NCBI GenBank assembly: GCA_027729865.1
Contig: JAQCBM010000001.1
Coordinates: forward strand, 1-26,786
Origin: Actinomycetota bacterium
GTDB taxonomy: Bacteria; Actinomycetota; Actinomycetes; S36-B12
Reading direction: 5' to 3'
Length of the DNA stretch: 26,786 bases
The notes beneath the pieces were generated by a model. The model did not search any database, was not told where the DNA came from, and saw only the letters and a program-made list of their open reading frames with translations. The position numbers and the translations under genes were made by a program. Of this stretch, positions 1 to 26,786 are shown piece after piece; positions within the stretch are counted from its first letter, which is position 1; every line of letters starts with the position of its first letter.

Positions 1-651
1 GTGTTCATTAGAGCCGTGCGTGTGGGGATCGTCTGTGCGATCGCATTGAGTATCGGATTCGCGACCCCTGCCGCTGCTGATAGCCGTCGTGATGCGATTC
101 GCGTGCTGAACTCGCTGCCGGTCTCAATCGAGCGACCGAATGGCTACGACCGAAACCTGTTCCGTCACTGGTCGGACCTCGATGGTGATGGCTGCAACAC
201 CCGCGAGGAAGTGTTGATCGATGAACGCGTCGCCGGGCAAGTGGTGGGTTGCGACGTGGTGGGCGGTCGATGGCGATCGGCATATGAAGGTGATGTCACT
301 ACCAACCCGAGTTCCTTCGACATTGATCACTTTGTACCGCTGAAGGAAGCGTGGGATTCCGGTGCGTGGCGATGGAATGCCGGTACGCGTGAACGCTTCG
401 CGAATGATCTCGGCTTCGCCGGCGCGTTGATCGCAGTTTCCGCATCGTCCAATCGAAGTAAGTCCGACCGTGATCCGGCGGAGTGGTTGCCCGAACGAGG
501 GGTGTGTAAGTATGCGAAGACGTGGGTGGCGGTGAAGTTCCGCTGGCGCTTGGCCGTAGACACCACCGAGAAGTCCGAACTCACCCGCATCCTGCGGGGC
601 TGTTCACCGAAGATGCGGGTGCCTTCGCTGGCGCGTGTGGTGACGCAGTAA
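1..651 (+). CDS. Secreted HNH-type endonuclease family protein (DUF1524-like); true start could lie upstream of the window
   Basis: 216-aa ORF. N-terminal basic/hydrophobic signal peptide ending in PAAA; DxDxDGCNTREEVL; HNH-like FDIDHFVPLKEAW...SASSNRSKSDRDPAEWLP, typical of secreted actinobacterial HNH proteins. Confidence 0.78.
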   Translation: MFIRAVRVGIVCAIALSIGFATPAAADSRRDAIRVLNSLPVSIERPNGYDRNLFRHWSDLDGDGCNTREEVLIDERVAGQVVGCDVVGGRWRSAYEGDVTTNPSSFDIDHFVPLKEAWDSGAWRWNAGTRERFANDLGFAGALIAVSASSNRSKSDRDPAEWLPERGVCKYAKTWVAVKFRWRLAVDTTEKSELTRILRGCSPKMRVPSLARVVTQ

Positions 652-658
652 TGGTTGT

Positions 659-1390
659 TTAGCGGGTGCGCAGGATGACGAACTGGAAGCGCCCCTCGAC
701 AAAGTAGGTCTTGCTGTACGCGACGGGTTCACCGGATCGGTCGTAGTGCACCTGGTCGAGGAGAATCAGAAGTTCGTCAGCAACGTGATCTTCTGCGATA
801 GGCACATCGCTGCCGCGCACGGCGTGGATCTCGGCCAGTGCACGGTTGGGAGTCAAGCCGATTCGGTCGAGCACAGCGAACACTGATCCATTGCCCAGTG
901 ATACGTCCTCACTCGCTGGAACCAGGTTCCCCGGAATAGCGTCGATGGAAATGGCCACCACTTCGCCATCGGCGAGTATCTCGCGGTGCACGGCCACGAT
1001 CTCGTCGTTGGCGTTCACGTCCAAACGTGCGCACTCGTTCTCGTCGGCCTGCCGCCGAGTGAGCGAAATCCGACGCACCTTCGCATCCAGACCAAGTTCC
1101 TCGATCGTCTCGGTGATCGAGCGCAGTTCCTGAAGACCCGATCGGATTTGGCCGCCGAAGTCCACTACGAACATGCCCGAACCGTGACGGATGTCGACCA
1201 GCCCCTGGGATTCCAGCGACTTCGCCGCAGTGCGAACTGTTACGCGGGACACCCGATAGCGCTCGCACAACTCCGCCTCGCTGGGCAGCCGGGAGCCGGG
1301 CGAGAACTCACCAGCGACGATGCGCCGGCGTAGGTCCTCGGTGATCTGCCGGGCGAGCGGGGTGCGGGGGGTTGTGGTGGAACTGGGCAT
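659..1390 (-). CDS. GntR family (HutC/UTRA subfamily) transcriptional regulator
   Basis: GntR wHTH (LPSEAELCERYRVSRVTVRTA...GSGMFV) plus C-terminal UTRA-like domain (SKTYFVEGRFQF). Start trimmed to ATG at 1390, preceded by SD GGGAGGAG; divergent from mtnA. Confidence 0.92.
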   Translation of the reverse strand: MPSSTTTPRTPLARQITEDLRRRIVAGEFSPGSRLPSEAELCERYRVSRVTVRTAAKSLESQGLVDIRHGSGMFVVDFGGQIRSGLQELRSITETIEELGLDAKVRRISLTRRQADENECARLDVNANDEIVAVHREILADGEVVAISIDAIPGNLVPASEDVSLGNGSVFAVLDRIGLTPNRALAEIHAVRGSDVPIAEDHVADELLILLDQVHYDRSGEPVAYSKTYFVEGRFQFVILRTR

Positions 1391-1424
1391 GACGGTGTCT
1401 CCTCCCTGCGTTAGCCTAGCGGCG

Positions 1425-1439
1425 AGTTGTAGGACAACT
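1425..1439. promoter_or_regulatory. Palindromic operator AGTTGT-AGG-ACAACT, probable binding site of the adjacent GntR
   Basis: Perfect 6-bp inverted repeat with a 3-nt spacer in the 66-bp gntR/mtnA intergenic region. Core GTA-G-GAC fits GntR-type GT(A/C)-N0-1-(G/T)AC palindromes. Lies just downstream of a candidate -10 (TAGCCT, 1412-1417). Confidence 0.68.
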
Positions 1440-1456
1440 GTTGTGTTGGAGGCAAA

Positions 1457-2497
1457 GTGTCGGAGATCCGGGCGGTTCGCTGGGATGCGCACTCGATCGT
1501 GCTCATCGATCAGACGAAGCTGCCGGCGGTCGAGACCGCTATGGAGTGCGCCACCGTCGATCAACTGGTGGACGCGATCGTCCGCCTGGTGGTTCGCGGT
1601 GCTCCGGCACTCGGCGCGGTCGGTGGATACGGCGTGGCCCTGGCGATGATCCAAGGTGAGCGCGACGGCTGGGATTCCACGCGGTTGAACGCGGAGATCG
1701 ACCGGATTCGAAATGCGCGACCCACTGCGGTGAACCTGGCGTGGGGAGTGGACCGGGTGCGTCCGTTGGTAAGTGACGGCGTGGACGCAGTACTTGCCGA
1801 AGCGCAGCGCATCGCAGATGAAGACGAAGCCGCTAATCGTGAACTCTCACGCAAGGGCGCGGACTGGATTCTCGCGAACACCACGCGTCGTCCGTTGCGG
1901 GTGTTAACCCACTGCAACACCGGATCTCTGGCAACCACCGCGTGGGGAACGGCACTGGGCATCGTGCGCGAACTCCACGGGCGCGGTGAGATCGAAATGG
2001 TTTACGCCGATGAGACGCGGCCGTTGCTACAAGGATCGCGGTTGACCTCGTGGGAACTCACCCAAGACGGAATTCCGCACGTGGTGCAGGTGGATGGCGC
2101 TGCTGCGTCCACGCTGCTGCGCGGTTTGGTGGATGTAGCGATCATCGGCGCCGATCGCATTGCGCGTAACGGCGACACCGCGAACAAGATCGGTTCGGTG
2201 GGTGTGGCACTGGGTTGTTCGGCCGCTGAGGTGCCGTTTGTGGTCGCGGCTCCGTCGTCGACAGTGGACCTGTCCACGGCCTCGGGTGAATCGATCGAGA
2301 TCGAACTGCGCGATGGCGCAGAGGTGACCGAGTTCCATGCCGAATCCGTGGCGCCGGAGGGAGCCAAAGGATTCAACCCGGCTTTCGATGTGACACCCGC
2401 GCAGTACATCTCGGCCATCGTGACCGAGCAGGGAGTCGTGGAACCAGCCGCTGGTGTGCTGGTGGACTCCCTCGTGCCGGAAGGGGAACGTCCATGA
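1457..2497 (+). CDS. mtnA: S-methyl-5-thioribose-1-phosphate isomerase (MtnA / eIF-2B-like family)
   Basis: Motifs LIDQTKLP, VRGAPALG, RPTAVNL, LTHCNTGSLAT, ETRPLLQGSRLT, GADRIARNGDTANKIG, NPAFDVTP; SD GGAGG before GTG. Confidence 0.92.
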   Translation: MSEIRAVRWDAHSIVLIDQTKLPAVETAMECATVDQLVDAIVRLVVRGAPALGAVGGYGVALAMIQGERDGWDSTRLNAEIDRIRNARPTAVNLAWGVDRVRPLVSDGVDAVLAEAQRIADEDEAANRELSRKGADWILANTTRRPLRVLTHCNTGSLATTAWGTALGIVRELHGRGEIEMVYADETRPLLQGSRLTSWELTQDGIPHVVQVDGAAASTLLRGLVDVAIIGADRIARNGDTANKIGSVGVALGCSAAEVPFVVAAPSSTVDLSTASGESIEIELRDGAEVTEFHAESVAPEGAKGFNPAFDVTPAQYISAIVTEQGVVEPAAGVLVDSLVPEGERP

Positions 2498-4482
2498 GCA
2501 ACGAAGCCATGCCAACAGCGCTGACCGAACTCGTTCAACGCTCCAACCGCATCGGAGACGACCCTTCCCTCGTTGTCTACGGAGGCGGCAACACCTCTGC
2601 TAAAGGTGTGATCGTTGATCACCTCGGCCGCGAGCAACAGGTGATGTGGGTTAAGGGATCCGGTGCGGACATGCGCGGGTCGGTTCTTTCCGACTACCCG
2701 GGTCTGCGCCTTGGCGAACTCACCGCACTGCGTGAACGCGGTGAGATGAGCGATGAGGAGATGACCGACCTCGTTACCCGTGCGCTGTTAGATCCATCCT
2801 CTCGCCGGCCATCGATCGAAACGCTGCTGCATGCGTTCTTGCCGTTCACCCACATTGACCATGTGCACGCCGATGCGATCTGTGCGCTTACCAACCACGC
2901 TGAAGGCAAGAAGATCACCCTTGAGGCGCTTGGCGAGGGATTCGCCTACGTGGACTGGCTGCGTCCGGGTTTCGAGCTCAGCAAGATCGTCGGTGAGCTC
3001 TCGCACTACGAGGGAGTAGTGCTTGCGCACCACGGGCTGATCACCTGGGGGGATTCTTCCGCTGCGTGCTACCAGCGCACTATCGACGTGGTGGATCAAG
3101 CGCGCGAGTTCGTTGCGGCCAACCGTGTTGGCGCCGGACCGCCGCCGCGCCATGACGACATCCCCGAGGACGAATTGCGTCGATTGCTGTTGCACCTGCG
3201 CGGTGCGGTGAGCGCAACGGGTCACCGAGTCCTGCGGGTGGACGAACGATTGCGTGAGGTTGCCGATCATCCGCAGGTGGACAAGATCGTGGCCGGTGGT
3301 GTGTCGAGTGCCGACCACATGTTGCGCATCAAGCCGCGCTCCGTGGTTGTTCCCTCGGTTGATCACGTGAGCTCGTCTGTTGGGGCTTACCGCGATGAGT
3401 ACCTCGCGTATGTGGAACGCAACCACGAGTTGATGCCGGAGGGTTTCGGACCGCACGATCCGATGCCGCGCGTGATGCTGGTGCCGGGCGTGGGTGCGGT
3501 GACGACCGGAACCTCAGGCAAGGACGCTGCCGTTGCCGCGGACATCGCTGTACACACGCACGACGTTGCGCGGACCGTGCTCGAGGCATTCGGAACACCC
3601 GAGCCGTTGAGTGGTCGGGAGACTTTCCGCTTCGATTACTGGCCGATGGAGCTCTACAAGCTCACGCTTAAGCCCGCGCCGGCCGAGTTCGCCGGACGAA
3701 TCGTGATCGTGACGGGTGCGGCATCAGGGATCGGTCGCGGGATCGCGCTGGAGTTGGGTGCGCGGGGGTGCTCGTTGGTCCTTGCGGACCTCGATGCCAA
3801 TGGTCTGGACGAGGTTGCAGGTTCCCTCGTTTCCGCGGGCGCGCCTGAACCCGTGGTGGTGGCCGGAGATCAGTCCGACTCGTCGGTCACCTCAGCCACG
3901 GTTCACCGTGCGGTGCGGCACTTCGGTGGGCTGGACGGCGTGGTGCTGAACGCGGGCGTGGGCGTCTCTGGGACGTTGACGGAACTGACCGACGAGCAGT
4001 GGAACACCGCACTGCAGGTGAACCTGACGAGCGCGTTCTCACTCACCCGTGAATCGATGCGCGCGATGCAAGAACAGAGTCTAGGCGGTTCCCTGGTGTT
4101 CGTTGCGAGCAAGAACGCTTTCGGTCCCGGTGCCGGCTTTGGTGCTTACTCGGTGTCCAAGGCCGGGATGATCCAACTGATGCGCATCGCAGCACTCGAA
4201 GGTGGCAAGCACCAGATCCGATCCAATGCGATCAACCCCGACGCGGTATTCGACAACTCGAAGTTGTGGGAGGGGGGCTTGCGTGAAGAGCGTGCAGCAG
4301 CCCACGGCATCGCACCGGAGGAACTCGAAGACTTCTACGCCTCACGCAACTTGCTCGGTCGCCGAGTGACCACGTCAGACGTTGCGCAGTCCGCAGCCTT
4401 CTTGCTGTCCGATCGTTCCTCGCGGACCACGGGTTCGGTCCTTACGGTGGACGGCGGGGTAGCGGTCGCGTTCCCGCGGTAG
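2494..4482 (+). CDS. Bifunctional class II aldolase / short-chain dehydrogenase (RhaD-ADH, RhaEW/YuxG-like fusion)
   Basis: N-terminal class II aldolase: YGGGNTSAK, VKGSG, RPSIETLLH, HIDHVHAD, HHGLITWG (Zn-binding His). C-terminal SDR: TGAASGIG, NAG, YSVSK. ATGA overlap with the mtnA stop. Substrate not certain. Confidence 0.86.
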   Translation: MSNEAMPTALTELVQRSNRIGDDPSLVVYGGGNTSAKGVIVDHLGREQQVMWVKGSGADMRGSVLSDYPGLRLGELTALRERGEMSDEEMTDLVTRALLDPSSRRPSIETLLHAFLPFTHIDHVHADAICALTNHAEGKKITLEALGEGFAYVDWLRPGFELSKIVGELSHYEGVVLAHHGLITWGDSSAACYQRTIDVVDQAREFVAANRVGAGPPPRHDDIPEDELRRLLLHLRGAVSATGHRVLRVDERLREVADHPQVDKIVAGGVSSADHMLRIKPRSVVVPSVDHVSSSVGAYRDEYLAYVERNHELMPEGFGPHDPMPRVMLVPGVGAVTTGTSGKDAAVAADIAVHTHDVARTVLEAFGTPEPLSGRETFRFDYWPMELYKLTLKPAPAEFAGRIVIVTGAASGIGRGIALELGARGCSLVLADLDANGLDEVAGSLVSAGAPEPVVVAGDQSDSSVTSATVHRAVRHFGGLDGVVLNAGVGVSGTLTELTDEQWNTALQVNLTSAFSLTRESMRAMQEQSLGGSLVFVASKNAFGPGAGFGAYSVSKAGMIQLMRIAALEGGKHQIRSNAINPDAVFDNSKLWEGGLREERAAAHGIAPEELEDFYASRNLLGRRVTTSDVAQSAAFLLSDRSSRTTGSVLTVDGGVAVAFPR

Positions 4483-4488
4483 TTGCTC

Positions 4489-5592
4489 CTACTGGCGTAG
4501 GGCTTCGACCATCGCACGCGAGTTTGTTGCGAGATCACCGCGGTGGAGCGCTCCGCCGATGAGAAGCGCGACGTTATCTCCGTAGAACTCGGTGAGTTCA
4601 CCGAGGCGGTCCAACGTCATGCCACCGCCCGGGCTTGGCCACGATCGCGCCAGGTTGCCCAGGGGTGCGTGGCATAGGTCCTTGATCTGCGCGCATTCGG
4701 CGGGTGAGAACGAGAATCGGCCGCCGTAGTTCGGAAAGATCGAGATGTCCGCTCCCGCTAGGCGCATCAAGGTCCCGAAAAGGATGCCGTGATCGATGCC
4801 CTGATCAGGGTTGACAACGTTCGATCCCAGGAACGATGGATGCGCCATGATCGGTAAGGCCAGGGAATCGTCGTCGGCCAGCATGCGCATCGCGTCGAAT
4901 CCCGACACCCCAGGAAGCACCAAGAGTGCACCAGCGCCGGCCTCCTTGGCCTCGTGCGCGGCATCGACGATCCGATCGGCGGGAACGTTCAAACTCGGCA
5001 TGTAGAGCGCGTTGGTTCCGGCTTGTTCACGTGCTTGATTGACGTGCTCTGCGATGACTCGAGTGCGTTCCTTCCAACGCGCCCACGGTTGATCGGCAAG
5101 ACCGTGGTCGTCTTTGATGATGTGGAAGCCAGCGCGGGTGATGGTCGCGGCCATCTCGCCGAGTCCTTGCGGATCGGTGCCCATCGGCTTCACCGCGGTG
5201 CAGACAAGTGGACCGGTGGGGGCATCGACGAGCGCGCGAAGTCCGTCGATGCCAAAGCGCGGACCACGAAAATCCGCGAGGTAGGAATCCGGCAAACGTA
5301 GGCCGGTGACGCGAACGCCCGGGAAGAGCGACACATTCCCCCACAGCACATTCAGCAGTTGAGTGATGCCGCCGCCGGCAACGCCGGGGTTGTAGGAAAT
5401 CGTGACGTTGTTTCCGCTGATGTTCTCAATGCGACCGACGACGGTTTCCTGGATCCACTCCGGAGCCAGATCGAACGGGAATTCGATGGTCTGCTCGACG
5501 CGGATCGCATCGGCGACTTCCCTGGAATCTCCAACCGAGATTCGGTAGTCGACAACGATGCGGTCTGCTGAGCCCGACGCGCTCGTTGTCAT
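4489..5592 (-). CDS. RuBisCO-like protein (form IV), resembling the R. rubrum 5-methylthioribulose-1-phosphate 1,3-isomerase type
   Basis: VEQTIE, NVLWGNVSL, GPRFGIDGLR, AVKPMG, IKDDHGLADQ (KDDH rather than KDDE), AHP, FPNYGGRF, PGGGM, LIGG. 367 aa, shorter than a true RbcL. ATGA-coupled to the upstream transketolase subunit. Confidence 0.9.
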   Translation of the reverse strand: MTTSASGSADRIVVDYRISVGDSREVADAIRVEQTIEFPFDLAPEWIQETVVGRIENISGNNVTISYNPGVAGGGITQLLNVLWGNVSLFPGVRVTGLRLPDSYLADFRGPRFGIDGLRALVDAPTGPLVCTAVKPMGTDPQGLGEMAATITRAGFHIIKDDHGLADQPWARWKERTRVIAEHVNQAREQAGTNALYMPSLNVPADRIVDAAHEAKEAGAGALLVLPGVSGFDAMRMLADDDSLALPIMAHPSFLGSNVVNPDQGIDHGILFGTLMRLAGADISIFPNYGGRFSFSPAECAQIKDLCHAPLGNLARSWPSPGGGMTLDRLGELTEFYGDNVALLIGGALHRGDLATNSRAMVEALRQ

Positions 5593-6629
5593 AGTGCTTC
5601 GACCTTGGCGCTGCTGTGGGTGGCGGCAACGCGAACCGGTGCGAGGTCGGCTGCATCGATACCGAACGTGCGTCCAAGGGCTTGTTCGGCTGTGCGCACT
5701 AAAGACATGGCGTCGAGGTCGTACTCGCGCAGCAGGTAGGCCTGCGACGCGCCATGTGCGTAGGTGTCGGGCAGCCCGATGCGGTGCAGCGGAGCTGCAA
5801 TGCCGTTCTCGGCCATAACCTCGGCTACCGCCGAACCCAAGCCACCGGTGATCAGGTGGTTCTCCATGGTGATCACACCGCTACGCGCACTACGCAGCGC
5901 TGTGAGCACGGTGGGATCGGTGAAGGGCTTGAGGGTTGAGACGTGCAGATGCGTGACTCTTGCGCCTGCATCTTGCAGCGCAGGAATGGCACGAAGTGCC
6001 TCTTCGGTTTCGATCCCGGACGTGAGCACCACGAGGTCCGCCGGATCCTCGATCGAGCTACCGGCGACCGACAGCACTCGTGCGGTGTTGAAGCGCATCG
6101 GCTCGGGGAACAGGCGCGGCACTTCGCCACGCAGCATGCGGATGTAGACCGGACCGTCGATGGCGTGCGCAACATCAAGCACGCTCTCCACCTCGGTGGC
6201 GTCGCCGGTTTCCAGGATCGTCATGTTCGGGATAGTTCGCATCACTGCAACGTCGTCGATCGCCTGGTGGGTCACGCCACCGGGAGTGGTGATACCGGGC
6301 AGGAAGCCGACCAGGCGCACCTTCAGGTTCGGGTACGCGATGGACATCTGCAGTTGATCGAGTGGGCGGCGGTACAAGAACACTGCGAACGTGTGCAGCC
6401 ACGGTTCGAAACCTTCGCGAGCGAGCCCAGCAGCGAAGCCGAGCATGTTCTGTTCGGCCATGCCCATGGAGAAGAAGCGCTCGGGGTAGGTGTCGCGCCA
6501 CTTGCCGACTTCGCACGAGTTGGTGAGGTCCGCGCTGAGCACCACAACCTCGGGCTTATCGGCCGACCAACGAATGAAGTTCTCTACGTGTGGGCGGCTG
6601 ACGATCTCTACGTCCGTTTTCGCGCTCAT
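5589..6629 (-). CDS. Transketolase-family C-terminal (pyrimidine-binding + C-terminal domain) subunit
   Basis: LSADL, PERFFSMGMAEQNM, THQAIDD, GPVYIRMLR, TLKPF, ENHLITGGLGSAVAE; ATGA overlaps at both ends. Confidence 0.9.
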   Translation of the reverse strand: MSAKTDVEIVSRPHVENFIRWSADKPEVVVLSADLTNSCEVGKWRDTYPERFFSMGMAEQNMLGFAAGLAREGFEPWLHTFAVFLYRRPLDQLQMSIAYPNLKVRLVGFLPGITTPGGVTHQAIDDVAVMRTIPNMTILETGDATEVESVLDVAHAIDGPVYIRMLRGEVPRLFPEPMRFNTARVLSVAGSSIEDPADLVVLTSGIETEEALRAIPALQDAGARVTHLHVSTLKPFTDPTVLTALRSARSGVITMENHLITGGLGSAVAEVMAENGIAAPLHRIGLPDTYAHGASQAYLLREYDLDAMSLVRTAEQALGRTFGIDAADLAPVRVAATHSSAKVEAL

Positions 6630-7537
6630 GAAGTGGCTCCGATCAGAACGTCGTCGTAGAACTTCTGGTACTCGGCTCGTTCCTCAGGACCGGTGAAGCG
6701 CAGGTAGTGCAAAACAGGTCGACGATCATTGAGCAGCGGCACACCGCGCGCGGGATCGGTATACGCGAGGACGAAGTGCGGTTTGCCGGTGGGGCGTTCG
6801 AGCGATGAGGTGAGAGCCGCGATGTCGTGGCCATCGACCGAGTCCACACTCGCACCGAATGCCTTGAGTTTGGTTGCTAGCGGTTCGATTGTCATGACCG
6901 AATCCATCGGGCCATCGCACTGCGCGCGATTTACATCGACCACCACGCGCACCGTGTCGAGTCGATAGAAGGCAAGTGCCTGGATTGCTTCCCAGGTTTG
7001 CCCTTCTTGGAATTCACCGTCGCTCATGAACACGAACGTGCGACCGGTCTCCTTCTTCAAGCGCCGACCCAGGGCGATGCCGCCGGCGGTGGACAGCGCT
7101 TGCGCGAGGGACCCTGTGGTGGTTTCGAAGCCGGGCGAGTGTTCGGCGCCGATCATCTCGACGGTGGAACCGTCTTTGTTGAACTGATCGAGTGCGGCCT
7201 CGTCCAGGCGCCCGGCCTCGATGAGTGCTGCGTAGACCACCAGGGCGTAGTGCGCGGGGGAGACGATCAACCGGTCGAGGTCTGGACCCGGCTCGCCGTG
7301 GAATACCCCGCCGGATACGCGCGGGGCGTCTGGTCCGGGAACAGCCTCGATGGCAGGCGGGTGCAGCGGCCCGTCGGTGGGGGCGAGCTTGAGCACCGAG
7401 GCGTAGAGGGCGGCGAGCAGTTCGGCTGAGGAACAGGCTTGGCTGAGATAGCCGCCGTTGTTGGCCAGCACGTGGGCCAGGACCCGGCGGCGGATGCCCG
7501 CGGCCATGAGTGTGGGTTCGATTGTCGATTGAGGCAC
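6626..7537 (-). CDS. Transketolase-family N-terminal (ThDP-binding) subunit
   Basis: TGSLAQALS, ThDP motif [13 protein letters not shown]...DVN, VDGHD. Start set at GTG 7537 because a -35/-10 pair sits 6 nt upstream; ATG 7507 is the alternative. The longer ORF-track start at 7837 overlaps xylB. Confidence 0.87.
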
Positions 7538-7543
7538 GTGGCC

Positions 7544-7572
7544 AGGGTACAAAGAGGTAGGTCGTCCTACAA
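7544..7572 (-). promoter_or_regulatory. Housekeeping-sigma-type promoter of the transketolase-RLP operon, probably leaderless
   Basis: Minus strand reads TTGTAG (7572-7567) - 17 nt - TACCCT (7549-7544) - 6 nt - GTG (7537); no SD present. Confidence 0.62.
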
Positions 7573-7574
7573 GT
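7560..7574 (-). promoter_or_regulatory. Second copy of the putative GntR operator (ACTTGTAGGACGACC), overlapping the -35 element
   Basis: 12/15 identical to the 1425-1439 palindrome, with a perfect 9-bp core TTGTAGGAC. Confidence 0.62.
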
Positions 7575-7615
7575 CTGTATTTGTTCACCGGGGTGGATGT
7601 GGCACGGTTCCACCC

Positions 7616-9049
7616 ATGGCAGCAGAAAAACTCGTCGCGGGGGTAGATACCTCGACCCAGTCGGTGAAGGTGGTCGTGCGCGATGCGCAGACCGGGGCGT
7701 GGGTGCGCGAAGGTCGGGCGGCGCACCCCGATGGCACCGAGGTGGACCCCGGTGTCTGGTGGCAGGCGTTCGTGCAGGCGTGCTCGGGCGGATTGCTCGA
7801 AGGAGTGTCCGCGATCTCGGTTGCCGGCCAACAGCACGGCATGGTCGCTCTGGATGAAACCGGCGCTGTTGTGCGACCTGCGTTGTTGTGGAACGACACC
7901 CGCTCGGCTGCCGACGCAACTGAACTCACGGCCGAACTCGGTGGACCCGCAGCGTGGGCCGAAGCAGTGGGCAGCGTTCCCCTCGCCGCATTCACCGTCA
8001 GCAAGGTGCGGTGGATGGCGCGCAATGAACCGGACAACGCAGCGCGCACGTCAACGATCATGCTTCCGCACGACTACCTGACCTGGATGCTCGCCGATCG
8101 CCCGAATGACGCTGTTACCGATCGCGGCGATGCCAGTGGAACCGGCTATTGGTCGCCGGCAACCGGTGAGTACCGCCGCGACATTCTGATCGCGGCTCTT
8201 GGTCACGATGTTTCTTTGCCGCGCGTTGCGGGACCTTTCGAAGTGGTGGGCGAACTTGGTGGTCAAGCCCGCGCGCTACTGGGAATCAGCGGTAGCCATC
8301 CGATCCTCTTGGGACCGGGAACCGGCGACAACATGGGTGCGGCCTTGTCCTTGGGAATCGGTCCCGGTGACGTAGTGGTGTCTTTGGGAACCTCCGGAAC
8401 AGCCTTCGCAGGATCGGATGCGCCCACTGCGGATCCGACCGGACTTGTCGCAGGATTCGCCGATGCGAGTGGACGTTTCCTGCCGCTGGTGTGCACGTTG
8501 AATGCCGCCCGAGTGCTCACGAGCACCGCGGAATTGCTGGGCGTGGATATGAACGAGTTCGCACGACTCGCTCTGAGCGCCGCACCTGGTGCCAGTGGGT
8601 TGACGATGCTGCCGTACTTCGACGGTGAGCGGACACCGAACCTTCCTGATGCGCGCGGCTCGCTGCACGGCATCAGCCGCGACAATCTGACACCTCCCAA
8701 CATCGCGCGAGCGGCAGTCGAAGGCATGCTCGGTGGCCTCGCCGACGCGGTTGATGCGCTGGTGGATGTGGGTGTGGAACCCCGGCGCGTTCTGCTAGTC
8801 GGTGGTGCTGCTGCGAATCCTGCTGTGGTCGAGGTTGCAGCGACGTTGGTCGATGCCCCGGTGGAAGTTCCGCCGGCCGGCGAATACGTGGCCGACGGGG
8901 CTGCCCGCCAAGCCGCATGGGTTCTGTTGGGGGACGGTATGCCGGCGTGGCCGGCTGTGCGTGAAGGTGAGACAGATCGGCGCGACGCGAACCCGGTGTC
9001 GCAGGTTCGGCTCCAGTACCGAGATGCCCGGGAGGCTTTGTACTCGTGA
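7616..9049 (+). CDS. xylB: FGGY-family carbohydrate kinase, xylulokinase-like
   Basis: [52 protein letters not shown]. Start trimmed to ATG 7616 ([11 protein letters not shown]). Confidence 0.85.
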
Positions 9050-10245
9050 TCGAAGGGGGAGGACTCTCGCGGGTACTGCGCGCACTGCACGCCGCGGGAG
9101 CCCTGACCCGCTCCGATCTCGGTTCCTTGACCGGTTTGAATCGCAGCACTGTTGCCACGATCGTCAATGAACTCGTCGCCGCAGGCGTAGTCGAAGAAGG
9201 CGCCGGTGCTTCCGGTGGGGTGGGTCGGCCGTCACTAGTGGTGCGGGCGGTCCCCGATTCGGTTGCCGTCATCGGATGGGACATCCGTGCGGATTCCAGT
9301 ACCGCAGTAGTGGAAGGAATCGGGGGACAGATCCTGCATCGATGGTCGAAGGCGCATCGTCGCGGCTCCACCGATCCGTATGAGGTTGCCGCGCGCGTGG
9401 TCGCGGGGAGTTCGCAGATTGCTGAGGAACTGCCCGACCACGTGCTGTGGGTTGGCGTGGGGTGCGCGCTGCCCGGGATCATCGACCCCGGAGGTGACCC
9501 GCCGCGCAGCACCATCCACCGCGCGCCAACACTTGGCTGGGTGGATACGCCCTTCGGCGTGATCTTGTCCGAAGCGATGAGCGAGCAGTTCGGTTCCCAG
9601 GTTCCGGTTGTGCTCGGCAACGACGCGAACCTCGGTGCGATGGCCGAGTGGACACGCGGCGCCGGAAAGCGAAGCCGCGTGATGGTGTTCGTCTCGGGCG
9701 ATGTAGGTATCGGTGGTGGCGTGATCGTCGACGGTGAACCGTTGACGGGCGCATCCGGATTTGCCGGCGAGATCGGTCACATTCGCTTCGATCCCAATGG
9801 TGCTCCGTGTCGATGCGGTTCGCGCGGATGCTGGGAGACGGTGATTGGTCTGACCACCATCGTGTCCGCCGCTGGACTGGATCCTCTCAAGGCAGGAATC
9901 GACGACGTCCTATCGGCTGCGCAGGCAGGTGATGCGACGTGTCAATCGGCGCTCGCTGCCGCTGCCCGCGCGGTGGGCCAAGGTTTGGCACCGGTGGTGA
10001 ACATGGTGAACCCCGACACCATCGTGTTAGCCGGGCATCTCGAGGTTCTCTTGGAGCACTACCGACACACGATCATCGAGGAATTGCGCTTCACCCTGTC
10101 TCGTGAAAGCACGGATATCCGCGTCGTAGGACCAGCTCTTGGGTCCGACAGCATCGTGGTAGGTGCCGCCGAACTCGCCTTTGAGCGAGCACTCGATCGA
10201 CCGCAAAGGTGGCTGACTGCGCCGGAATCACTCCGAAGCGAATAA
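9046..10245 (+). CDS. ROK-family transcriptional repressor (XylR-like)
   Basis: N-terminal HTH ([17 protein letters not shown]), [20 protein letters not shown]...[10 protein letters not shown] Zn motif; GTGA overlap with the xylB stop. Confidence 0.9.
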
Positions 10246-10338
10246 CTGACTACCCGATTTCGTTCCGCATGGGGAAATGTGACCAGGTAATTGCACCGAT
10301 CTGCGGACAGGAGTCCCGCCGATAGGCACACTTTCCGA

Positions 10339-10428
10339 CAGTCGCCACCCCCCTGGCGACTGGAGTGCGCCTCGCGCGCTTCGGGAACCCGCGCGACAAC
10401 CCCCCAGCCGCGCGGGTTCCGCCTTTTT
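10339..10428 (+). ncRNA. 6C RNA (actinobacterial small RNA with two C-rich-loop hairpins)
   Basis: Hairpin 1: CAGTCGCCA-CCCCCC-TGGCGACTG (9 bp, loop of 6 C). Hairpin 2: GGAACCCGCGCG-ACAACCCCCCAGC-CGCGCGGGTTCC (12 bp, loop with 6 C), followed by GCCTTTTT. This is the defining 6C architecture. Candidate -10 CACACT at 10327-10332. Ends approximate. Confidence 0.85.
10384..10428 (+). terminator. Intrinsic terminator formed by the second 6C hairpin plus U-tract
   Basis: 12-bp perfect GC-rich stem (10384-10395/10409-10420) followed by TTTTT at 10424-10428. Confidence 0.6.
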
Positions 10429-10485
10429 CCTGGTCTCGCTAGGCGCGAGACTCGTGTTCCCTGGTCTCGCTAGGCGCGAGACTCG
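10429..10485. repeat. Tandem duplication of a 26-bp hairpin-forming unit (31-bp period)
   Basis: CCTGGTCTCGCTAGGCGCGAGACTCG at 10429-10454 and 10460-10485. Each copy contains the stem GTCTCGC-N5-GCGAGAC. The second copy contains the stop codon of the 515-aa gene. Confidence 0.9.
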
Positions 10486-12017
10486 AACATCCCCAGCAGG
10501 GCTGCCACCCCCAGCACCGAGCGCGGTGCGTAAGCCGCACGCCACAGTCCGCCGTGGTTCGCGCCTCTGGCGAACAGATCCATGGGATTGGTGAGTGGGG
10601 TGGCCGGGTTGGCTGACGACGCCGGGTTGCGCAGATCGTGCACGAGCATGGCCGCCATCAAAGTGGTTGAGGTCGATGGGTCAAAAACCTCCACACCGAA
10701 CTTGTCGGCACCTGCGTACGCAGCGGCGAGCGCTCGGTTGCGGACAACGGAGCGCGTGCGCGTTGCTGGAGCGAGGTTCAGCGAGACGGGAATGCCGTCC
10801 GCACGAGCGGCGAGCGCCCGCCACCGTTGGATGCGCTTGGCCAAGATGTAGTTCGGTCCTTGCTGGGGAATGATCGAATCATTCAAGCCGATGCGTTGAC
10901 CGCTGAGCGTTGTGTATGTGGTCGGGTAATTGGGTTCGAACTGGTTCGCAATTCGCAGCGGGGCCTGCAGCAGACCACCGATACCTCTATTACCCCAGCG
11001 CCGCTTGCTCTCCTCGACGCATTCGATGGGAACGACGAACACGTCGGTGGGAGTGGCCAGGAACGCCAGCGTTAGGTCGGAGCGCTCAGCTGCAAGGGAA
11101 GTTGTGATCGCATCGCTGGCCACGGACAAAAGCGCATGCGTTGCTCCGTCGGCATACGCATAAGTGCCGAGAACAAAGGGTTGGTCGATCTCGGATAGCC
11201 AGGTGCGGACCTCGGGTGCTTGTGTCAGAAGGTCGGCACCGGCTGATGCGCAGATCGTGGCGTCGTCGTCGGGATGAACATCCCCGCCCACCACGAAAGG
11301 TGGATTTCCCTCGGCATCCAGGGAGATTGGAATGCGCAATGTTCCAGCAGTGCTGCGGGTGATGGAAGTCAGGTGCTCCCAGATCGCCGGGCGCGGGAGA
11401 TCAACCGCGTGCACACGAGCACCCCAGCGAAGAAGTGATCGGGTGGGTGCCATCTCCGCGCCGGCTCCGAGCAAGGCGATGTCGATATCGCGTAGGTCGA
11501 GCCAATCGGGGTTGTCCATGACGAGGTGGATCGCTGCACCGAAGGACGGTTCGGCTATTCCACGTTGGACCCACGAGTCGACCTGACGTCGCAGTTCGTC
11601 GCCGAATAAGCGGCGTCCTTTGTAGGGGACAGAAAGGTCTTCATCCCGGGTGGATCGTCCTCTGACGGTTACCGAAGCCAGCCCGGGTGCAGTGAATTCC
11701 GTGAAGGCTTCGCGTAGCGATACCTCGTTCCCGTTTCGACGGAAGGTGAAACGCTGGTCGGTCGATGCCAGTCCGTGCCGGGAAATCGACAGCGCGTTCT
11801 CCGTCGATTGCGCAGCAGCTAGGACTATGTCGCGTAATGGGGCGATGTATCCCTTGCGCCAATCGCGAGTGTGCTCGATTCGAGGAGTAATGGCTGGATC
11901 CACTGCGCGGATCGAATCGGCGAAGATTGCTCGCCCGGTTGCCGAAGTGCTGCGCCGATCATCCCCGCCTAGCGGGAAACACACACCGTCCACGTTCACG
12001 GAGCGGGGATCGGGCAT
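10470..12017 (-). CDS. Hypothetical protein with Rossmann/SDR-like motifs
   Basis: 515-aa ORF; leaderless signature TATTCT-N6-ATG; IDIALLGAGAE glycine-rich motif, VHAVD, and YxxxK (NYILAK). Function unknown. Confidence 0.75.
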   Translation of the reverse strand: MPDPRSVNVDGVCFPLGGDDRRSTSATGRAIFADSIRAVDPAITPRIEHTRDWRKGYIAPLRDIVLAAAQSTENALSISRHGLASTDQRFTFRRNGNEVSLREAFTEFTAPGLASVTVRGRSTRDEDLSVPYKGRRLFGDELRRQVDSWVQRGIAEPSFGAAIHLVMDNPDWLDLRDIDIALLGAGAEMAPTRSLLRWGARVHAVDLPRPAIWEHLTSITRSTAGTLRIPISLDAEGNPPFVVGGDVHPDDDATICASAGADLLTQAPEVRTWLSEIDQPFVLGTYAYADGATHALLSVASDAITTSLAAERSDLTLAFLATPTDVFVVPIECVEESKRRWGNRGIGGLLQAPLRIANQFEPNYPTTYTTLSGQRIGLNDSIIPQQGPNYILAKRIQRWRALAARADGIPVSLNLAPATRTRSVVRNRALAAAYAGADKFGVEVFDPSTSTTLMAAMLVHDLRNPASSANPATPLTNPMDLFARGANHGGLWRAAYAPRSVLGVAALLGMFESRA

Positions 12018-12029
12018 TCGCGCAGAATA
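12018..12029 (-). promoter_or_regulatory. -10 element (TATTCT) 6 nt before ATG: leaderless promoter
   Basis: TANNNT-N6-ATG with no SD. Confidence 0.55.
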
Positions 12030-12043
12030 CTGATAGCCGGTAT

Positions 12044-13060
12044 TCAGTCGCGGCTATCGACGCCGAGAACCGTGTCTCGTTCCTTGGGTTTGCGTGGTGC
12101 TCGGGACCTCTCGGCAAGAATTACACCGATCAAGATGAATGCACCACCGATCAATTGCACGAGCGAGAGGGCTTCGGACAGCACGATCCACGCGACGATG
12201 ATCGCGAGCAACGGTTCGGTTAACCCCACCACCGAGGCTTGTGAAGCTCGTAGGTGACGCATCGATGCGACCACAAGCCAGAACGGGACCACGGTTCCCA
12301 TCACGATCATCCACACGCTCAGCAGCCACAGCGGGCGGTCACCGATGATCCCGCCGAGCGACGGATCGCTCGCGCCGCTGAAGTCCGACCACGGGAATGA
12401 CCACCAGGGTTGGGCGATCACCCAGAAGAGTGCCGCGAAGCCGAAACCCCACATGGTGAGCGACACTGGATCCCGCGGCTCAGCCATGCGTACCTGCCGG
12501 TCGGTGATGATGTAGTACGTACTCAAGGCCAGAGCGGCTCCGAACGCAGCTACCAAGCCGATCGCATCGAAGCTGAAACCTCTCCACACTTCGGCAACGA
12601 GCGCGAGCCCGATCAGTGCGATGGTGAGGGCCAACCACACAGTTGCTCGGGTGGGTTCCTTCAGGACGAAGCGGAACCACAGCGTGACGAAGACCGGTGC
12701 AGTGAACTCGATCAGGAGCGCAACACCAACGGGCAGGTACTGCAGCGCGACGAAGTACAGGTACTGGGTCATGGATACCCCGAGCACGCCATATGCAACG
12801 AGGTAAGGCCATTCACCCCGTTTGATTTTCAAGCGCTCAGGGCGCTTGATGGCGACGAACGCAAGAAGGATAAGGAACGCACCCGTGACGCGTAGTTGTG
12901 ACAGGCGCGCAGGGTCGAGACCACTGAGCAATATGGCTTTGGAGACCGTGCCGTTGATGGCGAAGGTCAGCGCACCGAGCAAATAGAGCACATAACCGAG
13001 GAAGAGCAATCGGTGAGGTGCGGGTTTGACTCCCGGTAAGGGTTCTGCGACGTCGCTCAT
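12044..13060 (-). CDS. EamA/DMT-family membrane transporter
   Basis: About 10 hydrophobic segments in two repeats; YFVALQYLPVGVALLIEFTAP and LTEPLLAIIVAWIVLSEALS..QLIGG. Start trimmed to ATG 13060, which gives an ATGA overlap with the glgA stop. Confidence 0.9.
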   Translation of the reverse strand: MSDVAEPLPGVKPAPHRLLFLGYVLYLLGALTFAINGTVSKAILLSGLDPARLSQLRVTGAFLILLAFVAIKRPERLKIKRGEWPYLVAYGVLGVSMTQYLYFVALQYLPVGVALLIEFTAPVFVTLWFRFVLKEPTRATVWLALTIALIGLALVAEVWRGFSFDAIGLVAAFGAALALSTYYIITDRQVRMAEPRDPVSLTMWGFGFAALFWVIAQPWWSFPWSDFSGASDPSLGGIIGDRPLWLLSVWMIVMGTVVPFWLVVASMRHLRASQASVVGLTEPLLAIIVAWIVLSEALSLVQLIGGAFILIGVILAERSRAPRKPKERDTVLGVDSRD

Positions 13061-14241
13061 GTGTGTGCGTTGCGCCGTTCGCTCAGGGCCCAGCGATACA
13101 CATCCATGGTCTGTTCGGCGATTGCGCCCCAACTGAAGTGCTCGATCGCGCGCGTTCGCCCGTTCTTGCCATAAGCGGCGGCCTTTGCTTCGTCACTCAT
13201 GAGTTCGTTTACCGCTGCAGCGAATGCCTGCTCGAACGCTTGCTCGTTACTCGGGTCGTAAGGAACCAGGGTGCCGGTCACGCCGTCTTCGACGACCTCG
13301 GGAATGCCGCCCACCGCGCTGGCTACTACGGCCGTCTCGCAGGCCATGGCCTCGAGGTTCACGATGCCCAGAGGTTCGTAGATGGATGGACACGTGAACA
13401 CCCGCGCGTGCGTGAGTAGTTCGATCAGGCTGTCCTTATCCACCTGCTGCTCGATCCAGATCACCGAATCGGGGCGGCGCTCGGCGCGAAGGATCTCAAT
13501 CGCTTGGGCCGTCTCCGCAGCGATCTCAGGAGTGTCGGGCGAGGATGCGCACAACACAAGGTTCACGTTCGCGTCGAAGTTTCGCGCCGAGCGCAGCAAA
13601 TGGATGAGCCCCTTCTGGCGGGTGATGCGGCCGACGAACAATGCGTAGGGACGTGACTGATCGATACCGAAACGCTCAAGCACGGCGGTGTTTGCGTGCG
13701 GGCGGTAGATGTCGGTGTCGATGCCGTTATGGACTACGTGGACCTTGGCTGGATCCACATCGGGATACGCACCGAGAATGTCTGCCTTCATCCCATTACT
13801 GACCGCGATGATCGCATCGCTGGATTGGCAACTGGTGCGCTCGACCCACGATGAAATCTCGTAGCCACCTGCGAGTTGCTCGCGCTTCCACGGCCGAAGC
13901 GGTTCGAGTGAGTGCGCGGTGAGCACATGCGGAATATCCAGCAGCAAGGAAGCGAGGTGTCCGGCCAGGTTTGCGTACCAGGTGTGCGAGTGCACCACGT
14001 CGGTTGCTGCATCGATCGAGGCGACCATGCCGAGGTCCACGCCCAGGGTCTGCAGCGCCGGATTCGCATCGCGCAGGTAGTCGGGTACTGGGTGAGCAAG
14101 CGCATCTGGCCTCGGTTGACCGAAGCATTGAACGGTCACTTCAGCGAGTTCACGAAGATGCGCCACAAGTTGGTCGACGTGTACTCCGGCGCCACCGTAG
14201 ATGTCCGGTGGCCATTCCCTGGTCAGCATGGCTATGCGCAC
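13057..14241 (-). CDS. glgA: GT4 glycosyltransferase GlgA (actinobacterial GlgM, alpha-maltose-1-phosphate synthase type)
   Basis: [70 protein letters not shown] 14241 lies 8 nt after a TAGGCT -10. Divergent from glgC as in other actinobacteria. Confidence 0.92.
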
Positions 14242-14290
14242 AATCACGAAGCCTAGGTGCGGGACAGTCCAACCCCGATACCCTGGGAAG
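14242..14290. promoter_or_regulatory. Back-to-back leaderless promoters for glgA and glgC
   Basis: Minus strand TAGGCT (14255-14250) before the glgA GTG; plus strand TACCCT (14279-14284)-N6-GTG for glgC; no SD on either side. Confidence 0.55.
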
Positions 14291-15511
14291 GTGGGCGCCG
14301 AGCCGCACGTTCTCGCGATGGTCCTCGCCGGTGGCGAGGGCAAGAGGTTGATGCCCTTGACCGCCGATCGAGCCAAGCCGGCCGTTCCCTTCGGTGGTTC
14401 CTACCGCCTGATCGATTTCGTGCTGTCGAACTTGATCAACTCCGGTCTGCGGCGCGTGTGTGTGCTCACCCAGTACAAATCCCACTCACTTGATAGGCAC
14501 GTGACCCAGACCTGGCGGATGTCCACGCTATTGGGGGACTACGTCACACCGGTACCGGCGCAACAGCGCCTCGGACCCCGGTGGTTCACCGGTAGCGCCG
14601 ACGCGATCTTCCAGAGCCTGAACCTCGTGTACGACGAGAACCCCGAGTACGTAGCCGTCTTCGGAGCCGATCACGTGTATCGCATGGATGCGATGCAGAT
14701 GGTCGAGGCGCATATCGATAGTGGTGCCGGGGTGACCGTCGCGGGTATTCGAACCCCGCGGAATCAGGCGCACAGCTTCGGTGTGATCGAAGTGGCCCCG
14801 GATGGCCGCACCATTTCGAAGTTCCTGGAGAAGCCGGCCGATCCACCGGGTATCCCCGGGAGTGAAGACGAATCGTTCGTCTCGATGGGCAATTACGTCT
14901 TCTCCACCGACGTACTGCTGGAAGCACTGCGCGCTGACGCAGCCGATCCGGCGTCCGTGCATGACATGGGCGGCAACATCATTCCGGCGCTGACCGCGCA
15001 GGGTTTGGCGCAGGTGTACGACTTCGCAGAGAACATCGTTCCGGGAGCAACCGCACGCGATTCCGGCTACTGGCGCGATGTGGGAACGCTCGACAGTTAC
15101 CACGATGCACATATGGATCTGGTGTCCGTGCATCCGATATTCAACCTTTACAATCGCCGCTGGCCAATTCTCACGAACCTACCGCCGTTACCTCCGGCCA
15201 AATTCGTGGAAGGTGGCAATGCGCACGATTCCATGGTGGGTGCCGGCAGCATCGTGTCCGGTGCACATGTGCGAACGAGTGTGGTGGCATCGAATGTGGT
15301 GATCGGCGCTGGTGCCTACGTGGAAGGCAGCGTCATCATGCCCGGCGTGCGGATCGGGCGAAACGCTGTGGTCCGCCGCGCGATCTTGGACAAAGGCGTG
15401 GTGGTGCCGGACAACGTGCAAATCGGGGTTGACCTCGAACGCGACCGAGGCCTATACACCGTGAGCGACGGAGGTGTGGTGGTGCTTGGCAAGGGTGTAG
15501 TGGCCGACTAG
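14291..15511 (+). CDS. glgC: Glucose-1-phosphate adenylyltransferase (ADP-glucose pyrophosphorylase)
   Basis: [64 protein letters not shown]-terminal beta-helix; start trimmed to GTG 14291. Confidence 0.96.
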
Positions 15512-15526
15512 GCGGAAATTCCGCTG

Positions 15527-15694
15527 TTAGAGGATCTCTTCGGAGAAAGCTCCGTTGTACAAGATCGCGTGATCTCGACCTTCCTCTGCAGCTAAAGACT
15601 CAGAGAGACGAGCTGCAGATAGCCACCCGCATGAACACACCGCCTGGACGAAGTGCTGCTGCACGCGTCGTAGGCACACCTCGTGTTGCATCAT
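15527..15694 (-). CDS. Small hypothetical protein (55 aa) with putative His/Cys metal-binding motif
   Basis: SD AGGAGA before ATGATG at 15694; MMQHEV...AVCSCGWLS...GRDH gives H-x15-C-x-C-GW-x17-H; fills the gap between glgC and the protease. Confidence 0.6.
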   Translation of the reverse strand: MMQHEVCLRRVQQHFVQAVCSCGWLSAARLSESLAAEEGRDHAILYNGAFSEEIL

Positions 15695-15838
15695 GGTCTC
15701 CTGCGGTGGTGCCGACTGTCGTTCCTCGTTCACAGGTTCTTGACTCCTCGGGCATCGCCTCGGTGCGAGCCCCATGGCACGCGTTGTGGAGCGTAAGGCG
15801 GCTTGGAACCCTCAAGGCAAAGGACGGATGAACGCCAG

Positions 15839-17191
15839 ATGAACGGCTCGACGGTGTCGCGGCGCGTGGGAACCTTCCTCACGCTTGTGCTGATGAGTCT
15901 GGTGTTGGCAGTGGCCAGCCCCGTGCCGCAGGCAACCGCGGTGGTGGGTGGAGCCCCCGTCGCGGTCGAGCAGGTGCCCTGGCAGGCCTTGGTGATCGTC
16001 GAACCGGATAACCGGCTGTGCGGCGGCGCGATCGTCGATCCGGGATGGCTGGTAACCGCGGCCCACTGCGTTGTCGGGTTCCGCGGGGATCAGGTCGAGG
16101 CGCACGTGGGCATAACGTCCCTATCCGAACGCAGCCCCGGCAATGAAGTGCAGGTTGCTGAGGTGATCGTGCACCCATCGTGGGATCCGGCGAACTTTCG
16201 CAACGACATCGCGCTCTTGCGGCTCGCTACTCCGCTGTCAACAAACGCACGCGCTCGATCCATTTCGCTTCCGGTCGGTCTGGACGCAGCGACCTGGCCT
16301 CCTGCCGGAACTCCGGCAGCAATCAGCGGCTGGGGAGCCACGGAATTCGGTGGTCAACCGTCCAACCAACTGCGCCGCGCTCAAGTGCAGGTGCTCGGTG
16401 GACCCGGGGACACCATCTGCGGCAGGTACGGCAGCAACTTCGCCGCTGATGTGGAGATCTGCGCAGGTGCTCCCAGTGGTGGAATCGACGCATGCCAAGG
16501 CGACAGCGGAAGTCCGTTGGTGGTGGATGTTGCGGGAACACCGATGCTGGCGGGTTTGGTCAGCGTGGGCTTCGAGTGTGCGCGGGCGGAATACCCGGGT
16601 ATCTACACGCGGGTGACCTCGTTCATCCCTTGGCTGCAGGGATATTTGCCAGCAGCCGTATCTGCGCCATCGGTGCCGCAGGAAGTCCTCGTTGAGCCAA
16701 TCGCCGGTGAGCGACTCGTGGCTCAGTGGCAACCGCCGGTGGTTGGCGTGCAGCCGGCCTCGTACCGAGCGGTGGCGCAACCGGGTGGTCAGCGGTGCGA
16801 GGTGGCGGCAAATGAGCCCGCCTGCTTTATCACCGACGTGACGGCCGGAAAGTTGTACGAGGTAGTTGTGACCTCGATCCTCCCCGGTGGTGGGGAGGTG
16901 TCAGCCGAGCCCGTGCAGGCGGTGAGCGTTGACGGGGTCACGTCCGTTGGCGCGGTGGTCAAATCTCGGCGGTTAGCGCAGTGGGCCGGGCTTACCGTGC
17001 GGGCGCGCGACGATGTTCGACTGGCGGTGCGTCCGGGATCTCGGGACGTGTGCGCGCGGGTGGGACGAACCACCTCACCGCGGGGCGTTCGCACGAAGGA
17101 CGCAGGTCTGTGTGCGGTGCGGGTGAGTGTGATCAGGCCGAACGGCAAGGCTTCACGGTCGATCGCGTACATCGACGTTCGCCAGCGTTGA
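15839..17191 (+). CDS. Secreted trypsin-like serine protease (S1) with fibronectin type III-like and C-terminal domains
   Basis: Signal peptide, then VVGG, LCGG, TAAHC, DIALL, DACQGDSGSP (triad His/Asp/Ser; S1-pocket Asp), PGIYTRV; Fn3-like PSVP...QWQPP...Y...LYEVVV. Start uncertain (15803 or 15839). Confidence 0.88.
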   Translation: MNGSTVSRRVGTFLTLVLMSLVLAVASPVPQATAVVGGAPVAVEQVPWQALVIVEPDNRLCGGAIVDPGWLVTAAHCVVGFRGDQVEAHVGITSLSERSPGNEVQVAEVIVHPSWDPANFRNDIALLRLATPLSTNARARSISLPVGLDAATWPPAGTPAAISGWGATEFGGQPSNQLRRAQVQVLGGPGDTICGRYGSNFAADVEICAGAPSGGIDACQGDSGSPLVVDVAGTPMLAGLVSVGFECARAEYPGIYTRVTSFIPWLQGYLPAAVSAPSVPQEVLVEPIAGERLVAQWQPPVVGVQPASYRAVAQPGGQRCEVAANEPACFITDVTAGKLYEVVVTSILPGGGEVSAEPVQAVSVDGVTSVGAVVKSRRLAQWAGLTVRARDDVRLAVRPGSRDVCARVGRTTSPRGVRTKDAGLCAVRVSVIRPNGKASRSIAYIDVRQR

Positions 17192-17204
17192 TGTGAGTTG
17201 CTGA

Positions 17205-18137
17205 TTAGGAGCGCGGCAGTTGGTGCTGCTCTACCGCATAGGCACGCGGACCGTCGGGTGTCCATTCCCGATGGATGATCACCATGCCACCGGGAGCAAG
17301 GCGGGTATCCCACAACGGATCGGCATGGGTGTCTTCCGGTGTGAGGTTCAACCCCGCAGCGAGAGCGGAGAGCACAGTCGGCAGGACGGGCCGATGAGTG
17401 CAGACAACCATGGGTGCTGGATCGACTAGTAACTCGGTGACGCGTTTCTCAGTAACCGAAGGATCGAATGCGTGCCCCGATTCACTGATGGCTGCCTCGA
17501 GCTGCACATCCACGCCGATCGATTTCGCGTAGCGGTTAACCGTTGACAGACACCTCTTGAACGGCGAGGAATACACCCGTTCGATTCCATAGGCATCAAG
17601 AACGTCGGTGAGTCGCTTGGCTTCACCCCTACCTCTGCCCGACAGGGGTCGATCGGCGTCGTCATCTCCATCGAAGTCAGCGCGCTTCATCGCCTTTGCG
17701 TGCCGCAGGATGATCAGCGGAGTTGTGGGGGGCGCGGTGATTGCGTGCTTCACTAAGGCAGCGTCGTCCGGGTAGGTCAAGAAATCCTCGGCACCGGACA
17801 CTGGCACCCAGCGGATCTCGTCTACTTCCTCATCGGGGGCGAATCCTTCGTCACCTCGCACGCGACCGATCCAGTAGTCGACGACCTTGTTCTGACCGTC
17901 CGCTGTGTAGTGCAAGCTGGGTAGGCGCGTTGAGAGCGAAACCTGGAAGCCGGTCTCTTCGTCGCATTCGCGCACGGCAGCGCACGGCAGTGTCTCGCCG
18001 GCATCCACCTTGCCTTTGGGAAGCGACCAGTCTTTGCGGCTGGGTCGATGGACTGCCAGGAAGTGCTGATCGGGGTCCATTTCCGGGTGGAAGACCACCA
18101 CTCCGGCGGCGCGGATCGGTTCAGTTTCCTTGGCCAT
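17205..18137 (-). CDS. mutT1: Nudix hydrolase - histidine phosphatase fusion (MutT1-like)
   Basis: WSLPKGKVDAGETLPCAAVRECDEETG Nudix box; C-terminal LRHAKA...RPLS...SSPFKRC phosphatase fold; TGATG overlap with the CHAD stop; downstream of ppk1. Confidence 0.85.
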   Translation of the reverse strand: MAKETEPIRAAGVVVFHPEMDPDQHFLAVHRPSRKDWSLPKGKVDAGETLPCAAVRECDEETGFQVSLSTRLPSLHYTADGQNKVVDYWIGRVRGDEGFAPDEEVDEIRWVPVSGAEDFLTYPDDAALVKHAITAPPTTPLIILRHAKAMKRADFDGDDDADRPLSGRGRGEAKRLTDVLDAYGIERVYSSPFKRCLSTVNRYAKSIGVDVQLEAAISESGHAFDPSVTEKRVTELLVDPAPMVVCTHRPVLPTVLSALAAGLNLTPEDTHADPLWDTRLAPGGMVIIHREWTPDGPRAYAVEQHQLPRS

Positions 18138-19645
18138 CAGCGAAGTCCGAGTGAGTGAGCTTGGTGGGCGATATCTGGCCAACGCTTCACGAACGCGCGA
18201 ACGTCGTCGTCGCCCGCCGCTGCGCAGGTGGCTGAGTGAAGCCCCAACCGGTAGGCAATCGGCGAGGGCGCCGATTCGGCGATCTCCTCAAGCGTGTGGA
18301 TGGACACCTGTGCATCTTGCCGGGATCCGAGCGTGTCGGTGACCCAAGCCAGAGATTTCCCCAAGCGGCGGTAGCCCTCACCGAAGATGGGAGCAACCGC
18401 TTCGGCTGCGTAACGGGCCTTCTTGGCGTTAATGCGAATGCGGTGCCACTGTTCCGCGGGAGTGTTGAGGTCTGAACCCTTCACGCTACGACGCAGTTTC
18501 CGCCAGGGGGCGTCCACGCATTCGAGAATCGCGGCGCCAACCGGTTCGAAGGCGCGCGGACCCACTGGTGGCTCGCTGACTAGGAGGATCAGATCCTCGA
18601 TCAGGAAATCGTGTCGGTCGCTGCGAAGTGCAGCAAGGGCACTGGAGCGCGCGGCCCGAAGTCTTTGCTCGAGATATTCGACAACGAACGCGCACGCATC
18701 GTGGTCGTGGATGTCCTCACTCAAGGCGGCGAGTTGGACCTCGGTGTCACGCACCTGGCCGAGTTCGGTGGCCAGCCATGCCAATTCCTCGCGCAGGAAT
18801 GACGTCGTCTCGGTGTCCAGCAGGGGCCGGAAGGTGGTGAGTGCTGCGCGAAGTCGTCTACAGGCGACCCGCATTTGGTGCACGGAGTCAGGGAGGTTGC
18901 GCCGTACACCAACATCCGCCATCAATAGATCACGCACGTAACGGCTGAAGATTGCCTGCAGGGCATTGATCGCAGGGGCATCAAGGTCCGGGTAATCCAA
19001 GATGGGAACGTCGGGTGGATCACCAGCGCGGCGACCAAGCGCCTGCGCAGCCTTGCTGAGGGAACTGGGTTCGGCCCCAGCGCTCAACAGCGCTGCGCTG
19101 ACGACGCTGGCAAGTTCCGCACCGGCCCGCGAATCGTCAAGCAATTCGACTTCCACTTCTCGGAACACTGTGCTCGGAGTCGATCCGGGAGTGCCCACAC
19201 TTACCCGATCATCAACCACTTCGACGAGGTGATCGTCGGTTTCACCCTTGATCAGGAACGGCGTGCGCTCGGTATTCACCTGAGCCATAGCGGTGATGTC
19301 CTGGCGACGAATCAATGGCGCGGCGATGGAAGCTAGTTCTACCGGCACGGCATCTGCTGGCTTATCGACACGGATTTCATCTCGAGAACTCGAGCCGGCA
19401 GATGGTGCGGTCGGCACTTTCATGTGCCAGCCATCGTCACCGCCTCCAGTGCGGTGGCGAAGGGTGATACCCCACCTCAGCAGGTTCAGGTTGGGGGTGT
19501 CGTAGTACGTGGCAGACATCGACCGAACAGGCTCTCGCGAGAACTGAGTGTCCGCGCCGCGAAGGAGCTCCTCCAGATCCAACGTCACATCCGCGGGAAC
19601 CCGGTACTTGAACTCGATTTCCCGGTGCTCGGTAACGCCGCTCAC
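18137..19645 (-). CDS. CYTH + CHAD domain protein (polyphosphate-associated)
   Basis: N-terminal EIEFKY (ExExK), YYDTP..L...[16 protein letters not shown]; CHAD motifs [12 protein letters not shown] and [12 protein letters not shown]; in an operon with ppk1. Confidence 0.9.
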
Positions 19646-21798
19646 GCGCTCCCCAGCGCACTCACGCGCTTGCTCTTCTGGCTGATCAGATACTCCTGCA
19701 GATCACGCAGGGGATTTCCGTCCTCACCCATCAGTTTGCGGTGCCACTGGCCGTTCACGTCAAGATCCCAAGCCGCGGTGTCCTCCGCGAAGCCAAGATC
19801 GAAGAGGTCGTATACCTCCGATATCTGCTCGGGATCGGCCAAACTCACGAGTGTTTCCACGCGGCGATCCAAGTTGCGGTGCATCAAATCGGCAGAGCCG
19901 ATCCACACCGAGTGGTTTCCACCGTTGGCGAAGCAGTAGGCACGCGAGTGCTCGAGGAAGCGTCCGAGGATGCTGCGCACGCGAATGGTGTCGCTGATAC
20001 CGGGCATTCCTGGGCGCAGTGCACAGATTCCGCGGACCCACACCTCAATTGGCACACCGGCGGACGACGCGCGATAGAGAGCGTCGATGATCTCCTCGTC
20101 GACCAGGGCGTTGCACTTGAAGCGAATTCCCGATGTGCGACCTGCCAACTTGTGTTCGATTTCCCGATCGATGCGTTCGATGAGCCCAGCGCGCACCGAG
20201 TGTGGTGCAACGAGGAACCGCTTGTAATCGGTATTGCGGGAGTATCCGGACAGCACGTTAAATAGGTTGGAAACGTCCTCACCCACATCGGGATTCGACG
20301 TCAGTAGGCCGAAGTCCTCATAGAGCCTGGCGGTCTTGGGGTGGTAGTTGCCGGTGCCGATATGGCAGTAACGGCGCAGTTGGTCGCCGTCGTTGCGCAC
20401 CACCATCGAGAGTTTGCTGTGGGTCTTCAAGCCAACCAGCCCATAGACCACATGCACACCGGCTTGCTCGAGCTTGCGCGCCCATTCAATGTTGTTCTGC
20501 TCATCGAATCGGGCCTTGATCTCCACGAGCGCGAGGACCTGCTTACCCTCTTCAGCCGCGCGGATGAGCGCGACAACGATCGGGGAATCGCCTGAGGTCC
20601 GGTAGAGCGTCTGCTTGATGGCCAGCACGTTCGGGTCCACGGCTGCCTGCTCCAAGAACAGCTGGACGCTGGTGGAGAAGGAGTCGTATGGGTGGTGCAG
20701 CAGCACATCGCGCTCGCGCACGATCGACAGGATGTCCGGAGCCTTCGCGCTCTCGACCTCACTCAGTTGCCTCGAAGTCTTAGGTACGAACTTTCGCTGC
20801 TTGAGGTCGTCGCGATCGAGGCCGACGACGCTCCACAGTCCGGTCATGTCGAGCGGGCCAGGCAGCCGGAATACTTCCTGTTCGGAGATGTCGAGTTCGC
20901 TCACCAGCAGTTCGAGGACGTGTGGATCTATGTCCTCTTCCACTTCGAGTCGAACCGGCGGCCCGAAACGGCGTCGAACGAGCTCACGCTCAAGCGCCTT
21001 GAGTAAATTTTCGGCGTCGTCCTCTTCCACCTCGACGTCTTCGTTTCGTGTTACACGGAATGCGTGGTGCTCGCAGATCTCCATACCGGGGAAGAGTTCG
21101 TCGAGATGTGCGGCGATGACGTCCTCGAGTGGCACGAAGCGTTGCGGTCCTACTTCCACGAAGCGCGGCAACAGCGGTGGCACCTTCACGCGTGCGAAGA
21201 GTTCATTCCCGGTGGCCGGATTACGAACGACGACGGCCAGGTTCAGTGAGAGTCCGCTGATGTAGGGGAAGGGGTGGGACGGATCGACCGCCAGTGGCGT
21301 GAGGATCGGGAAGACCTTGTTGTCGAAGAACCGATCCATCTCGGTCTTCTCAACGGGCGTGAGTTCCTCCCAGCGCAGCAGCCCGATGCCCTGGGCCTCG
21401 AGCTCGGGCCGGATTTCGTGGCGGAAGATGTCGGCCTGGCGAATCTGTAATTCGTACGCGCGCGCCCAGATAGCTTCGAGCACCTCTCGTGGGGTGTAGC
21501 CGCTGGATGAGCGCACGGCAATCCCGGTGGCGATGCGCCGCTTGAGACCGGCCACCCGCACCATGAAGAACTCGTCGAGGTTGCTGGCGAAGATTGCCAG
21601 GAACTTGGTGCGATCAAGAAGGGGGAGTTCGGGATCCGTACTCAGTTCTAGAACACGTTGATTGAAGGCGAGCCAGGACAACTCACGATCAAGGAAGCGA
21701 TCGGCAGGCAGGTCCTCCTCCGCGACGCGGATGCGCTCCACGGCGTCCTCGGAAATGGGAGATAGCGCGCTCGTGTCAGAAAACTCCTGCGTGGTCAC
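19642..21798 (-). CDS. ppk1: Polyphosphate kinase 1
   Basis: [56 protein letters not shown] (phospho-His), [30 protein letters not shown]. Confidence 0.97.
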
Positions 21799-21849
21799 GC
21801 TGTCATGTTGCCACAGCGAAGTGAACAGACACCGTACGTAACCCGACGT

Positions 21850-22824
21850 TCAGACTCCTGACCGGTACATGACATCCGTATCCCAGCGGACGAACCCCAG
21901 GGACTCGTAGAGGCGGATCGCGGCCAAGTTGGAAGCATTGACGAACAACATGACCTGGTCCAGACCCAAGCGCCTGAGGTGATGCAGCCCCGCAAGGGTG
22001 AGAGAGCGTCCCAGACCCGTGCCCTGCCAGTTGGGGGCAACCGCCAGCACGTACACCTCGCCGATTGCTTCGTGGGTGTGAGCCTGCTGGTGGAGCCCGG
22101 TTCCGTGCTCATGACCCACATGCTCGTGACCCACATGGCGGTGCGCACCATGCACCTTGGTCCAGTGGAATCCGGCGAGCTCTCGGTTCTCGTCCCACGC
22201 CAGCAGGAATCCCGCGGGATCGAACCACGCTTCCTTCTCTCTCAGTTGCAGGTCTTCGAGCGTCCACGATCCCTGGTCGGGTAATTGCGCGAAAGCCTGC
22301 GCATTCAGCGTTAGAACCGGCTGTTCGTCGACGCCCACCTCGAACGTGGTGATATCGATTCCTGCGGGAAACCGCGCTTCGGGAAGGGATGCGTGCAGTG
22401 AGCGACGCATCTGCCACAGCGTTCGGTGTCTTTCGAATTTCAACGCTTGTGCGAGTTTGGTCGCGGCGATGTGTTCTCCATGTGCCCATAGCCGCAAACG
22501 CCCATCAGCGATTCCCAAGAGAGACGTCACCAGTTCGCGACCCACACCGCGCTGTCGATGTTGCGGATGCACCACGAGTTCGGCGCTGGGCCCTTCGACT
22601 GCATCTGTTGTGTCCAGGTGCGCATATCCAATGAGGTCTCCGGATGGTCCGCGCGCCAACAGGTGCGTGGATTCCTCGTCACCACCATGAATGACGTGTA
22701 GCCACACGTGTTCACTCAACGGACGCACGCCGTCGGATTCCGTTGCGGCGGACAGCAGGTCTTGCAGTTCGTGAACCTGCGAGTGGTCCAGATGATCGAG
22801 GGTGGAGAGCGAGATCTCGCTCAT
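21850..22824 (-). CDS. mshD: Mycothiol synthase (tandem GNAT acetyltransferase)
   Basis: DGVRPLSEH, ELVVHPQHRQRGVG, WAHG, PDQGSW, GFHWTKVH, GEVYVLAV, GLGRSL; directly downstream of glnR as in other actinobacteria; start trimmed to ATG 22824. Confidence 0.92.
   Translation of the reverse strand: MSEISLSTLDHLDHSQVHELQDLLSAATESDGVRPLSEHVWLHVIHGGDEESTHLLARGPSGDLIGYAHLDTTDAVEGPSAELVVHPQHRQRGVGRELVTSLLGIADGRLRLWAHGEHIAATKLAQALKFERHRTLWQMRRSLHASLPEARFPAGIDITTFEVGVDEQPVLTLNAQAFAQLPDQGSWTLEDLQLREKEAWFDPAGFLLAWDENRELAGFHWTKVHGAHRHVGHEHVGHEHGTGLHQQAHTHEAIGEVYVLAVAPNWQGTGLGRSLTLAGLHHLRRLGLDQVMLFVNASNLAAIRLYESLGFVRWDTDVMYRSGV
22106..22135. repeat. 15-bp tandem duplication inside mshD encoding HVGHE x2
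   Basis: TGCTCATGACCCACA / TGCTCGTGACCCACA adjacent, 14/15 identical. Confidence 0.8.
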
Positions 22825-22828
22825 GGTG

Positions 22829-23572
22829 CTACGCCTGTTCGGTGACGTCGGCGGTTGCGTGTTCATCCAAGGTGGCGATGGTCTGCGCATCGGCCCGTTC
22901 GGGAACGAACCGGTAGCCGACGTTGCGAACGGTGCCGATCAGTGCCTCGTACTCCGGTCCGAGTTTCGCGCGCAGGCGGCGCACATGAACGTCCACGGTA
23001 CGCGTGCCACCGAAGTAGTCGTAACCCCACACTTCCTGTAGCAAAACCGCGCGGGTGAAAACACGGCCCGGGTGGTGGGCCAGGAACTTCAGCAGTTCGA
23101 ATTCTTTGAATGTGAGATCCAGGCTGCGTCCGCGCAGGCGAGCGCTGTAGCTGGCTTCGTCGATATGCAGATCACCCGAGCGGATTTCCTCGGGCTCATC
23201 CGGAGTGGTGCTGCCCGACGTTTGTCCGTTGCGGGAAACGGCGAGTCGGAGCCGCGCCTCAACCTCGGCCGGGGAAGTGGTGTCGACCAGGATCTCGTCC
23301 ATTCCCCAGTCCCACTGGATGGCGGGCAACCCGCCCTCGGTGGTGACCACGATGACCGGGATCCCCACCCCGGTTTGCCGCAGGAGGCGGGTGAGGCCCC
23401 GCACCGCTGGGAGGTCACGGCGGCCGTCCACCAGCAGCGCGTCGGCTTCAGGTGCAGCCAGGAGAGCGGTCGGTTCGGCGGCCATGATCCGTACGTGGTG
23501 GGCCAGAAGCGCCAAGGAGGGGAGAACCTCGGCGGAGGACTCCATCGCGCGGGTCAGCAGGATCAGTCGCAT
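22829..23572 (-). CDS. glnR: GlnR, orphan OmpR-family nitrogen-metabolism response regulator
   Basis: Atypical receiver [11 protein letters not shown]...LLVDGRRDL...TEGGL...DWG.DEIL...[11 protein letters not shown]; w[27 protein letters not shown]...[20 protein letters not shown]; SD AGGAGG; adjacent to mshD. Confidence 0.88.
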
Positions 23573-23676
23573 AGCGCCTCCTGCCGTATCTGCCTAGGCA
23601 GGTCCCCACGTACGCGGGTAACCCGAATCGATCAGGGGAAAGGGTACGCGGTAGGCCGTTCGGCCAGAATGGGCGC

Positions 23677-24525
23677 ATGGCGCTGACCCACAAGAAGTCC
23701 GAGTTCGCGCTCGATCACCCACCGGCTGACTTCCGGCCCGAGGAGACCTCTCTTCTCACGGTCGATGGCGAAACCCTCAGCGCCGGGTGGGTTCCCGGTC
23801 GATCGGGTGCCGCACGTGGCTTGGCTTTCGTTCTAGCCCACGGCTTCACCGGCAGTTGGCGCGAACCTCGGGTCCAGGCGGTTCAGGCGCATCTGTCGAA
23901 ATTCGGCGACGTTCTATCCATCGATCAGCGTGGACACGGGCAGTCGACCGGCTTGTGCACCGTTGGCATGGATGAAGTACTCGACGTCGATGCCGCTGTT
24001 GGTCACGTTCGCACGCACACCGGCGCTCGCTCAGTCATCACGGTGGGCTTCTCAATGGGTGGCTCCGTGGTCTTGCGCCAAGGCGCACTTGCACCGGGCA
24101 GCATCCACGCCCCCGAGCATCGACCCGATGCCGTGGTGAGCGTGAGCGCCCCCGGCTTCTGGTTCTACCGCGGCACCAAGGTGATGCGTTTGGTCCACCG
24201 GCTCATCGAGAATCCAGCTGGTCGTGCCTTACTGCGTTCTCGCGGTGTTCGACTGACGTCGACCCCCTGGCCGGAACCACCGCCGTGGTCACCGGAAGAC
24301 AGCGTTCGGCGTATGGGTGACTTCCCGCTCCTGGTGGTGCACGGCGATATCGATCACTATTTCCCGGTTGAGCACGCGCGGGTTCTCGAACGCGCTGCCG
24401 AGGAAGCCGGCAATTCGCGCGCCGAAGTGATCATCGTGCCCGGCTTCGCGCACGCTGAGTCCACCGTCGATATCCAGACGATGGAGCGCATCGGCAAATG
24501 GGCGACCGGTTACGCATCTTCGTGA
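23677..24525 (+). CDS. Alpha/beta hydrolase fold protein
   Basis: HGFTG, DQRGHGQS, nucleophile elbow GFSMGG, VHGDIDHYF, GFAHAE; CAGAAT-N6-ATG leaderless signature. Confidence 0.88.
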   Translation: MALTHKKSEFALDHPPADFRPEETSLLTVDGETLSAGWVPGRSGAARGLAFVLAHGFTGSWREPRVQAVQAHLSKFGDVLSIDQRGHGQSTGLCTVGMDEVLDVDAAVGHVRTHTGARSVITVGFSMGGSVVLRQGALAPGSIHAPEHRPDAVVSVSAPGFWFYRGTKVMRLVHRLIENPAGRALLRSRGVRLTSTPWPEPPPWSPEDSVRRMGDFPLLVVHGDIDHYFPVEHARVLERAAEEAGNSRAEVIIVPGFAHAESTVDIQTMERIGKWATGYASS

Positions 24526-24848
24526 TGCGACCGCTGCCCGCAGACTCTTCCCTCGGAGCAACAGCAACAATCGTGCAGTTCTCCAGTGCCTTCTGTCAGC
24601 CGTGTCGTGCTACGCGGCGAACATTGCGCCATGTTGTCGAAGATCTCGTCACGACCGTCGATGGCATCGAACTCATCGAAATAGATGCCGACGATCACCT
24701 GAATGTGACCCGAGCCTGGGGTATCGAATCGACACCCACGGTGGTCTTCCTCGATGCCCGGGGTCAGGAGGTCCTACGTGCCGGCGGACAGCCGCGCACC
24801 GCGGATGTTCTTGCCGCACTGGCGCAGGTACTTGACGCGAATCACTGA
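24522..24848 (+). CDS. Thioredoxin-like protein (ThiX-type)
   Basis: FSSAFCQPCR CxxC, EIDAD, cis-Pro motif STPT; start (GTG 24522 or ATG 24525) overlaps the hydrolase stop. Confidence 0.82.
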   Translation: MMRPLPADSSLGATATIVQFSSAFCQPCRATRRTLRHVVEDLVTTVDGIELIEIDADDHLNVTRAWGIESTPTVVFLDARGQEVLRAGGQPRTADVLAALAQVLDANH

Positions 24849-24876
24849 ACCGGTAGTGAGCCGGTAGATTGCTGTC

Positions 24877-24978
24877 ATGCTTGAGATCTTCTACACCGGC
24901 CTGCTCGTGATCGCGATCGCCGCCGCCGGTTGGTTCTCCTTCTACGTGGTCTACAAACTCTTCAAGGGTCAGAGCTAG
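24877..24978 (+). CDS. 33-aa single-pass membrane peptide (absent from the ORF track)
   Basis: MLEIFYTGLLVIAIAAAGWFSFYVVYKLFKGQS*; TAGATT-N6-ATG leaderless promoter; GC3-rich codons; stop 2 nt before the nitrobindin ATG. Confidence 0.72.
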   Translation: MLEIFYTGLLVIAIAAAGWFSFYVVYKLFKGQS

Positions 24979-24980
24979 GA

Positions 24981-25535
24981 ATGGTTGCCGGACTGCCCGA
25001 TGAGTTGGCCCACCTGTCCTGGCTGATCGGTCGCTGGGTGGGAGTGGGCACCGGCCAATACCCCACGATCGAGGATTTCCGCTTCGGTCAAGAGGTGTCT
25101 TTCTCCACCGACGGTCGCCCTTTCCTGTCCTATTGGTCGCGTAGCTGGCTATTGGACGACGACGGCAACCAGGTGCGCCCCCTTGCCACCGAAACTGGGT
25201 TCTGGCGCCCGCGCCCGGAGAACGGCTTCGAGGTGACCCTGGACCACCCCACCGGCTTCGCGGAGATTTGGTACGGCTCGGTGGAAGTGACCGGGCTGGA
25301 GAACGCCACGATCACCGGCGCCCGCGCGACGATGCGCACGGACGCCGTCATGCGCACGAACAGCGCCAAGGAGTACACCGAAGGCGAGCGGCTCTACGGA
25401 TTGGTCGACGGGAAGTTGCTGTGGACGTTCGACATGGCGGCCATGGGCGAACCGCTACAGAATCATCTGGCGGCCTCACTAGTTCGCGAAGACGCACCGG
25501 TCGATGCATCGACCGACGAGCAAGCCGATCACTAA
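24981..25535 (+). CDS. Nitrobindin / FABP-like beta-barrel protein (DUF1794)
   Basis: LSWLIGRWVG, FGQEVSF, ETGFWR, HPTGFAE, RLYGLVDG, C-terminal NHLAASL (candidate heme-ligand His); start trimmed to ATG 24981. Confidence 0.85.
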   Translation: MVAGLPDELAHLSWLIGRWVGVGTGQYPTIEDFRFGQEVSFSTDGRPFLSYWSRSWLLDDDGNQVRPLATETGFWRPRPENGFEVTLDHPTGFAEIWYGSVEVTGLENATITGARATMRTDAVMRTNSAKEYTEGERLYGLVDGKLLWTFDMAAMGEPLQNHLAASLVREDAPVDASTDEQADH

Positions 25536-25545
25536 GGAACTGACG

Positions 25546-25995
25546 ATGGCCGAGGACTGGGAGCAGCGCCTTCGCGAGCACGGCTTTCGCATCACTCCGC
25601 AACGTCAGTTGGTGCTCGAAGCGGTCGAGACCCTTCGTCACGGGACACCCGAGGAGATCCTCACCGAGGTTCAGCACACCGCATCAGGCGTGAACCTCTC
25701 AACGATTTATCGAACCCTCGAAGTGCTCGAAGCGGTCGGACTCGTCACGCACGCGCACATCGGTCACGGTGCGCCCACGTATCACGCGATCGATGAGCAC
25801 GTGCACATTCATTTGGTTTGCGACAGTTGCGGTGAGGTGCAGAGCGTGCCCGCTGCCGTTGCCGATGCATTCGCGGGAGATCTGCAGGAGACCTACGGCT
25901 TCCAGACTGATATCTCACATGTATCCATCCATGGTCGCTGCGCGTCGTGCGCAAACAAACCCGGTGCCGGGCGCGAACCGATCGAGGACGCGTGA
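25546..25995 (+). CDS. nur: Fur-family metalloregulator, Nur (nickel uptake regulator)-like
   Basis: RITPQRQLVLEAV, RHGTP, STIYRTL, THAHIGHGAPTYH, HVHIHLVCDSC, SHVSIHGRCASC. The His pattern and the position between a nitrobindin gene and ygfZ match Streptomyces Nur. SD TAAGGAA. Confidence 0.8.
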   Translation: MAEDWEQRLREHGFRITPQRQLVLEAVETLRHGTPEEILTEVQHTASGVNLSTIYRTLEVLEAVGLVTHAHIGHGAPTYHAIDEHVHIHLVCDSCGEVQSVPAAVADAFAGDLQETYGFQTDISHVSIHGRCASCANKPGAGREPIEDA

Positions 25996-26786
25996 GCGCC
26001 GCTGCTGTTCCCGCGCCCCAAGGCGACGTCGATGAAGGCGTGGCCTGGCATTACGGCGACCCGTTGCGTGAGCAGCGCGCACTCGCGGACGGTTCGGCTG
26101 CGGTGGATCTCTCGCACTTCGGTGTGGTTCGAGTTACCGGCCCTGATCGTCTGACCTGGTTGCACAGCCTCACCACGCAACATCTCGAAGGTCTGCTCCC
26201 AGGAGCTTCGAGTCTGGCGTTGATCTTGAGTCCGCATGGACATGTGGAACACGAACTCCATATCGTCGACGACGACTACTCCGCGTGGATCATCTGCGCA
26301 CCGGGAACGTCGGCGGATCTCGTCGCTTATCTGGAGTCGATGAAGTTCATGATGCGCGTGGAGATCGTGGACGAGAGCGCGCAATACGCCGTGGTTTGGG
26401 AGCCGGTGCACGCGATCGATCCGGCCTTCGCTACCTGGCTGGTGCCCGCCGACTTCGCCGGCACCGGCACGGTTGACGCAGGTTCGGACAAGGGCGGCGG
26501 TGCTGACAAGTACGTACCGCAGCGCCCGGATTCGTTCGATGGTCGTGAGGTGATCATTCCGCGCGAGCAACTTGCGGAGCGTCTCGCGTCATTCGATTCG
26601 CAGGCCGGGACGTGGGCATGGAACGCACTACGCGTAGCTGCAGCCGTTCCCCGCATGGGTTTCGAAACTGACCACCGAACGCTGCCGCACGAAGTCGGCT
26701 GGATCGGACCGGGCGTGCACCTGGCCAAGGGCTGCTACCGCGGTCAAGAAGCCGTGGCCCGCGTGCACAACCTCGGCCACCCGCCA
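25992..26786 (+). CDS. ygfZ: YgfZ/GcvT-like folate-binding Fe-S maturation protein, 3' truncated by the window end
   Basis: Open frame from GTG 25992 (GTGA overlap with the nur stop) to the window end: WHYGDPLREQR, DLSH, TGPDRLTWLHSLTTQ, LSPHG, and signature HLAKGCYRGQEAVARV. Missing from the ORF track because no stop lies in the window. Confidence 0.92.
   Translation, partial: MSAAAVPAPQGDVDEGVAWHYGDPLREQRALADGSAAVDLSHFGVVRVTGPDRLTWLHSLTTQHLEGLLPGASSLALILSPHGHVEHELHIVDDDYSAWIICAPGTSADLVAYLESMKFMMRVEIVDESAQYAVVWEPVHAIDPAFATWLVPADFAGTGTVDAGSDKGGGADKYVPQRPDSFDGREVIIPREQLAERLASFDSQAGTWAWNALRVAAAVPRMGFETDHRTLPHEVGWIGPGVHLAKGCYRGQEAVARVHNLGHPP

Follow-up and report, generated by a model that had tools for sequence, protein, structure and literature searches.

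Gene content and boundaries of the island

Genes for an MtnA isomerase, an aldolase-SDR fusion, a RuBisCO-like protein (RLP) and a split transketolase lie together beside a gene for a GntR regulator. Do they form one unit, and what would such a unit do? The window (the whole stretch of 26,786 nucleotides that was analysed) comes from an aquatic actinobacterium; its genome is 2.4 Mb and 82% complete. All eight genes reported at the locus by the first-pass annotation are confirmed, and the start positions of three are revised. Domain and family scores uphold the gene identities, and ORF overlaps uphold the translational coupling. The features are as follows.

652..658, no strand: left edge of the island, the gap from the GmrSD_C stop (651) to the gntR stop (659)
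659..1390, minus: GntR-family regulator with UTRA effector domain (HutC-type), 243 aa (Pfam GntR 3.6e-21, UTRA 8e-20)
1425..1439, no strand: predicted operator O1, perfect 15-bp palindrome AGTTGTAGGACAACT in the 66-bp gntR/mtnA divergent region
1457..2497, plus: MtnA, 5-methylthioribose-1-phosphate (and 5-deoxyribose-1-phosphate) isomerase (TIGR00512 395 bits, cut-off 279)
2494..4482, plus: fusion of a class II aldolase (long RhaD type) and an NAD-type SDR (Pfam Aldolase_II and adh_short)
4489..5592, minus: RLP, form IV, 367 aa (PDB 3qfw 3.7e-59)
5589..6629, minus: Tkt-like C subunit (TktC), pyrimidine-binding and C-terminal domains (Transket_pyr/Transketolase_C; PDB 6yaj 3.5e-57)
6626..7507, minus: Tkt-like N subunit (TktN), ThDP/Mg-binding domain (Transketolase_N), 293 aa (PDB 6yak 3.3e-37)
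7560..7574, no strand: predicted operator O2, imperfect copy of the palindrome (ACTTGTAGGACGACC on the minus strand) in the tktN/xylB divergent region
7616-9049 (likely), plus: XylB (TIGR01312 404 bits, cut-off 380)
9046-10245, plus: ROK-family regulator with N-terminal HTH, a flanking backbone gene

The gntR ORF covers 659-1654 on the minus strand; translation really begins at the ATG at 1390, which follows GGGAGGAG. The tktN ORF extends to 7837; here translation probably begins at the ATG at 7507, and homologues are 291-315 aa long. Four-base start/stop overlaps join mtnA to aldolase-SDR, tktN to tktC, tktC to RLP and xylB to ROK. The two island operons are convergent, and just 6 bp separate their stop codons (4482 and 4489).

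Compared with the first report, the pathway unit shrinks to GntR, MtnA, aldolase-SDR, RLP, TktC and TktN. These six genes form an island of about 6.9 kb (window positions ~652-7597), flanked by GmrSD and xylB. The stretch first marked out (659-10245) took in xylB-ROK as a flank of the cluster. Two island-free relatives, G002 from the same genus and G029 from another genus, have the order hyp515-ROK-XylB-GmrSD with an intact empty site. GmrSD adjoins xylB-ROK in both, which places xylB-ROK in the backbone; we judge the pair to be ancestral neighbours of the inserted island, outside the pathway unit. The xylB leader ATGTGGCACGGTTCC is retained at the island-free sites, and no xylB was found near the RLP gene at any RLP locus outside the source genus.

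The RLP gene occurs in 17 of 19 genomes of the genus, compared with none of the 41 genomes from other genera of the order. Co-occurrence in other genomes had been proposed as a check, and it is found: synteny of the arrangement extends to 13 same-genus loci, and distant lineages also have the TktN-TktC-RLP triad, including with RLPs that are only 46% identical. The arrangement is therefore not due to chance. Contigs of two RNA libraries match parts of the aldolase-SDR, RLP, TktC and TktN genes; these libraries are unstranded and may carry over DNA.

Operators

The GntR gene is kept next to mtnA across the genus, in Georgenia and in further lineages. O1 lies directly 3' of a -10-like hexamer (TAGCCT) and 5' of the mtnA Shine-Dalgarno sequence, and is the only exact copy of AGTTGTAGGACAACT in the 2.4-Mb genome. 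All ten same-genus loci examined have an identical core, [G/C]TTGTAGGACAACT, with variation confined to the first 1-2 bases. The Georgenia mtnA promoter has AGTTGTCGGACAAC at the equivalent position. Within the window, the 9-mer TTGTAGGAC occurs at O1 and O2 only, against 0.06 expected. O2 is conserved in 11 of 11 same-genus loci, in three of them as a perfect palindrome, and is not present at the empty site of G002. Since palindromes of the AGTTGTAGGACAACT type occur genus-wide in both island promoter regions, the earlier suggestion of a single GntR regulon is supported.

MtnA, aldolase-SDR and substrate supply

MtnA scores above the TIGR00512 equivalog cut-off and matches PDB 1t9k at 1.4e-77; its catalytic motifs, THCNTG and GADRIA, are intact. 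The aldolase-SDR retains the HxH/H metal motif, TGxxxGIG and the S/YxxxK catalytic residues. It scores 546 bits on TIGR02632 (RhaEW), under the cut-off of 567.75, whereas a genuine RhaEW elsewhere in the genome scores 1005 bits. The two are 37.5% identical end to end, and the island protein is a paralogue of the rhamnose enzyme, distinct from the real RhaEW. RhaD-type aldolases prefer a C4 configuration other than that of ribulose-1-P.

There are no kinase or importer genes within the island. The first-pass annotation had proposed searching the rest of the genome for mtnK and the cupin; neither was found. Contig C39 does hold an S-methyl-5'-thioinosine phosphorylase (247.8 bits, cut-off 223) adjoining a TRZ/ATZ deaminase, which has in addition a match below cut-off to the '5'-deoxyadenosine deaminase' family model. 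In other lineages, MtnA, MtnK-type APH kinases, nucleoside phosphorylases, a deaminase, and nucleoside and ribose-type importers lie within 10 kb of the RLP gene, in support of the proposed link to MtnA-type substrates.

A remodelled split transketolase

The transketolase had been called atypical, and it is: on TIGR00232 its halves reach 52.6 and 44.3 bits, compared with 753 for the housekeeping Tkt and 159 and 63 for a second split Tkt. TktN retains the SDGE and DVN cofactor motifs and carries an insertion of about 26 residues; TktC retains E411, S385, H473 and R520, ends in a family-specific conserved tail and is clearly similar to DXS (structure 8a29, 3.4e-33). The residues that bind ThDP, Mg and phosphate are thus kept. 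H461 is replaced by Leu and D469 by Gly in TktC, as in 55 of 56 family members. In TktN, H26 is replaced by Tyr (45 of 49 members) and H100 is lost (46 of 49). These four residues are the canonical contacts to the donor C1/C3 hydroxyls and the C4-OH. Their replacement, with the cofactor and phosphate residues kept, fits a phosphorylated ketose without a C1 hydroxyl. A xylulose-5-P-type substrate gives no obvious reason to expect D469 and H461 to be lost. The one natural RLP-TktN fusion found has the same hallmark residues, and its Tkt part is 57% identical to the island TktN.

The RLP and its partners

The genome has no RuBisCO-family gene besides that of the RLP. The solved structure closest to this RLP is 3qfw (204 bits), which we take to be a DeepYkr RLP; other RLP and RuBisCO structures reach at most 123 bits. 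The two share the motifs KDDHGLADQ, AHP, FPNYGGRF and LLIGG. Among NCBIfam models the RLP matches mtnW best, scoring 178.9 bits where the cut-off is 409. The DeepYkr RLP is known to partner a cupin (PMC5893883).

At 45 of 64 RLP loci, the gene immediately upstream of the RLP encodes TktC; at the other 19 it encodes aldolase-SDR. The first-pass annotation had the ThDP enzyme replace the cupin, and this stands in part. Among 20 long RLP relatives tested, 14 are fused to cupin_2 and one to a Tkt-like N subunit. A cupin is held by 12 of 14 genomes without the Tkt-like enzyme, compared with 4 of 26 with it (related genomes and MAGs, whose completeness is not established). No cupin of the 1-methylthio-xylulose-5-P methylsulfurylase type was found in the source genome, which is 82% complete, or in five island-bearing genomes of the same genus. 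However, some loci hold cupin_2 alongside the Tkt-like enzyme, which is therefore not a simple cupin replacement. Nor was the Tkt-like enzyme found anywhere in five complete genomes with MtnA-aldolase-SDR-RLP operons; in related genomes it is dispensable, not obligatory. Such operons without the Tkt-like enzyme occur in related streamlined genomes, most of which bear a cupin.

Proposed pathway and closest known systems

On balance we favour a horizontally acquired, GntR/UTRA-repressed island that would salvage SAM-derived ribose-1-phosphates by two branches. The repressor would bind AGTTGTAGGACAACT-type operators at both island promoters. The compounds to be disposed of or salvaged would be 5-methylthioribose-1-P (from methylthioadenosine) and 5-deoxyribose-1-P (from 5'-deoxyadenosine), probably supplied from elsewhere in the genome by the deaminase beside methylthioinosine phosphorylase. 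MtnA would convert them to a 5-substituted ribulose-1-P. In one branch, a fused version of the DHAP shunt, the aldolase domain may yield DHAP and 2-(methylthio)acetaldehyde or acetaldehyde; the aldehyde would then be oxidised or reduced by the fused SDR. In the other, the RLP may form 1-methylthio-xylulose-5-P, or 1-deoxy-xylulose-5-P in the deoxy series. We infer for the split ThDP enzyme a cleavage of the C2-C3 bond of this product, giving glyceraldehyde-3-P and a ThDP-bound two-carbon unit, which might be released as an aldehyde, or as an acetyl unit once methanethiol is lost.

The gene combination had not been recognised as a described pathway, and no paper on it, on the RLP/Tkt pairing or on the Tkt-like reaction was found in the literature searched. 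Both fates of methylthioribulose-1-P had been placed together at this locus; their coexistence in one organism is already known for R. palustris and R. rubrum (PMC5893883). The MTA-isoprenoid shunt of Rhodospirillum rubrum and Rhodopseudomonas palustris consists of MtnP, MtnA, a DeepYkr-clade RLP and the cupin 1-methylthio-xylulose-5-P methylsulfurylase (PMC5893883). The island resembles it in having MtnA followed by an RLP nearest 3qfw, with relatives often fused to cupin_2, and in being an oxygen-independent route. It differs in the translationally coupled, remodelled ThDP enzyme by the RLP where no such cupin was found, in the probable supply by deaminase and methylthioinosine phosphorylase rather than MtnP, and in having all its genes in one repressor-controlled unit.

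The DHAP shunt for MTA and 5'-deoxyadenosine uses MtnP or MtnK, MtnA, the class II aldolase Ald2/DrdA and an alcohol dehydrogenase (PMC5893883, PMC6079011). The island likewise couples MtnA translationally to a class II aldolase-fold enzyme and has a dehydrogenase for the aldehyde. Its aldolase, however, is of the long RhaD/RhaEW type, SDR-fused and with a putative substrate, whereas that of the shunt is of the short Ald2/DrdA type. RhaEW (bifunctional rhamnulose-1-phosphate aldolase / lactaldehyde dehydrogenase, TIGR02632) shares the two-domain architecture and the metal and SDR catalytic motifs; the island protein falls below its cut-off and neighbours mtnA and RLP, not rhamnose genes. The Tkt-like enzyme shares the ThDP fold, domain order, two subunits, cofactor motifs, activating Glu and phosphate-binding Arg and Ser with the split-chain transketolase of Carboxydothermus hydrogenoformans (PDB 6yak/6yaj) and DXP synthase. 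Unlike these, it has H26Tyr, H461Leu and D469Gly, lacks H100, carries the 26-residue N-subunit insertion and the conserved C-terminal tail, and belongs to a family that is always RLP-adjacent or RLP-fused.

Alternative explanations

The substrate might belong to the 5-deoxy series only, derived from the 5'-deoxyadenosine that radical-SAM enzymes release. In that case the RLP would convert 5-deoxyribulose-1-P directly to 1-deoxy-xylulose-5-P (DXP), a precursor of isoprenoids, thiamine and pyridoxal. The Tkt-like enzyme would serve as an overflow valve that cleaves DXP (a 'reverse DXS'), and aldolase-SDR would give DHAP and acetate or ethanol. Operons lacking the Tkt-like enzyme are sensible if the RLP product is directly useful. 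The similarity of TktC to DXS and the sub-threshold '5'-deoxyadenosine deaminase' match on C39 point the same way, and the lost C1-OH-binding His is compatible with a 1-deoxy ketose. We nevertheless consider a deoxy-only role rather unlikely: RLP relatives are fused to a methylthio-removing cupin, most Tkt-less genomes hold one, and MtnK/MtnA-type contexts are used for both the methylthio and deoxy series (PMC6079011), although the present data do not separate methyl from methylthio.

Salvage of both series by two branches also has to be set against a variant of classical methionine salvage. Here the class II aldolase fold would be an MtnB-type dehydratase and the RLP an MtnW-type enolase on the diketone, with the SDR and ThDP enzymes acting on diketone or acireductone. 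The gene order parallels MtnA-MtnB-MtnW, mtnW is the best NCBIfam match of the RLP, and 1,2-diketones are cleavable by ThDP enzymes. That mtnW score is far under the cut-off, however, and solved YkrW-type enolases give at most 113 bits, against 204 with 3qfw. The aldolase domain is of the long RhaD type, akin to genuine RhaEW; MtnX and MtnD were not seen at any RLP locus examined; and the cupin_2 fusions indicate an isomerase-type RLP. This variant is improbable. Less probable still, and very doubtful, is catabolism of pentose or another ordinary sugar, in which a true transketolase with RLP and xylB-ROK would use XylB-made xylulose-5-P. The divergent tktN and xylB genes with O2 between them fit this, as does an RNA-library contig that runs across the intergenic region into xylB. 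Yet xylB-ROK is backbone, beside GmrSD where the island is absent, and xylB is missing from RLP loci outside the source genus. In the Tkt-like enzyme, replacements affect the residues for contact with the donor C1/C3 hydroxyls and C4-OH, and the genome already has a housekeeping Tkt.

Organisation and boundaries of the island

The island lies between GmrSD and xylB and comprises six genes: gntR, mtnA, an aldolase-SDR fusion gene, the gene of a RuBisCO-like protein (RLP), and tktC and tktN, which encode a split transketolase-type ThDP enzyme (the Tkt-like enzyme). Every gene named in the first-pass annotation was confirmed by the ORF listing and family scans.

Genes of the island and of the adjoining xylB-ROK pair
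659-1390, minus strand: regulator with GntR and UTRA domains (ORF listed up to 1654, with the GntR domain from ORF residue 100 onwards; GGGAGGAG precedes an ATG at 1390)
1457-2497, plus strand: MtnA (TIGR00512 and PDB 1t9k)
2494-4482, plus strand: fusion of class II aldolase and SDR (family scans)
4489-5592, minus strand: RLP (family scans)
5589-6629, minus strand: TktC, the Transket_pyr/Transketolase_C subunit (family scans)
6626-7507, minus strand: TktN, the Transketolase_N subunit (the ATG at 7507 gives 293 aa, matching homologues)
7616-9049, plus strand: XylB (family scans)
9046-10245, plus strand: ROK regulator (family scans)

Four-base overlaps couple the genes in each of the pairs mtnA/aldolase-SDR, tktN/tktC, tktC/RLP and xylB/ROK. 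The remainder of the window is housekeeping (glgA/glgC, ppk1, CYTH-CHAD and glnR). It includes a polyphosphate group at 17205-21798 on the minus strand, where a NUDIX-histidine phosphatase fusion, a CYTH-CHAD protein and polyphosphate kinase 1 are encoded in the same direction.

The window's genome is a 2.4-Mb MAG, 82% complete. RLP is present in 17 of 19 genomes of its genus and was not found in any of 41 genomes that represent other genera within the family and order. Thirteen same-genus loci share a fixed order: GmrSD, GntR, MtnA, aldolase-SDR, RLP, TktC, TktN, XylB, (ROK), hyp515, EamA, GlgA, GlgC. The island is absent from one genome of the genus (G002) and from one of another genus (G029), in both of which GmrSD directly adjoins XylB-ROK-hyp515. 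Because the G002 junction retains the xylB leader ATGTGGCACGGTTCC and no trace of island sequence, the island spans about 652-7597, and xylB-ROK are ancestral backbone. The flanking xylB-ROK pair had been counted with the cluster; its place beside GmrSD where the island is absent excludes it, and xylB was found near RLP at none of the RLP loci examined outside the genus. Mobility of the six-gene unit appears to be a new feature.

The element ATGTGGCACGGTTCC (7597-7615, directly 5' of the xylB start) is invariant in all same-genus loci and in G002; since it persists without the island, it could be a leader of xylB itself or a site for ROK/XylR. The protein hyp515 (10470-12017, minus strand, 515 aa) has no Pfam or NCBIfam match. 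It is 67-90% identical and syntenic beside ROK/XylB across the family, island-less genera included. Two genomes have unusual islands. In G005, a 5-contig assembly from the same genus, the RLP gene is in two pieces (C3:1142290-1143391, L033/L074; residues 1-246 and 245-367) and the aldolase-SDR and MtnA matches are likewise shortened, through either long-read-assembly frameshifts or island decay. G001 has two diverged copies, on contigs C5 and C134 (L027 and L038), with RLPs 87% and 81% identical to that of the window; these are probably two strains in one bin (contamination 4%).

The RuBisCO-like protein

RLP is the sole RuBisCO-family gene in the window's genome. Its closest solved structure is 3qfw (204 bits, 3.7e-59), which we take to be the DeepYkr RLP of R. 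palustris; 4nas, 2qyg, 1tel and 2oek all score 123 bits or less, and the next best structures, 4nas and the Photo- and YkrW-type RLPs, lie at 113-123 bits. KDDHGLADQ, AHP, FPNYGGRF and LLIGG are common to the island protein and 3qfw. Carboxylating RuBisCO has the KDDE metal/carbamate motif and the K175-x-K177 pair. The island protein has KDDH and KPM instead, and with 367 aa, a short N-terminus and no loop-6 Lys region it does not resemble a carboxylating RuBisCO.

RLP has 1656 relatives in a 50%-identity library, some of them without a paired Tkt-like enzyme. Fused cupin_2 domains occur in relatives at 37-50% identity, and 14 of 20 unusually long relatives scanned are RLP-cupin_2 fusions. One of the 20 (P0157) is an RLP-Transketolase_N fusion; its transketolase part is 57% identical to TktN, with identical hallmarks, and a TktC-type ORF follows. 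Another (P0171, 726 aa) is an inositol-monophosphatase-family phosphatase fused to RLP, which hints at a dephosphorylating step linked to RLP in some organisms. The cupin that neighbours the DeepYkr RLP in R. rubrum and R. palustris acts as 1-methylthio-xylulose-5-P methylsulfurylase (PMC5893883). This function and the cupin_2 fusions together tie the RLP family to 1-methylthio-xylulose-5-P chemistry. By its nearest solved structure the island protein may belong near the DeepYkr clade of methylthioribulose-1-P 1,3-isomerases. The methylsulfurylase partner was not found with it: there is no convincing cupin of the RLP-partner type in the window's genome (best E 6e-4; 82% complete) or in five same-genus island-bearing genomes. 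The cultured Ornithinimicrobium cavernae (L128) has two RLP paralogues less than 3 kb apart (10001-11092 and 13098-13751), beside a Tkt-like pair.

The transketolase-like enzyme

Both subunits match the Carboxydothermus split transketolase (TktN with 6yak, 3.3e-37; TktC with 6yaj, 3.5e-57), and TktC additionally matches DXP synthases. Against a TIGR00232 cut-off of 682 bits the halves reach 52.6 and 44.3; their highest NCBIfam scores, 144.9 and 194.4 bits, fall short of a cut-off of 488. A housekeeping transketolase elsewhere in the genome scores 753 bits on TIGR00232; the genome has another split transketolase too.

The enzyme was aligned with the genome's two transketolase paralogues, the Georgenia orthologue and an orthologue from a metagenome contig; residues are numbered as in E. 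coli TktA. The ThDP/Mg motifs SDGE and DVN are kept, as are AEQ, H66, S385, the cofactor-activating E411, H473 and R520. H26 is changed to Tyr, H461 to Leu and D469 to Gly, and H100 is lost; there is also an insertion of about 26 residues in TktN and a conserved C-terminal tail. The four residue changes are general in the family (among members at the fetched loci, H26 in 45/49, H100 in 46/49, H461 and D469 each in 55/56), and they also occur in a lineage with an RLP only 46% identical. With the donor-binding H26 and H100, the phosphate-binding H461 and the stereo-determining D469 replaced, and scores below the curated cut-offs, the enzyme is probably not an ordinary transketolase (EC 2.2.1.1). 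In canonical transketolases H26 and H100 contact the C1 and C3 hydroxyls of the donor. Their loss, with the phosphate site retained, fits a phosphorylated ketose without a C1 hydroxyl, which is the expected product of the RLP.

The second split transketolase of the genome (C394:970-2558, L044/L045) keeps H26 and H461 and has Tyr at the D469 position (GFYGTSH); by these residues it is a further putative non-canonical transketolase.

Gene neighbourhoods and the cupin

Sixty-four RLP loci with enough upstream sequence were surveyed; they are interrelated, and the counts are descriptive rather than statistical. The gene directly upstream of RLP is TktC at 45 (13/13 in the genus, 32/51 outside it) and aldolase-SDR at the other 19, and nothing else was found there. 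Twenty-two of the loci outside the genus extend for 6 kb or more to either side; within 10 kb, 18 of them have MtnA, 18 have aldolase-SDR and 15 have TktC. Recurring neighbours are an APH-type (MtnK-like) kinase and a ribose-type ABC importer, joined in the Georgenia cluster by a nucleoside importer, an amidohydrolase and two nucleoside phosphorylases. The TktN-TktC-RLP triad is also found in another context (L003, L005, L070, L098 and L125), with a divergent DeoC-family gene (possibly LsrF-like), a small cupin_2 and a PfkB kinase, and with no mtnA within 10 kb. Also part of this context are a GFO/IDH/MocA oxidoreductase, Dak1/Dak2 and a protein of sugar-phosphate isomerase fold.

In five complete genomes of Nanopelagicaceae, IMCC26103 among them, MtnA, aldolase-SDR and RLP form an operon, and there is no Tkt-like orthologue anywhere; the best matches are ordinary split transketolases, 32-34% identical. 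The Tkt-like enzyme is thus an optional companion of the RLP operon. When RLP-bearing genomes were searched with the cupin domain of an RLP-cupin fusion, a cupin (39-42% identical, E about 1e-22) was found in 12 of the 14 genomes without the Tkt-like enzyme, against 4 of the 26 with it. This fits either a cupin or a ThDP enzyme acting after RLP, in a pattern confounded by phylogeny and MAG incompleteness. The earlier proposal that a ThDP enzyme replaces the cupin is supported by this complementary distribution, but not as a strict either/or, because four genomes have both and a small cupin_2 of a different type stands beside the triad at some loci.

MtnA, the aldolase-SDR fusion and possible substrate supply

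MtnA scores 395.3 bits on TIGR00512 (S-methyl-5-thioribose-1-phosphate isomerase; equivalog cut-off 279) and matches PDB 1t9k at 1.4e-77, with THCNTG and GADRIA kept. THCNTGSLAT and GADRIARNGDTANKIG align with 1t9k; the Cys (TxCNxG) and Asp (GADRI) motifs, presumably catalytic as in the B. subtilis enzyme, are present.

The aldolase-SDR fusion scores 546.6 bits on the RhaEW model TIGR02632, below the cut-off of 567.75. Its neighbours are mtnA and an RLP gene instead of rhamnose genes; a separate genuine RhaEW (1005.5 bits, 37.5% identical to the fusion) is encoded on another contig, C195. The metal motif (HxH/H), the dinucleotide motif (TGxxxGIG) and the catalytic residues (Ser/YxxxK) are conserved in both proteins, and the fusion is therefore an intact RhaEW paralogue recruited to mtnA. 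The DHAP shunt combines MtnA, a class II aldolase that acts on its product and a dehydrogenase for the aldehyde. The fusion has aldolase and SDR domains with their motifs and is coupled to mtnA, and could play a similar part; its aldolase differs from the Ald2/DrdA type. A stand-alone SDR beside RLP in Georgenia is only generically similar (27%) to the island SDR domain and is uninformative on a shared aldehyde step.

MtnK was not found in the window's genome (82% complete). Contig C39 encodes an S-methyl-5'-thioinosine phosphorylase (247.8 bits; cut-off 223) adjoining a TRZ/ATZ-family deaminase; the deaminase also has a sub-cut-off match to the '5'-deoxyadenosine deaminase' family model. Acting on endogenous nucleosides, the pair could provide 5-substituted ribose-1-phosphates with no need of a kinase or importer. 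Its counterpart in Georgenia is the set of deaminase and phosphorylase genes next to the cluster.

Regulation

The regulator belongs to the HutC subfamily of the GntR family, with an N-terminal GntR wHTH and a C-terminal UTRA domain (Pfam). A perfect palindrome, AGTTGTAGGACAACT, lies at 1425-1439 in the 66-bp gntR/mtnA spacer (O1), and ACTTGTAGGACGACC lies at 7560-7574 on the opposite strand in the tktN/xylB spacer (O2). The 9-mer common to both has no further copy in the window (0.06 expected; two copies in 0 of 100 shuffles). Both sites are kept at every same-genus locus examined, O2 as a perfect palindrome in three, and Georgenia sp. H159 has AGTTGTCGGACAAC between gntR and mtnA. The exact palindrome occurs once genome-wide. 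A genome-wide search for further operators with up to 3 mismatches gave 53 matches against 93 in the reversed control, which is noise, and the sole 1-mismatch copy (C226) is inside a long ORF. No riboswitch or other RNA family was found in 1-10600 (Rfam scan, E up to 0.1). The conserved palindrome in both island promoter regions supports the single GntR regulon of the first-pass annotation, and the predicted operators would put both promoters under one GntR; such integration of the pathway genes appears to be new.

A 2-mismatch copy, AATTGTTGGACAACT (C195:14102-14116), overlaps the start of the genuine RhaEW gene. It may be due to chance, or may be a site for a related GntR regulator of rhamnose genes.

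Proposed pathway

Methylthioadenosine and 5'-deoxyadenosine are produced in every cell and are toxic on accumulation. Bacteria are known to dispose of them through classical methionine salvage, the DHAP shunt or the isoprenoid shunt that relies on RLP and cupin. The best-supported reading of the locus is a repressor-controlled island that sends the MtnA product down two branches. One would be a fused, DHAP-shunt-like branch in which the aldolase is followed by the SDR, working in either the oxidising or the reducing direction. In the other, RLP would form a 1-substituted xylulose-5-P, and the remodelled ThDP enzyme would split this into glyceraldehyde-3-P and a two-carbon unit, which could leave as an aldehyde, or as an acetyl unit once methanethiol is expelled. 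The main substrate may be of the methylthio or the deoxy series.

A more specific version, which we consider rather unlikely, is a new kind of ThDP enzyme that cleaves 1-methylthio-xylulose-5-P made by RLP to glyceraldehyde-3-P and expels methanethiol from the ThDP-bound two-carbon enamine, leaving an acetyl unit. Comparable expulsions are those of water by phosphoketolase and of sulfite by sulfoacetaldehyde acetyltransferase. If true, it would be a third methylthioadenosine route, independent of cupin, glutathione and oxygen, that recovers sulfur and all carbon; abundant aquatic actinobacteria would use it, as would at least one other organism, with the protein in fused form.

The gene combination had not been recognised as a described pathway, and the RLP/Tkt pairing is likewise without description in the literature searched: no connection between RLP and a transketolase-type enzyme was found there, subscription journals being outside the search. 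The ThDP partner of RLP and the putative use of an aldolase-SDR fusion on the MtnA product appear to be new. Having both fates of that product together is not, since two parallel branches are already known in one organism, R. palustris (PMC5893883). The island points to a further disposal branch built on a thiamine enzyme that has lost the transketolase donor site and on an aldolase-dehydrogenase fusion, both uncharacterised; its six compact genes and predicted operator form a ready unit for heterologous expression.

Occurrence and expression

Metagenomes of aquatic, marine and estuarine origin, from 12 studies in all, contain the window stretch. Two marine metatranscriptome libraries have contigs, some of them mismatch-free, over parts of aldolase-SDR, RLP, TktC, TktN, xylB and ROK; being sparse and strandless, with DNA carry-over possible, they faintly suggest that these genes are transcribed and do not bear on operon structure or induction. 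The RLP/Tkt-like pair is widespread: cultured Ornithinimicrobium and Georgenia have it, as do Nanopelagicales of fresh water.

Follow-up and report, generated by a model that had tools for sequence, protein, structure and literature searches.

The window, that is, the whole 26,786-nucleotide stretch of DNA analysed here, carries two convergent operons, one formed by mtnA and an aldolase–dehydrogenase fusion gene and the other by tktN, tktC and a gene for a RuBisCO-like protein (RLP), flanked by a gntR gene and by a xylulokinase–ROK module (Table 1). Results of a Pfam domain search show that the gntR product combines an N-terminal winged helix-turn-helix (GntR, PF00392; residues 12–75, 75.4 bits, cut-off 27) with a C-terminal UTRA domain of chorismate-lyase fold (PF07702; residues 99–235, 72.6 bits, cut-off 23.8), and that it contains no FCD domain. 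The mtnA product is recovered by NCBIfam TIGR00512 (395 bits, cut-off 279) and by Pfam IF-2B. The fusion protein contains Pfam Aldolase_II and adh_short domains and scores slightly below the cut-off of the NCBIfam RhaD_aldol-ADH profile (546.6 bits against 567.75). The RuBisCO-like protein reaches no cut-off in the NCBIfam profile comparison; its top solved relative is 3qfw (204 bits across almost the full length).

Table 1. Genes and predicted regulatory features of the locus, in window coordinates
Feature	Position	Strand	Description
gntR	659–1390	−	HutC-subfamily GntR regulator, 243 aa; winged-helix DNA-binding and UTRA effector domains
Conserved TAGCCTA	1412–1418		Putative −10-like hexamer, TAGCCT towards mtnA and TAGGCT towards gntR
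Predicted operator O1, AGTTGTAGGACAACT	1425–1439		Perfect 6-3-6 palindrome; best genome-wide PWM match
mtnA	1457–2497	+	S-methyl-5-thioribose-1-phosphate isomerase family; GTG start; Shine–Dalgarno GGAGG at 1448–1452
Class II aldolase/short-chain dehydrogenase (SDR) fusion	2494–4482	+	662 aa; co-directional with mtnA, 4-nt overlap
RuBisCO-like protein	4489–5592	−	367 aa; Pfam RuBisCO_large; final gene of the tktN–tktC–RLP operon
tktC	5589–6629	−	Split transketolase, pyrimidine-binding/C-terminal half; Pfam Transket_pyr and Transketolase_C
tktN	6626–7537	−	Split transketolase, ThDP-binding N-terminal half, 303 aa; Pfam Transketolase_N; start revised
Putative tktN −10 hexamer	7544–7549	−	TACCCT; TANNNT in all relatives
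Predicted operator O2, ACTTGTAGGACGACC	7560–7574	−	Read towards tktN; second-best genome-wide PWM match
Separate conserved element, TGTGGCACGGTTCC	7598–7611	+	Just 5′ of the xylB start; not part of the GntR operator
xylB	7616–9049	+	Xylulokinase; NCBIfam XylB 404.9 bits (cut-off 380.25)
ROK-family regulator	9046–10245	+	Pfam ROK and HTH

Two related palindromes and their promoters

The spacers 5′ of mtnA and tktN each contain a 15-mer of the same type. O1 is a perfect palindrome, with 6-bp arms flanking AGG, and O2 reads GGTCGTCCTACAAGT on the plus strand. Read towards tktN, O2 differs from O1 at three positions (12/15 identical) and shares with it the exact core TTGTAGGAC; these sites, their identity and their core had been reported in a first-pass annotation of the locus and were all found again. 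The gene context proposed there also holds overall, except that the second spacer separates divergent genes, tktN on one side and the xylulokinase gene on the other, and that GTG 7537 appears a better tktN start than ATG 7507.

A chance resemblance of the two spacers might be entertained on the shared exact 9-mer alone, which arises in shuffled spacers with P of about 0.026, in agreement with the ‘few percent' estimated earlier. However, a shuffled second spacer contains a 15-mer within three mismatches of O1 with P of about 0.001 only, and for matches with at most three mismatches across the 26.8-kb window, 0.22 were expected and the observed count was reached in none of 100 shuffles. Conservation in two families over a wide GC range, with a constant promoter geometry (see below), refutes coincidence, to which we attach a negligible likelihood.

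In the O1 spacer, the 13-mer TTGTAGGACAACT is unchanged in 15/15 orthologous spacers, with variable flanks and with GntR identity as low as 61%. Equally unchanged across these 15 spacers is the TAGCCTA core of a conserved TGCG(T/C)TAGCCTA block. Since TAGCCTA can be read as a −10 box both ways, the divergent mtnA and gntR promoters would overlap. O1 would then lie just 3′ of the conserved −10 box at about +1 to +15 of the predicted mtnA transcript, and inside the gntR promoter at about −19 to −33. The earlier placement of O1 over the mtnA transcription start is thus borne out by the conserved −10 box, the promoter elements themselves being predicted: a sigma-70 scan with an E. coli-type consensus found no promoter at the O1 spacer, and the −10 boxes rest on conserved TANNNT hexamers.

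O2 is kept in 16/16 orthologous spacers, and some relatives have it as a perfect palindrome identical to O1. All 16 spacers show the same spacing, consisting of the start codon, 6 nt, TANNNT, 10 nt and the operator; the start codon is an in-frame ATG or GTG exactly 6 nt 3′ of the −10 hexamer in every case, and the CTTTG preceding this hexamer is unchanged. The tktN messenger RNA is probably leaderless, and O2 would lie at about −37 to −23 of its start, over the −35 position (TTGTAG). This arrangement fits the TTGTAG-N17-TACCCT promoter predicted previously, with the putative −10 box conserved at constant spacing. While the distance from O2 to the tktN −10 hexamer is constant, that from O2 to the xylB element takes values of 23–46 nt in the relatives. 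The latter element is near-invariant in the 16 spacers and accompanies xylB–ROK.

We consider it very improbable that, instead of a protein operator, the motif is a −35-like promoter element or an RNA hairpin of the mtnA leader. TTGTAG is similar to TTGACA, and at its 5′ end the mtnA messenger could carry O1 as a stem of 6 bp closed by a 3-nt loop. However, O1 lies 3′ of its −10 box and so cannot be a −35 element there, and O2 lies 5′ of the predicted leaderless start and would therefore be absent from tktN messenger RNA. Changes in the arms are moreover non-compensatory, many O2 copies having C instead of G at position 2 with C still at position 14, a pattern that suits degenerate half-sites and weakens the case for an RNA stem. 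Finally, presence of the motif follows the gntR gene, as described below.

Distribution of the sites with GntR

Orthologues of gntR occur in 15/19 congeners, divergent from mtnA every time. Both sites are present in all orthologous intergenic regions of 15–16 congeneric Nanopelagicales MAGs, embedded in variable flanks, although these genomes are mutually related, so that the genus-level counts are not independent and independent support comes from some five or six more distant lineages. Among the latter, members of a second family (1.2–1.4-Mb genomes of 36–40% GC) carry the site in both promoters with no xylB or ROK gene nearby, and the same holds for a genome of a 68%-GC genus (L123) within the window's own family. 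Core-only loci, limited to gntR, mtnA and the aldolase–SDR gene, show GTTGT-N3-ACAAC in the same promoters at a GntR identity of 41–55%; they include Yinghuangia, Wenjunlia and two more Actinomycetes families, and extend as far as Streptomycetaceae. The genomes with both sites thus span 36–68% GC (71% counting core-only loci), and in the genomes examined the site is found wherever a GntR orthologue adjoins mtnA. The phylogenetic footprinting proposed in the first-pass annotation therefore gives a positive result, with both sites kept 5′ of orthologues, and the tkt–RLP operon is an optional addition onto an older gntR/mtnA/aldolase–SDR core.

The sites are also distinctive at the genome scale. 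When the 2.41-Mb assembly was scanned with a position-weight matrix, O1 (27.8) and O2 (24.4) were the top two matches, and every remaining match scoring at least 17.7 fell within a long open reading frame. The exact 12-mer TTGTAGGACRAC is confined to the places of O1 and O2 in three congeners with near-complete genomes; in two other genomes, additional motif matches fall within one orthologous coding gene. By the matrix scan and the exact search in congeners, each genome has only two sites, and both adjoin gntR.

This distribution bears on which protein would bind. O2 sits in the spacer shared with xylB–ROK, as would suit binding of the palindromes by the ROK regulator, or by another, non-local regulator. 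The two do not co-occur, however. In one congener (G002), xylB–ROK is kept (84% and 81% identity) together with the TGTGGCACGGTTCC element 5′ of xylB, the gntR cluster is lost and the palindrome is absent; conversely, the second-family loci have the palindrome at loci devoid of xylB and ROK. Where GntR is missing, the site is missing too: four genomes of 86–94% completeness (G531, G553, G535 and G538) contain the enzymes, and neither a GntR orthologue nor the site was found in them. The restriction of the sites to two per genome, both next to gntR, and the variable O2–xylB distance likewise argue against a ROK or non-local regulator, which we regard as highly unlikely. The previous attribution of both sites to the local GntR and not to ROK is hence supported by natural variation in the co-occurrence of site, GntR and ROK, as far as binding can be predicted from it, and the xylB–ROK module probably lies outside the GntR regulon.

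A predicted GntR switch and its possible pathway

Taken together, we propose, with a probability of roughly 0.85, that both 15-mers serve as operators for the HutC-type GntR encoded beside mtnA; from comparative sequence data we infer that the protein binds, in which direction it regulates, where the promoter elements lie and what the effector would be. A GntR dimer on O1 would occupy the transcription start of the mtnA–aldolase/SDR operon and, in the promoter of gntR itself, would sit in the interval separating −35 from −10; both would then be repressed, gntR through autoregulation. At the leaderless tktN–tktC–RLP promoter, a dimer on O2 would lie over the −35 position. The repressor would come off when a pathway metabolite binds its UTRA domain, and the two convergent operons would be induced together. 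As effector, we consider a phosphorylated pentose of the 5-methylthio or 5-deoxy type the likeliest, for example MTR-1-P, 5-deoxyribose-1-P or the matching ribulose-1-P.

In principle, activation could also make use of a site over the −35 position. That GntR binds both sites but activates at the tktN promoter in a class II activator-like manner, or acts there as a dual regulator, is in our view improbable. The location of O2 would suit such a role, the sole −35-like hexamer TTGTAG belonging to O2 itself, and in the E. coli DHAP-shunt promoter an activator uses a site whose centre is at −35.5 (PMC12632272). However, characterized UTRA regulators of the HutC family, such as NagR and DasR, repress until sugar phosphates release them (PMC4333415, PMC4918961), and O1, over the mtnA start, occupies a repressor position. 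Furthermore, genomes lacking both GntR and the site still have a TANNNT-type promoter before tktN, which therefore appears not to need an activator. Repression by GntR at both operons remains our preferred reading.

As predicted here, the switch is a conventional one, made of a local HutC-type repressor and a palindromic operator. Its value lies in evidence of function, since through the shared operator MtnA and the aldolase–dehydrogenase fusion, and with them the breakdown of methylthioribose and 5-deoxyribose, are linked to a RuBisCO-like protein that is uncharacterised and a split transketolase that is atypical. That the predicted co-regulation is kept across two families of 36–68% GC argues strongly, on genomic grounds, for action of all four enzymes on one family of sugars, by-products of S-adenosylmethionine. 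The hosts are abundant, uncultured aquatic actinobacteria.

The claim that both operons form one pathway stands as far as one predicted regulon is concerned; a single pathway goes beyond the data, as the tkt–RLP operon is optional. Tentatively, the operons might form a single inducible regulon in which the MtnA product, 5-methylthio- or 5-deoxy-ribulose-1-phosphate, has two fates and GntR senses a phosphorylated intermediate common to both. In the first, the aldolase–dehydrogenase fusion would cleave this product by a DHAP-shunt-type route. In the second, the RuBisCO-like protein would isomerise it to a 1-substituted xylulose-5-phosphate, which the split transketolase would then cleave, taking the place of the cupin methylsulfurylase of the known Rhodospirillum route; no description of such a branch was found in the literature. 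Purified GntR could be of practical use as a screen of sugar phosphates for the true pathway intermediate.

Comparison with known GntR-family and DHAP-shunt regulators

The site, TTGT-AGG-ACAA, matches the GntR consensus NyGTNxACNy with its TKGT/ACMA boxes (Suvorova et al. 2015, PMC4494728). It shares this consensus with the local repressors of HutC/TreR/PhnF type deduced there by genome comparison, together with an autoregulated regulator (as predicted here) and a single site in the divergent spacer, a little nearer to the structural operon. Most HutC motifs read GTMTAKAC, in which 4 nt separate GT from AC. That core is absent from every site in every lineage examined, where the spacing is 3 nt, the usual value in the FadR subfamily. 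This makes the site atypical of a HutC regulator without excluding one, because exceptions are listed (PMC4494728).

The best solved relatives of the present GntR are NagR (YvoA) of Bacillus subtilis and DasR of Streptomyces coelicolor (2wv0/4wwc, 53 bits; 4zs8, 48 bits), which have the same architecture of winged helix and UTRA domain. Their dre operators and the present site are alike in being near-palindromes of about 15 bp before the regulated operons and the regulator's own operon. O2 is an imperfect palindrome, as are many natural dre sites (PMC4333415). The half-site is AGTTGT here and GTGGT in the palindromic dre GTGGTCTAGACCAC, GTTG corresponding to the GTGG of the NagR operator (PMC4333415). 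The half-sites are 5 nt apart here (GTTG-TAGGA-CAAC) and 6 nt apart in dre, that is, 1 bp closer, which places GT and AC 3 nt apart in place of the usual 4. In a sequence alignment, NagR Arg48 and the wing residue Gly69 correspond to Arg49 and Gly70, unchanged in 8 orthologues, whereas Arg38 corresponds to Ala39, and the G read by Arg38 is a T in our site. The half-site G-to-T change appears to match this Arg-to-Ala change, so that a predicted HutC-subfamily operator with closer half-sites is paired with a substitution at a base-contacting position. Protein identity is low, and NagR and DasR control amino-sugar genes or a global regulon, as opposed to two local operons here.

In E. coli, the DHAP-shunt operon mtnK–mtnA–ald2 is controlled by CRP and by MtnR (YjhU), a DeoR-family protein whose repression is relieved by the substrate sugar (PMC12632272). 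Both systems comprise a local repressor, a predicted one in the present case, and an operon with mtnA and a class II aldolase for the breakdown of 5′-deoxynucleosides or 5-deoxypentoses (PMC12632272); they differ in that the MtnR operator is not defined and that no operon for a RuBisCO-like protein and a transketolase is under MtnR. Control of the MtnR type was rejected for the present locus, whose local regulator is a GntR protein with a UTRA domain and not a DeoR-family member. The present GntR would thus be a non-orthologous replacement of MtnR, adding a second type of regulator for DHAP-shunt-like genes beside the DeoR-type regulator of E. coli.

The operator pair and its promoters

The gene order of the window, part of an assembly of 2.41 Mb in 416 contigs (61% GC, ~82% complete), was assigned by Pfam and NCBIfam and is collected in the table together with the putative regulatory elements.

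Genes and putative regulatory elements of the window
Feature	Position	Strand
gntR (GntR wHTH + UTRA, hence HutC subfamily), 243 aa	659-1390	-
TAGCCTA, invariant; TAGCCT towards mtnA, TAGGCT towards gntR	1412-1418	
O1, AGTTGTAGGACAACT, perfect 6-bp arms	1425-1439	
mtnA (TIGR00512, 395 bits, above cut-off)	1457-2497	+
Class II aldolase/short-chain dehydrogenase fusion (aldolase-SDR)	2494-4482	+
RuBisCO-like protein (RLP)	4489-5592	-
Transketolase, C-terminal half (tktC)	5589-6629	-
Transketolase, N-terminal half (tktN)	6626-7537	-
TACCCT, the TANNNT box of the tktN spacer	7549-7544	-
O2, GGTCGTCCTACAAGT on the + strand, reading ACTTGTAGGACGACC towards tktN	7560-7574	-
xylB-proximal element, TGTGGCACGGTTCC	7598-7611	
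xylB (TIGR01312, above cut-off)	7616-9049	+
ROK regulator	9046-10245	+
ORF of 515 aa immediately following ROK; no Pfam family at E <= 0.001	10470-12017	-

The stretch 12044-24525 looks housekeeping (EamA transporter, GT4 glycosyltransferase, GlgC-like nucleotidyltransferase, trypsin-like protease, NUDIX/His-phosphatase, CYTH-CHAD, polyphosphate kinase, GNAT, GlnR and hydrolase) and contains no copies of the operator motif.

The first-pass annotation had proposed that O1, in the gntR/mtnA spacer, and O2, upstream of tktN, form a shared operator through which the local GntR, not the ROK protein, controls both operons as one pathway. The sites are exactly as described: they agree at 12/15 positions, share a 9-bp core, and the 6-bp arms of O1 are perfect. 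An exact 9-mer common to both spacers is expected by chance with P ~0.026 and a 15-mer within three mismatches with P ~0.001, an argument that is modest from the window alone and clearer genome-wide. In a scan of the whole assembly with a weight matrix built from orthologous sites, O1 and O2 score 27.8 and 24.4 and rank first and second, and the next five matches (21.7 down to 17.7; contigs C226, C236, C364, C128 and C24) all lie within long ORFs. In three near-complete congeners (G005, G006 and G017), these two promoters are the only places with the exact 12-mer TTGTAGGACRAC; G012 and G002 have extra matches, all within one orthologous coding gene of 583 aa.

Phylogenetic footprinting, suggested at first pass as a check, finds both sites kept upstream of orthologues. 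The divergent gntR/mtnA arrangement is present in 15 of 19 congeners, and across these 15 spacers, whose GntR identity ranges from 93% to 61%, TTGTAGGACAACT and the TAGCCTA core (within TGCG(T/C)TAGCCTA) are invariant, while the bases between and beside these blocks differ in both sequence and length. All 16 tktN/xylB spacers contain (A/G)GT(C/T)GTCCTACAA(G/C)T, and in several relatives O2 is a perfect palindrome identical to the O1 15-mer. The sigma-70 scan described below also marked a terminator-like 5-bp inverted repeat within O2 (GTAGG-ACGA-CCTAC); a terminator reading was dismissed because only the window and its nearest relatives have the repeat. In one five-contig congener (locus L037, G005:C3, 3883-8900), tblastn breaks the RLP match in two and the aldolase-SDR match in three, and the tktN match ends at residue 272; these look like frameshifts, possibly long-read assembly errors rather than real pseudogenes.

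A sigma-70 scan of 1300-7700 with an E. coli-type consensus found no promoter, so that promoter assignments draw only on conserved TANNNT hexamers and their geometry. All 16 tktN spacers have the same fixed order of in-frame ATG or GTG, 6 nt, TANNNT, 10 nt and operator. By this geometry, tktN most likely begins at GTG 7537, which adds ten codons before ATG 7507, and the start codon exactly 6 nt downstream of the -10 hexamer in every relative indicates a leaderless mRNA, a type common in Actinobacteria. O2 would then occupy about -37 to -23 of tktN with its TTGTAG at the -35 position, in agreement with the overlap first predicted. Among relatives, O2 and the xylB-proximal element lie anywhere between 23 and 46 nt apart, which argues that O2 belongs to the tktN promoter. 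Likewise, the invariant TAGCCTA would place O1 at about +1 to +15 for mtnA, over the transcription start as had been anticipated, and at about -19 to -33 for gntR. GntR bound at O1 and O2 would repress the mtnA, gntR and tktN promoters by occlusion, for which all three positions are suitable. Metatranscriptome contigs from three RNA runs contain short, low-depth pieces of gntR, mtnA, aldolase-SDR, RLP, tktC, tktN and xylB; they give no starts, strand or level, may reflect DNA carry-over, and were counted neither for nor against.

GntR or ROK as the predicted binder

Three natural controls separate GntR from ROK at the level of gene and site content. The congener G002 (93% complete) has neither gntR nor the tkt cluster and keeps xylB (84% identity) and ROK (81%); upstream of its xylB, the element TGTGGCACGGTTCC is retained and the palindrome is absent. 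In a second family of the order (36-40% GC, genomes of 1.2-1.4 Mb), gntR lies divergent from mtnA-aldolase/SDR, followed by an ABC transporter and an APH-type kinase and then by convergent RLP-tktC-tktN; both sites are present here, as TAGTTGTAGGACAACTAT in the gntR/mtnA spacer and AACTTGTAGGACAACTAT before tktN, with no xylB or ROK nearby. Finally, mtnA-aldolase/SDR and RLP occur in four genomes (G531, G553, G535 and G538; 86-94% complete), accompanied by tkt in two; a search at E 1e-15 or better recovered no GntR orthologue from any of the four, and the site is absent from their promoters. Because of these controls, the site is seen to appear and disappear with the GntR gene across genomes, the pattern by which comparative genomics usually ascribes operators to local regulators. 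The preference for GntR over ROK is thus supported, and O1 and O2 are a real, conserved predicted operator pair of the local HutC-type GntR. At the GntR-less loci (L125 in G553, L127 in G531, L128 in G538 and L131 in G535), a TANNNT box follows a terminator-like hairpin in the tktN promoters, and the genes may be expressed constitutively or answer to a different regulator.

xylB and ROK together behave as a module in their own right. The element TGTGGCACGGTTCC lies 3-4 nt before the xylB start and is almost invariant in 16 relatives. Its CACGGT is separated from the start codon by 6 nt (by 7 in the window), as the -10 box is at tktN. On this account the element may serve a leaderless xylB as an extended -10-like promoter, or else be the ROK site; a genome-wide search for it as a ROK operator gave no second clear copy.

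Extent and meaning of the regulon

The regulon has an old core of gntR, mtnA and aldolase-SDR. Loci with only these three genes (GntR identity 41-55%) have GTTGT-N3-ACAAC in the corresponding promoters, with CAG, CTG or ATG at the centre; they include two MAG lineages, Yinghuangia aomiensis, Wenjunlia vitaminophila and two further Actinomycetes families. The tktN-tktC-RLP operon joins this core in some Nanopelagicales lineages and has the same operator whenever GntR is present. The window's own family contains a genus of 68% GC (L123, genome G574) in which both sites recur; there, two operator-like copies, GTCGTAGGACAAC and GTTGTCCTAC..., lie ~85 bp apart upstream of tktN (12222-12325), a double site that may act there.

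The genome-wide scan, proposed as a route to the missing kinase, phosphorylase or transporter, yielded no further regulon member, the next-best matches all lying within long ORFs. The sole other intergenic match (C195:2429, score 17.2) was not counted because its rhamnose-like cluster has its own FCD-type GntR. This palindrome, AACGTGTCTGACAACTG (C195 2429-2445, locus L071 of the window's assembly, G000), precedes a sugar ABC transporter in a cluster with a dehydratase, a second aldolase-SDR fusion, an FGGY kinase and the GntR/FCD regulator, and is probably the site of that regulator, with a similar GT-N3-AC core. At 243.5 bits, an MtnP-like gene (C39:3934-4641) stays below its cut-off of 274.85, and no operator match of at least 12 is listed on C39; MtnK was not found in the 82%-complete assembly. 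In the low-GC sister family (L129:4207-9096; also L126, L130 and L132), mtnA-aldolase/SDR is followed by a sugar-binding protein, an ABC ATPase, a permease and an APH-family (MtnK-like) kinase. This transporter and kinase, four genes in all, are missing from the window, where aldolase-SDR adjoins RLP.

That the two operons form one regulon is well supported by these comparisons; that they also form one pathway, as had been claimed, is a reasonable inference. The window's RLP is below all NCBIfam cut-offs, and its best solved relative is the short (378-aa) RLP entry 3qfw (204 bits). The operator pair is of moderate interest, mainly as a handle on the RLP/transketolase chemistry.

Comparison with known regulators

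The literature search turned up no paper on either this regulator or this gene set. The TTGT-AGG-ACAA of the window fits the GntR-family consensus NyGTNxACNy with its TKGT/ACMA boxes (PMC4494728). However, GT-to-AC spacing is usually 4 nt in HutC members and 3 nt in FadR members (PMC4494728), and the 3-nt spacing of the window site is atypical for a UTRA-domain protein. Among solved structures, NagR and DasR are the closest relatives of the window GntR. In the NagR-DNA structure, six bases separate the half-sites GTGG and CCAC of the palindrome GTGGTCTAGACCAC; G-5 is read by Arg38 and G-4 by Arg48, while Gly69 of the wing makes contact with G-7 (PMC4333415). In the window core, GTTG-TAGGA-CAAC, the half-sites are separated by five bases. 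Arg49 and Gly70 of the window protein align at the Arg48 and Gly69 positions, and Ala39 replaces Arg38 exactly where the operator has T for G, an agreement consistent with the predicted pairing as a check rather than a proof. Among regulators of DHAP-shunt operons, the only one with experimental work that we found in the literature is E. coli MtnR, a repressor acting alongside CRP (PMC12632272); being of the DeoR family, it is non-orthologous to the window GntR.

Follow-up and report, generated by a model that had tools for sequence, protein, structure and literature searches.

A RhaEW-like aldolase–dehydrogenase fusion behind mtnA: a probable variant of the DHAP shunt in Actinomycetota and Chloroflexota

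5'-Deoxyadenosine and 5'-methylthioadenosine (MTA) are unavoidable, inhibitory by-products of S-adenosylmethionine (SAM) chemistry, and the routes of their disposal are still being charted. In the 26.8-kb stretch of actinobacterial DNA analyzed here (hereafter the window), mtnA overlaps a gene for a 662-residue protein that joins an aldolase to an SDR domain and resembles the rhamnose enzyme RhaEW (Table 1). This arrangement raises the question of what such a fusion does behind mtnA: whether it serves rhamnose catabolism from an unexpected position, or whether it splits and detoxifies the sugar left from SAM by-products. Its gene context points to the latter as the most likely role.

Table 1. 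Features of the mtnA–fusion region; coordinates are those of the window
Feature	Position	Strand	Evidence
GntR/HutC-type regulator (GntR HTH + UTRA), divergent from mtnA	659..1390	-	Pfam GntR 75 bits, UTRA 71.5 bits
Perfect 6-3-6 palindrome AGTTGTAGGACAACT, candidate operator in the 66-bp GntR/mtnA intergenic region	1425..1439	.	single window match
mtnA, S-methyl-5-thioribose-1-phosphate isomerase	1457..2497	+	TIGR00512 395.3 bits vs. cut-off 279
NKIGSV motif of MtnA, N243-V248 (usual NK[IV]GT[YF])	2183..2200	+	sequence read and alignment
Fusion of aldolase and SDR domains, 662 aa; RhaEW-like family, mtnA-linked clade I	2494..4482	+	Pfam; clade support 99-100
N-terminal RhaE-type class II aldolase domain, aa 9-209	2518..3120	+	aligned to PDB 3m4r, E 3.4e-38
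Middle region, aa 216-395, confidently folded	3139..3678	+	conservation, AlphaFold model
C-terminal classical SDR domain, aa 399-658	3688..4467	+	Pfam adh_short_C2 166 bits
RuBisCO-like protein (RLP), convergent with the fusion	4489..5592	-	Pfam RuBisCO_large 63 bits
Split transketolase-like pair (C-half 5589-6629, N-half 6626-~7537)	5589..7537	-	Pfam Transket_pyr/Transketolase_C, Transketolase_N

Architecture of the fusion and of MtnA

The original prediction of a two-domain aldolase–dehydrogenase fusion was borne out: Aldolase_II (aa 19-204) and adh_short (aa 403-656) are found in one polypeptide, and the predicted metal-binding and SDR catalytic residues of the two domains are intact. In the AlphaFold model (pLDDT 93.3, pTM 0.91) the aldolase domain matches PDB 3m4r (Foldseek TM(target) 0.89), which is also its best PDB match in alignment. 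Glu109, His123, His125, and His180 are its predicted metal/catalytic residues; the three histidines are invariant in a 50-sequence family alignment, and Glu109 is kept in at least 90% of sequences, with Asp at this position in actinobacterial RhaEW. The SDR domain has a complete signature (TGAASGIG at 407-414, NAG, Ser539, Tyr552, Lys556), an Asp432 that closes beta-2 as in NAD-type cofactor sites, and Foldseek matches to NAD(P)-bound SDRs at a TM(target) of about 0.9. The middle region carries its own conserved residues (R236, D274-H275, Y382-W383, E386, K389) and was covered by none of the PDB matches listed; the same search returned no full-length structure, only separate SDRs of ~250 residues and the stand-alone aldolase domain 3m4r.

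The TGA stop of mtnA (2495-2497) runs into the fusion ATG at 2494, confirming the ATGA overlap of 4 nt (2494-2497) described earlier, and a Shine-Dalgarno-like stretch, GGAAGGGG, lies just 5' of it. MtnA keeps the catalytic pair Cys153/Asp233 in alignment with the B. subtilis enzyme (2yrf), which together with 1t9k is its closest PDB relative; mtnA is the sole IF-2B-family match in its genome (tblastn), and its product is probably a 5-deoxyribose-1-phosphate isomerase as well. The NKIGSV motif that had been read in this protein is present and recurs, as NKIGS[VL], in 64 of 73 fusion-adjacent MtnA sequences. Ser replaces Thr in ~68 of the 73 fusion-linked sequences, as against Thr in 25 of 28 MtnA from genomes of the class that have no fusion. 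A separate tally of MtnA across class genomes takes in one unpublished genome, on which no locus, motif count, or other claim rests. The Ser-for-Thr exchange characterizes the fusion-linked MtnA clade; Val or Leu for Tyr is common to its nearest relatives without a fusion too.

Conserved gene context

Related loci (n = 80; fusion identity 54-94%) occur in Actinomycetota and Chloroflexota. They were analyzed by ORF calling, clustering, and tblastn, and only gene presence and order were used because the gene caller trims starts crudely. mtnA lies directly upstream of the fusion in 66 of the 67 loci with at least 1.1 kb of upstream sequence, and a 4-nt ATGA, GTGA, or TTGA overlap joins the genes in ~60 of the 72 loci holding both; such recurrence argues that the adjacency is not due to chance. 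Linkage to mtnA is the defining, conserved context of fusion clade I. A second, distant clade (II) follows mtnP (MTAP)-mtnA in three loci (L165, L169, L199), and relatives without the fusion carry a stand-alone FucA/ribulose-1-P-aldolase-like gene or MtnB beside mtnA, in keeping with the earlier statement that aldolases in this position are normally stand-alone. A metagenome scan for the sister group (P0136 and its relatives) recovered no close P0136 relatives; it yielded more mtnA-linked fusions, plus other contexts.

All 33 loci with long flanks contain mtnA; RLP and the split transketolase accompany the pair in 18, MtnB-C-D in seven, neither in eight, and both in none. MtnB-C-D and RLP with the split transketolase are thus mutually exclusive add-ons to a constant core of MtnA and the fusion. 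In the window, the stop codons of RLP and the fusion are 6 nt apart, and the split transketolase, which goes with RLP in related loci, is predicted to be co-transcribed with it. MtnK or S-methyl-5'-thioinosine (MTI) phosphorylase adjoins the mtnA–fusion pair in 22 of the 33. Neighbors scoring above NCBIfam cut-offs are MTI phosphorylase (NF006599), MtnK (TIGR01767), MtnB (TIGR03328), and MtnC (TIGR01691); ARD, a 5'-deoxyadenosine/MTA-deaminase-like amidohydrolase, and nucleoside or sugar ABC transporters also occur. The XylB-like kinase and ROK genes of the window were rejected as unproven parts of the system: they appear only where the fusion is at least 77% identical, and these close relatives also have the following, unrelated genes in common. 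In more distant RLP/transketolase loci, MtnK and an ABC transporter take their place.

A homologous GntR gene stands divergent and upstream of the mtnA–fusion pair in 15 of the 33 long-flank loci, and the GntR/HutC-type protein (start placed at 1390 from the sequence) likely regulates the cluster. The palindrome between the two could serve as its operator; it is not significant alone, as it turns up at least once, with two or fewer mismatches allowed, in 30 of 100 shuffles. A promoter scan returned nothing, and terminator-like matches were near chance.

Elsewhere in the same genome, one contig (C39) encodes MTI phosphorylase (NF006599, 247.8 vs. 223) and a 5'-deoxyadenosine/MTA-deaminase-like amidohydrolase. 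Searches of five genomes, this one among them, found no gene of the spermidine-synthase family but 5-9 radical-SAM genes in each, which favors 5'-deoxyadenosine as a main endogenous source. In five small acI-type genomes, which are MAGs and possibly incomplete, the fusion and no other class II aldolase-family gene was found; three of the five also have no RLP, leaving the fusion as the only recognizable user of the MtnA product there. The genome that holds the window is itself 82% complete.

Proposed pathway

Every computationally testable part of the DHAP-shunt reading in the original prediction holds, and the substrate, products, and direction proposed for the fusion are those that its gene context suggests. 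The pair mtnA–fusion would form a translationally coupled two-gene unit that completes the catabolism of the ribose part of 5'-deoxyadenosine and MTA. The deaminase and MTI phosphorylase would deliver 5-deoxy- or 5-methylthio-ribose-1-phosphate, which MtnA would isomerize to the ribulose-1-phosphate form. It is quite probable that the RhaE-type aldolase domain, presumably metal-dependent, then cleaves 5-deoxy- or 5-methylthio-ribulose-1-phosphate, to DHAP and acetaldehyde or 2-(methylthio)acetaldehyde, and that the aldehyde is immediately processed by the attached NAD-type SDR domain. The fusion would in this way replace both the FucA-like Ald2/DrdA and the aldehyde-converting enzyme of the known shunt, by non-orthologous displacement; RLP with the split transketolase here, and MtnB-C-D in other lineages, would be alternative add-on branches for the methylthio intermediate. 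Wherever such a branch is present it requires MtnA in any case, so linkage to mtnA does not by itself prove that the MtnA product is what the fusion acts on. An aldehyde dehydrogenase role is unusual chemistry for an SDR. By analogy with RhaEW, which forms DHAP and lactate with NAD+ and is inactive with NADH (PMC3870299), oxidation to the acid would be expected, yielding NADH together with acetate or methylthioacetate; alternatively, the aldehyde may be reduced to the alcohol.

More tentatively, and at somewhat less than even chances, the data may describe an unreported version of the DHAP shunt: a constant core for SAM by-products in acI/Nanopelagicales and Chloroflexota that gains NADH by oxidizing the aldehyde to acetate or methylthioacetate. 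The second clade behind mtnP-mtnA might then extend this version to other bacteria, methylthioacetate rather than methylthioethanol might be the sulfur end product, the missing aldehyde step might be supplied, and curated "rhamnulose-1-P aldolase" models might be mislabeling mtnA-linked fusions. A literature search, with subscription papers beyond reach, found no description of an mtnA-linked aldolase–SDR fusion.

Relation to RhaEW, rival readings, and known systems

Rhamnose isomerase and rhamnulokinase, previously noted as missing from the neighborhood, were indeed not found among the main ORFs scanned across the window; its only FGGY kinase (~7640-9049) is XylB by score (TIGR01312, 404 vs. 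380), and rhamnulokinase is absent from the matches listed for it. The original prediction had named strict preference for rhamnulose-1-P, with co-regulated rha genes elsewhere, as grounds for rejecting it. Such genes exist on another contig (C195: rhaS-ABC, RhaI at 625 vs. 531, RhaEW at 1005.8 against a TIGR02632 cut-off of 568 and at 1282 for NF006190, and a rhamnulokinase-like gene), but because they bring their own RhaEW they strengthen the non-rhamnose reading rather than refute it. The window fusion is 38% identical to that RhaEW and 36-40% to actinobacterial RhaEW, falls under every NCBIfam equivalog cut-off (TIGR02632 546.6 vs. 567.75; NF006190 599.8 vs. 1014), and belongs to a clade separated from rha-linked proteins with support of 99-100 (FastTree and IQ-TREE). 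RhaEW genes are described as "always" in a rha locus with rhaI/rhaA, rhaB, and a rhamnose transporter (PMC3870299), and 25 of the 29 RhaEW genes of this class lie between rhaI and rhaB; the 80 related loci contain neither rha nor fuc genes. In line with the original prediction, the fusion is a separate branch of the RhaEW family and almost certainly not the rhamnose enzyme. Clade I fusions and actinobacterial RhaEW differ at 83 positions, at most of which clades I and II show the family majority state and RhaEW the derived one (e.g., E109D); states private to clade I are few (e.g., V124, C130). A convergent residue signature of mtnA-linked fusions was sought among specificity positions and none was found, so these positions lend no support to a specificity shift.

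It is highly improbable, given the rha cluster with its own RhaEW and the lack of rha or fuc neighbors, that the fusion is a second aldolase/lactaldehyde dehydrogenase isozyme for rhamnulose-1-P (or fuculose-1-P) that came to follow mtnA by historical accident. Its best NCBIfam matches are RhaEW-like models, TIGR02632 being missed by 21 bits, and relatives are annotated in sources as rhamnulose-1-phosphate aldolase/alcohol dehydrogenase; against this, the overlap with mtnA is kept across two phyla in a separate clade, and the clade II fusion L165 passes TIGR02632 (700 bits) from a position after mtnP-mtnA, so this model does not discriminate function.

The fusion might instead act at another step on the same intermediates, with the SDR first oxidizing or epimerizing the sugar phosphate or handling an aldehyde from the RLP/transketolase branch, or else with the aldolase-fold domain catalyzing epimerization, dehydration, or decarboxylation in place of aldol cleavage. 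Members of the class II aldolase fold do include the dehydratase MtnB, the epimerase AraD, and decarboxylases, RhaEW without NAD+ gave no DHAP (PMC3870299), so that its two activities are coupled, and both the conserved, folded middle region and the stereochemical mismatch with RhaE substrates would fit; yet this reading is unlikely, as the fusion and mtnA occur together in many loci and genomes without RLP/transketolase and MtnB-C-D and so cannot depend on them, its nearest characterized relatives are aldolases, and the full Glu/His3 set typical of aldolases is kept. Unlikely, too, is catabolism of nucleoside ribose, in which the MtnA homolog would isomerize the ordinary ribose-1-phosphate released by nucleoside phosphorylases (purine or pyrimidine) to ribulose-1-phosphate, and the fusion would yield DHAP and glycolaldehyde, oxidized to glycolate. 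Genes around the pair in acI-type loci do encode a nucleoside ABC transporter of the Bmp type, a phosphorylase for pyrimidine nucleosides, and a cytidine deaminase; Ser/Val stand in the MtnA clade where NKIGTY has Thr/Tyr, and cleavage of ribulose-1-P is already known among class II aldolases (NF053831 is among the matches). No DeoB-type phosphopentomutase was found in the genome, though this absence is weak evidence given 82% completeness and the existence of other mutase families. MtnA, however, lies far above the equivalog cut-off for MTR-1-P isomerase, and the specific neighbors (MTI phosphorylase, MtnK, MtnB/C/D, RLP) are tied to 5-methylthio and 5-deoxy sugars.

Fusion carriers of the acI/Nanopelagicales are among the most abundant freshwater bacteria and have tiny genomes. 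Current names assign mtnA-linked fusions to rhamnose catabolism, and the curated cut-off for RhaEW is exceeded by one relative linked to mtnP-mtnA; metabolic reconstructions would thus call rhamnose use in error and overlook the salvage of SAM by-products. The paralog pair within this genome, a true RhaEW and an mtnA-linked fusion, suits a side-by-side comparison of specificity.

Among characterized systems, RhaEW/YuxG (TIGR02632, NF00618x-19x; Chloroflexus aurantiacus, Bacillus subtilis), a bifunctional L-rhamnulose-1-P aldolase that is also an L-lactaldehyde dehydrogenase, shares with the fusion the order of RhaE aldolase, middle region, and SDR, the same catalytic residues, and the NAD-type site. 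The fusion differs in its clade, in falling under the curated cut-off, in standing behind mtnA in nearly all testable loci and never in rha loci, and in an expected substrate of opposite C4 configuration: RhaEW substrates are L-threo (3R,4S) ketose-1-phosphates, whereas MtnA products are D-erythro (3R,4R), the stereochemistry of FucA/DrdA (PMC6079011), so that a different C4 preference must be assumed for the fusion.

The known DHAP shunt (MtnP or MtnN with MtnK, MtnA/DrdI, and Ald2/DrdA in Rhodospirillum rubrum, Rhodopseudomonas palustris, ExPEC E. coli, and Bacillus thuringiensis) likewise proceeds from a phosphorylase or kinase product, the 1-phosphate, through MtnA to a metal-dependent aldolase of class II fold, which here would be expected to give DHAP and a C2 aldehyde; the clustering of the aldolase gene with mtnA and a supplier of 5-methylthio- or 5-deoxy-ribose-1-phosphate are shared as well. 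Unlike that shunt, the aldolase is a RhaE-type domain with no orthology to Ald2/DrdA (FucA-like, ~210 aa), an SDR for the proposed aldehyde step is built in, and entry is by a deaminase and MTI phosphorylase instead of MtnP. The fusion may work like a DHAP-shunt aldolase and is not an orthologous member of Ald2/DrdA. Published accounts still list as unknown the enzyme that converts the aldehyde in the shunt (PMC13474568; PMC5893883); if the proposed reading is true, the fusion assigns it, as a domain physically coupled to a non-orthologous aldolase. As in R. palustris, the pair coexists with an RLP branch (PMC5893883), and RLP beside mtnA suggests that the MtnA product probably feeds two branches, as it does there. 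The same adjacency recalls the MTA-isoprenoid shunt of R. rubrum and R. palustris (DeepYkr RLP with a cupin methylsulfurylase), from which the window differs in having no adjacent cupin, a remodeled split transketolase in that place, and the fusion as its aldolase branch.

The mtnA-fusion pair and its surroundings

The window derives from a high-GC (61%) actinobacterial MAG of 2.41 Mb in 416 contigs, which is 82% complete. Its mtnA gene ends, and the class II aldolase-SDR fusion gene behind it begins, within a shared ATGA, with the ribosome-binding stretch GGAAGGGG upstream. This overlap had been part of the original prediction, as had the NKIGSV motif in MtnA and the lack of rhamnose genes nearby; the motif is present, and neither rhamnose isomerase nor rhamnulokinase is encoded in the window. 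The remaining main window ORFs scanned are housekeeping genes unrelated to the pair.

Features of the window and of compared loci (scores are given against model cut-offs)
Feature	Position	Strand	Remarks
GntR/UTRA regulator	659-1390	-	
Palindrome AGTTGTAGGACAACT	1425-1439		
mtnA	1457-2497	+	TIGR00512, 395 bits, cut-off 279
NKIGSV motif of MtnA	2183-2200		
Class II aldolase + SDR fusion	2494-4482	+	662 aa
Middle region of fusion (aa 216-395)	3139-3678		
Interval between fusion and RuBisCO-like stops	4483-4488		
RuBisCO-like protein (RLP)	4489-5592	-	convergent with fusion
Split transketolase-like pair (TK)	5589-7537	-	
XylB-type FGGY kinase + ROK regulator	~7640-10245	+	kinase TIGR01312, 404 vs 380; divergent from transketolase genes
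Rhamnose cluster, contig C195	L009:2488-17563		own genome
Context-B upstream module, contig C39	L246:1384-4656		own genome
Fusion locus with no upstream mtnA	L097:1-4841		
MTAP-MtnA-fusion locus	L165:4145-7995		metagenome contig
LsrF-adjacent fusion locus	L215:4039-7082		

The fusion and RuBisCO-like genes have their stop codons separated by only 6 nt, a gap that contains no terminator-like hairpin. Between the GntR gene and mtnA, AGTTGTAGGACAACT forms a perfect palindrome; this is a candidate operator which, as a single copy, is not significant by itself. The XylB-type kinase and ROK regulator are linked to the mtnA-fusion cluster in close relatives only. Despite the presence of this kinase, the genome yielded no xylose isomerase; E. 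coli XylB phosphorylates 1-deoxyxylulose too.

Linkage to mtnA and separation from the rhamnose enzyme

A scan for relatives, taking one genome per species, yielded 80 loci with proteins 54-94% identical to the window fusion, hosted by Nanopelagicales/acI, other Actinomycetota, Acidimicrobiales, and Chloroflexota (Limnocylindrales). Among the 67 loci with at least 1.1 kb of upstream sequence, 66 have mtnA directly upstream of the fusion; the single exception (L097) is a short contig in a MAG binned as Rubricoccaceae. The 4-nt overlap (ATGA, GTGA, or TTGA) is retained in about 60 of 72 loci. In family trees (FastTree, 149-178 members; IQ-TREE under LG+C20, 53 members), the window fusion and its relatives form one clade with support of 99-100 by both methods, apart from the rha-linked clade and including the mtnA-linked metagenome sequences L153, L154/L178, and L155.

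The window fusion is not a member of RhaEW (rhamnulose-1-P aldolase/lactaldehyde dehydrogenase) proper by cut-off, context, or clade, each of which was tested. It falls under all NCBIfam equivalog cut-offs (TIGR02632, 546.6 vs 567.75; NF006190, 599.8 vs 1014), and the same genome encodes a second aldolase-SDR fusion, only 38% identical to it, on contig C195. That second gene is set within a complete canonical rhamnose cluster, comprising an ABC transporter whose binding protein is of RhaS type, RhaI (TIGR02635, 625 vs 531), RhaEW itself (TIGR02632, 1006; NF006188, 1282 vs 1152), a rhamnulokinase-like gene, and two Zn-dehydrogenase-like genes. Matches to the window fusion among 300 sampled genomes of the class are all 35-40% identical to it; nearly all of the 29 fetched share 66-81% identity with the C195 copy, and rhaI and rhaB flank 25 of them. 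The original prediction had named rha genes elsewhere in the genome, together with their co-regulation and a strict preference for rhamnulose-1-P, as evidence against itself. Such genes do exist, but only in a form that favors the prediction: they argue for a non-rhamnose role of the window fusion because the genome's own RhaEW comes with them. The C195 cluster thus provides a built-in control within one genome, and the paralog pair of RhaEW and mtnA-linked fusion allows a direct test of the proposed reading.

A second, distant mtnA-linked clade comprises fusions from three metagenome contigs (L165, L169, and L199) that are 37-39% identical to the window protein. At L165 the gene order is MTAP (TIGR01694, 297 vs 275), MtnA, fusion, and the fusion itself lies above the TIGR02632 cut-off (700 vs 568). 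The curated "rhamnulose-1-P aldolase" model therefore fails to separate functions, and this pass by an mtnA-linked protein is an annotation trap. A further, NF006194-type branch of the family adjoins an LsrF-like thiolase, so that the existence of mtnA-linked, rha-linked, and LsrF-linked branches indicates a functionally diverse aldolase-SDR family. The NF006194-type fusion follows the LsrF-like 3-hydroxy-5-phosphonooxypentane-2,4-dione thiolase (NF006081, 491 vs 297) at L215, L188, L197, L201, L203, L204, and L206; a sigma-54 activator and an ECF sigma factor also occur in some loci of this type. A third fusion type was observed in an actinomycete genome that also holds RhaEW (L029, G257:C234); it is 34-36% identical to RhaEW and to the window fusion and groups with family protein P0172, and no rha or mtnA neighbor was found in its 1.5-kb flanks.

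Salvage-gene contexts and possible substrate source

Clustering of the neighbors in the 80 loci, with profile scans of representatives, showed genes for the salvage of SAM by-products and distinguished three contexts. Context A, that of the window, consists of GntR, mtnA-fusion, and RLP-TK. Context B, the acI type, begins with a Bmp-type nucleoside ABC transporter, S-methyl-5'-thioinosine (MTI) phosphorylase (NF006599, 254 vs 223), and a 5'-dA/MTA-deaminase-like amidohydrolase, and continues with a Cupin_5 protein, an SDR, and then mtnA-fusion, often with MtnB (TIGR03328), MtnC (TIGR01691), and ARD. Context C combines GntR and mtnA-fusion with a sugar ABC transporter, MtnK (TIGR01767, 389 vs 275), a SnoaL-like protein, and TK-RLP. 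Across the 33 loci (from L039-L118) with at least 4 kb on each side, mtnA is present in all 33, RLP/TK in 18, MtnB/C/D in 7, neither in 8, and both in none; MTI phosphorylase occurs in 14 and MtnK in 8. MtnA and the fusion are thus the constant core, to which RLP with split TK or MtnB/MtnC/ARD are added, apparently as alternative routes for handling 5-methylthioribulose-1-P.

On contig C39, the genome that supplied the window encodes the upstream part of context B, namely cytidine deaminase, MTI phosphorylase (248 vs 223), deaminase, Cupin_5, SDR, and Bmp. MTI phosphorylase, deaminase, Cupin_5 (DUF985), and SDR form a conserved module there and in acI loci such as L082 and L118. No MtnB, MtnC, MtnD, or MtnK was found in this genome with the queries used, and its only two other class II aldolase-family genes are decarboxylase- or "hypothetical"-type, neither of FucA nor of MtnB type. 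Five small acI-type genomes (1.0-1.5 Mb; MAGs that may be incomplete), chosen by way of their fusion loci, have no Aldolase_II-family gene besides the fusion and no IF-2B-family gene besides mtnA. RLP is absent from three of these, and in those three possibly incomplete MAGs the fusion is the only recognizable consumer of the MtnA product. Where genomes of the class lack the fusion, mtnA adjoins either MtnB (with MtnC/D) or a stand-alone FucA/ribulose-1-P-aldolase-like gene, the latter being the ordinary DHAP-shunt layout; the fusion thus stands where Ald2/DrdA would be.

Five genomes, among them the window's own, were tested for spermidine-synthase-family genes and yielded none (the control query was positive in 10 of 14 model genomes), whereas each contains 5-9 radical-SAM genes. 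This makes 5'-deoxyadenosine a source no less likely than MTA, leaving aside nucleosides imported by the adjacent transporters.

Protein features and comparison with known pathways

The aldolase domain can be aligned with the stand-alone RhaE-type domain of PDB 3m4r and keeps Glu109, His123, His125, and His180. The SDR domain retains TGAASGIG, Asp432 after beta-2 (NAD-type), NAG, Ser539, Tyr552, and Lys556. An AlphaFold model of the fusion is confident (pLDDT 93.3, pTM 0.91), including the middle region, which has conserved residues (R236, D274-H275, Y382-W383, E386, K389) but finds no equivalent among the listed PDB matches; this region could mediate domain coupling. Characterized RhaEW uses NAD+ to form lactate, is inactive with NADH, and yields no DHAP without NAD+ (PMC3870299). 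Judged by sequence, the SDR step of the window fusion could run in either direction. Stereochemistry is a weak point of the DHAP-shunt reading: RhaE substrates are (3R,4S) and MtnA products (3R,4R), as are FucA/DrdA substrates (PMC6079011). A comparison of clade-specific residues returned no signature common to both mtnA-linked clades versus the rest of the family. Within the MtnA motif, Ser replaces Thr in about 68 of 73 fusion-linked proteins, with Thr in 25 of 28 others; Val or Leu for Tyr is also found in the nearest MtnA relatives without a fusion.

Comparative genomics supports the mtnA-linked DHAP-shunt role originally predicted, and the pair may be regarded as a newly recognized variant of this known type of pathway; no published description of an mtnA-linked aldolase-SDR fusion was found in the literature searched. 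The established shunt proceeds through MtnP or MtnK, MtnA, and Ald2/DrdA, followed by an as yet unassigned alcohol dehydrogenase (PMC13474568; PMC5893883). The mtnA-fusion arrangement would work like this system, but it is not an orthologous member, because its aldolase belongs to the RhaE lineage and is fused to the dehydrogenase. In R. palustris an Ald2 branch operates alongside an RLP branch, and the window is similar in having RLP beside mtnA-fusion.

Follow-up and report, generated by a model that had tools for sequence, protein, structure and literature searches.

A split transketolase with a remodelled active site, encoded beside a RuBisCO-like protein, as a candidate last step in methylthioribose salvage

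We identified a split transketolase (TK) with a remodelled active site, encoded in one operon with a RuBisCO-like protein (RLP), in a 26,786-nucleotide stretch of DNA from an Actinomycetota bacterium (GCA_027729865.1 JAQCBM010000001.1:1-26786; hereafter the window). Because its two genes recur in synteny with the RLP gene, the RLP is fused to one of the subunits in one case, the transketolase and a cupin exclude each other beside the RLP, and the RLPs of both groups share the same active site, the remodelled enzyme most likely takes the place of that cupin and consumes the RLP product. Judged from gene context and aligned residues, the chances are about even that the two subunits, TK-N and TK-C, together make up a transketolase-superfamily enzyme that depends on ThDP and is specialised for what the co-translated RLP isomerase produces, and we rate as slightly better than even the proposal that the RLP product serving as substrate is 1-methylthio- or 1-deoxy-xylulose-5-P. 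The enzyme is probably an undescribed last step in recovering carbon as well as sulfur from a compound left over when S-adenosylmethionine is used; our literature search found no paper on the remodelled TK/RLP system.

Both transketolase reading frames named in a preliminary description of this DNA exist on the minus strand: TK-N, the PP subunit that binds the ThDP diphosphate (6626..7537, 303 aa, GTG start at 7535-7537), and TK-C, the subunit with the Pyr and C-terminal domains (5589..6629, 346 aa, ATG start). They are followed on the same strand by an RLP, probably of the DeepYkr type with a 1,3-isomerase active site (4489..5592, 367 aa), and at the TK-N/TK-C and TK-C/RLP junctions each ATG overlaps the preceding stop (ATGA). 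The closest solved relative of the RLP is 3qfw (204 bits, full length), which we take to be Rhodopseudomonas palustris RLP1; the RLP of the window falls below the NCBIfam cut-off for MtnW (179 vs 409 bits). On the plus strand lie a gene for 5-methylthioribose-1-P isomerase, MtnA (1457..2497; TIGR00512, 395 bits vs a cut-off of 279), which would supply the substrate of the RLP, and, coupled to it, a class II aldolase-SDR fusion (2494..4482; NCBIfam bifunctional aldolase/SDR, 600 bits; Pfam Aldolase_II and adh_short), probably a side branch resembling the DHAP shunt. A GntR/HutC-type regulator (659..1654, minus strand; NCBIfam matches span ORF residues 95-327, and the true start is probably near 1390) is divergent from mtnA, which it adjoins in about 20 loci. 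Divergent from the TK operon is an XylB-like FGGY kinase (7439..9049, plus strand; TIGR01312, 404 bits vs 380, ORF residues 68-498), whose true start is probably near 7640.

Pfam assigns Transketolase_N to TK-N (61 bits vs a cut-off of 22), and Transket_pyr (93 bits vs 27) and Transketolase_C (62 bits vs 26) to TK-C; these domains, the ThDP/Mg2+ motif with the Glu411 equivalent, and the fold of the PP subunit place the pair in the transketolase-like ThDP superfamily. The closest solved relative of TK-N is the split transketolase 6yak (133 bits), and TK-C matches the solved split transketolase subunit 6yaj (197 bits). A structure prediction, which had been proposed earlier as a check, gave an AF2 model of TK-N (pLDDT 87.8) whose top PDB fold match is again 6yak (E 1.8e-19, TM 0.70/0.75); the model of TK-C has a pLDDT of 87.0. 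The pair has the same fold as E. coli TktA and the alpha2beta2 enzyme of Carboxydothermus hydrogenoformans (6yak/6yaj), and shares the split-gene architecture of the latter. Canonical transketolase (EC 2.2.1.1) fits poorly as an assignment: His26, His100, Asp469, Arg91, and Glu468 are replaced, and on the transketolase equivalog NF004559 (NCBIfam; the best model) the subunits score 146 bits (TK-N) and 194 bits (TK-C) vs a cut-off of 488. DXS (EC 2.2.1.7) was rejected, as TK-C reaches 147 bits vs the TIGR00204 (dxs) cut-off of 466 and the gene is split, whereas DXS is single-chain. Pfam and NCBIfam scans (E <= 1e-5) matched neither subunit to the phosphoketolase/Xfp or Xsc families. Apulose-4-phosphate transketolase (AptA/AptB) would be set apart by context (an apiose cluster there, methylthioribose salvage here), and no NCBIfam model of that name is among the window matches.

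Residues were numbered after E. coli TktA (taken from MG1655, numbering checked), to which TK-N and TK-C were aligned; HMMER alignments to 6yak/6yaj agree with these assignments. Counts refer to 79 TK-N and 75 TK-C homologues (57-89% identity), and all codons given are on the minus strand. The preliminary description had reported substitutions equivalent to His26-to-Tyr and Asp469-to-Gly, and both were recovered: Tyr30 of TK-N (7448..7450; Tyr in 79/79) aligns with His26 of TktA and with the corresponding site of 6yak, and Pro116-Gly117 of TK-C (6279..6284; Pro 75/75, Gly 75/75), within TTPGGVTHQ at 6264-6290, occupy the positions of Glu468-Asp469. The alignments indicate that this account understated the changes, for the His100, Arg91, His461, Glu468, and Ile189 positions are altered as well, and an insertion and a tail are present. 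Asn120 (7178..7180; Asn in 79/79) stands for Arg91, Met128 (7154..7156; Met 73/79, Leu 6/79, His 0/79) for His100, and the Ile189 position is Cys in 70/79 homologues. The phosphate-gripping His461 is lost to Leu110 (6300..6302; Leu invariant in the TK-C family alignment; FLPG aligns with THDS in TktA and THAG in 6yaj), in a loop shorter by one residue. The full set (His26 to Tyr, Arg91 to Asn, His100 to Met/Leu, His461 to Leu, Glu468 to Pro, Asp469 to Gly) is found across at least seven phyla; given 79/79 and 75/75, the aligned Tyr26 and Gly469 states are not the work of chance or drift. Among 94 cluster representatives, His26 is nearly always paired with His100 (3 exceptions), and Tyr26 never is.

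Between the His26 and His66 positions, TK-N carries a family-specific insertion of 26-27 residues (7283..7390, minus strand; pLDDT 77-92 in the AF2 model), so that the spacing is 66-67 residues in the family vs 40 in E. coli TK; it is also 40 in the host genome's canonical TK and the host's other split TK. TK-C ends in a nearly invariant tail, H-S-x-A-K-x-E-A-L (5592..5630, minus strand), modelled with a pLDDT of 30-45 in the isolated subunit and not seen in the ordinary transketolases compared. With the six substitutions, the insertion and the tail are what distinguish TK-N/TK-C from canonical transketolase.

What they share with it is the catalytic machinery, which is intact throughout the family. 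That the ThDP motif and the catalytic Glu survive had been claimed earlier, and the alignments agree: the GDG...N-type ThDP/Mg2+ motif reads SDGE...DVN, from Asp173 to Asn203 (E. coli Asp155 and Asn185; 6929..7021; 79/79), and Glu59 of TK-C is the cofactor-activating Glu411 (6453..6455; 75/75). His277 in LHY (His261; 6707..6709) and the His66 equivalent are invariant in TK-N, and His121 (His473; 6267..6269; 75/75) and the pyrimidine-stacking Phe434 and Phe437 equivalents are invariant in TK-C. Three of the four phosphate-site residues are also retained, namely Arg358 (Arg12; 6594..6596; Arg 72/75, Lys 3/75), Ser385, and Arg520 (Arg167; 6129..6131; 75/75), the exception being His461. That the protein has no catalytic role and instead serves the RLP as a scaffold or regulator could be read from the loss of several substrate-contact residues, from the fusion to the RLP, and from the conserved TK-C tail, a possible docking element that is disordered when the subunit is modelled by itself; we find this hardly credible, however, as an invariant cofactor motif, activating Glu, stacking Phe residues, His66, His261, and His473 would make little sense without catalysis.

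The replaced residues bear on the substrate. We take His100 of transketolase to contact the C1 hydroxyl of the donor, and His26 and Asp469 to recognise the hydroxyls at C3 and C4 rather than the one at C1; in canonical transketolase the His26/His261 pair presumably serves the donor C3-OH and acid/base chemistry, and Asp469 presumably contacts the D-configured hydroxyl at acceptor C2 or donor C4. It is the change of His100 to Met, therefore, that would speak for a donor without a C1 hydroxyl. The earlier proposal of a non-canonical substrate delivered by the RLP stands as the best-supported reading, on the strength of the triad, the fusion, and the cupin exclusion, although the reasoning behind it was incomplete and had missed this change. 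In E. coli TK, hydrogen bonds join His26, Asp469, and Arg91 into a single set (PMC3657141), and the alignments indicate that this set is replaced as a whole by Tyr, Gly, and Asn. As had been stated, His26 and Asp469 are engineering targets for stereo- and acceptor specificity: variants of E. coli TK include D469T/A/S/Y and H26Y (the latter giving 88% ee R), and such changes shift activity to non-hydroxylated aldehydes and reverse stereoselectivity, while laboratory double mutants in the His26/Asp469/Arg91 network often lose function (PMC3657141). The engineered enzymes are altered at the same two positions; in the natural one the three residues of the network are changed together with Glu468, His461, and His100.

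The triad of TK-N, TK-C, and RLP recurs in about 70 species, adjoining MtnA, MtnK, or an MtnP-like phosphorylase; in the survey of 80 species it was found in essentially every locus with enough flank. Seventy-two members form one branch (95% support), 69 of them with an RLP in the flanking DNA examined, and in one metagenome contig the RLP and TK-N are fused in frame, with TK-C coming next. Georgenia sp. H159, Ornithinimicrobium cavernae KCTC 49018, and Alkalispirochaeta alkalica DSM 8900 are cultured strains that have the TK genes and the RLP. Further neighbours are MtnA (the commonest beyond the triad in the 72-member clade), MtnK (TIGR01767, 388 bits), a PNP-type phosphorylase, and a ribose-type ABC importer. 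For example, three loci (L040, L049, and L051) hold all of these within one operon, which also includes the aldolase-SDR fusion alongside the TK and RLP genes. Many TK-RLP clusters have no aldolase, and minimal clusters of this kind occur in Alphaproteobacteria, Spirochaetota, and Chloroflexota.

The FGGY kinase (XylB) and a ROK regulator adjoin the TK operon both here and in 26 related loci, which might suggest an ordinary transketolase paralogue (Xu5P + R5P) for pentose use with xylulokinase, its substitutions being tolerated drift. We regard this as very improbable. The xylB adjacency is limited to close relatives, whereas RLP adjacency is general; six near-universal active-site residues are replaced by others that are invariant across phyla; scores lie far under every transketolase equivalog cut-off; and a canonical tkt is present in all six genomes checked (753 bits in the window's genome, and 5/5 other module genomes), beside which the remodelled TK is an extra paralogue.

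A substrate other than the RLP product is quite unlikely. It could be a 2-keto acid, decarboxylated as by DXS or E1, a ketose phosphate from the FGGY kinase divergent beside the window's operon, or an intermediate upstream of the RLP. A sister group (L062/L068) has the same substitutions but no RLP within the 20-kb loci, its neighbours being genes for an FGGY kinase, an alcohol dehydrogenase of the Zn-dependent type, and a class II aldolase-like protein; either the substitutions are therefore older than the link to the RLP, or the substrates they serve form a broader class. Split TK-like proteins of a wider clade, with Tyr26 and without His100, likewise occur in other gene contexts, among them a cupin with a Zn-dependent alcohol dehydrogenase, and an SDR with an enolase-superfamily dehydratase. 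Against this, the RLP link is near-absolute in the 72-member clade, the gene fusion included; its commonest further neighbour, MtnA, makes the known substrate of DeepYkr RLPs; and the exclusion of cupin by TK puts the enzyme after the RLP.

That exclusion was seen in 401 sampled alphaproteobacterial genomes, where the RLP adjoins the remodelled TK (2) or a conserved cupin (16), but never both: the cupin lies immediately downstream in 16/16 RLPs without TK, and the two TK-linked RLPs are without it. Homologues of the RLP-linked cupin were sought in the 80 TK-linked loci, in the genome of the window, and in five other module genomes, and none turned up; domain searches of the window, Pfam included, gave no cupin. 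Of 61 residues invariant in TK-linked RLPs, 52 are identical in cupin-linked RLPs, including K135, KDDH, H251, R277, D282, GGRF, and PxGGM; with the active site common to both groups, the same product is expected. In the MTA-isoprenoid shunt of Rhodospirillum rubrum and R. palustris, MtnP, MtnA, and a DeepYkr RLP are followed by a cupin, 1-methylthio-xylulose-5-P methylsulfurylase (PMC5893883, PMC6302742), whose established function is the release of methanethiol (PMC5893883). The TK module shares the upstream enzymes and probably the RLP type, with the TK-like enzyme in place of the cupin. The cupin route requires a thiol such as glutathione, and Actinobacteria are without glutathione (PMC6302742); a TK route would need no glutathione-type thiol, and would yield no DXP for isoprenoids if C2-C3 is cleaved.

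Under the proposed route, MTA or imported methylthioribose would be converted to MTR-1-P by an MtnP-like phosphorylase or MtnK, then by MtnA to methylthioribulose-1-P, and by the RLP to 1-methylthio-D-xylulose-5-P; 5-deoxyribose would give 1-deoxy-xylulose-5-P along the same route. ThDP of the TK-like enzyme would add to C2 and C2-C3 would be cleaved to release glyceraldehyde-3-P, with the 5-phosphate held by the retained Arg358, Ser385, and Arg520 equivalents, and the pocket for the C1 hydroxyl (His100) now lined by Met. Since methylthio is a good beta leaving group, the ThDP-bound 2-(methylthio)-1-hydroxyethylidene could shed methanethiolate, leaving acetyl-ThDP from which acetate, acetyl-P, or acetyl-CoA would be set free, and O-acetylhomoserine sulfhydrylase could turn the methanethiol into methionine. 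We favour this elimination to an acetyl unit as the fate of the two-carbon fragment, but overall we put its chances at clearly less than even. A leaving group at the beta position of a ThDP enamine is eliminated, as happens with 3-fluoropyruvate on pyruvate dehydrogenase E1, and sulfoacetaldehyde acetyltransferase (Xsc) and phosphoketolase (Xfp) follow the same beta-elimination logic, their ThDP-bound two-carbon unit losing sulfite or water, respectively, to give acetyl-ThDP. Phosphoketolase is known to retain all active-site histidines. A further difference is that AckA is not consistently present among the TK module genomes: 3/5 yielded it, while the window's genome (82% complete) did not. 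With AckA patchy and no pta or ackA linked to the TK module, acetyl phosphate would not be an obligatory product. Both the window's genome and 5/5 module genomes have MetY, and ARD (MtnD, the oxygen-dependent route) scored above cut-off in none of 10 module genomes.

The two-carbon unit, at the methylthioacetyl or hydroxyethyl level, might instead pass from the RLP product to an aldehyde acceptor in a true ketol transfer. The acceptor might have no 2-hydroxyl (acetaldehyde, or methylthioacetaldehyde from the neighbouring aldolase), and a methylthio- or deoxy-ketose of a new kind would result. Membership of the transketolase superfamily and retention of His261 and His473 fit such a transfer, as does the co-expression, in actinobacterial operons, of an aldolase-SDR fusion expected to produce aldehydes of this kind; E. 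coli TK variants at Asp469 and His26 raise activity or reverse selectivity with non-hydroxylated propionaldehyde (PMC3657141). We nevertheless think transfer unlikely, as the minimal clusters of Alphaproteobacteria, Spirochaetota, and Chloroflexota have neither the aldolase nor an enzyme to handle an odd ketose, the kept phosphate grips favour a phosphorylated partner over a small aldehyde, and on chemical reasoning a beta-methylthio ThDP enamine should eliminate faster than it transfers. A simple lyase, in which the adduct left by C2-C3 cleavage is protonated and released as methylthioacetaldehyde (acetaldehyde from DXP), fits the synteny, clade, and cupin exclusion equally well, and the SDR domain in actinobacterial clusters could reduce or oxidise the aldehyde. 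It seems improbable: as the glyceraldehyde-3-P-yielding twin of the DHAP shunt it would duplicate the one-step outcome of the co-encoded aldolase, the sulfur would stay in an aldehyde for which the minimal clusters have no enzyme, and the replacement of a cupin that frees methanethiol (PMC5893883) would be left unexplained.

Two further points weigh against the proposed route. Release of glyceraldehyde-3-P, as in ordinary transketolase, gives no evident reason for Asp469, Glu468, and His461 to have changed; the substrate may instead be another epimer (1-methylthio-ribulose-5-P) or have another tail, or the changes may reflect a new acceptor site. In addition, the actinobacterial aldolase-SDR fusion alone could dispose of methylthioribulose-1-P, so a second route looks redundant. 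The fusion probably runs the DHAP shunt in the window's cluster; that shunt comprises MtnK or MtnP, MtnA, and the class II aldolase Ald2/DrdA (PMC6079011, PMC13474568), and thus has the feeder enzymes in common with the TK route, but it ends in methylthioacetaldehyde or methylthioethanol and uses no RLP or ThDP.

Comparable to the proposed reaction is that of DXS, which involves glyceraldehyde-3-P and a ThDP-bound two-carbon unit of the deoxy (C1-methyl) type, and the 461-469 loop of TK-C is equal in length to that of DXS. In the alignment, however, DXS has the His26 and Asp469 equivalents and an Arg at the His461 position, so that its loop reads GADG with Arg, compared with PGG and Leu in TK-C.

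The genes for the remodelled split transketolase and the adjoining RuBisCO-like protein (RLP) form a compact series on the reverse strand: TK-N, encoding the PP (ThDP diphosphate-binding) subunit, is located at 6626-7537 (303 aa, GTG start); TK-C, encoding the Pyr and C-terminal subunit, at 5589-6629 (346 aa); and the RLP gene at 4489-5592 (367 aa). Read in the sequence, the junctions of this series are ATGA overlaps, in which each stop is shared with the ATG of the next gene. Convergent with the operon, on the forward strand, are mtnA (5-methylthioribose-1-P isomerase, 1457-2497; 395 bits with TIGR00512, cut-off 279) and, alongside it, a class II aldolase-SDR fusion (2494-4482), both preceded by a divergent gene for a GntR regulator; on the far side of the operon lie genes for a XylB-like FGGY kinase, divergent from it, and a ROK regulator. 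The remaining genes in the window are housekeeping genes unrelated to the module, and a domain scan of its 26,786 nt found neither a cupin gene nor pta or ackA. Where tkN and the XylB-like kinase gene diverge, the short intergenic stretch (7538-7640) contains repeated TTGTA/GTAC-like elements.

TK-N and TK-C are not the housekeeping transketolase. A canonical tkt is present in the same genome (a MAG, 82% complete; 753 bits, above the cut-off) and in all five of the other module-carrying genomes searched, and the window proteins score only 146 and 194 bits with the best transketolase equivalog (cut-off 488); a profile scan of NCBIfam found no model specific to them. The genome also has a second split transketolase-like pair outside the window (G000 contig C394; loci L002 and L003). 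This pair is non-canonical in its own way, keeping His26 and His100 but having Phe at Arg358, Ala at Ser385, Tyr at Asp469, and His instead of Gln as the residue following His473.

We aligned the window proteins with E. coli TktA (MG1655; numbering confirmed and used here), the genome's canonical transketolase, E. coli DXS, and 75-79 family members. The preliminary description had reported Tyr in place of His26 (codon 7448-7450) and Gly in place of Asp469 (within 6264-6290), with an intact ThDP/Mg motif (Asp155, Asn185) and Glu411; all of this is borne out by the TktA alignment, and both substitutions are found again when HMMER is used to align the subunits with the solved split transketolase (6yak for position 26, 6yaj for position 469). 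Also kept are His66, His261 (LHY), His473, Phe434, and Phe437, as are the phosphate grips Arg358, Ser385, and Arg520. The alignments further revealed changes which that description had missed: His100 is Met or Leu and Arg91 is Asn in all 79 family members, Glu468 is Pro in 75 out of 75, His461 is Leu in a loop shortened by one residue, and Ile189 is Cys in 70 out of 79; in addition, the segment from position 26 to position 66 is enlarged by 26-27 inserted residues, and TK-C bears a conserved C-terminal tail. In E. coli transketolase, His26 and Arg91 are hydrogen-bonded to Asp469, Arg520 forms a salt bridge with Glu468, and Asp469 is electrostatically coupled with His461 (PMC3657141, section 3.2). 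The family has therefore exchanged, all together, the members of a network that is known to co-evolve. It offers a stable solution, found in nature, for His26/Asp469/Arg91/His461, a network that has proved difficult to recombine in enzyme engineering (PMC3657141). The states at positions 26 and 100 are coupled: among the 94 cluster representatives nearest TK-N, His26 is paired with His100 nearly always (three exceptions), and Tyr26 never is. Candidate replacement histidines are His133 of TK-N, which is invariant (AEH, at the position of E. coli Tyr105), and His14 (RPH) and His79 (HTF) of TK-C. AF2 produced confident models for both subunits (pLDDT 87.8 for TK-N and 87.0 for TK-C), in which the insertion is predicted to be ordered and the TK-C tail disordered in the isolated subunit; the best fold match of the TK-N model is 6yak.

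The RLP belongs to the short DeepYkr type (best solved relative 3qfw, with a full-length match of 204 bits; other RLP types at most 123 bits). DeepYkr RLPs of R. rubrum and R. palustris convert 5-methylthioribulose-1-P to 1-methylthio-xylulose-5-P, which the adjoining cupin converts to DXP and methanethiol (PMC5893883, PMC6302742). With the RLP of the window as query, matches were found in 18 of 401 sampled genomes of Alphaproteobacteria. Two of the matched RLPs (47% and 41% identity) adjoin TK-N and TK-C; the other 16 (32-38% identity) have no transketolase, and in all 16 the same conserved Cupin_2 gene, identified by BLAST with the confirmed cupin, lies directly downstream. Conversely, no homologue of this cupin was found in the 80 TK-linked loci, nor in the window's genome or five module genomes, which gave only domain noise of 21-25 bits. 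Among the 61 residues invariant in TK-linked RLPs, 52 are identical in the cupin-linked ones, including K135, KDDH 160-163, H251, R277, D282, GGRF, and PxGGM. Because the RLP active site is common to both groups and the two partners never occur together, we regard this as one isomerase with two mutually exclusive partners; and since they exclude each other beside the same isomerase, the transketolase-like enzyme most likely uses the substrate of the cupin.

A scan of species-representative genomes matched 356 candidate stretches, the best 80 of which were examined. In these 80, TK-N shares 57-89% identity with the window protein, and the hosts include Actinomycetota (Nanopelagicales-type MAGs, Georgenia, Ornithinimicrobium, Enemella, Microbacteriaceae, and Acidimicrobiia) as well as Chloroflexota, Spirochaetota, Alphaproteobacteria, Planctomycetota, and Acidobacteriota. 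Within the same best 80, the order TK-N, TK-C, RLP is found in essentially all loci with sufficient flank, and MtnA is nearby in most. Recurrent neighbours are MtnK (TIGR01767, 388 bits, cut-off 275), a ribose-type ABC importer, a SnoaL-like protein, and regulators of the GntR or DeoR/SorC type. For example, L040, L049, and L051 each have a single operon of mtnA, aldolase-SDR, importer genes, mtnK, snoaL, tkN, tkC, and rlp; in an alphaproteobacterium (L073), the operon consists of a PNP-type phosphorylase gene, mtnA, tkN, tkC, and rlp, and the aldolase is absent. On one metagenome contig, RLP and TK-N are fused in frame (P0125, L099:2663-4855), and TK-C comes next. Fusions of TK-N to TK-C also occur (P0126, P0129, and P0130, the last, in L100, preceded by an RLP fragment).

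Several local variations were observed among these loci. A 132-aa SnoaL/NTF2-like protein, absent from the window, is encoded between mtnK and tkN in 12 loci (including L040, L045, L047, L049, L051, L058, and L063); it might act on the minor epimer of the RLP product. Two MtnA paralogues are present in each of L055, L057, L061, L067, L074, and L081 (mostly Acidimicrobiia), with the copy of 35-38% identity coupled to the aldolase-SDR fusion and the copy of 40-53% directly upstream of TK-N. Contigs labelled 'Rubrivirga sp.' (Rhodothermota; L008, L009, L012, L014, and L018) carry clusters 85-89% identical to those of Nanopelagicales MAGs and nest inside the latter on the tree; their placement is likely the result of mislabelled or misbinned MAGs, not of transfer.

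We propose, tentatively and with more doubt than confidence, that TK-N and TK-C form a new ThDP lyase, a methanethiol-releasing analogue of phosphoketolase, that would cleave 1-methylthio-xylulose-5-P to glyceraldehyde-3-P, an acetyl unit, and methanethiol, and so complete an oxygen-independent and thiol-cofactor-independent salvage of methionine and carbon from MTA or methylthioribose. The three retained phosphate grips would fit a xylulose-5-P-type tail; in the yeast and E. coli transketolase structures, His100 contacts the donor C1 hydroxyl, and Met at this position would fit a donor with methylthio or methyl, and no hydroxyl, on C1. Cleavage between C2 and C3 would let glyceraldehyde-3-P leave and a beta-methylthio ThDP enamine remain. 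ThDP enamines expel good beta leaving groups (as with fluoropyruvate on E1, sulfite in Xsc, and water in phosphoketolase), so methanethiol and acetyl-ThDP would be the expected products, the latter released as acetate, acetyl-P, or acetyl-CoA; if this elimination holds, the minimal clusters would need no further enzyme. Methanethiol could be re-used via MetY, which is above the cut-off in the window's genome and in five out of five module genomes; ARD (MtnD) of the oxygen-dependent pathway is above the cut-off in none of 10, and the window's genome has an MTAP-like gene at 243 bits, slightly below the cut-off. Acetyl phosphate as an obligatory product is weakened by the inconsistent presence of AckA (in only three out of five module genomes, and not found in the 82%-complete genome of the window), and thus is not required by the data. 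Two observations do not fit the proposal: departure of glyceraldehyde-3-P as in ordinary transketolase leaves the changes at Asp469, Glu468, and His461 unexplained, and the actinomycetotal aldolase-SDR fusion seems a redundant exit.

A third lies in the phylogeny. In the maximum-likelihood tree, 72 rows form one clade (95% support), and an RLP was found in the locus DNA examined for 69 of them; among the other three, L059 and L085 stop at a contig edge, and L065 is without RLP. The sister group (L062 and L068) has the same Tyr/Met/Gly active-site pattern and no RLP within the locus DNA examined, which shows that the substitutions do not depend solely on a link with the RLP. Its cluster (about 200-12000) encodes a double-domain binding protein, an ABC importer, an FGGY kinase, a Zn-dependent alcohol dehydrogenase, a class II aldolase-like protein, TK-N, and TK-C, which suggests a related ketose phosphate fed by the kinase. 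The XylB-like protein of the window was considered as an orthologue of this kinase and dropped, the identity being only 26%. More distant is a wider split transketolase-like clade with Tyr26 and no His100 (L093, L094, L095, L101, and two more contigs), whose neighbours are either a cupin and a Zn-dependent alcohol dehydrogenase or an SDR and an enolase-superfamily (sugar-acid) dehydratase; these contexts would agree with the pocket for hydroxymethyl donors having been lost more generally.

We regard TK-N/TK-C as a member of the transketolase family whose substrate site has been remodelled and which belongs to a branch of SAM by-product salvage that has not been described before. How these by-products, methylthioadenosine and 5-deoxyadenosine, are disposed of has been worked out only in part; three routes have been described (the oxygen-dependent universal pathway, the DHAP shunt, and the RLP-cupin isoprenoid shunt), beside which the module would be a fourth solution. 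The module is widespread, and its carriers include Nanopelagicales-type freshwater Actinomycetota; if the proposed lyase reading is true, abundant freshwater Actinomycetota, together with members of six or more further phyla, use this salvage route. The proposed chemistry, if true, would add a reaction type to the transketolase family and explain how bacteria that lack both glutathione and the dioxygenase step recover methylthio sulfur. A full-text literature search found no paper on an RLP-transketolase link in MTA metabolism, although a genome-context remark in two papers of 2012 (Erb; Warlick) is possible; a review from 2026 that covers the metabolism of MTA and methylthioethanol names variants of the DHAP shunt only and cites the RLP-cupin work. 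The contributions of the present analysis are the residue-level table, the replacement of His26/Asp469/Arg91 as a set, the His26-His100 coupling, the cupin/transketolase exclusion, and the comparison of RLP active sites.

Two other regions of the window may be mentioned. An ORF at 10470-12017 (reverse strand, 515 aa) matched no Pfam or NCBIfam family; a seemingly similar ORF of about 528 aa, likewise family-less, is found in 13 closely related loci. At 17205-19645 (reverse strand), a NUDIX-histidine phosphatase fusion adjoins a CYTH-CHAD protein and polyphosphate kinase, an ordinary-looking polyphosphate neighbourhood.

Follow-up and report, generated by a model that had tools for sequence, protein, structure and literature searches.

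A gene for a RuBisCO-like protein (RLP) stands beside the two halves of a transketolase-like gene in the 26,786-nucleotide stretch of actinobacterial DNA analysed here (the window). The explanation that best accounts for the locus as a whole, which we would put at a probability of roughly two in three, is that the RLP acts as a 1,3-isomerase and that a transketolase-like enzyme of two subunits, TktN and TktC (together TktNC), consumes its product instead of a cupin. The RLP itself is of a known family, found here in a new pathway variant. The genes and junctions concerned are:

659..1384, minus strand: GntR/UTRA regulator adjoining mtnA (Pfam GntR and UTRA; syntenic in relatives)
1457..2497, plus strand: MtnA, 5-methylthioribose-1-P isomerase (TIGR00512, 395 bits against a cut-off of 279)
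2494..4482, plus strand: class II aldolase/short-chain dehydrogenase (SDR) fusion, 662 aa (Pfam, NCBIfam)
4483..4488: six-base spacer between the convergent stops of the aldolase/SDR and RLP genes (sequence read)
4489..5592, minus strand: RLP of the DeepYkr type, 367 aa (translation, PF00016, 3qfw match, trees)
5589..5592, minus strand: ATGA shared by the end of tktC and the beginning of the RLP gene, a translational coupling (sequence read)
5589..6629, minus strand: TktC, transketolase-like C-terminal subunit (pyrimidine-binding and C domains), 346 aa (Pfam, NCBIfam)
6626..6629, minus strand: second 4-base overlap, between tktN and tktC (ORF coordinates)
6626..7537, minus strand: TktN, transketolase-like N-terminal ThDP-binding subunit, about 303 aa (Pfam)

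The genes lie in two operons, that of mtnA and the aldolase/SDR fusion being convergent on that of tktN-tktC-RLP, in which the RLP gene comes last (start ATG 5592-5590, stop TAG 4491-4489, minus strand) and tktN begins with either a GTG at 7537 or an ATG at 7507. The gene mtnA is present in a single copy in the metagenome-assembled genome (MAG). The GntR and UTRA domains of the adjoining regulator start at residue 100 of a long ORF (659-1654), and its true start probably lies well within that frame. The aldolase/SDR fusion scores slightly under the RhaD_aldol-ADH cut-off, keeps its synteny with the RLP in Nanopelagicales loci whether these are of the transketolase or the cupin type, and probably represents a DHAP-shunt-like branch acting on the same MtnA product. 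A comparable arrangement is known from R. palustris, where the DHAP shunt coexists with an RLP branch (PMC5893883), the aldolase branch standing beside the RLP branch as it does here.

The family match of the RLP is far above chance level, with an E value of 3e-17 to Pfam RuBisCO_large and homologues in the thousands (278 cluster representatives at E<=1e-30). A first-pass annotation of the DNA had recognised four motifs as closest to the R. rubrum RLP, and all four are present in the translation of 4489-5592: VKPMG (residues 134-138), KDDHGLADQ (160-168), FPNYGGRF (286-293) and PGGGM (321-325). The R. rubrum/R. palustris type is indeed the nearest, since in comparison with the PDB the RLP scores 204 bits against 3qfw (E 3.7e-59) and at most 123 bits against the others (4nas 123, Photo RLPs about 117, MtnW 103-113, 3nwr 76), since 3qfw is the top Foldseek match (E 8e-36, TM 0.86/0.89) of an AlphaFold2 model made with 55 homologues as input (pLDDT 95.7), and since the trees described below place it in the same fully supported clade. 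At residue level the alignment with 3qfw keeps K-P, I-K-D-D-H-G-L-A-D-Q, A-H-P, F-P-N-Y-G-G-R-F, P-x-G-G and L-I-G-G, whereas a loop following His251 is longer in the window RLP and absent from 3qfw. The protein has the RuBisCO large-subunit fold with the shortened N-terminal domain of its class (range about 365-380 aa), and resembles the DeepYkr RLPs (R. rubrum RLP, R. palustris RLP1) in fold, in length (about 370 aa), in the KP / KDDH / HP / GGRF / GGG / GG signature and in its link to mtnA and to a gene resembling MTA phosphorylase, although the latter scores below its cut-off. Judged by its sequence it is a DeepYkr-type RLP, a member of a known and characterised family, with an identity of about 34-45% to the characterised RLPs, which belong to another subclade. 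Both in vivo and in vitro evidence proves R. palustris RLP1 (3qfw) to be an MTRu-1P 1,3-isomerase, and its R. rubrum orthologue is likewise proven to catalyse the 1,3-isomerisation of 5-methylthioribulose-1-P in the MTA-isoprenoid shunt (PMC5893883).

The tree (IQ-TREE quick, LG+G4) was rooted with RuBisCO-family genes fetched from 301 Bacillota genomes, comprising four bona fide MtnW, one form III and two form I genes. In this tree the RLP falls inside the short-RLP clade (SH-aLRT 100%), which also holds the 3qfw-like protein P0202, nearest to 3qfw among the representatives (330 bits) and encoded directly ahead of a cupin gene; P0202 and the window RLP belong to different subclades of this common 100% clade. 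MtnW forms a separate, well-supported clade, and forms I and III also fall outside the clade of the RLP. The comparison with form IV reference clades that the first-pass annotation had proposed therefore gives no grouping with the YkrW or apionate-pathway RLPs. The corresponding NCBIfam models, those of RuBisCO forms II/III among them, score far below their cut-offs, with 179 bits against 409 (NF007095) and 123 against 514 (TIGR03332) for MtnW, 73 against 700 for OiaX (NF042437), which sets the RLP apart from the apionate type, and 34-94 against 438-497 for the RuBisCO form models, which sets it apart from true RuBisCO. Bacillus MtnW/YkrW (2,3-diketo-5-methylthiopentyl-1-P enolase) shares the superfamily and the MTA-salvage theme with the window RLP, but differs in its clade and in its partners MtnB and MtnD, which are not among the genes found here (see below). 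Compared with RuBisCO, we take K177, E204, R295 and K334 (spinach numbering) to correspond to M137, H163, P252 and R292 of the RLP.

The conservation of the active site was surveyed by column in 194 RLP family members, divided into transketolase-linked and cupin-linked sides. K135, K160-D161-D162, H251-P252, R292-F293, G323-G324, G346, N86 and E33/Q34/E37 are conserved to at least 90% in both groups, H163 reaches 85-92%, and G346-G347 is conserved equally in the two. Clade-specific positions were sought among these sequences and zero columns cleanly split the transketolase-linked from the cupin-linked RLPs, Q168 and H350/R351 being the sole positions biased towards one partner group. The presence of the same active-site columns in both groups speaks for one shared reaction.

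Among solved structures, TktN and TktC are most closely related to the split-chain transketolase of Carboxydothermus hydrogenoformans (6yaj/6yak; 133 and 197 bits). Two features, the ThDP/Mg motif (SDGE...N) and the cofactor-activating Glu (M/AEQ), which are common to this enzyme, to DXP synthase and to TktN/TktC, are retained in the RLP-linked proteins. The differences lie elsewhere: relative to the C. hydrogenoformans enzyme, SGH is changed to GGY and GEDGPTHQ to TPGGVTHQ in the RLP-linked homologues, in which a C-terminal HSxAKxEAL tail is conserved. TktN itself has NNGGYLSQ at the position of transketolase SGHPG (nSGHpg against nGGYls in the 6yak alignment), a motif at least 90% conserved in 43 RLP-linked homologues, and TktC has GFLPGITTPGGVTHQ at the GEDGPTHQ position, at least 90% conserved in 49. 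Across all of these 43 TktN and 49 TktC sequences the replacements follow the patterns NNGGY-SQ and TPGG-THQ. The RLP-linked transketolases are thus marked by two conserved substitutions, His-to-Tyr and Asp-to-Gly. In the E. coli and yeast transketolases the lost His presumably binds the C1-OH of the donor and the lost Asp the C4/C2-OH, and the altered TktNC site would accommodate a donor whose C1 is CH2-SCH3 or CH3. TktNC is a dedicated enzyme, since the housekeeping functions are encoded elsewhere in the MAG by a canonical Tkt (753 bits) and a canonical Dxs (579 bits); a further, more orthodox split transketolase is also present.

The association is not peculiar to this genome. Relatives of the RLP drawn from species-representative genomes gave 63 loci, in about 50 of which tktN, tktC and the RLP gene are adjacent, often with mtnA alongside. 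This trio occurs in six phyla, namely Actinomycetota, Chloroflexota, Bacillota, Pseudomonadota (Woeseiaceae), Myxococcota and Goldbacteria, with operons such as regulator-phosphorylase-mtnA-tktN-tktC-RLP in Woeseiaceae and RpiR-mtnA-DeoC/LacD aldolase-SDR-class II aldolase-tktN-tktC-RLP in Anaerolineae. An independent sample of 301 Bacillota genomes gave nine short-RLP loci, eight adjoined by tktC and the ninth carrying a methylsulfurylase-type cupin. One metagenomic contig encodes a natural RLP::TktN fusion (P0159) followed by tktC, and a search for longer fused forms of the RLP returned three proteins, none of them a transketolase fusion. Within the order the RLP is patchy (29 of 301 genomes, 5 of 47 genera, but 8 of the 9 sampled genomes of the host's own genus) and has the character of an accessory module. 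The literature searched, key subscription papers lying outside its reach, gave no account of an RLP paired with a transketolase.

In the MTA-isoprenoid shunt the enzyme after the RLP is a cupin, the 1-methylthioxylulose-5-P methylsulfurylase known as Rru_A2000 in R. rubrum and RPA2170 in R. palustris, whereas a split transketolase-like ThDP protein is found here. The cupin holds the pathway position of TktNC and, in sister Nanopelagicales genomes, also the chromosomal position beside the RLP that tktNC has here, but the two are unrelated in fold and chemistry, the cupin removing the methylthio group in a thiol-dependent reaction that yields DXP. The distribution of the two partners was followed with a custom HMM of the RLP-linked cupin and, likewise, a TktC profile in a 301-genome sample of the order. 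(A generic Pfam Cupin_2 search of five genomes was uninformative, cupins being ubiquitous, and the specific model was used instead.) Nothing significant to the RLP-linked cupin was found in the MAG, which is 82% complete (best E 0.026, or 8e-4 with a second alignment), and sister genomes score 132-144 bits with the same model. Among the 29 RLP-bearing genomes of the order sample, 23 have the RLP-linked transketolase only, three the cupin only and one both, this last with two RLP genes; neither was found in the remaining two, where the RLP lies on short contigs. Conversely, the RLP-linked transketolase (>600 bits) without an RLP was found in none of the sampled genomes. RLP-cupin fusions make up 27 of 134 family representatives, with none among the transketolase-adjacent Nanopelagicales RLPs. 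The transketolase-linked RLPs do not form a clean clade (support 89-93%), a cupin-fused group being nested among them, and the partner has switched several times.

These switches can be followed at single loci. The complete chromosome of one genome (G002) has the cupin beside metY, is without the RLP-linked transketolase, and encodes an RLP 79% identical to the transketolase-adjacent RLPs of related Planktophila. In two others (G054 and G141) an operon of a metY-like sulfhydrylase, a CoA-binding protein and the cupin sits exactly in the tktN-tktC slot, beside the RLP, the aldolase/SDR and mtnA. The cupin acts on 1-methylthioxylulose-5-P, which the RLP produces, and methanethiol is fixed into methionine by enzymes of the MetY type (PMC5893883). 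The interchange of tktNC with cupin and metY is the strongest evidence of the analysis, suggesting that the RLP makes 1-methylthioxylulose-5-P and that TktNC disposes of it; TktNC thus most likely takes the substrate of the cupin.

Several proposals of the first-pass annotation are borne out by these results. Pfam scans of all large ORFs agree with it that the window holds no cupin, mtnB or mtnX, and the usual cupin partner of the RLP, whose absence it had noted, has no significant match to the custom HMM across the whole MAG either. Co-transcription with the transketolase is upheld by the ATGA overlap, and an actinobacterial host by the closest RLP loci, which belong to Candidatus Nanopelagicales MAGs. 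Its further proposal, that the RLP product passes to the transketolase, draws strong support from the conservation of the trio and from the either/or pattern in which transketolase and cupin occur, and keeps the standing of a prediction.

Two other ideas were considered. Certain Planktophila RLPs (L030 and L034 among them) lack a transketolase, which suggested that they stand alone and make DXP from 5-deoxyribulose-1-P; the presence of the cupin beside metY in G002 led to the rejection of this idea. Actinobacteria would be expected to lack glutathione; the notion that the transketolase replaces the cupin for this reason is weakened by the sister actinobacteria that use the cupin.

The genomic background was examined in the MAG (2.4 Mb, 416 contigs), which encodes MetY and an MTAP-like phosphorylase scoring 243 bits against a cut-off of 275. 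With curated models, MtnB and MtnD/ARD were not found in the MAG or its close relatives, nor MtnK in the genus, so the classical methionine salvage pathway is not in evidence. Searches of the same genomes with curated models gave no sulfite/nitrite reductase either, and the cell probably depends on reduced sulfur. The MAG and four relatives gave no spermidine synthase, so endogenous MTA may be scarce; MTA may be imported or come from minor sources, and the real source of substrate may be 5'-deoxyadenosine or imported MTA. Given the completeness of the MAG, these absences are provisional.

The proposed pathway would begin with the MtnA product 5-methylthioribulose-1-P, which the RLP is predicted, most likely, to convert into 1-methylthioxylulose-5-P by a 1,3-proton transfer; the same chemistry would probably also turn 5-deoxyribulose-1-P into DXP. 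The next enzyme would be the co-translated two-subunit ThDP enzyme TktN/TktC and not a cupin methylsulfurylase. At this step our best guess is that ThDP attacks C2 and that cleavage between C2 and C3 yields glyceraldehyde-3-P and a ThDP-bound C2 unit, whose enamine would expel methanethiolate, as phosphoketolase expels water, to leave acetyl-ThDP. The freed methanethiol could then be re-fixed into methionine by MetY, and a parallel branch resembling the DHAP shunt would be formed by MtnA and the aldolase/SDR. The elimination of methanethiol by TktNC is likewise a best guess, drawn by analogy. Its wider form, in which TktNC is a 'methylthio-phosphoketolase' or C-S lyase giving glyceraldehyde-3-P, methanethiol and an acetyl unit, and so a third, cupin- and thiol-independent route for MTA sulfur in aquatic actinobacteria without sulfite reductase, is possible, if on balance doubtful.

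The sugar handled by the pair could be a different one. It has been considered that the main substrate is 5-deoxyribulose-1-P, derived from 5'-deoxyadenosine of radical-SAM origin, with the RLP giving DXP and a DXS-like TktNC handling DXP or its ribulo epimer, perhaps by splitting DXP into glyceraldehyde-3-P and an acetaldehyde equivalent. Radical-SAM enzymes are universal, MTA output may be low in view of the five genomes in which spermidine synthase was not found, TktC is matched better by the DXS model (147 bits) than by that of bacterial transketolase (45 bits), and the His-to-Tyr change at the presumed C1-OH site would suit 1-deoxy as well as 1-methylthio donors, both being without a C1-OH. 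However, the canonical Dxs removes the need for a further supply of DXP, and the pairing of the RLP orthologue with the cupin and a MetY-like enzyme in sister genomes is sensible only for a methylthio substrate. The cupin/metY evidence favours methylthio as the main substrate, and the 5-deoxy sugar is unlikely in that role. As known MtnP and MtnA enzymes accept both methylthio and 5-deoxy substrates, its use is compatible with the best explanation, that of an RLP isomerase feeding TktNC. An ordinary pentose or nucleoside sugar is very unlikely. In that scheme MtnA would turn ribose-1-P into ribulose-1-P, the RLP would convert this to xylulose-5-P and the transketolase would pass it into the pentose phosphate pathway. 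Nakano et al. are said to have observed in 2013 that MtnA-family enzymes can isomerise ribose-1-P, and xylB (TIGR01312, 404 bits) lies with a ROK regulator divergently upstream of tktN, syntenic in the closest relatives. Yet this adjacency is limited to those relatives and absent from the other trio-bearing lineages, a normal transketolase is already present in the MAG, TktNC is without the His and Asp that are taken to grip normal ketose and aldose substrates, and the interchange with cupin and metY would be meaningless for ribulose-1-P.

The reaction might also differ, the likeness to RLP1 being misleading and the RLP having one of the other activities known in the superfamily (enolisation, decarboxylation or transcarboxylation) on an unspecified substrate. 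RLP functions have diverged repeatedly within the superfamily, as in the MtnW enolase and the decarboxylases of the apionate pathway (PMC6302742), identity to RLP1 is only about 34-45%, and Q168, H350 and R351 are biased by subfamily. Nevertheless, the invariant active-site columns are common to the cupin-linked RLPs, RLPs 79% identical to one another include one beside a cupin, whose substrate is the isomerase product, and the scores for MtnW and OiaX are far under their cut-offs, all of which make such a reaction very unlikely.

The host is a freshwater or marine actinobacterium, and the pairing of the RLP isomerase with TktNC points to an undescribed recycling of a SAM-derived sulfur sugar. 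The constant pairing of an RLP with a remodelled transketolase extends over six phyla and includes bacteria that are among the most abundant in fresh water. It marks a step in the recycling of SAM by-products, and the swap of partners around near-identical RLPs gives a sharp and testable prediction of the substrate of TktNC. If true, the release of methanethiol by TktNC, or its disposal of 1-methylthioxylulose-5-P, would be a new type of reaction in ThDP enzymology. It would also explain how reduced sulfur is recovered where no sulfite reductase was found, and abundant aquatic actinobacteria without this enzyme could in that case live on MTA-derived sulfur.

The C-terminus of the transketolase-like subunit TktC (window 5589-5630) carries the motif HSxAKxEAL, which is kept across phyla in at least 90% of the homologues linked to a RuBisCO-like protein (RLP). 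A tail of this kind is not known from ordinary transketolases, and it might extend to an active site or to a partner. A natural fusion of RLP to the other subunit, TktN (730 aa), is found on a metagenomic contig (L106:2663-5812), where it is followed by a separate tktC, so that the gene order is reversed relative to the usual tktN-tktC-RLP. Besides a full-length Tkt, the genome from which the window derives encodes a second split transketolase (G000:C394:970-2558), which is far nearer canonical transketolase (N half, 159 bits) than the RLP-linked one.

Other genes accompany tktN-tktC-RLP in Bacillota and Anaerolineae, and one gene set recurs in the Nanopelagicales genomes of the cupin type.

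Genes near RLP, and the cupin-type set, in relatives
L104:1953-3511 and L105:1219-2783 (Bacillota): PNP_UDP_1 nucleosidase-like gene and MqnA/MqnD-family (VitK2_biosynth) gene
L054:5348-6145 and L051:2399-3199 (Anaerolineae): DeoC/LacD-family aldolase
L107:819-3077 and L108:2754-5004 (genomes G054 and G141): MetY-like PLP sulfhydrylase, CoA_binding_2 protein and cupin
L112:4177-6469 (genome G002): the same set

The two Bacillota genes lie directly upstream of tktN-tktC-RLP, and this arrangement hints at a connection with the futalosine route, in which adenosyl-derived sugars are also left over. At the Anaerolineae loci, the DeoC/LacD-family enzyme may be LsrF-like; its gene is flanked on one side by mtnA and on the other by the SDR and aldolase genes, which are here two unfused genes in the same operon as tktN-tktC-RLP. 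The three-gene set of the cupin-type genomes, in which the CoA_binding_2 protein is small and the cupin is of the methylsulfurylase type, immediately adjoins RLP in two of these genomes.

In a close relative (89-93% identical), RLP is broken into two frames near residue ~245 (L025:10001-11102; G231:C3:1142290-1143391) on a contig of 1.4 Mb; the gene is a pseudogene unless the break is an indel error from long-read sequencing. Separately, the public records of several MAGs, those with loci L003, L004, L005, L008, L009, L018, L033, L038 and L043, bear the titles 'Rubrivirga sp.', 'Bifidobacterium breve' or 'Bifidobacterium sp.'. These loci are 52-91% identical to, and syntenic with, those of Nanopelagicales, and the MAGs look taxonomically mislabelled.

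Further genes on the reverse strand of the window are as follows.

17205-21798 (-): polyphosphate module of Ppk1 (718 aa), CYTH-CHAD (502 aa) and a NUDIX/histidine-phosphatase fusion (325 aa)
10470-12017 (-): 515-aa ORF with no match in Pfam or NCBIfam
21850-22890 (-): 346-aa protein with two GNAT domains, adjoining GlnR

The double-GNAT protein could be a mycothiol-synthase-like enzyme, an identity that would bear on the question of which low-molecular-weight thiol the cells contain.
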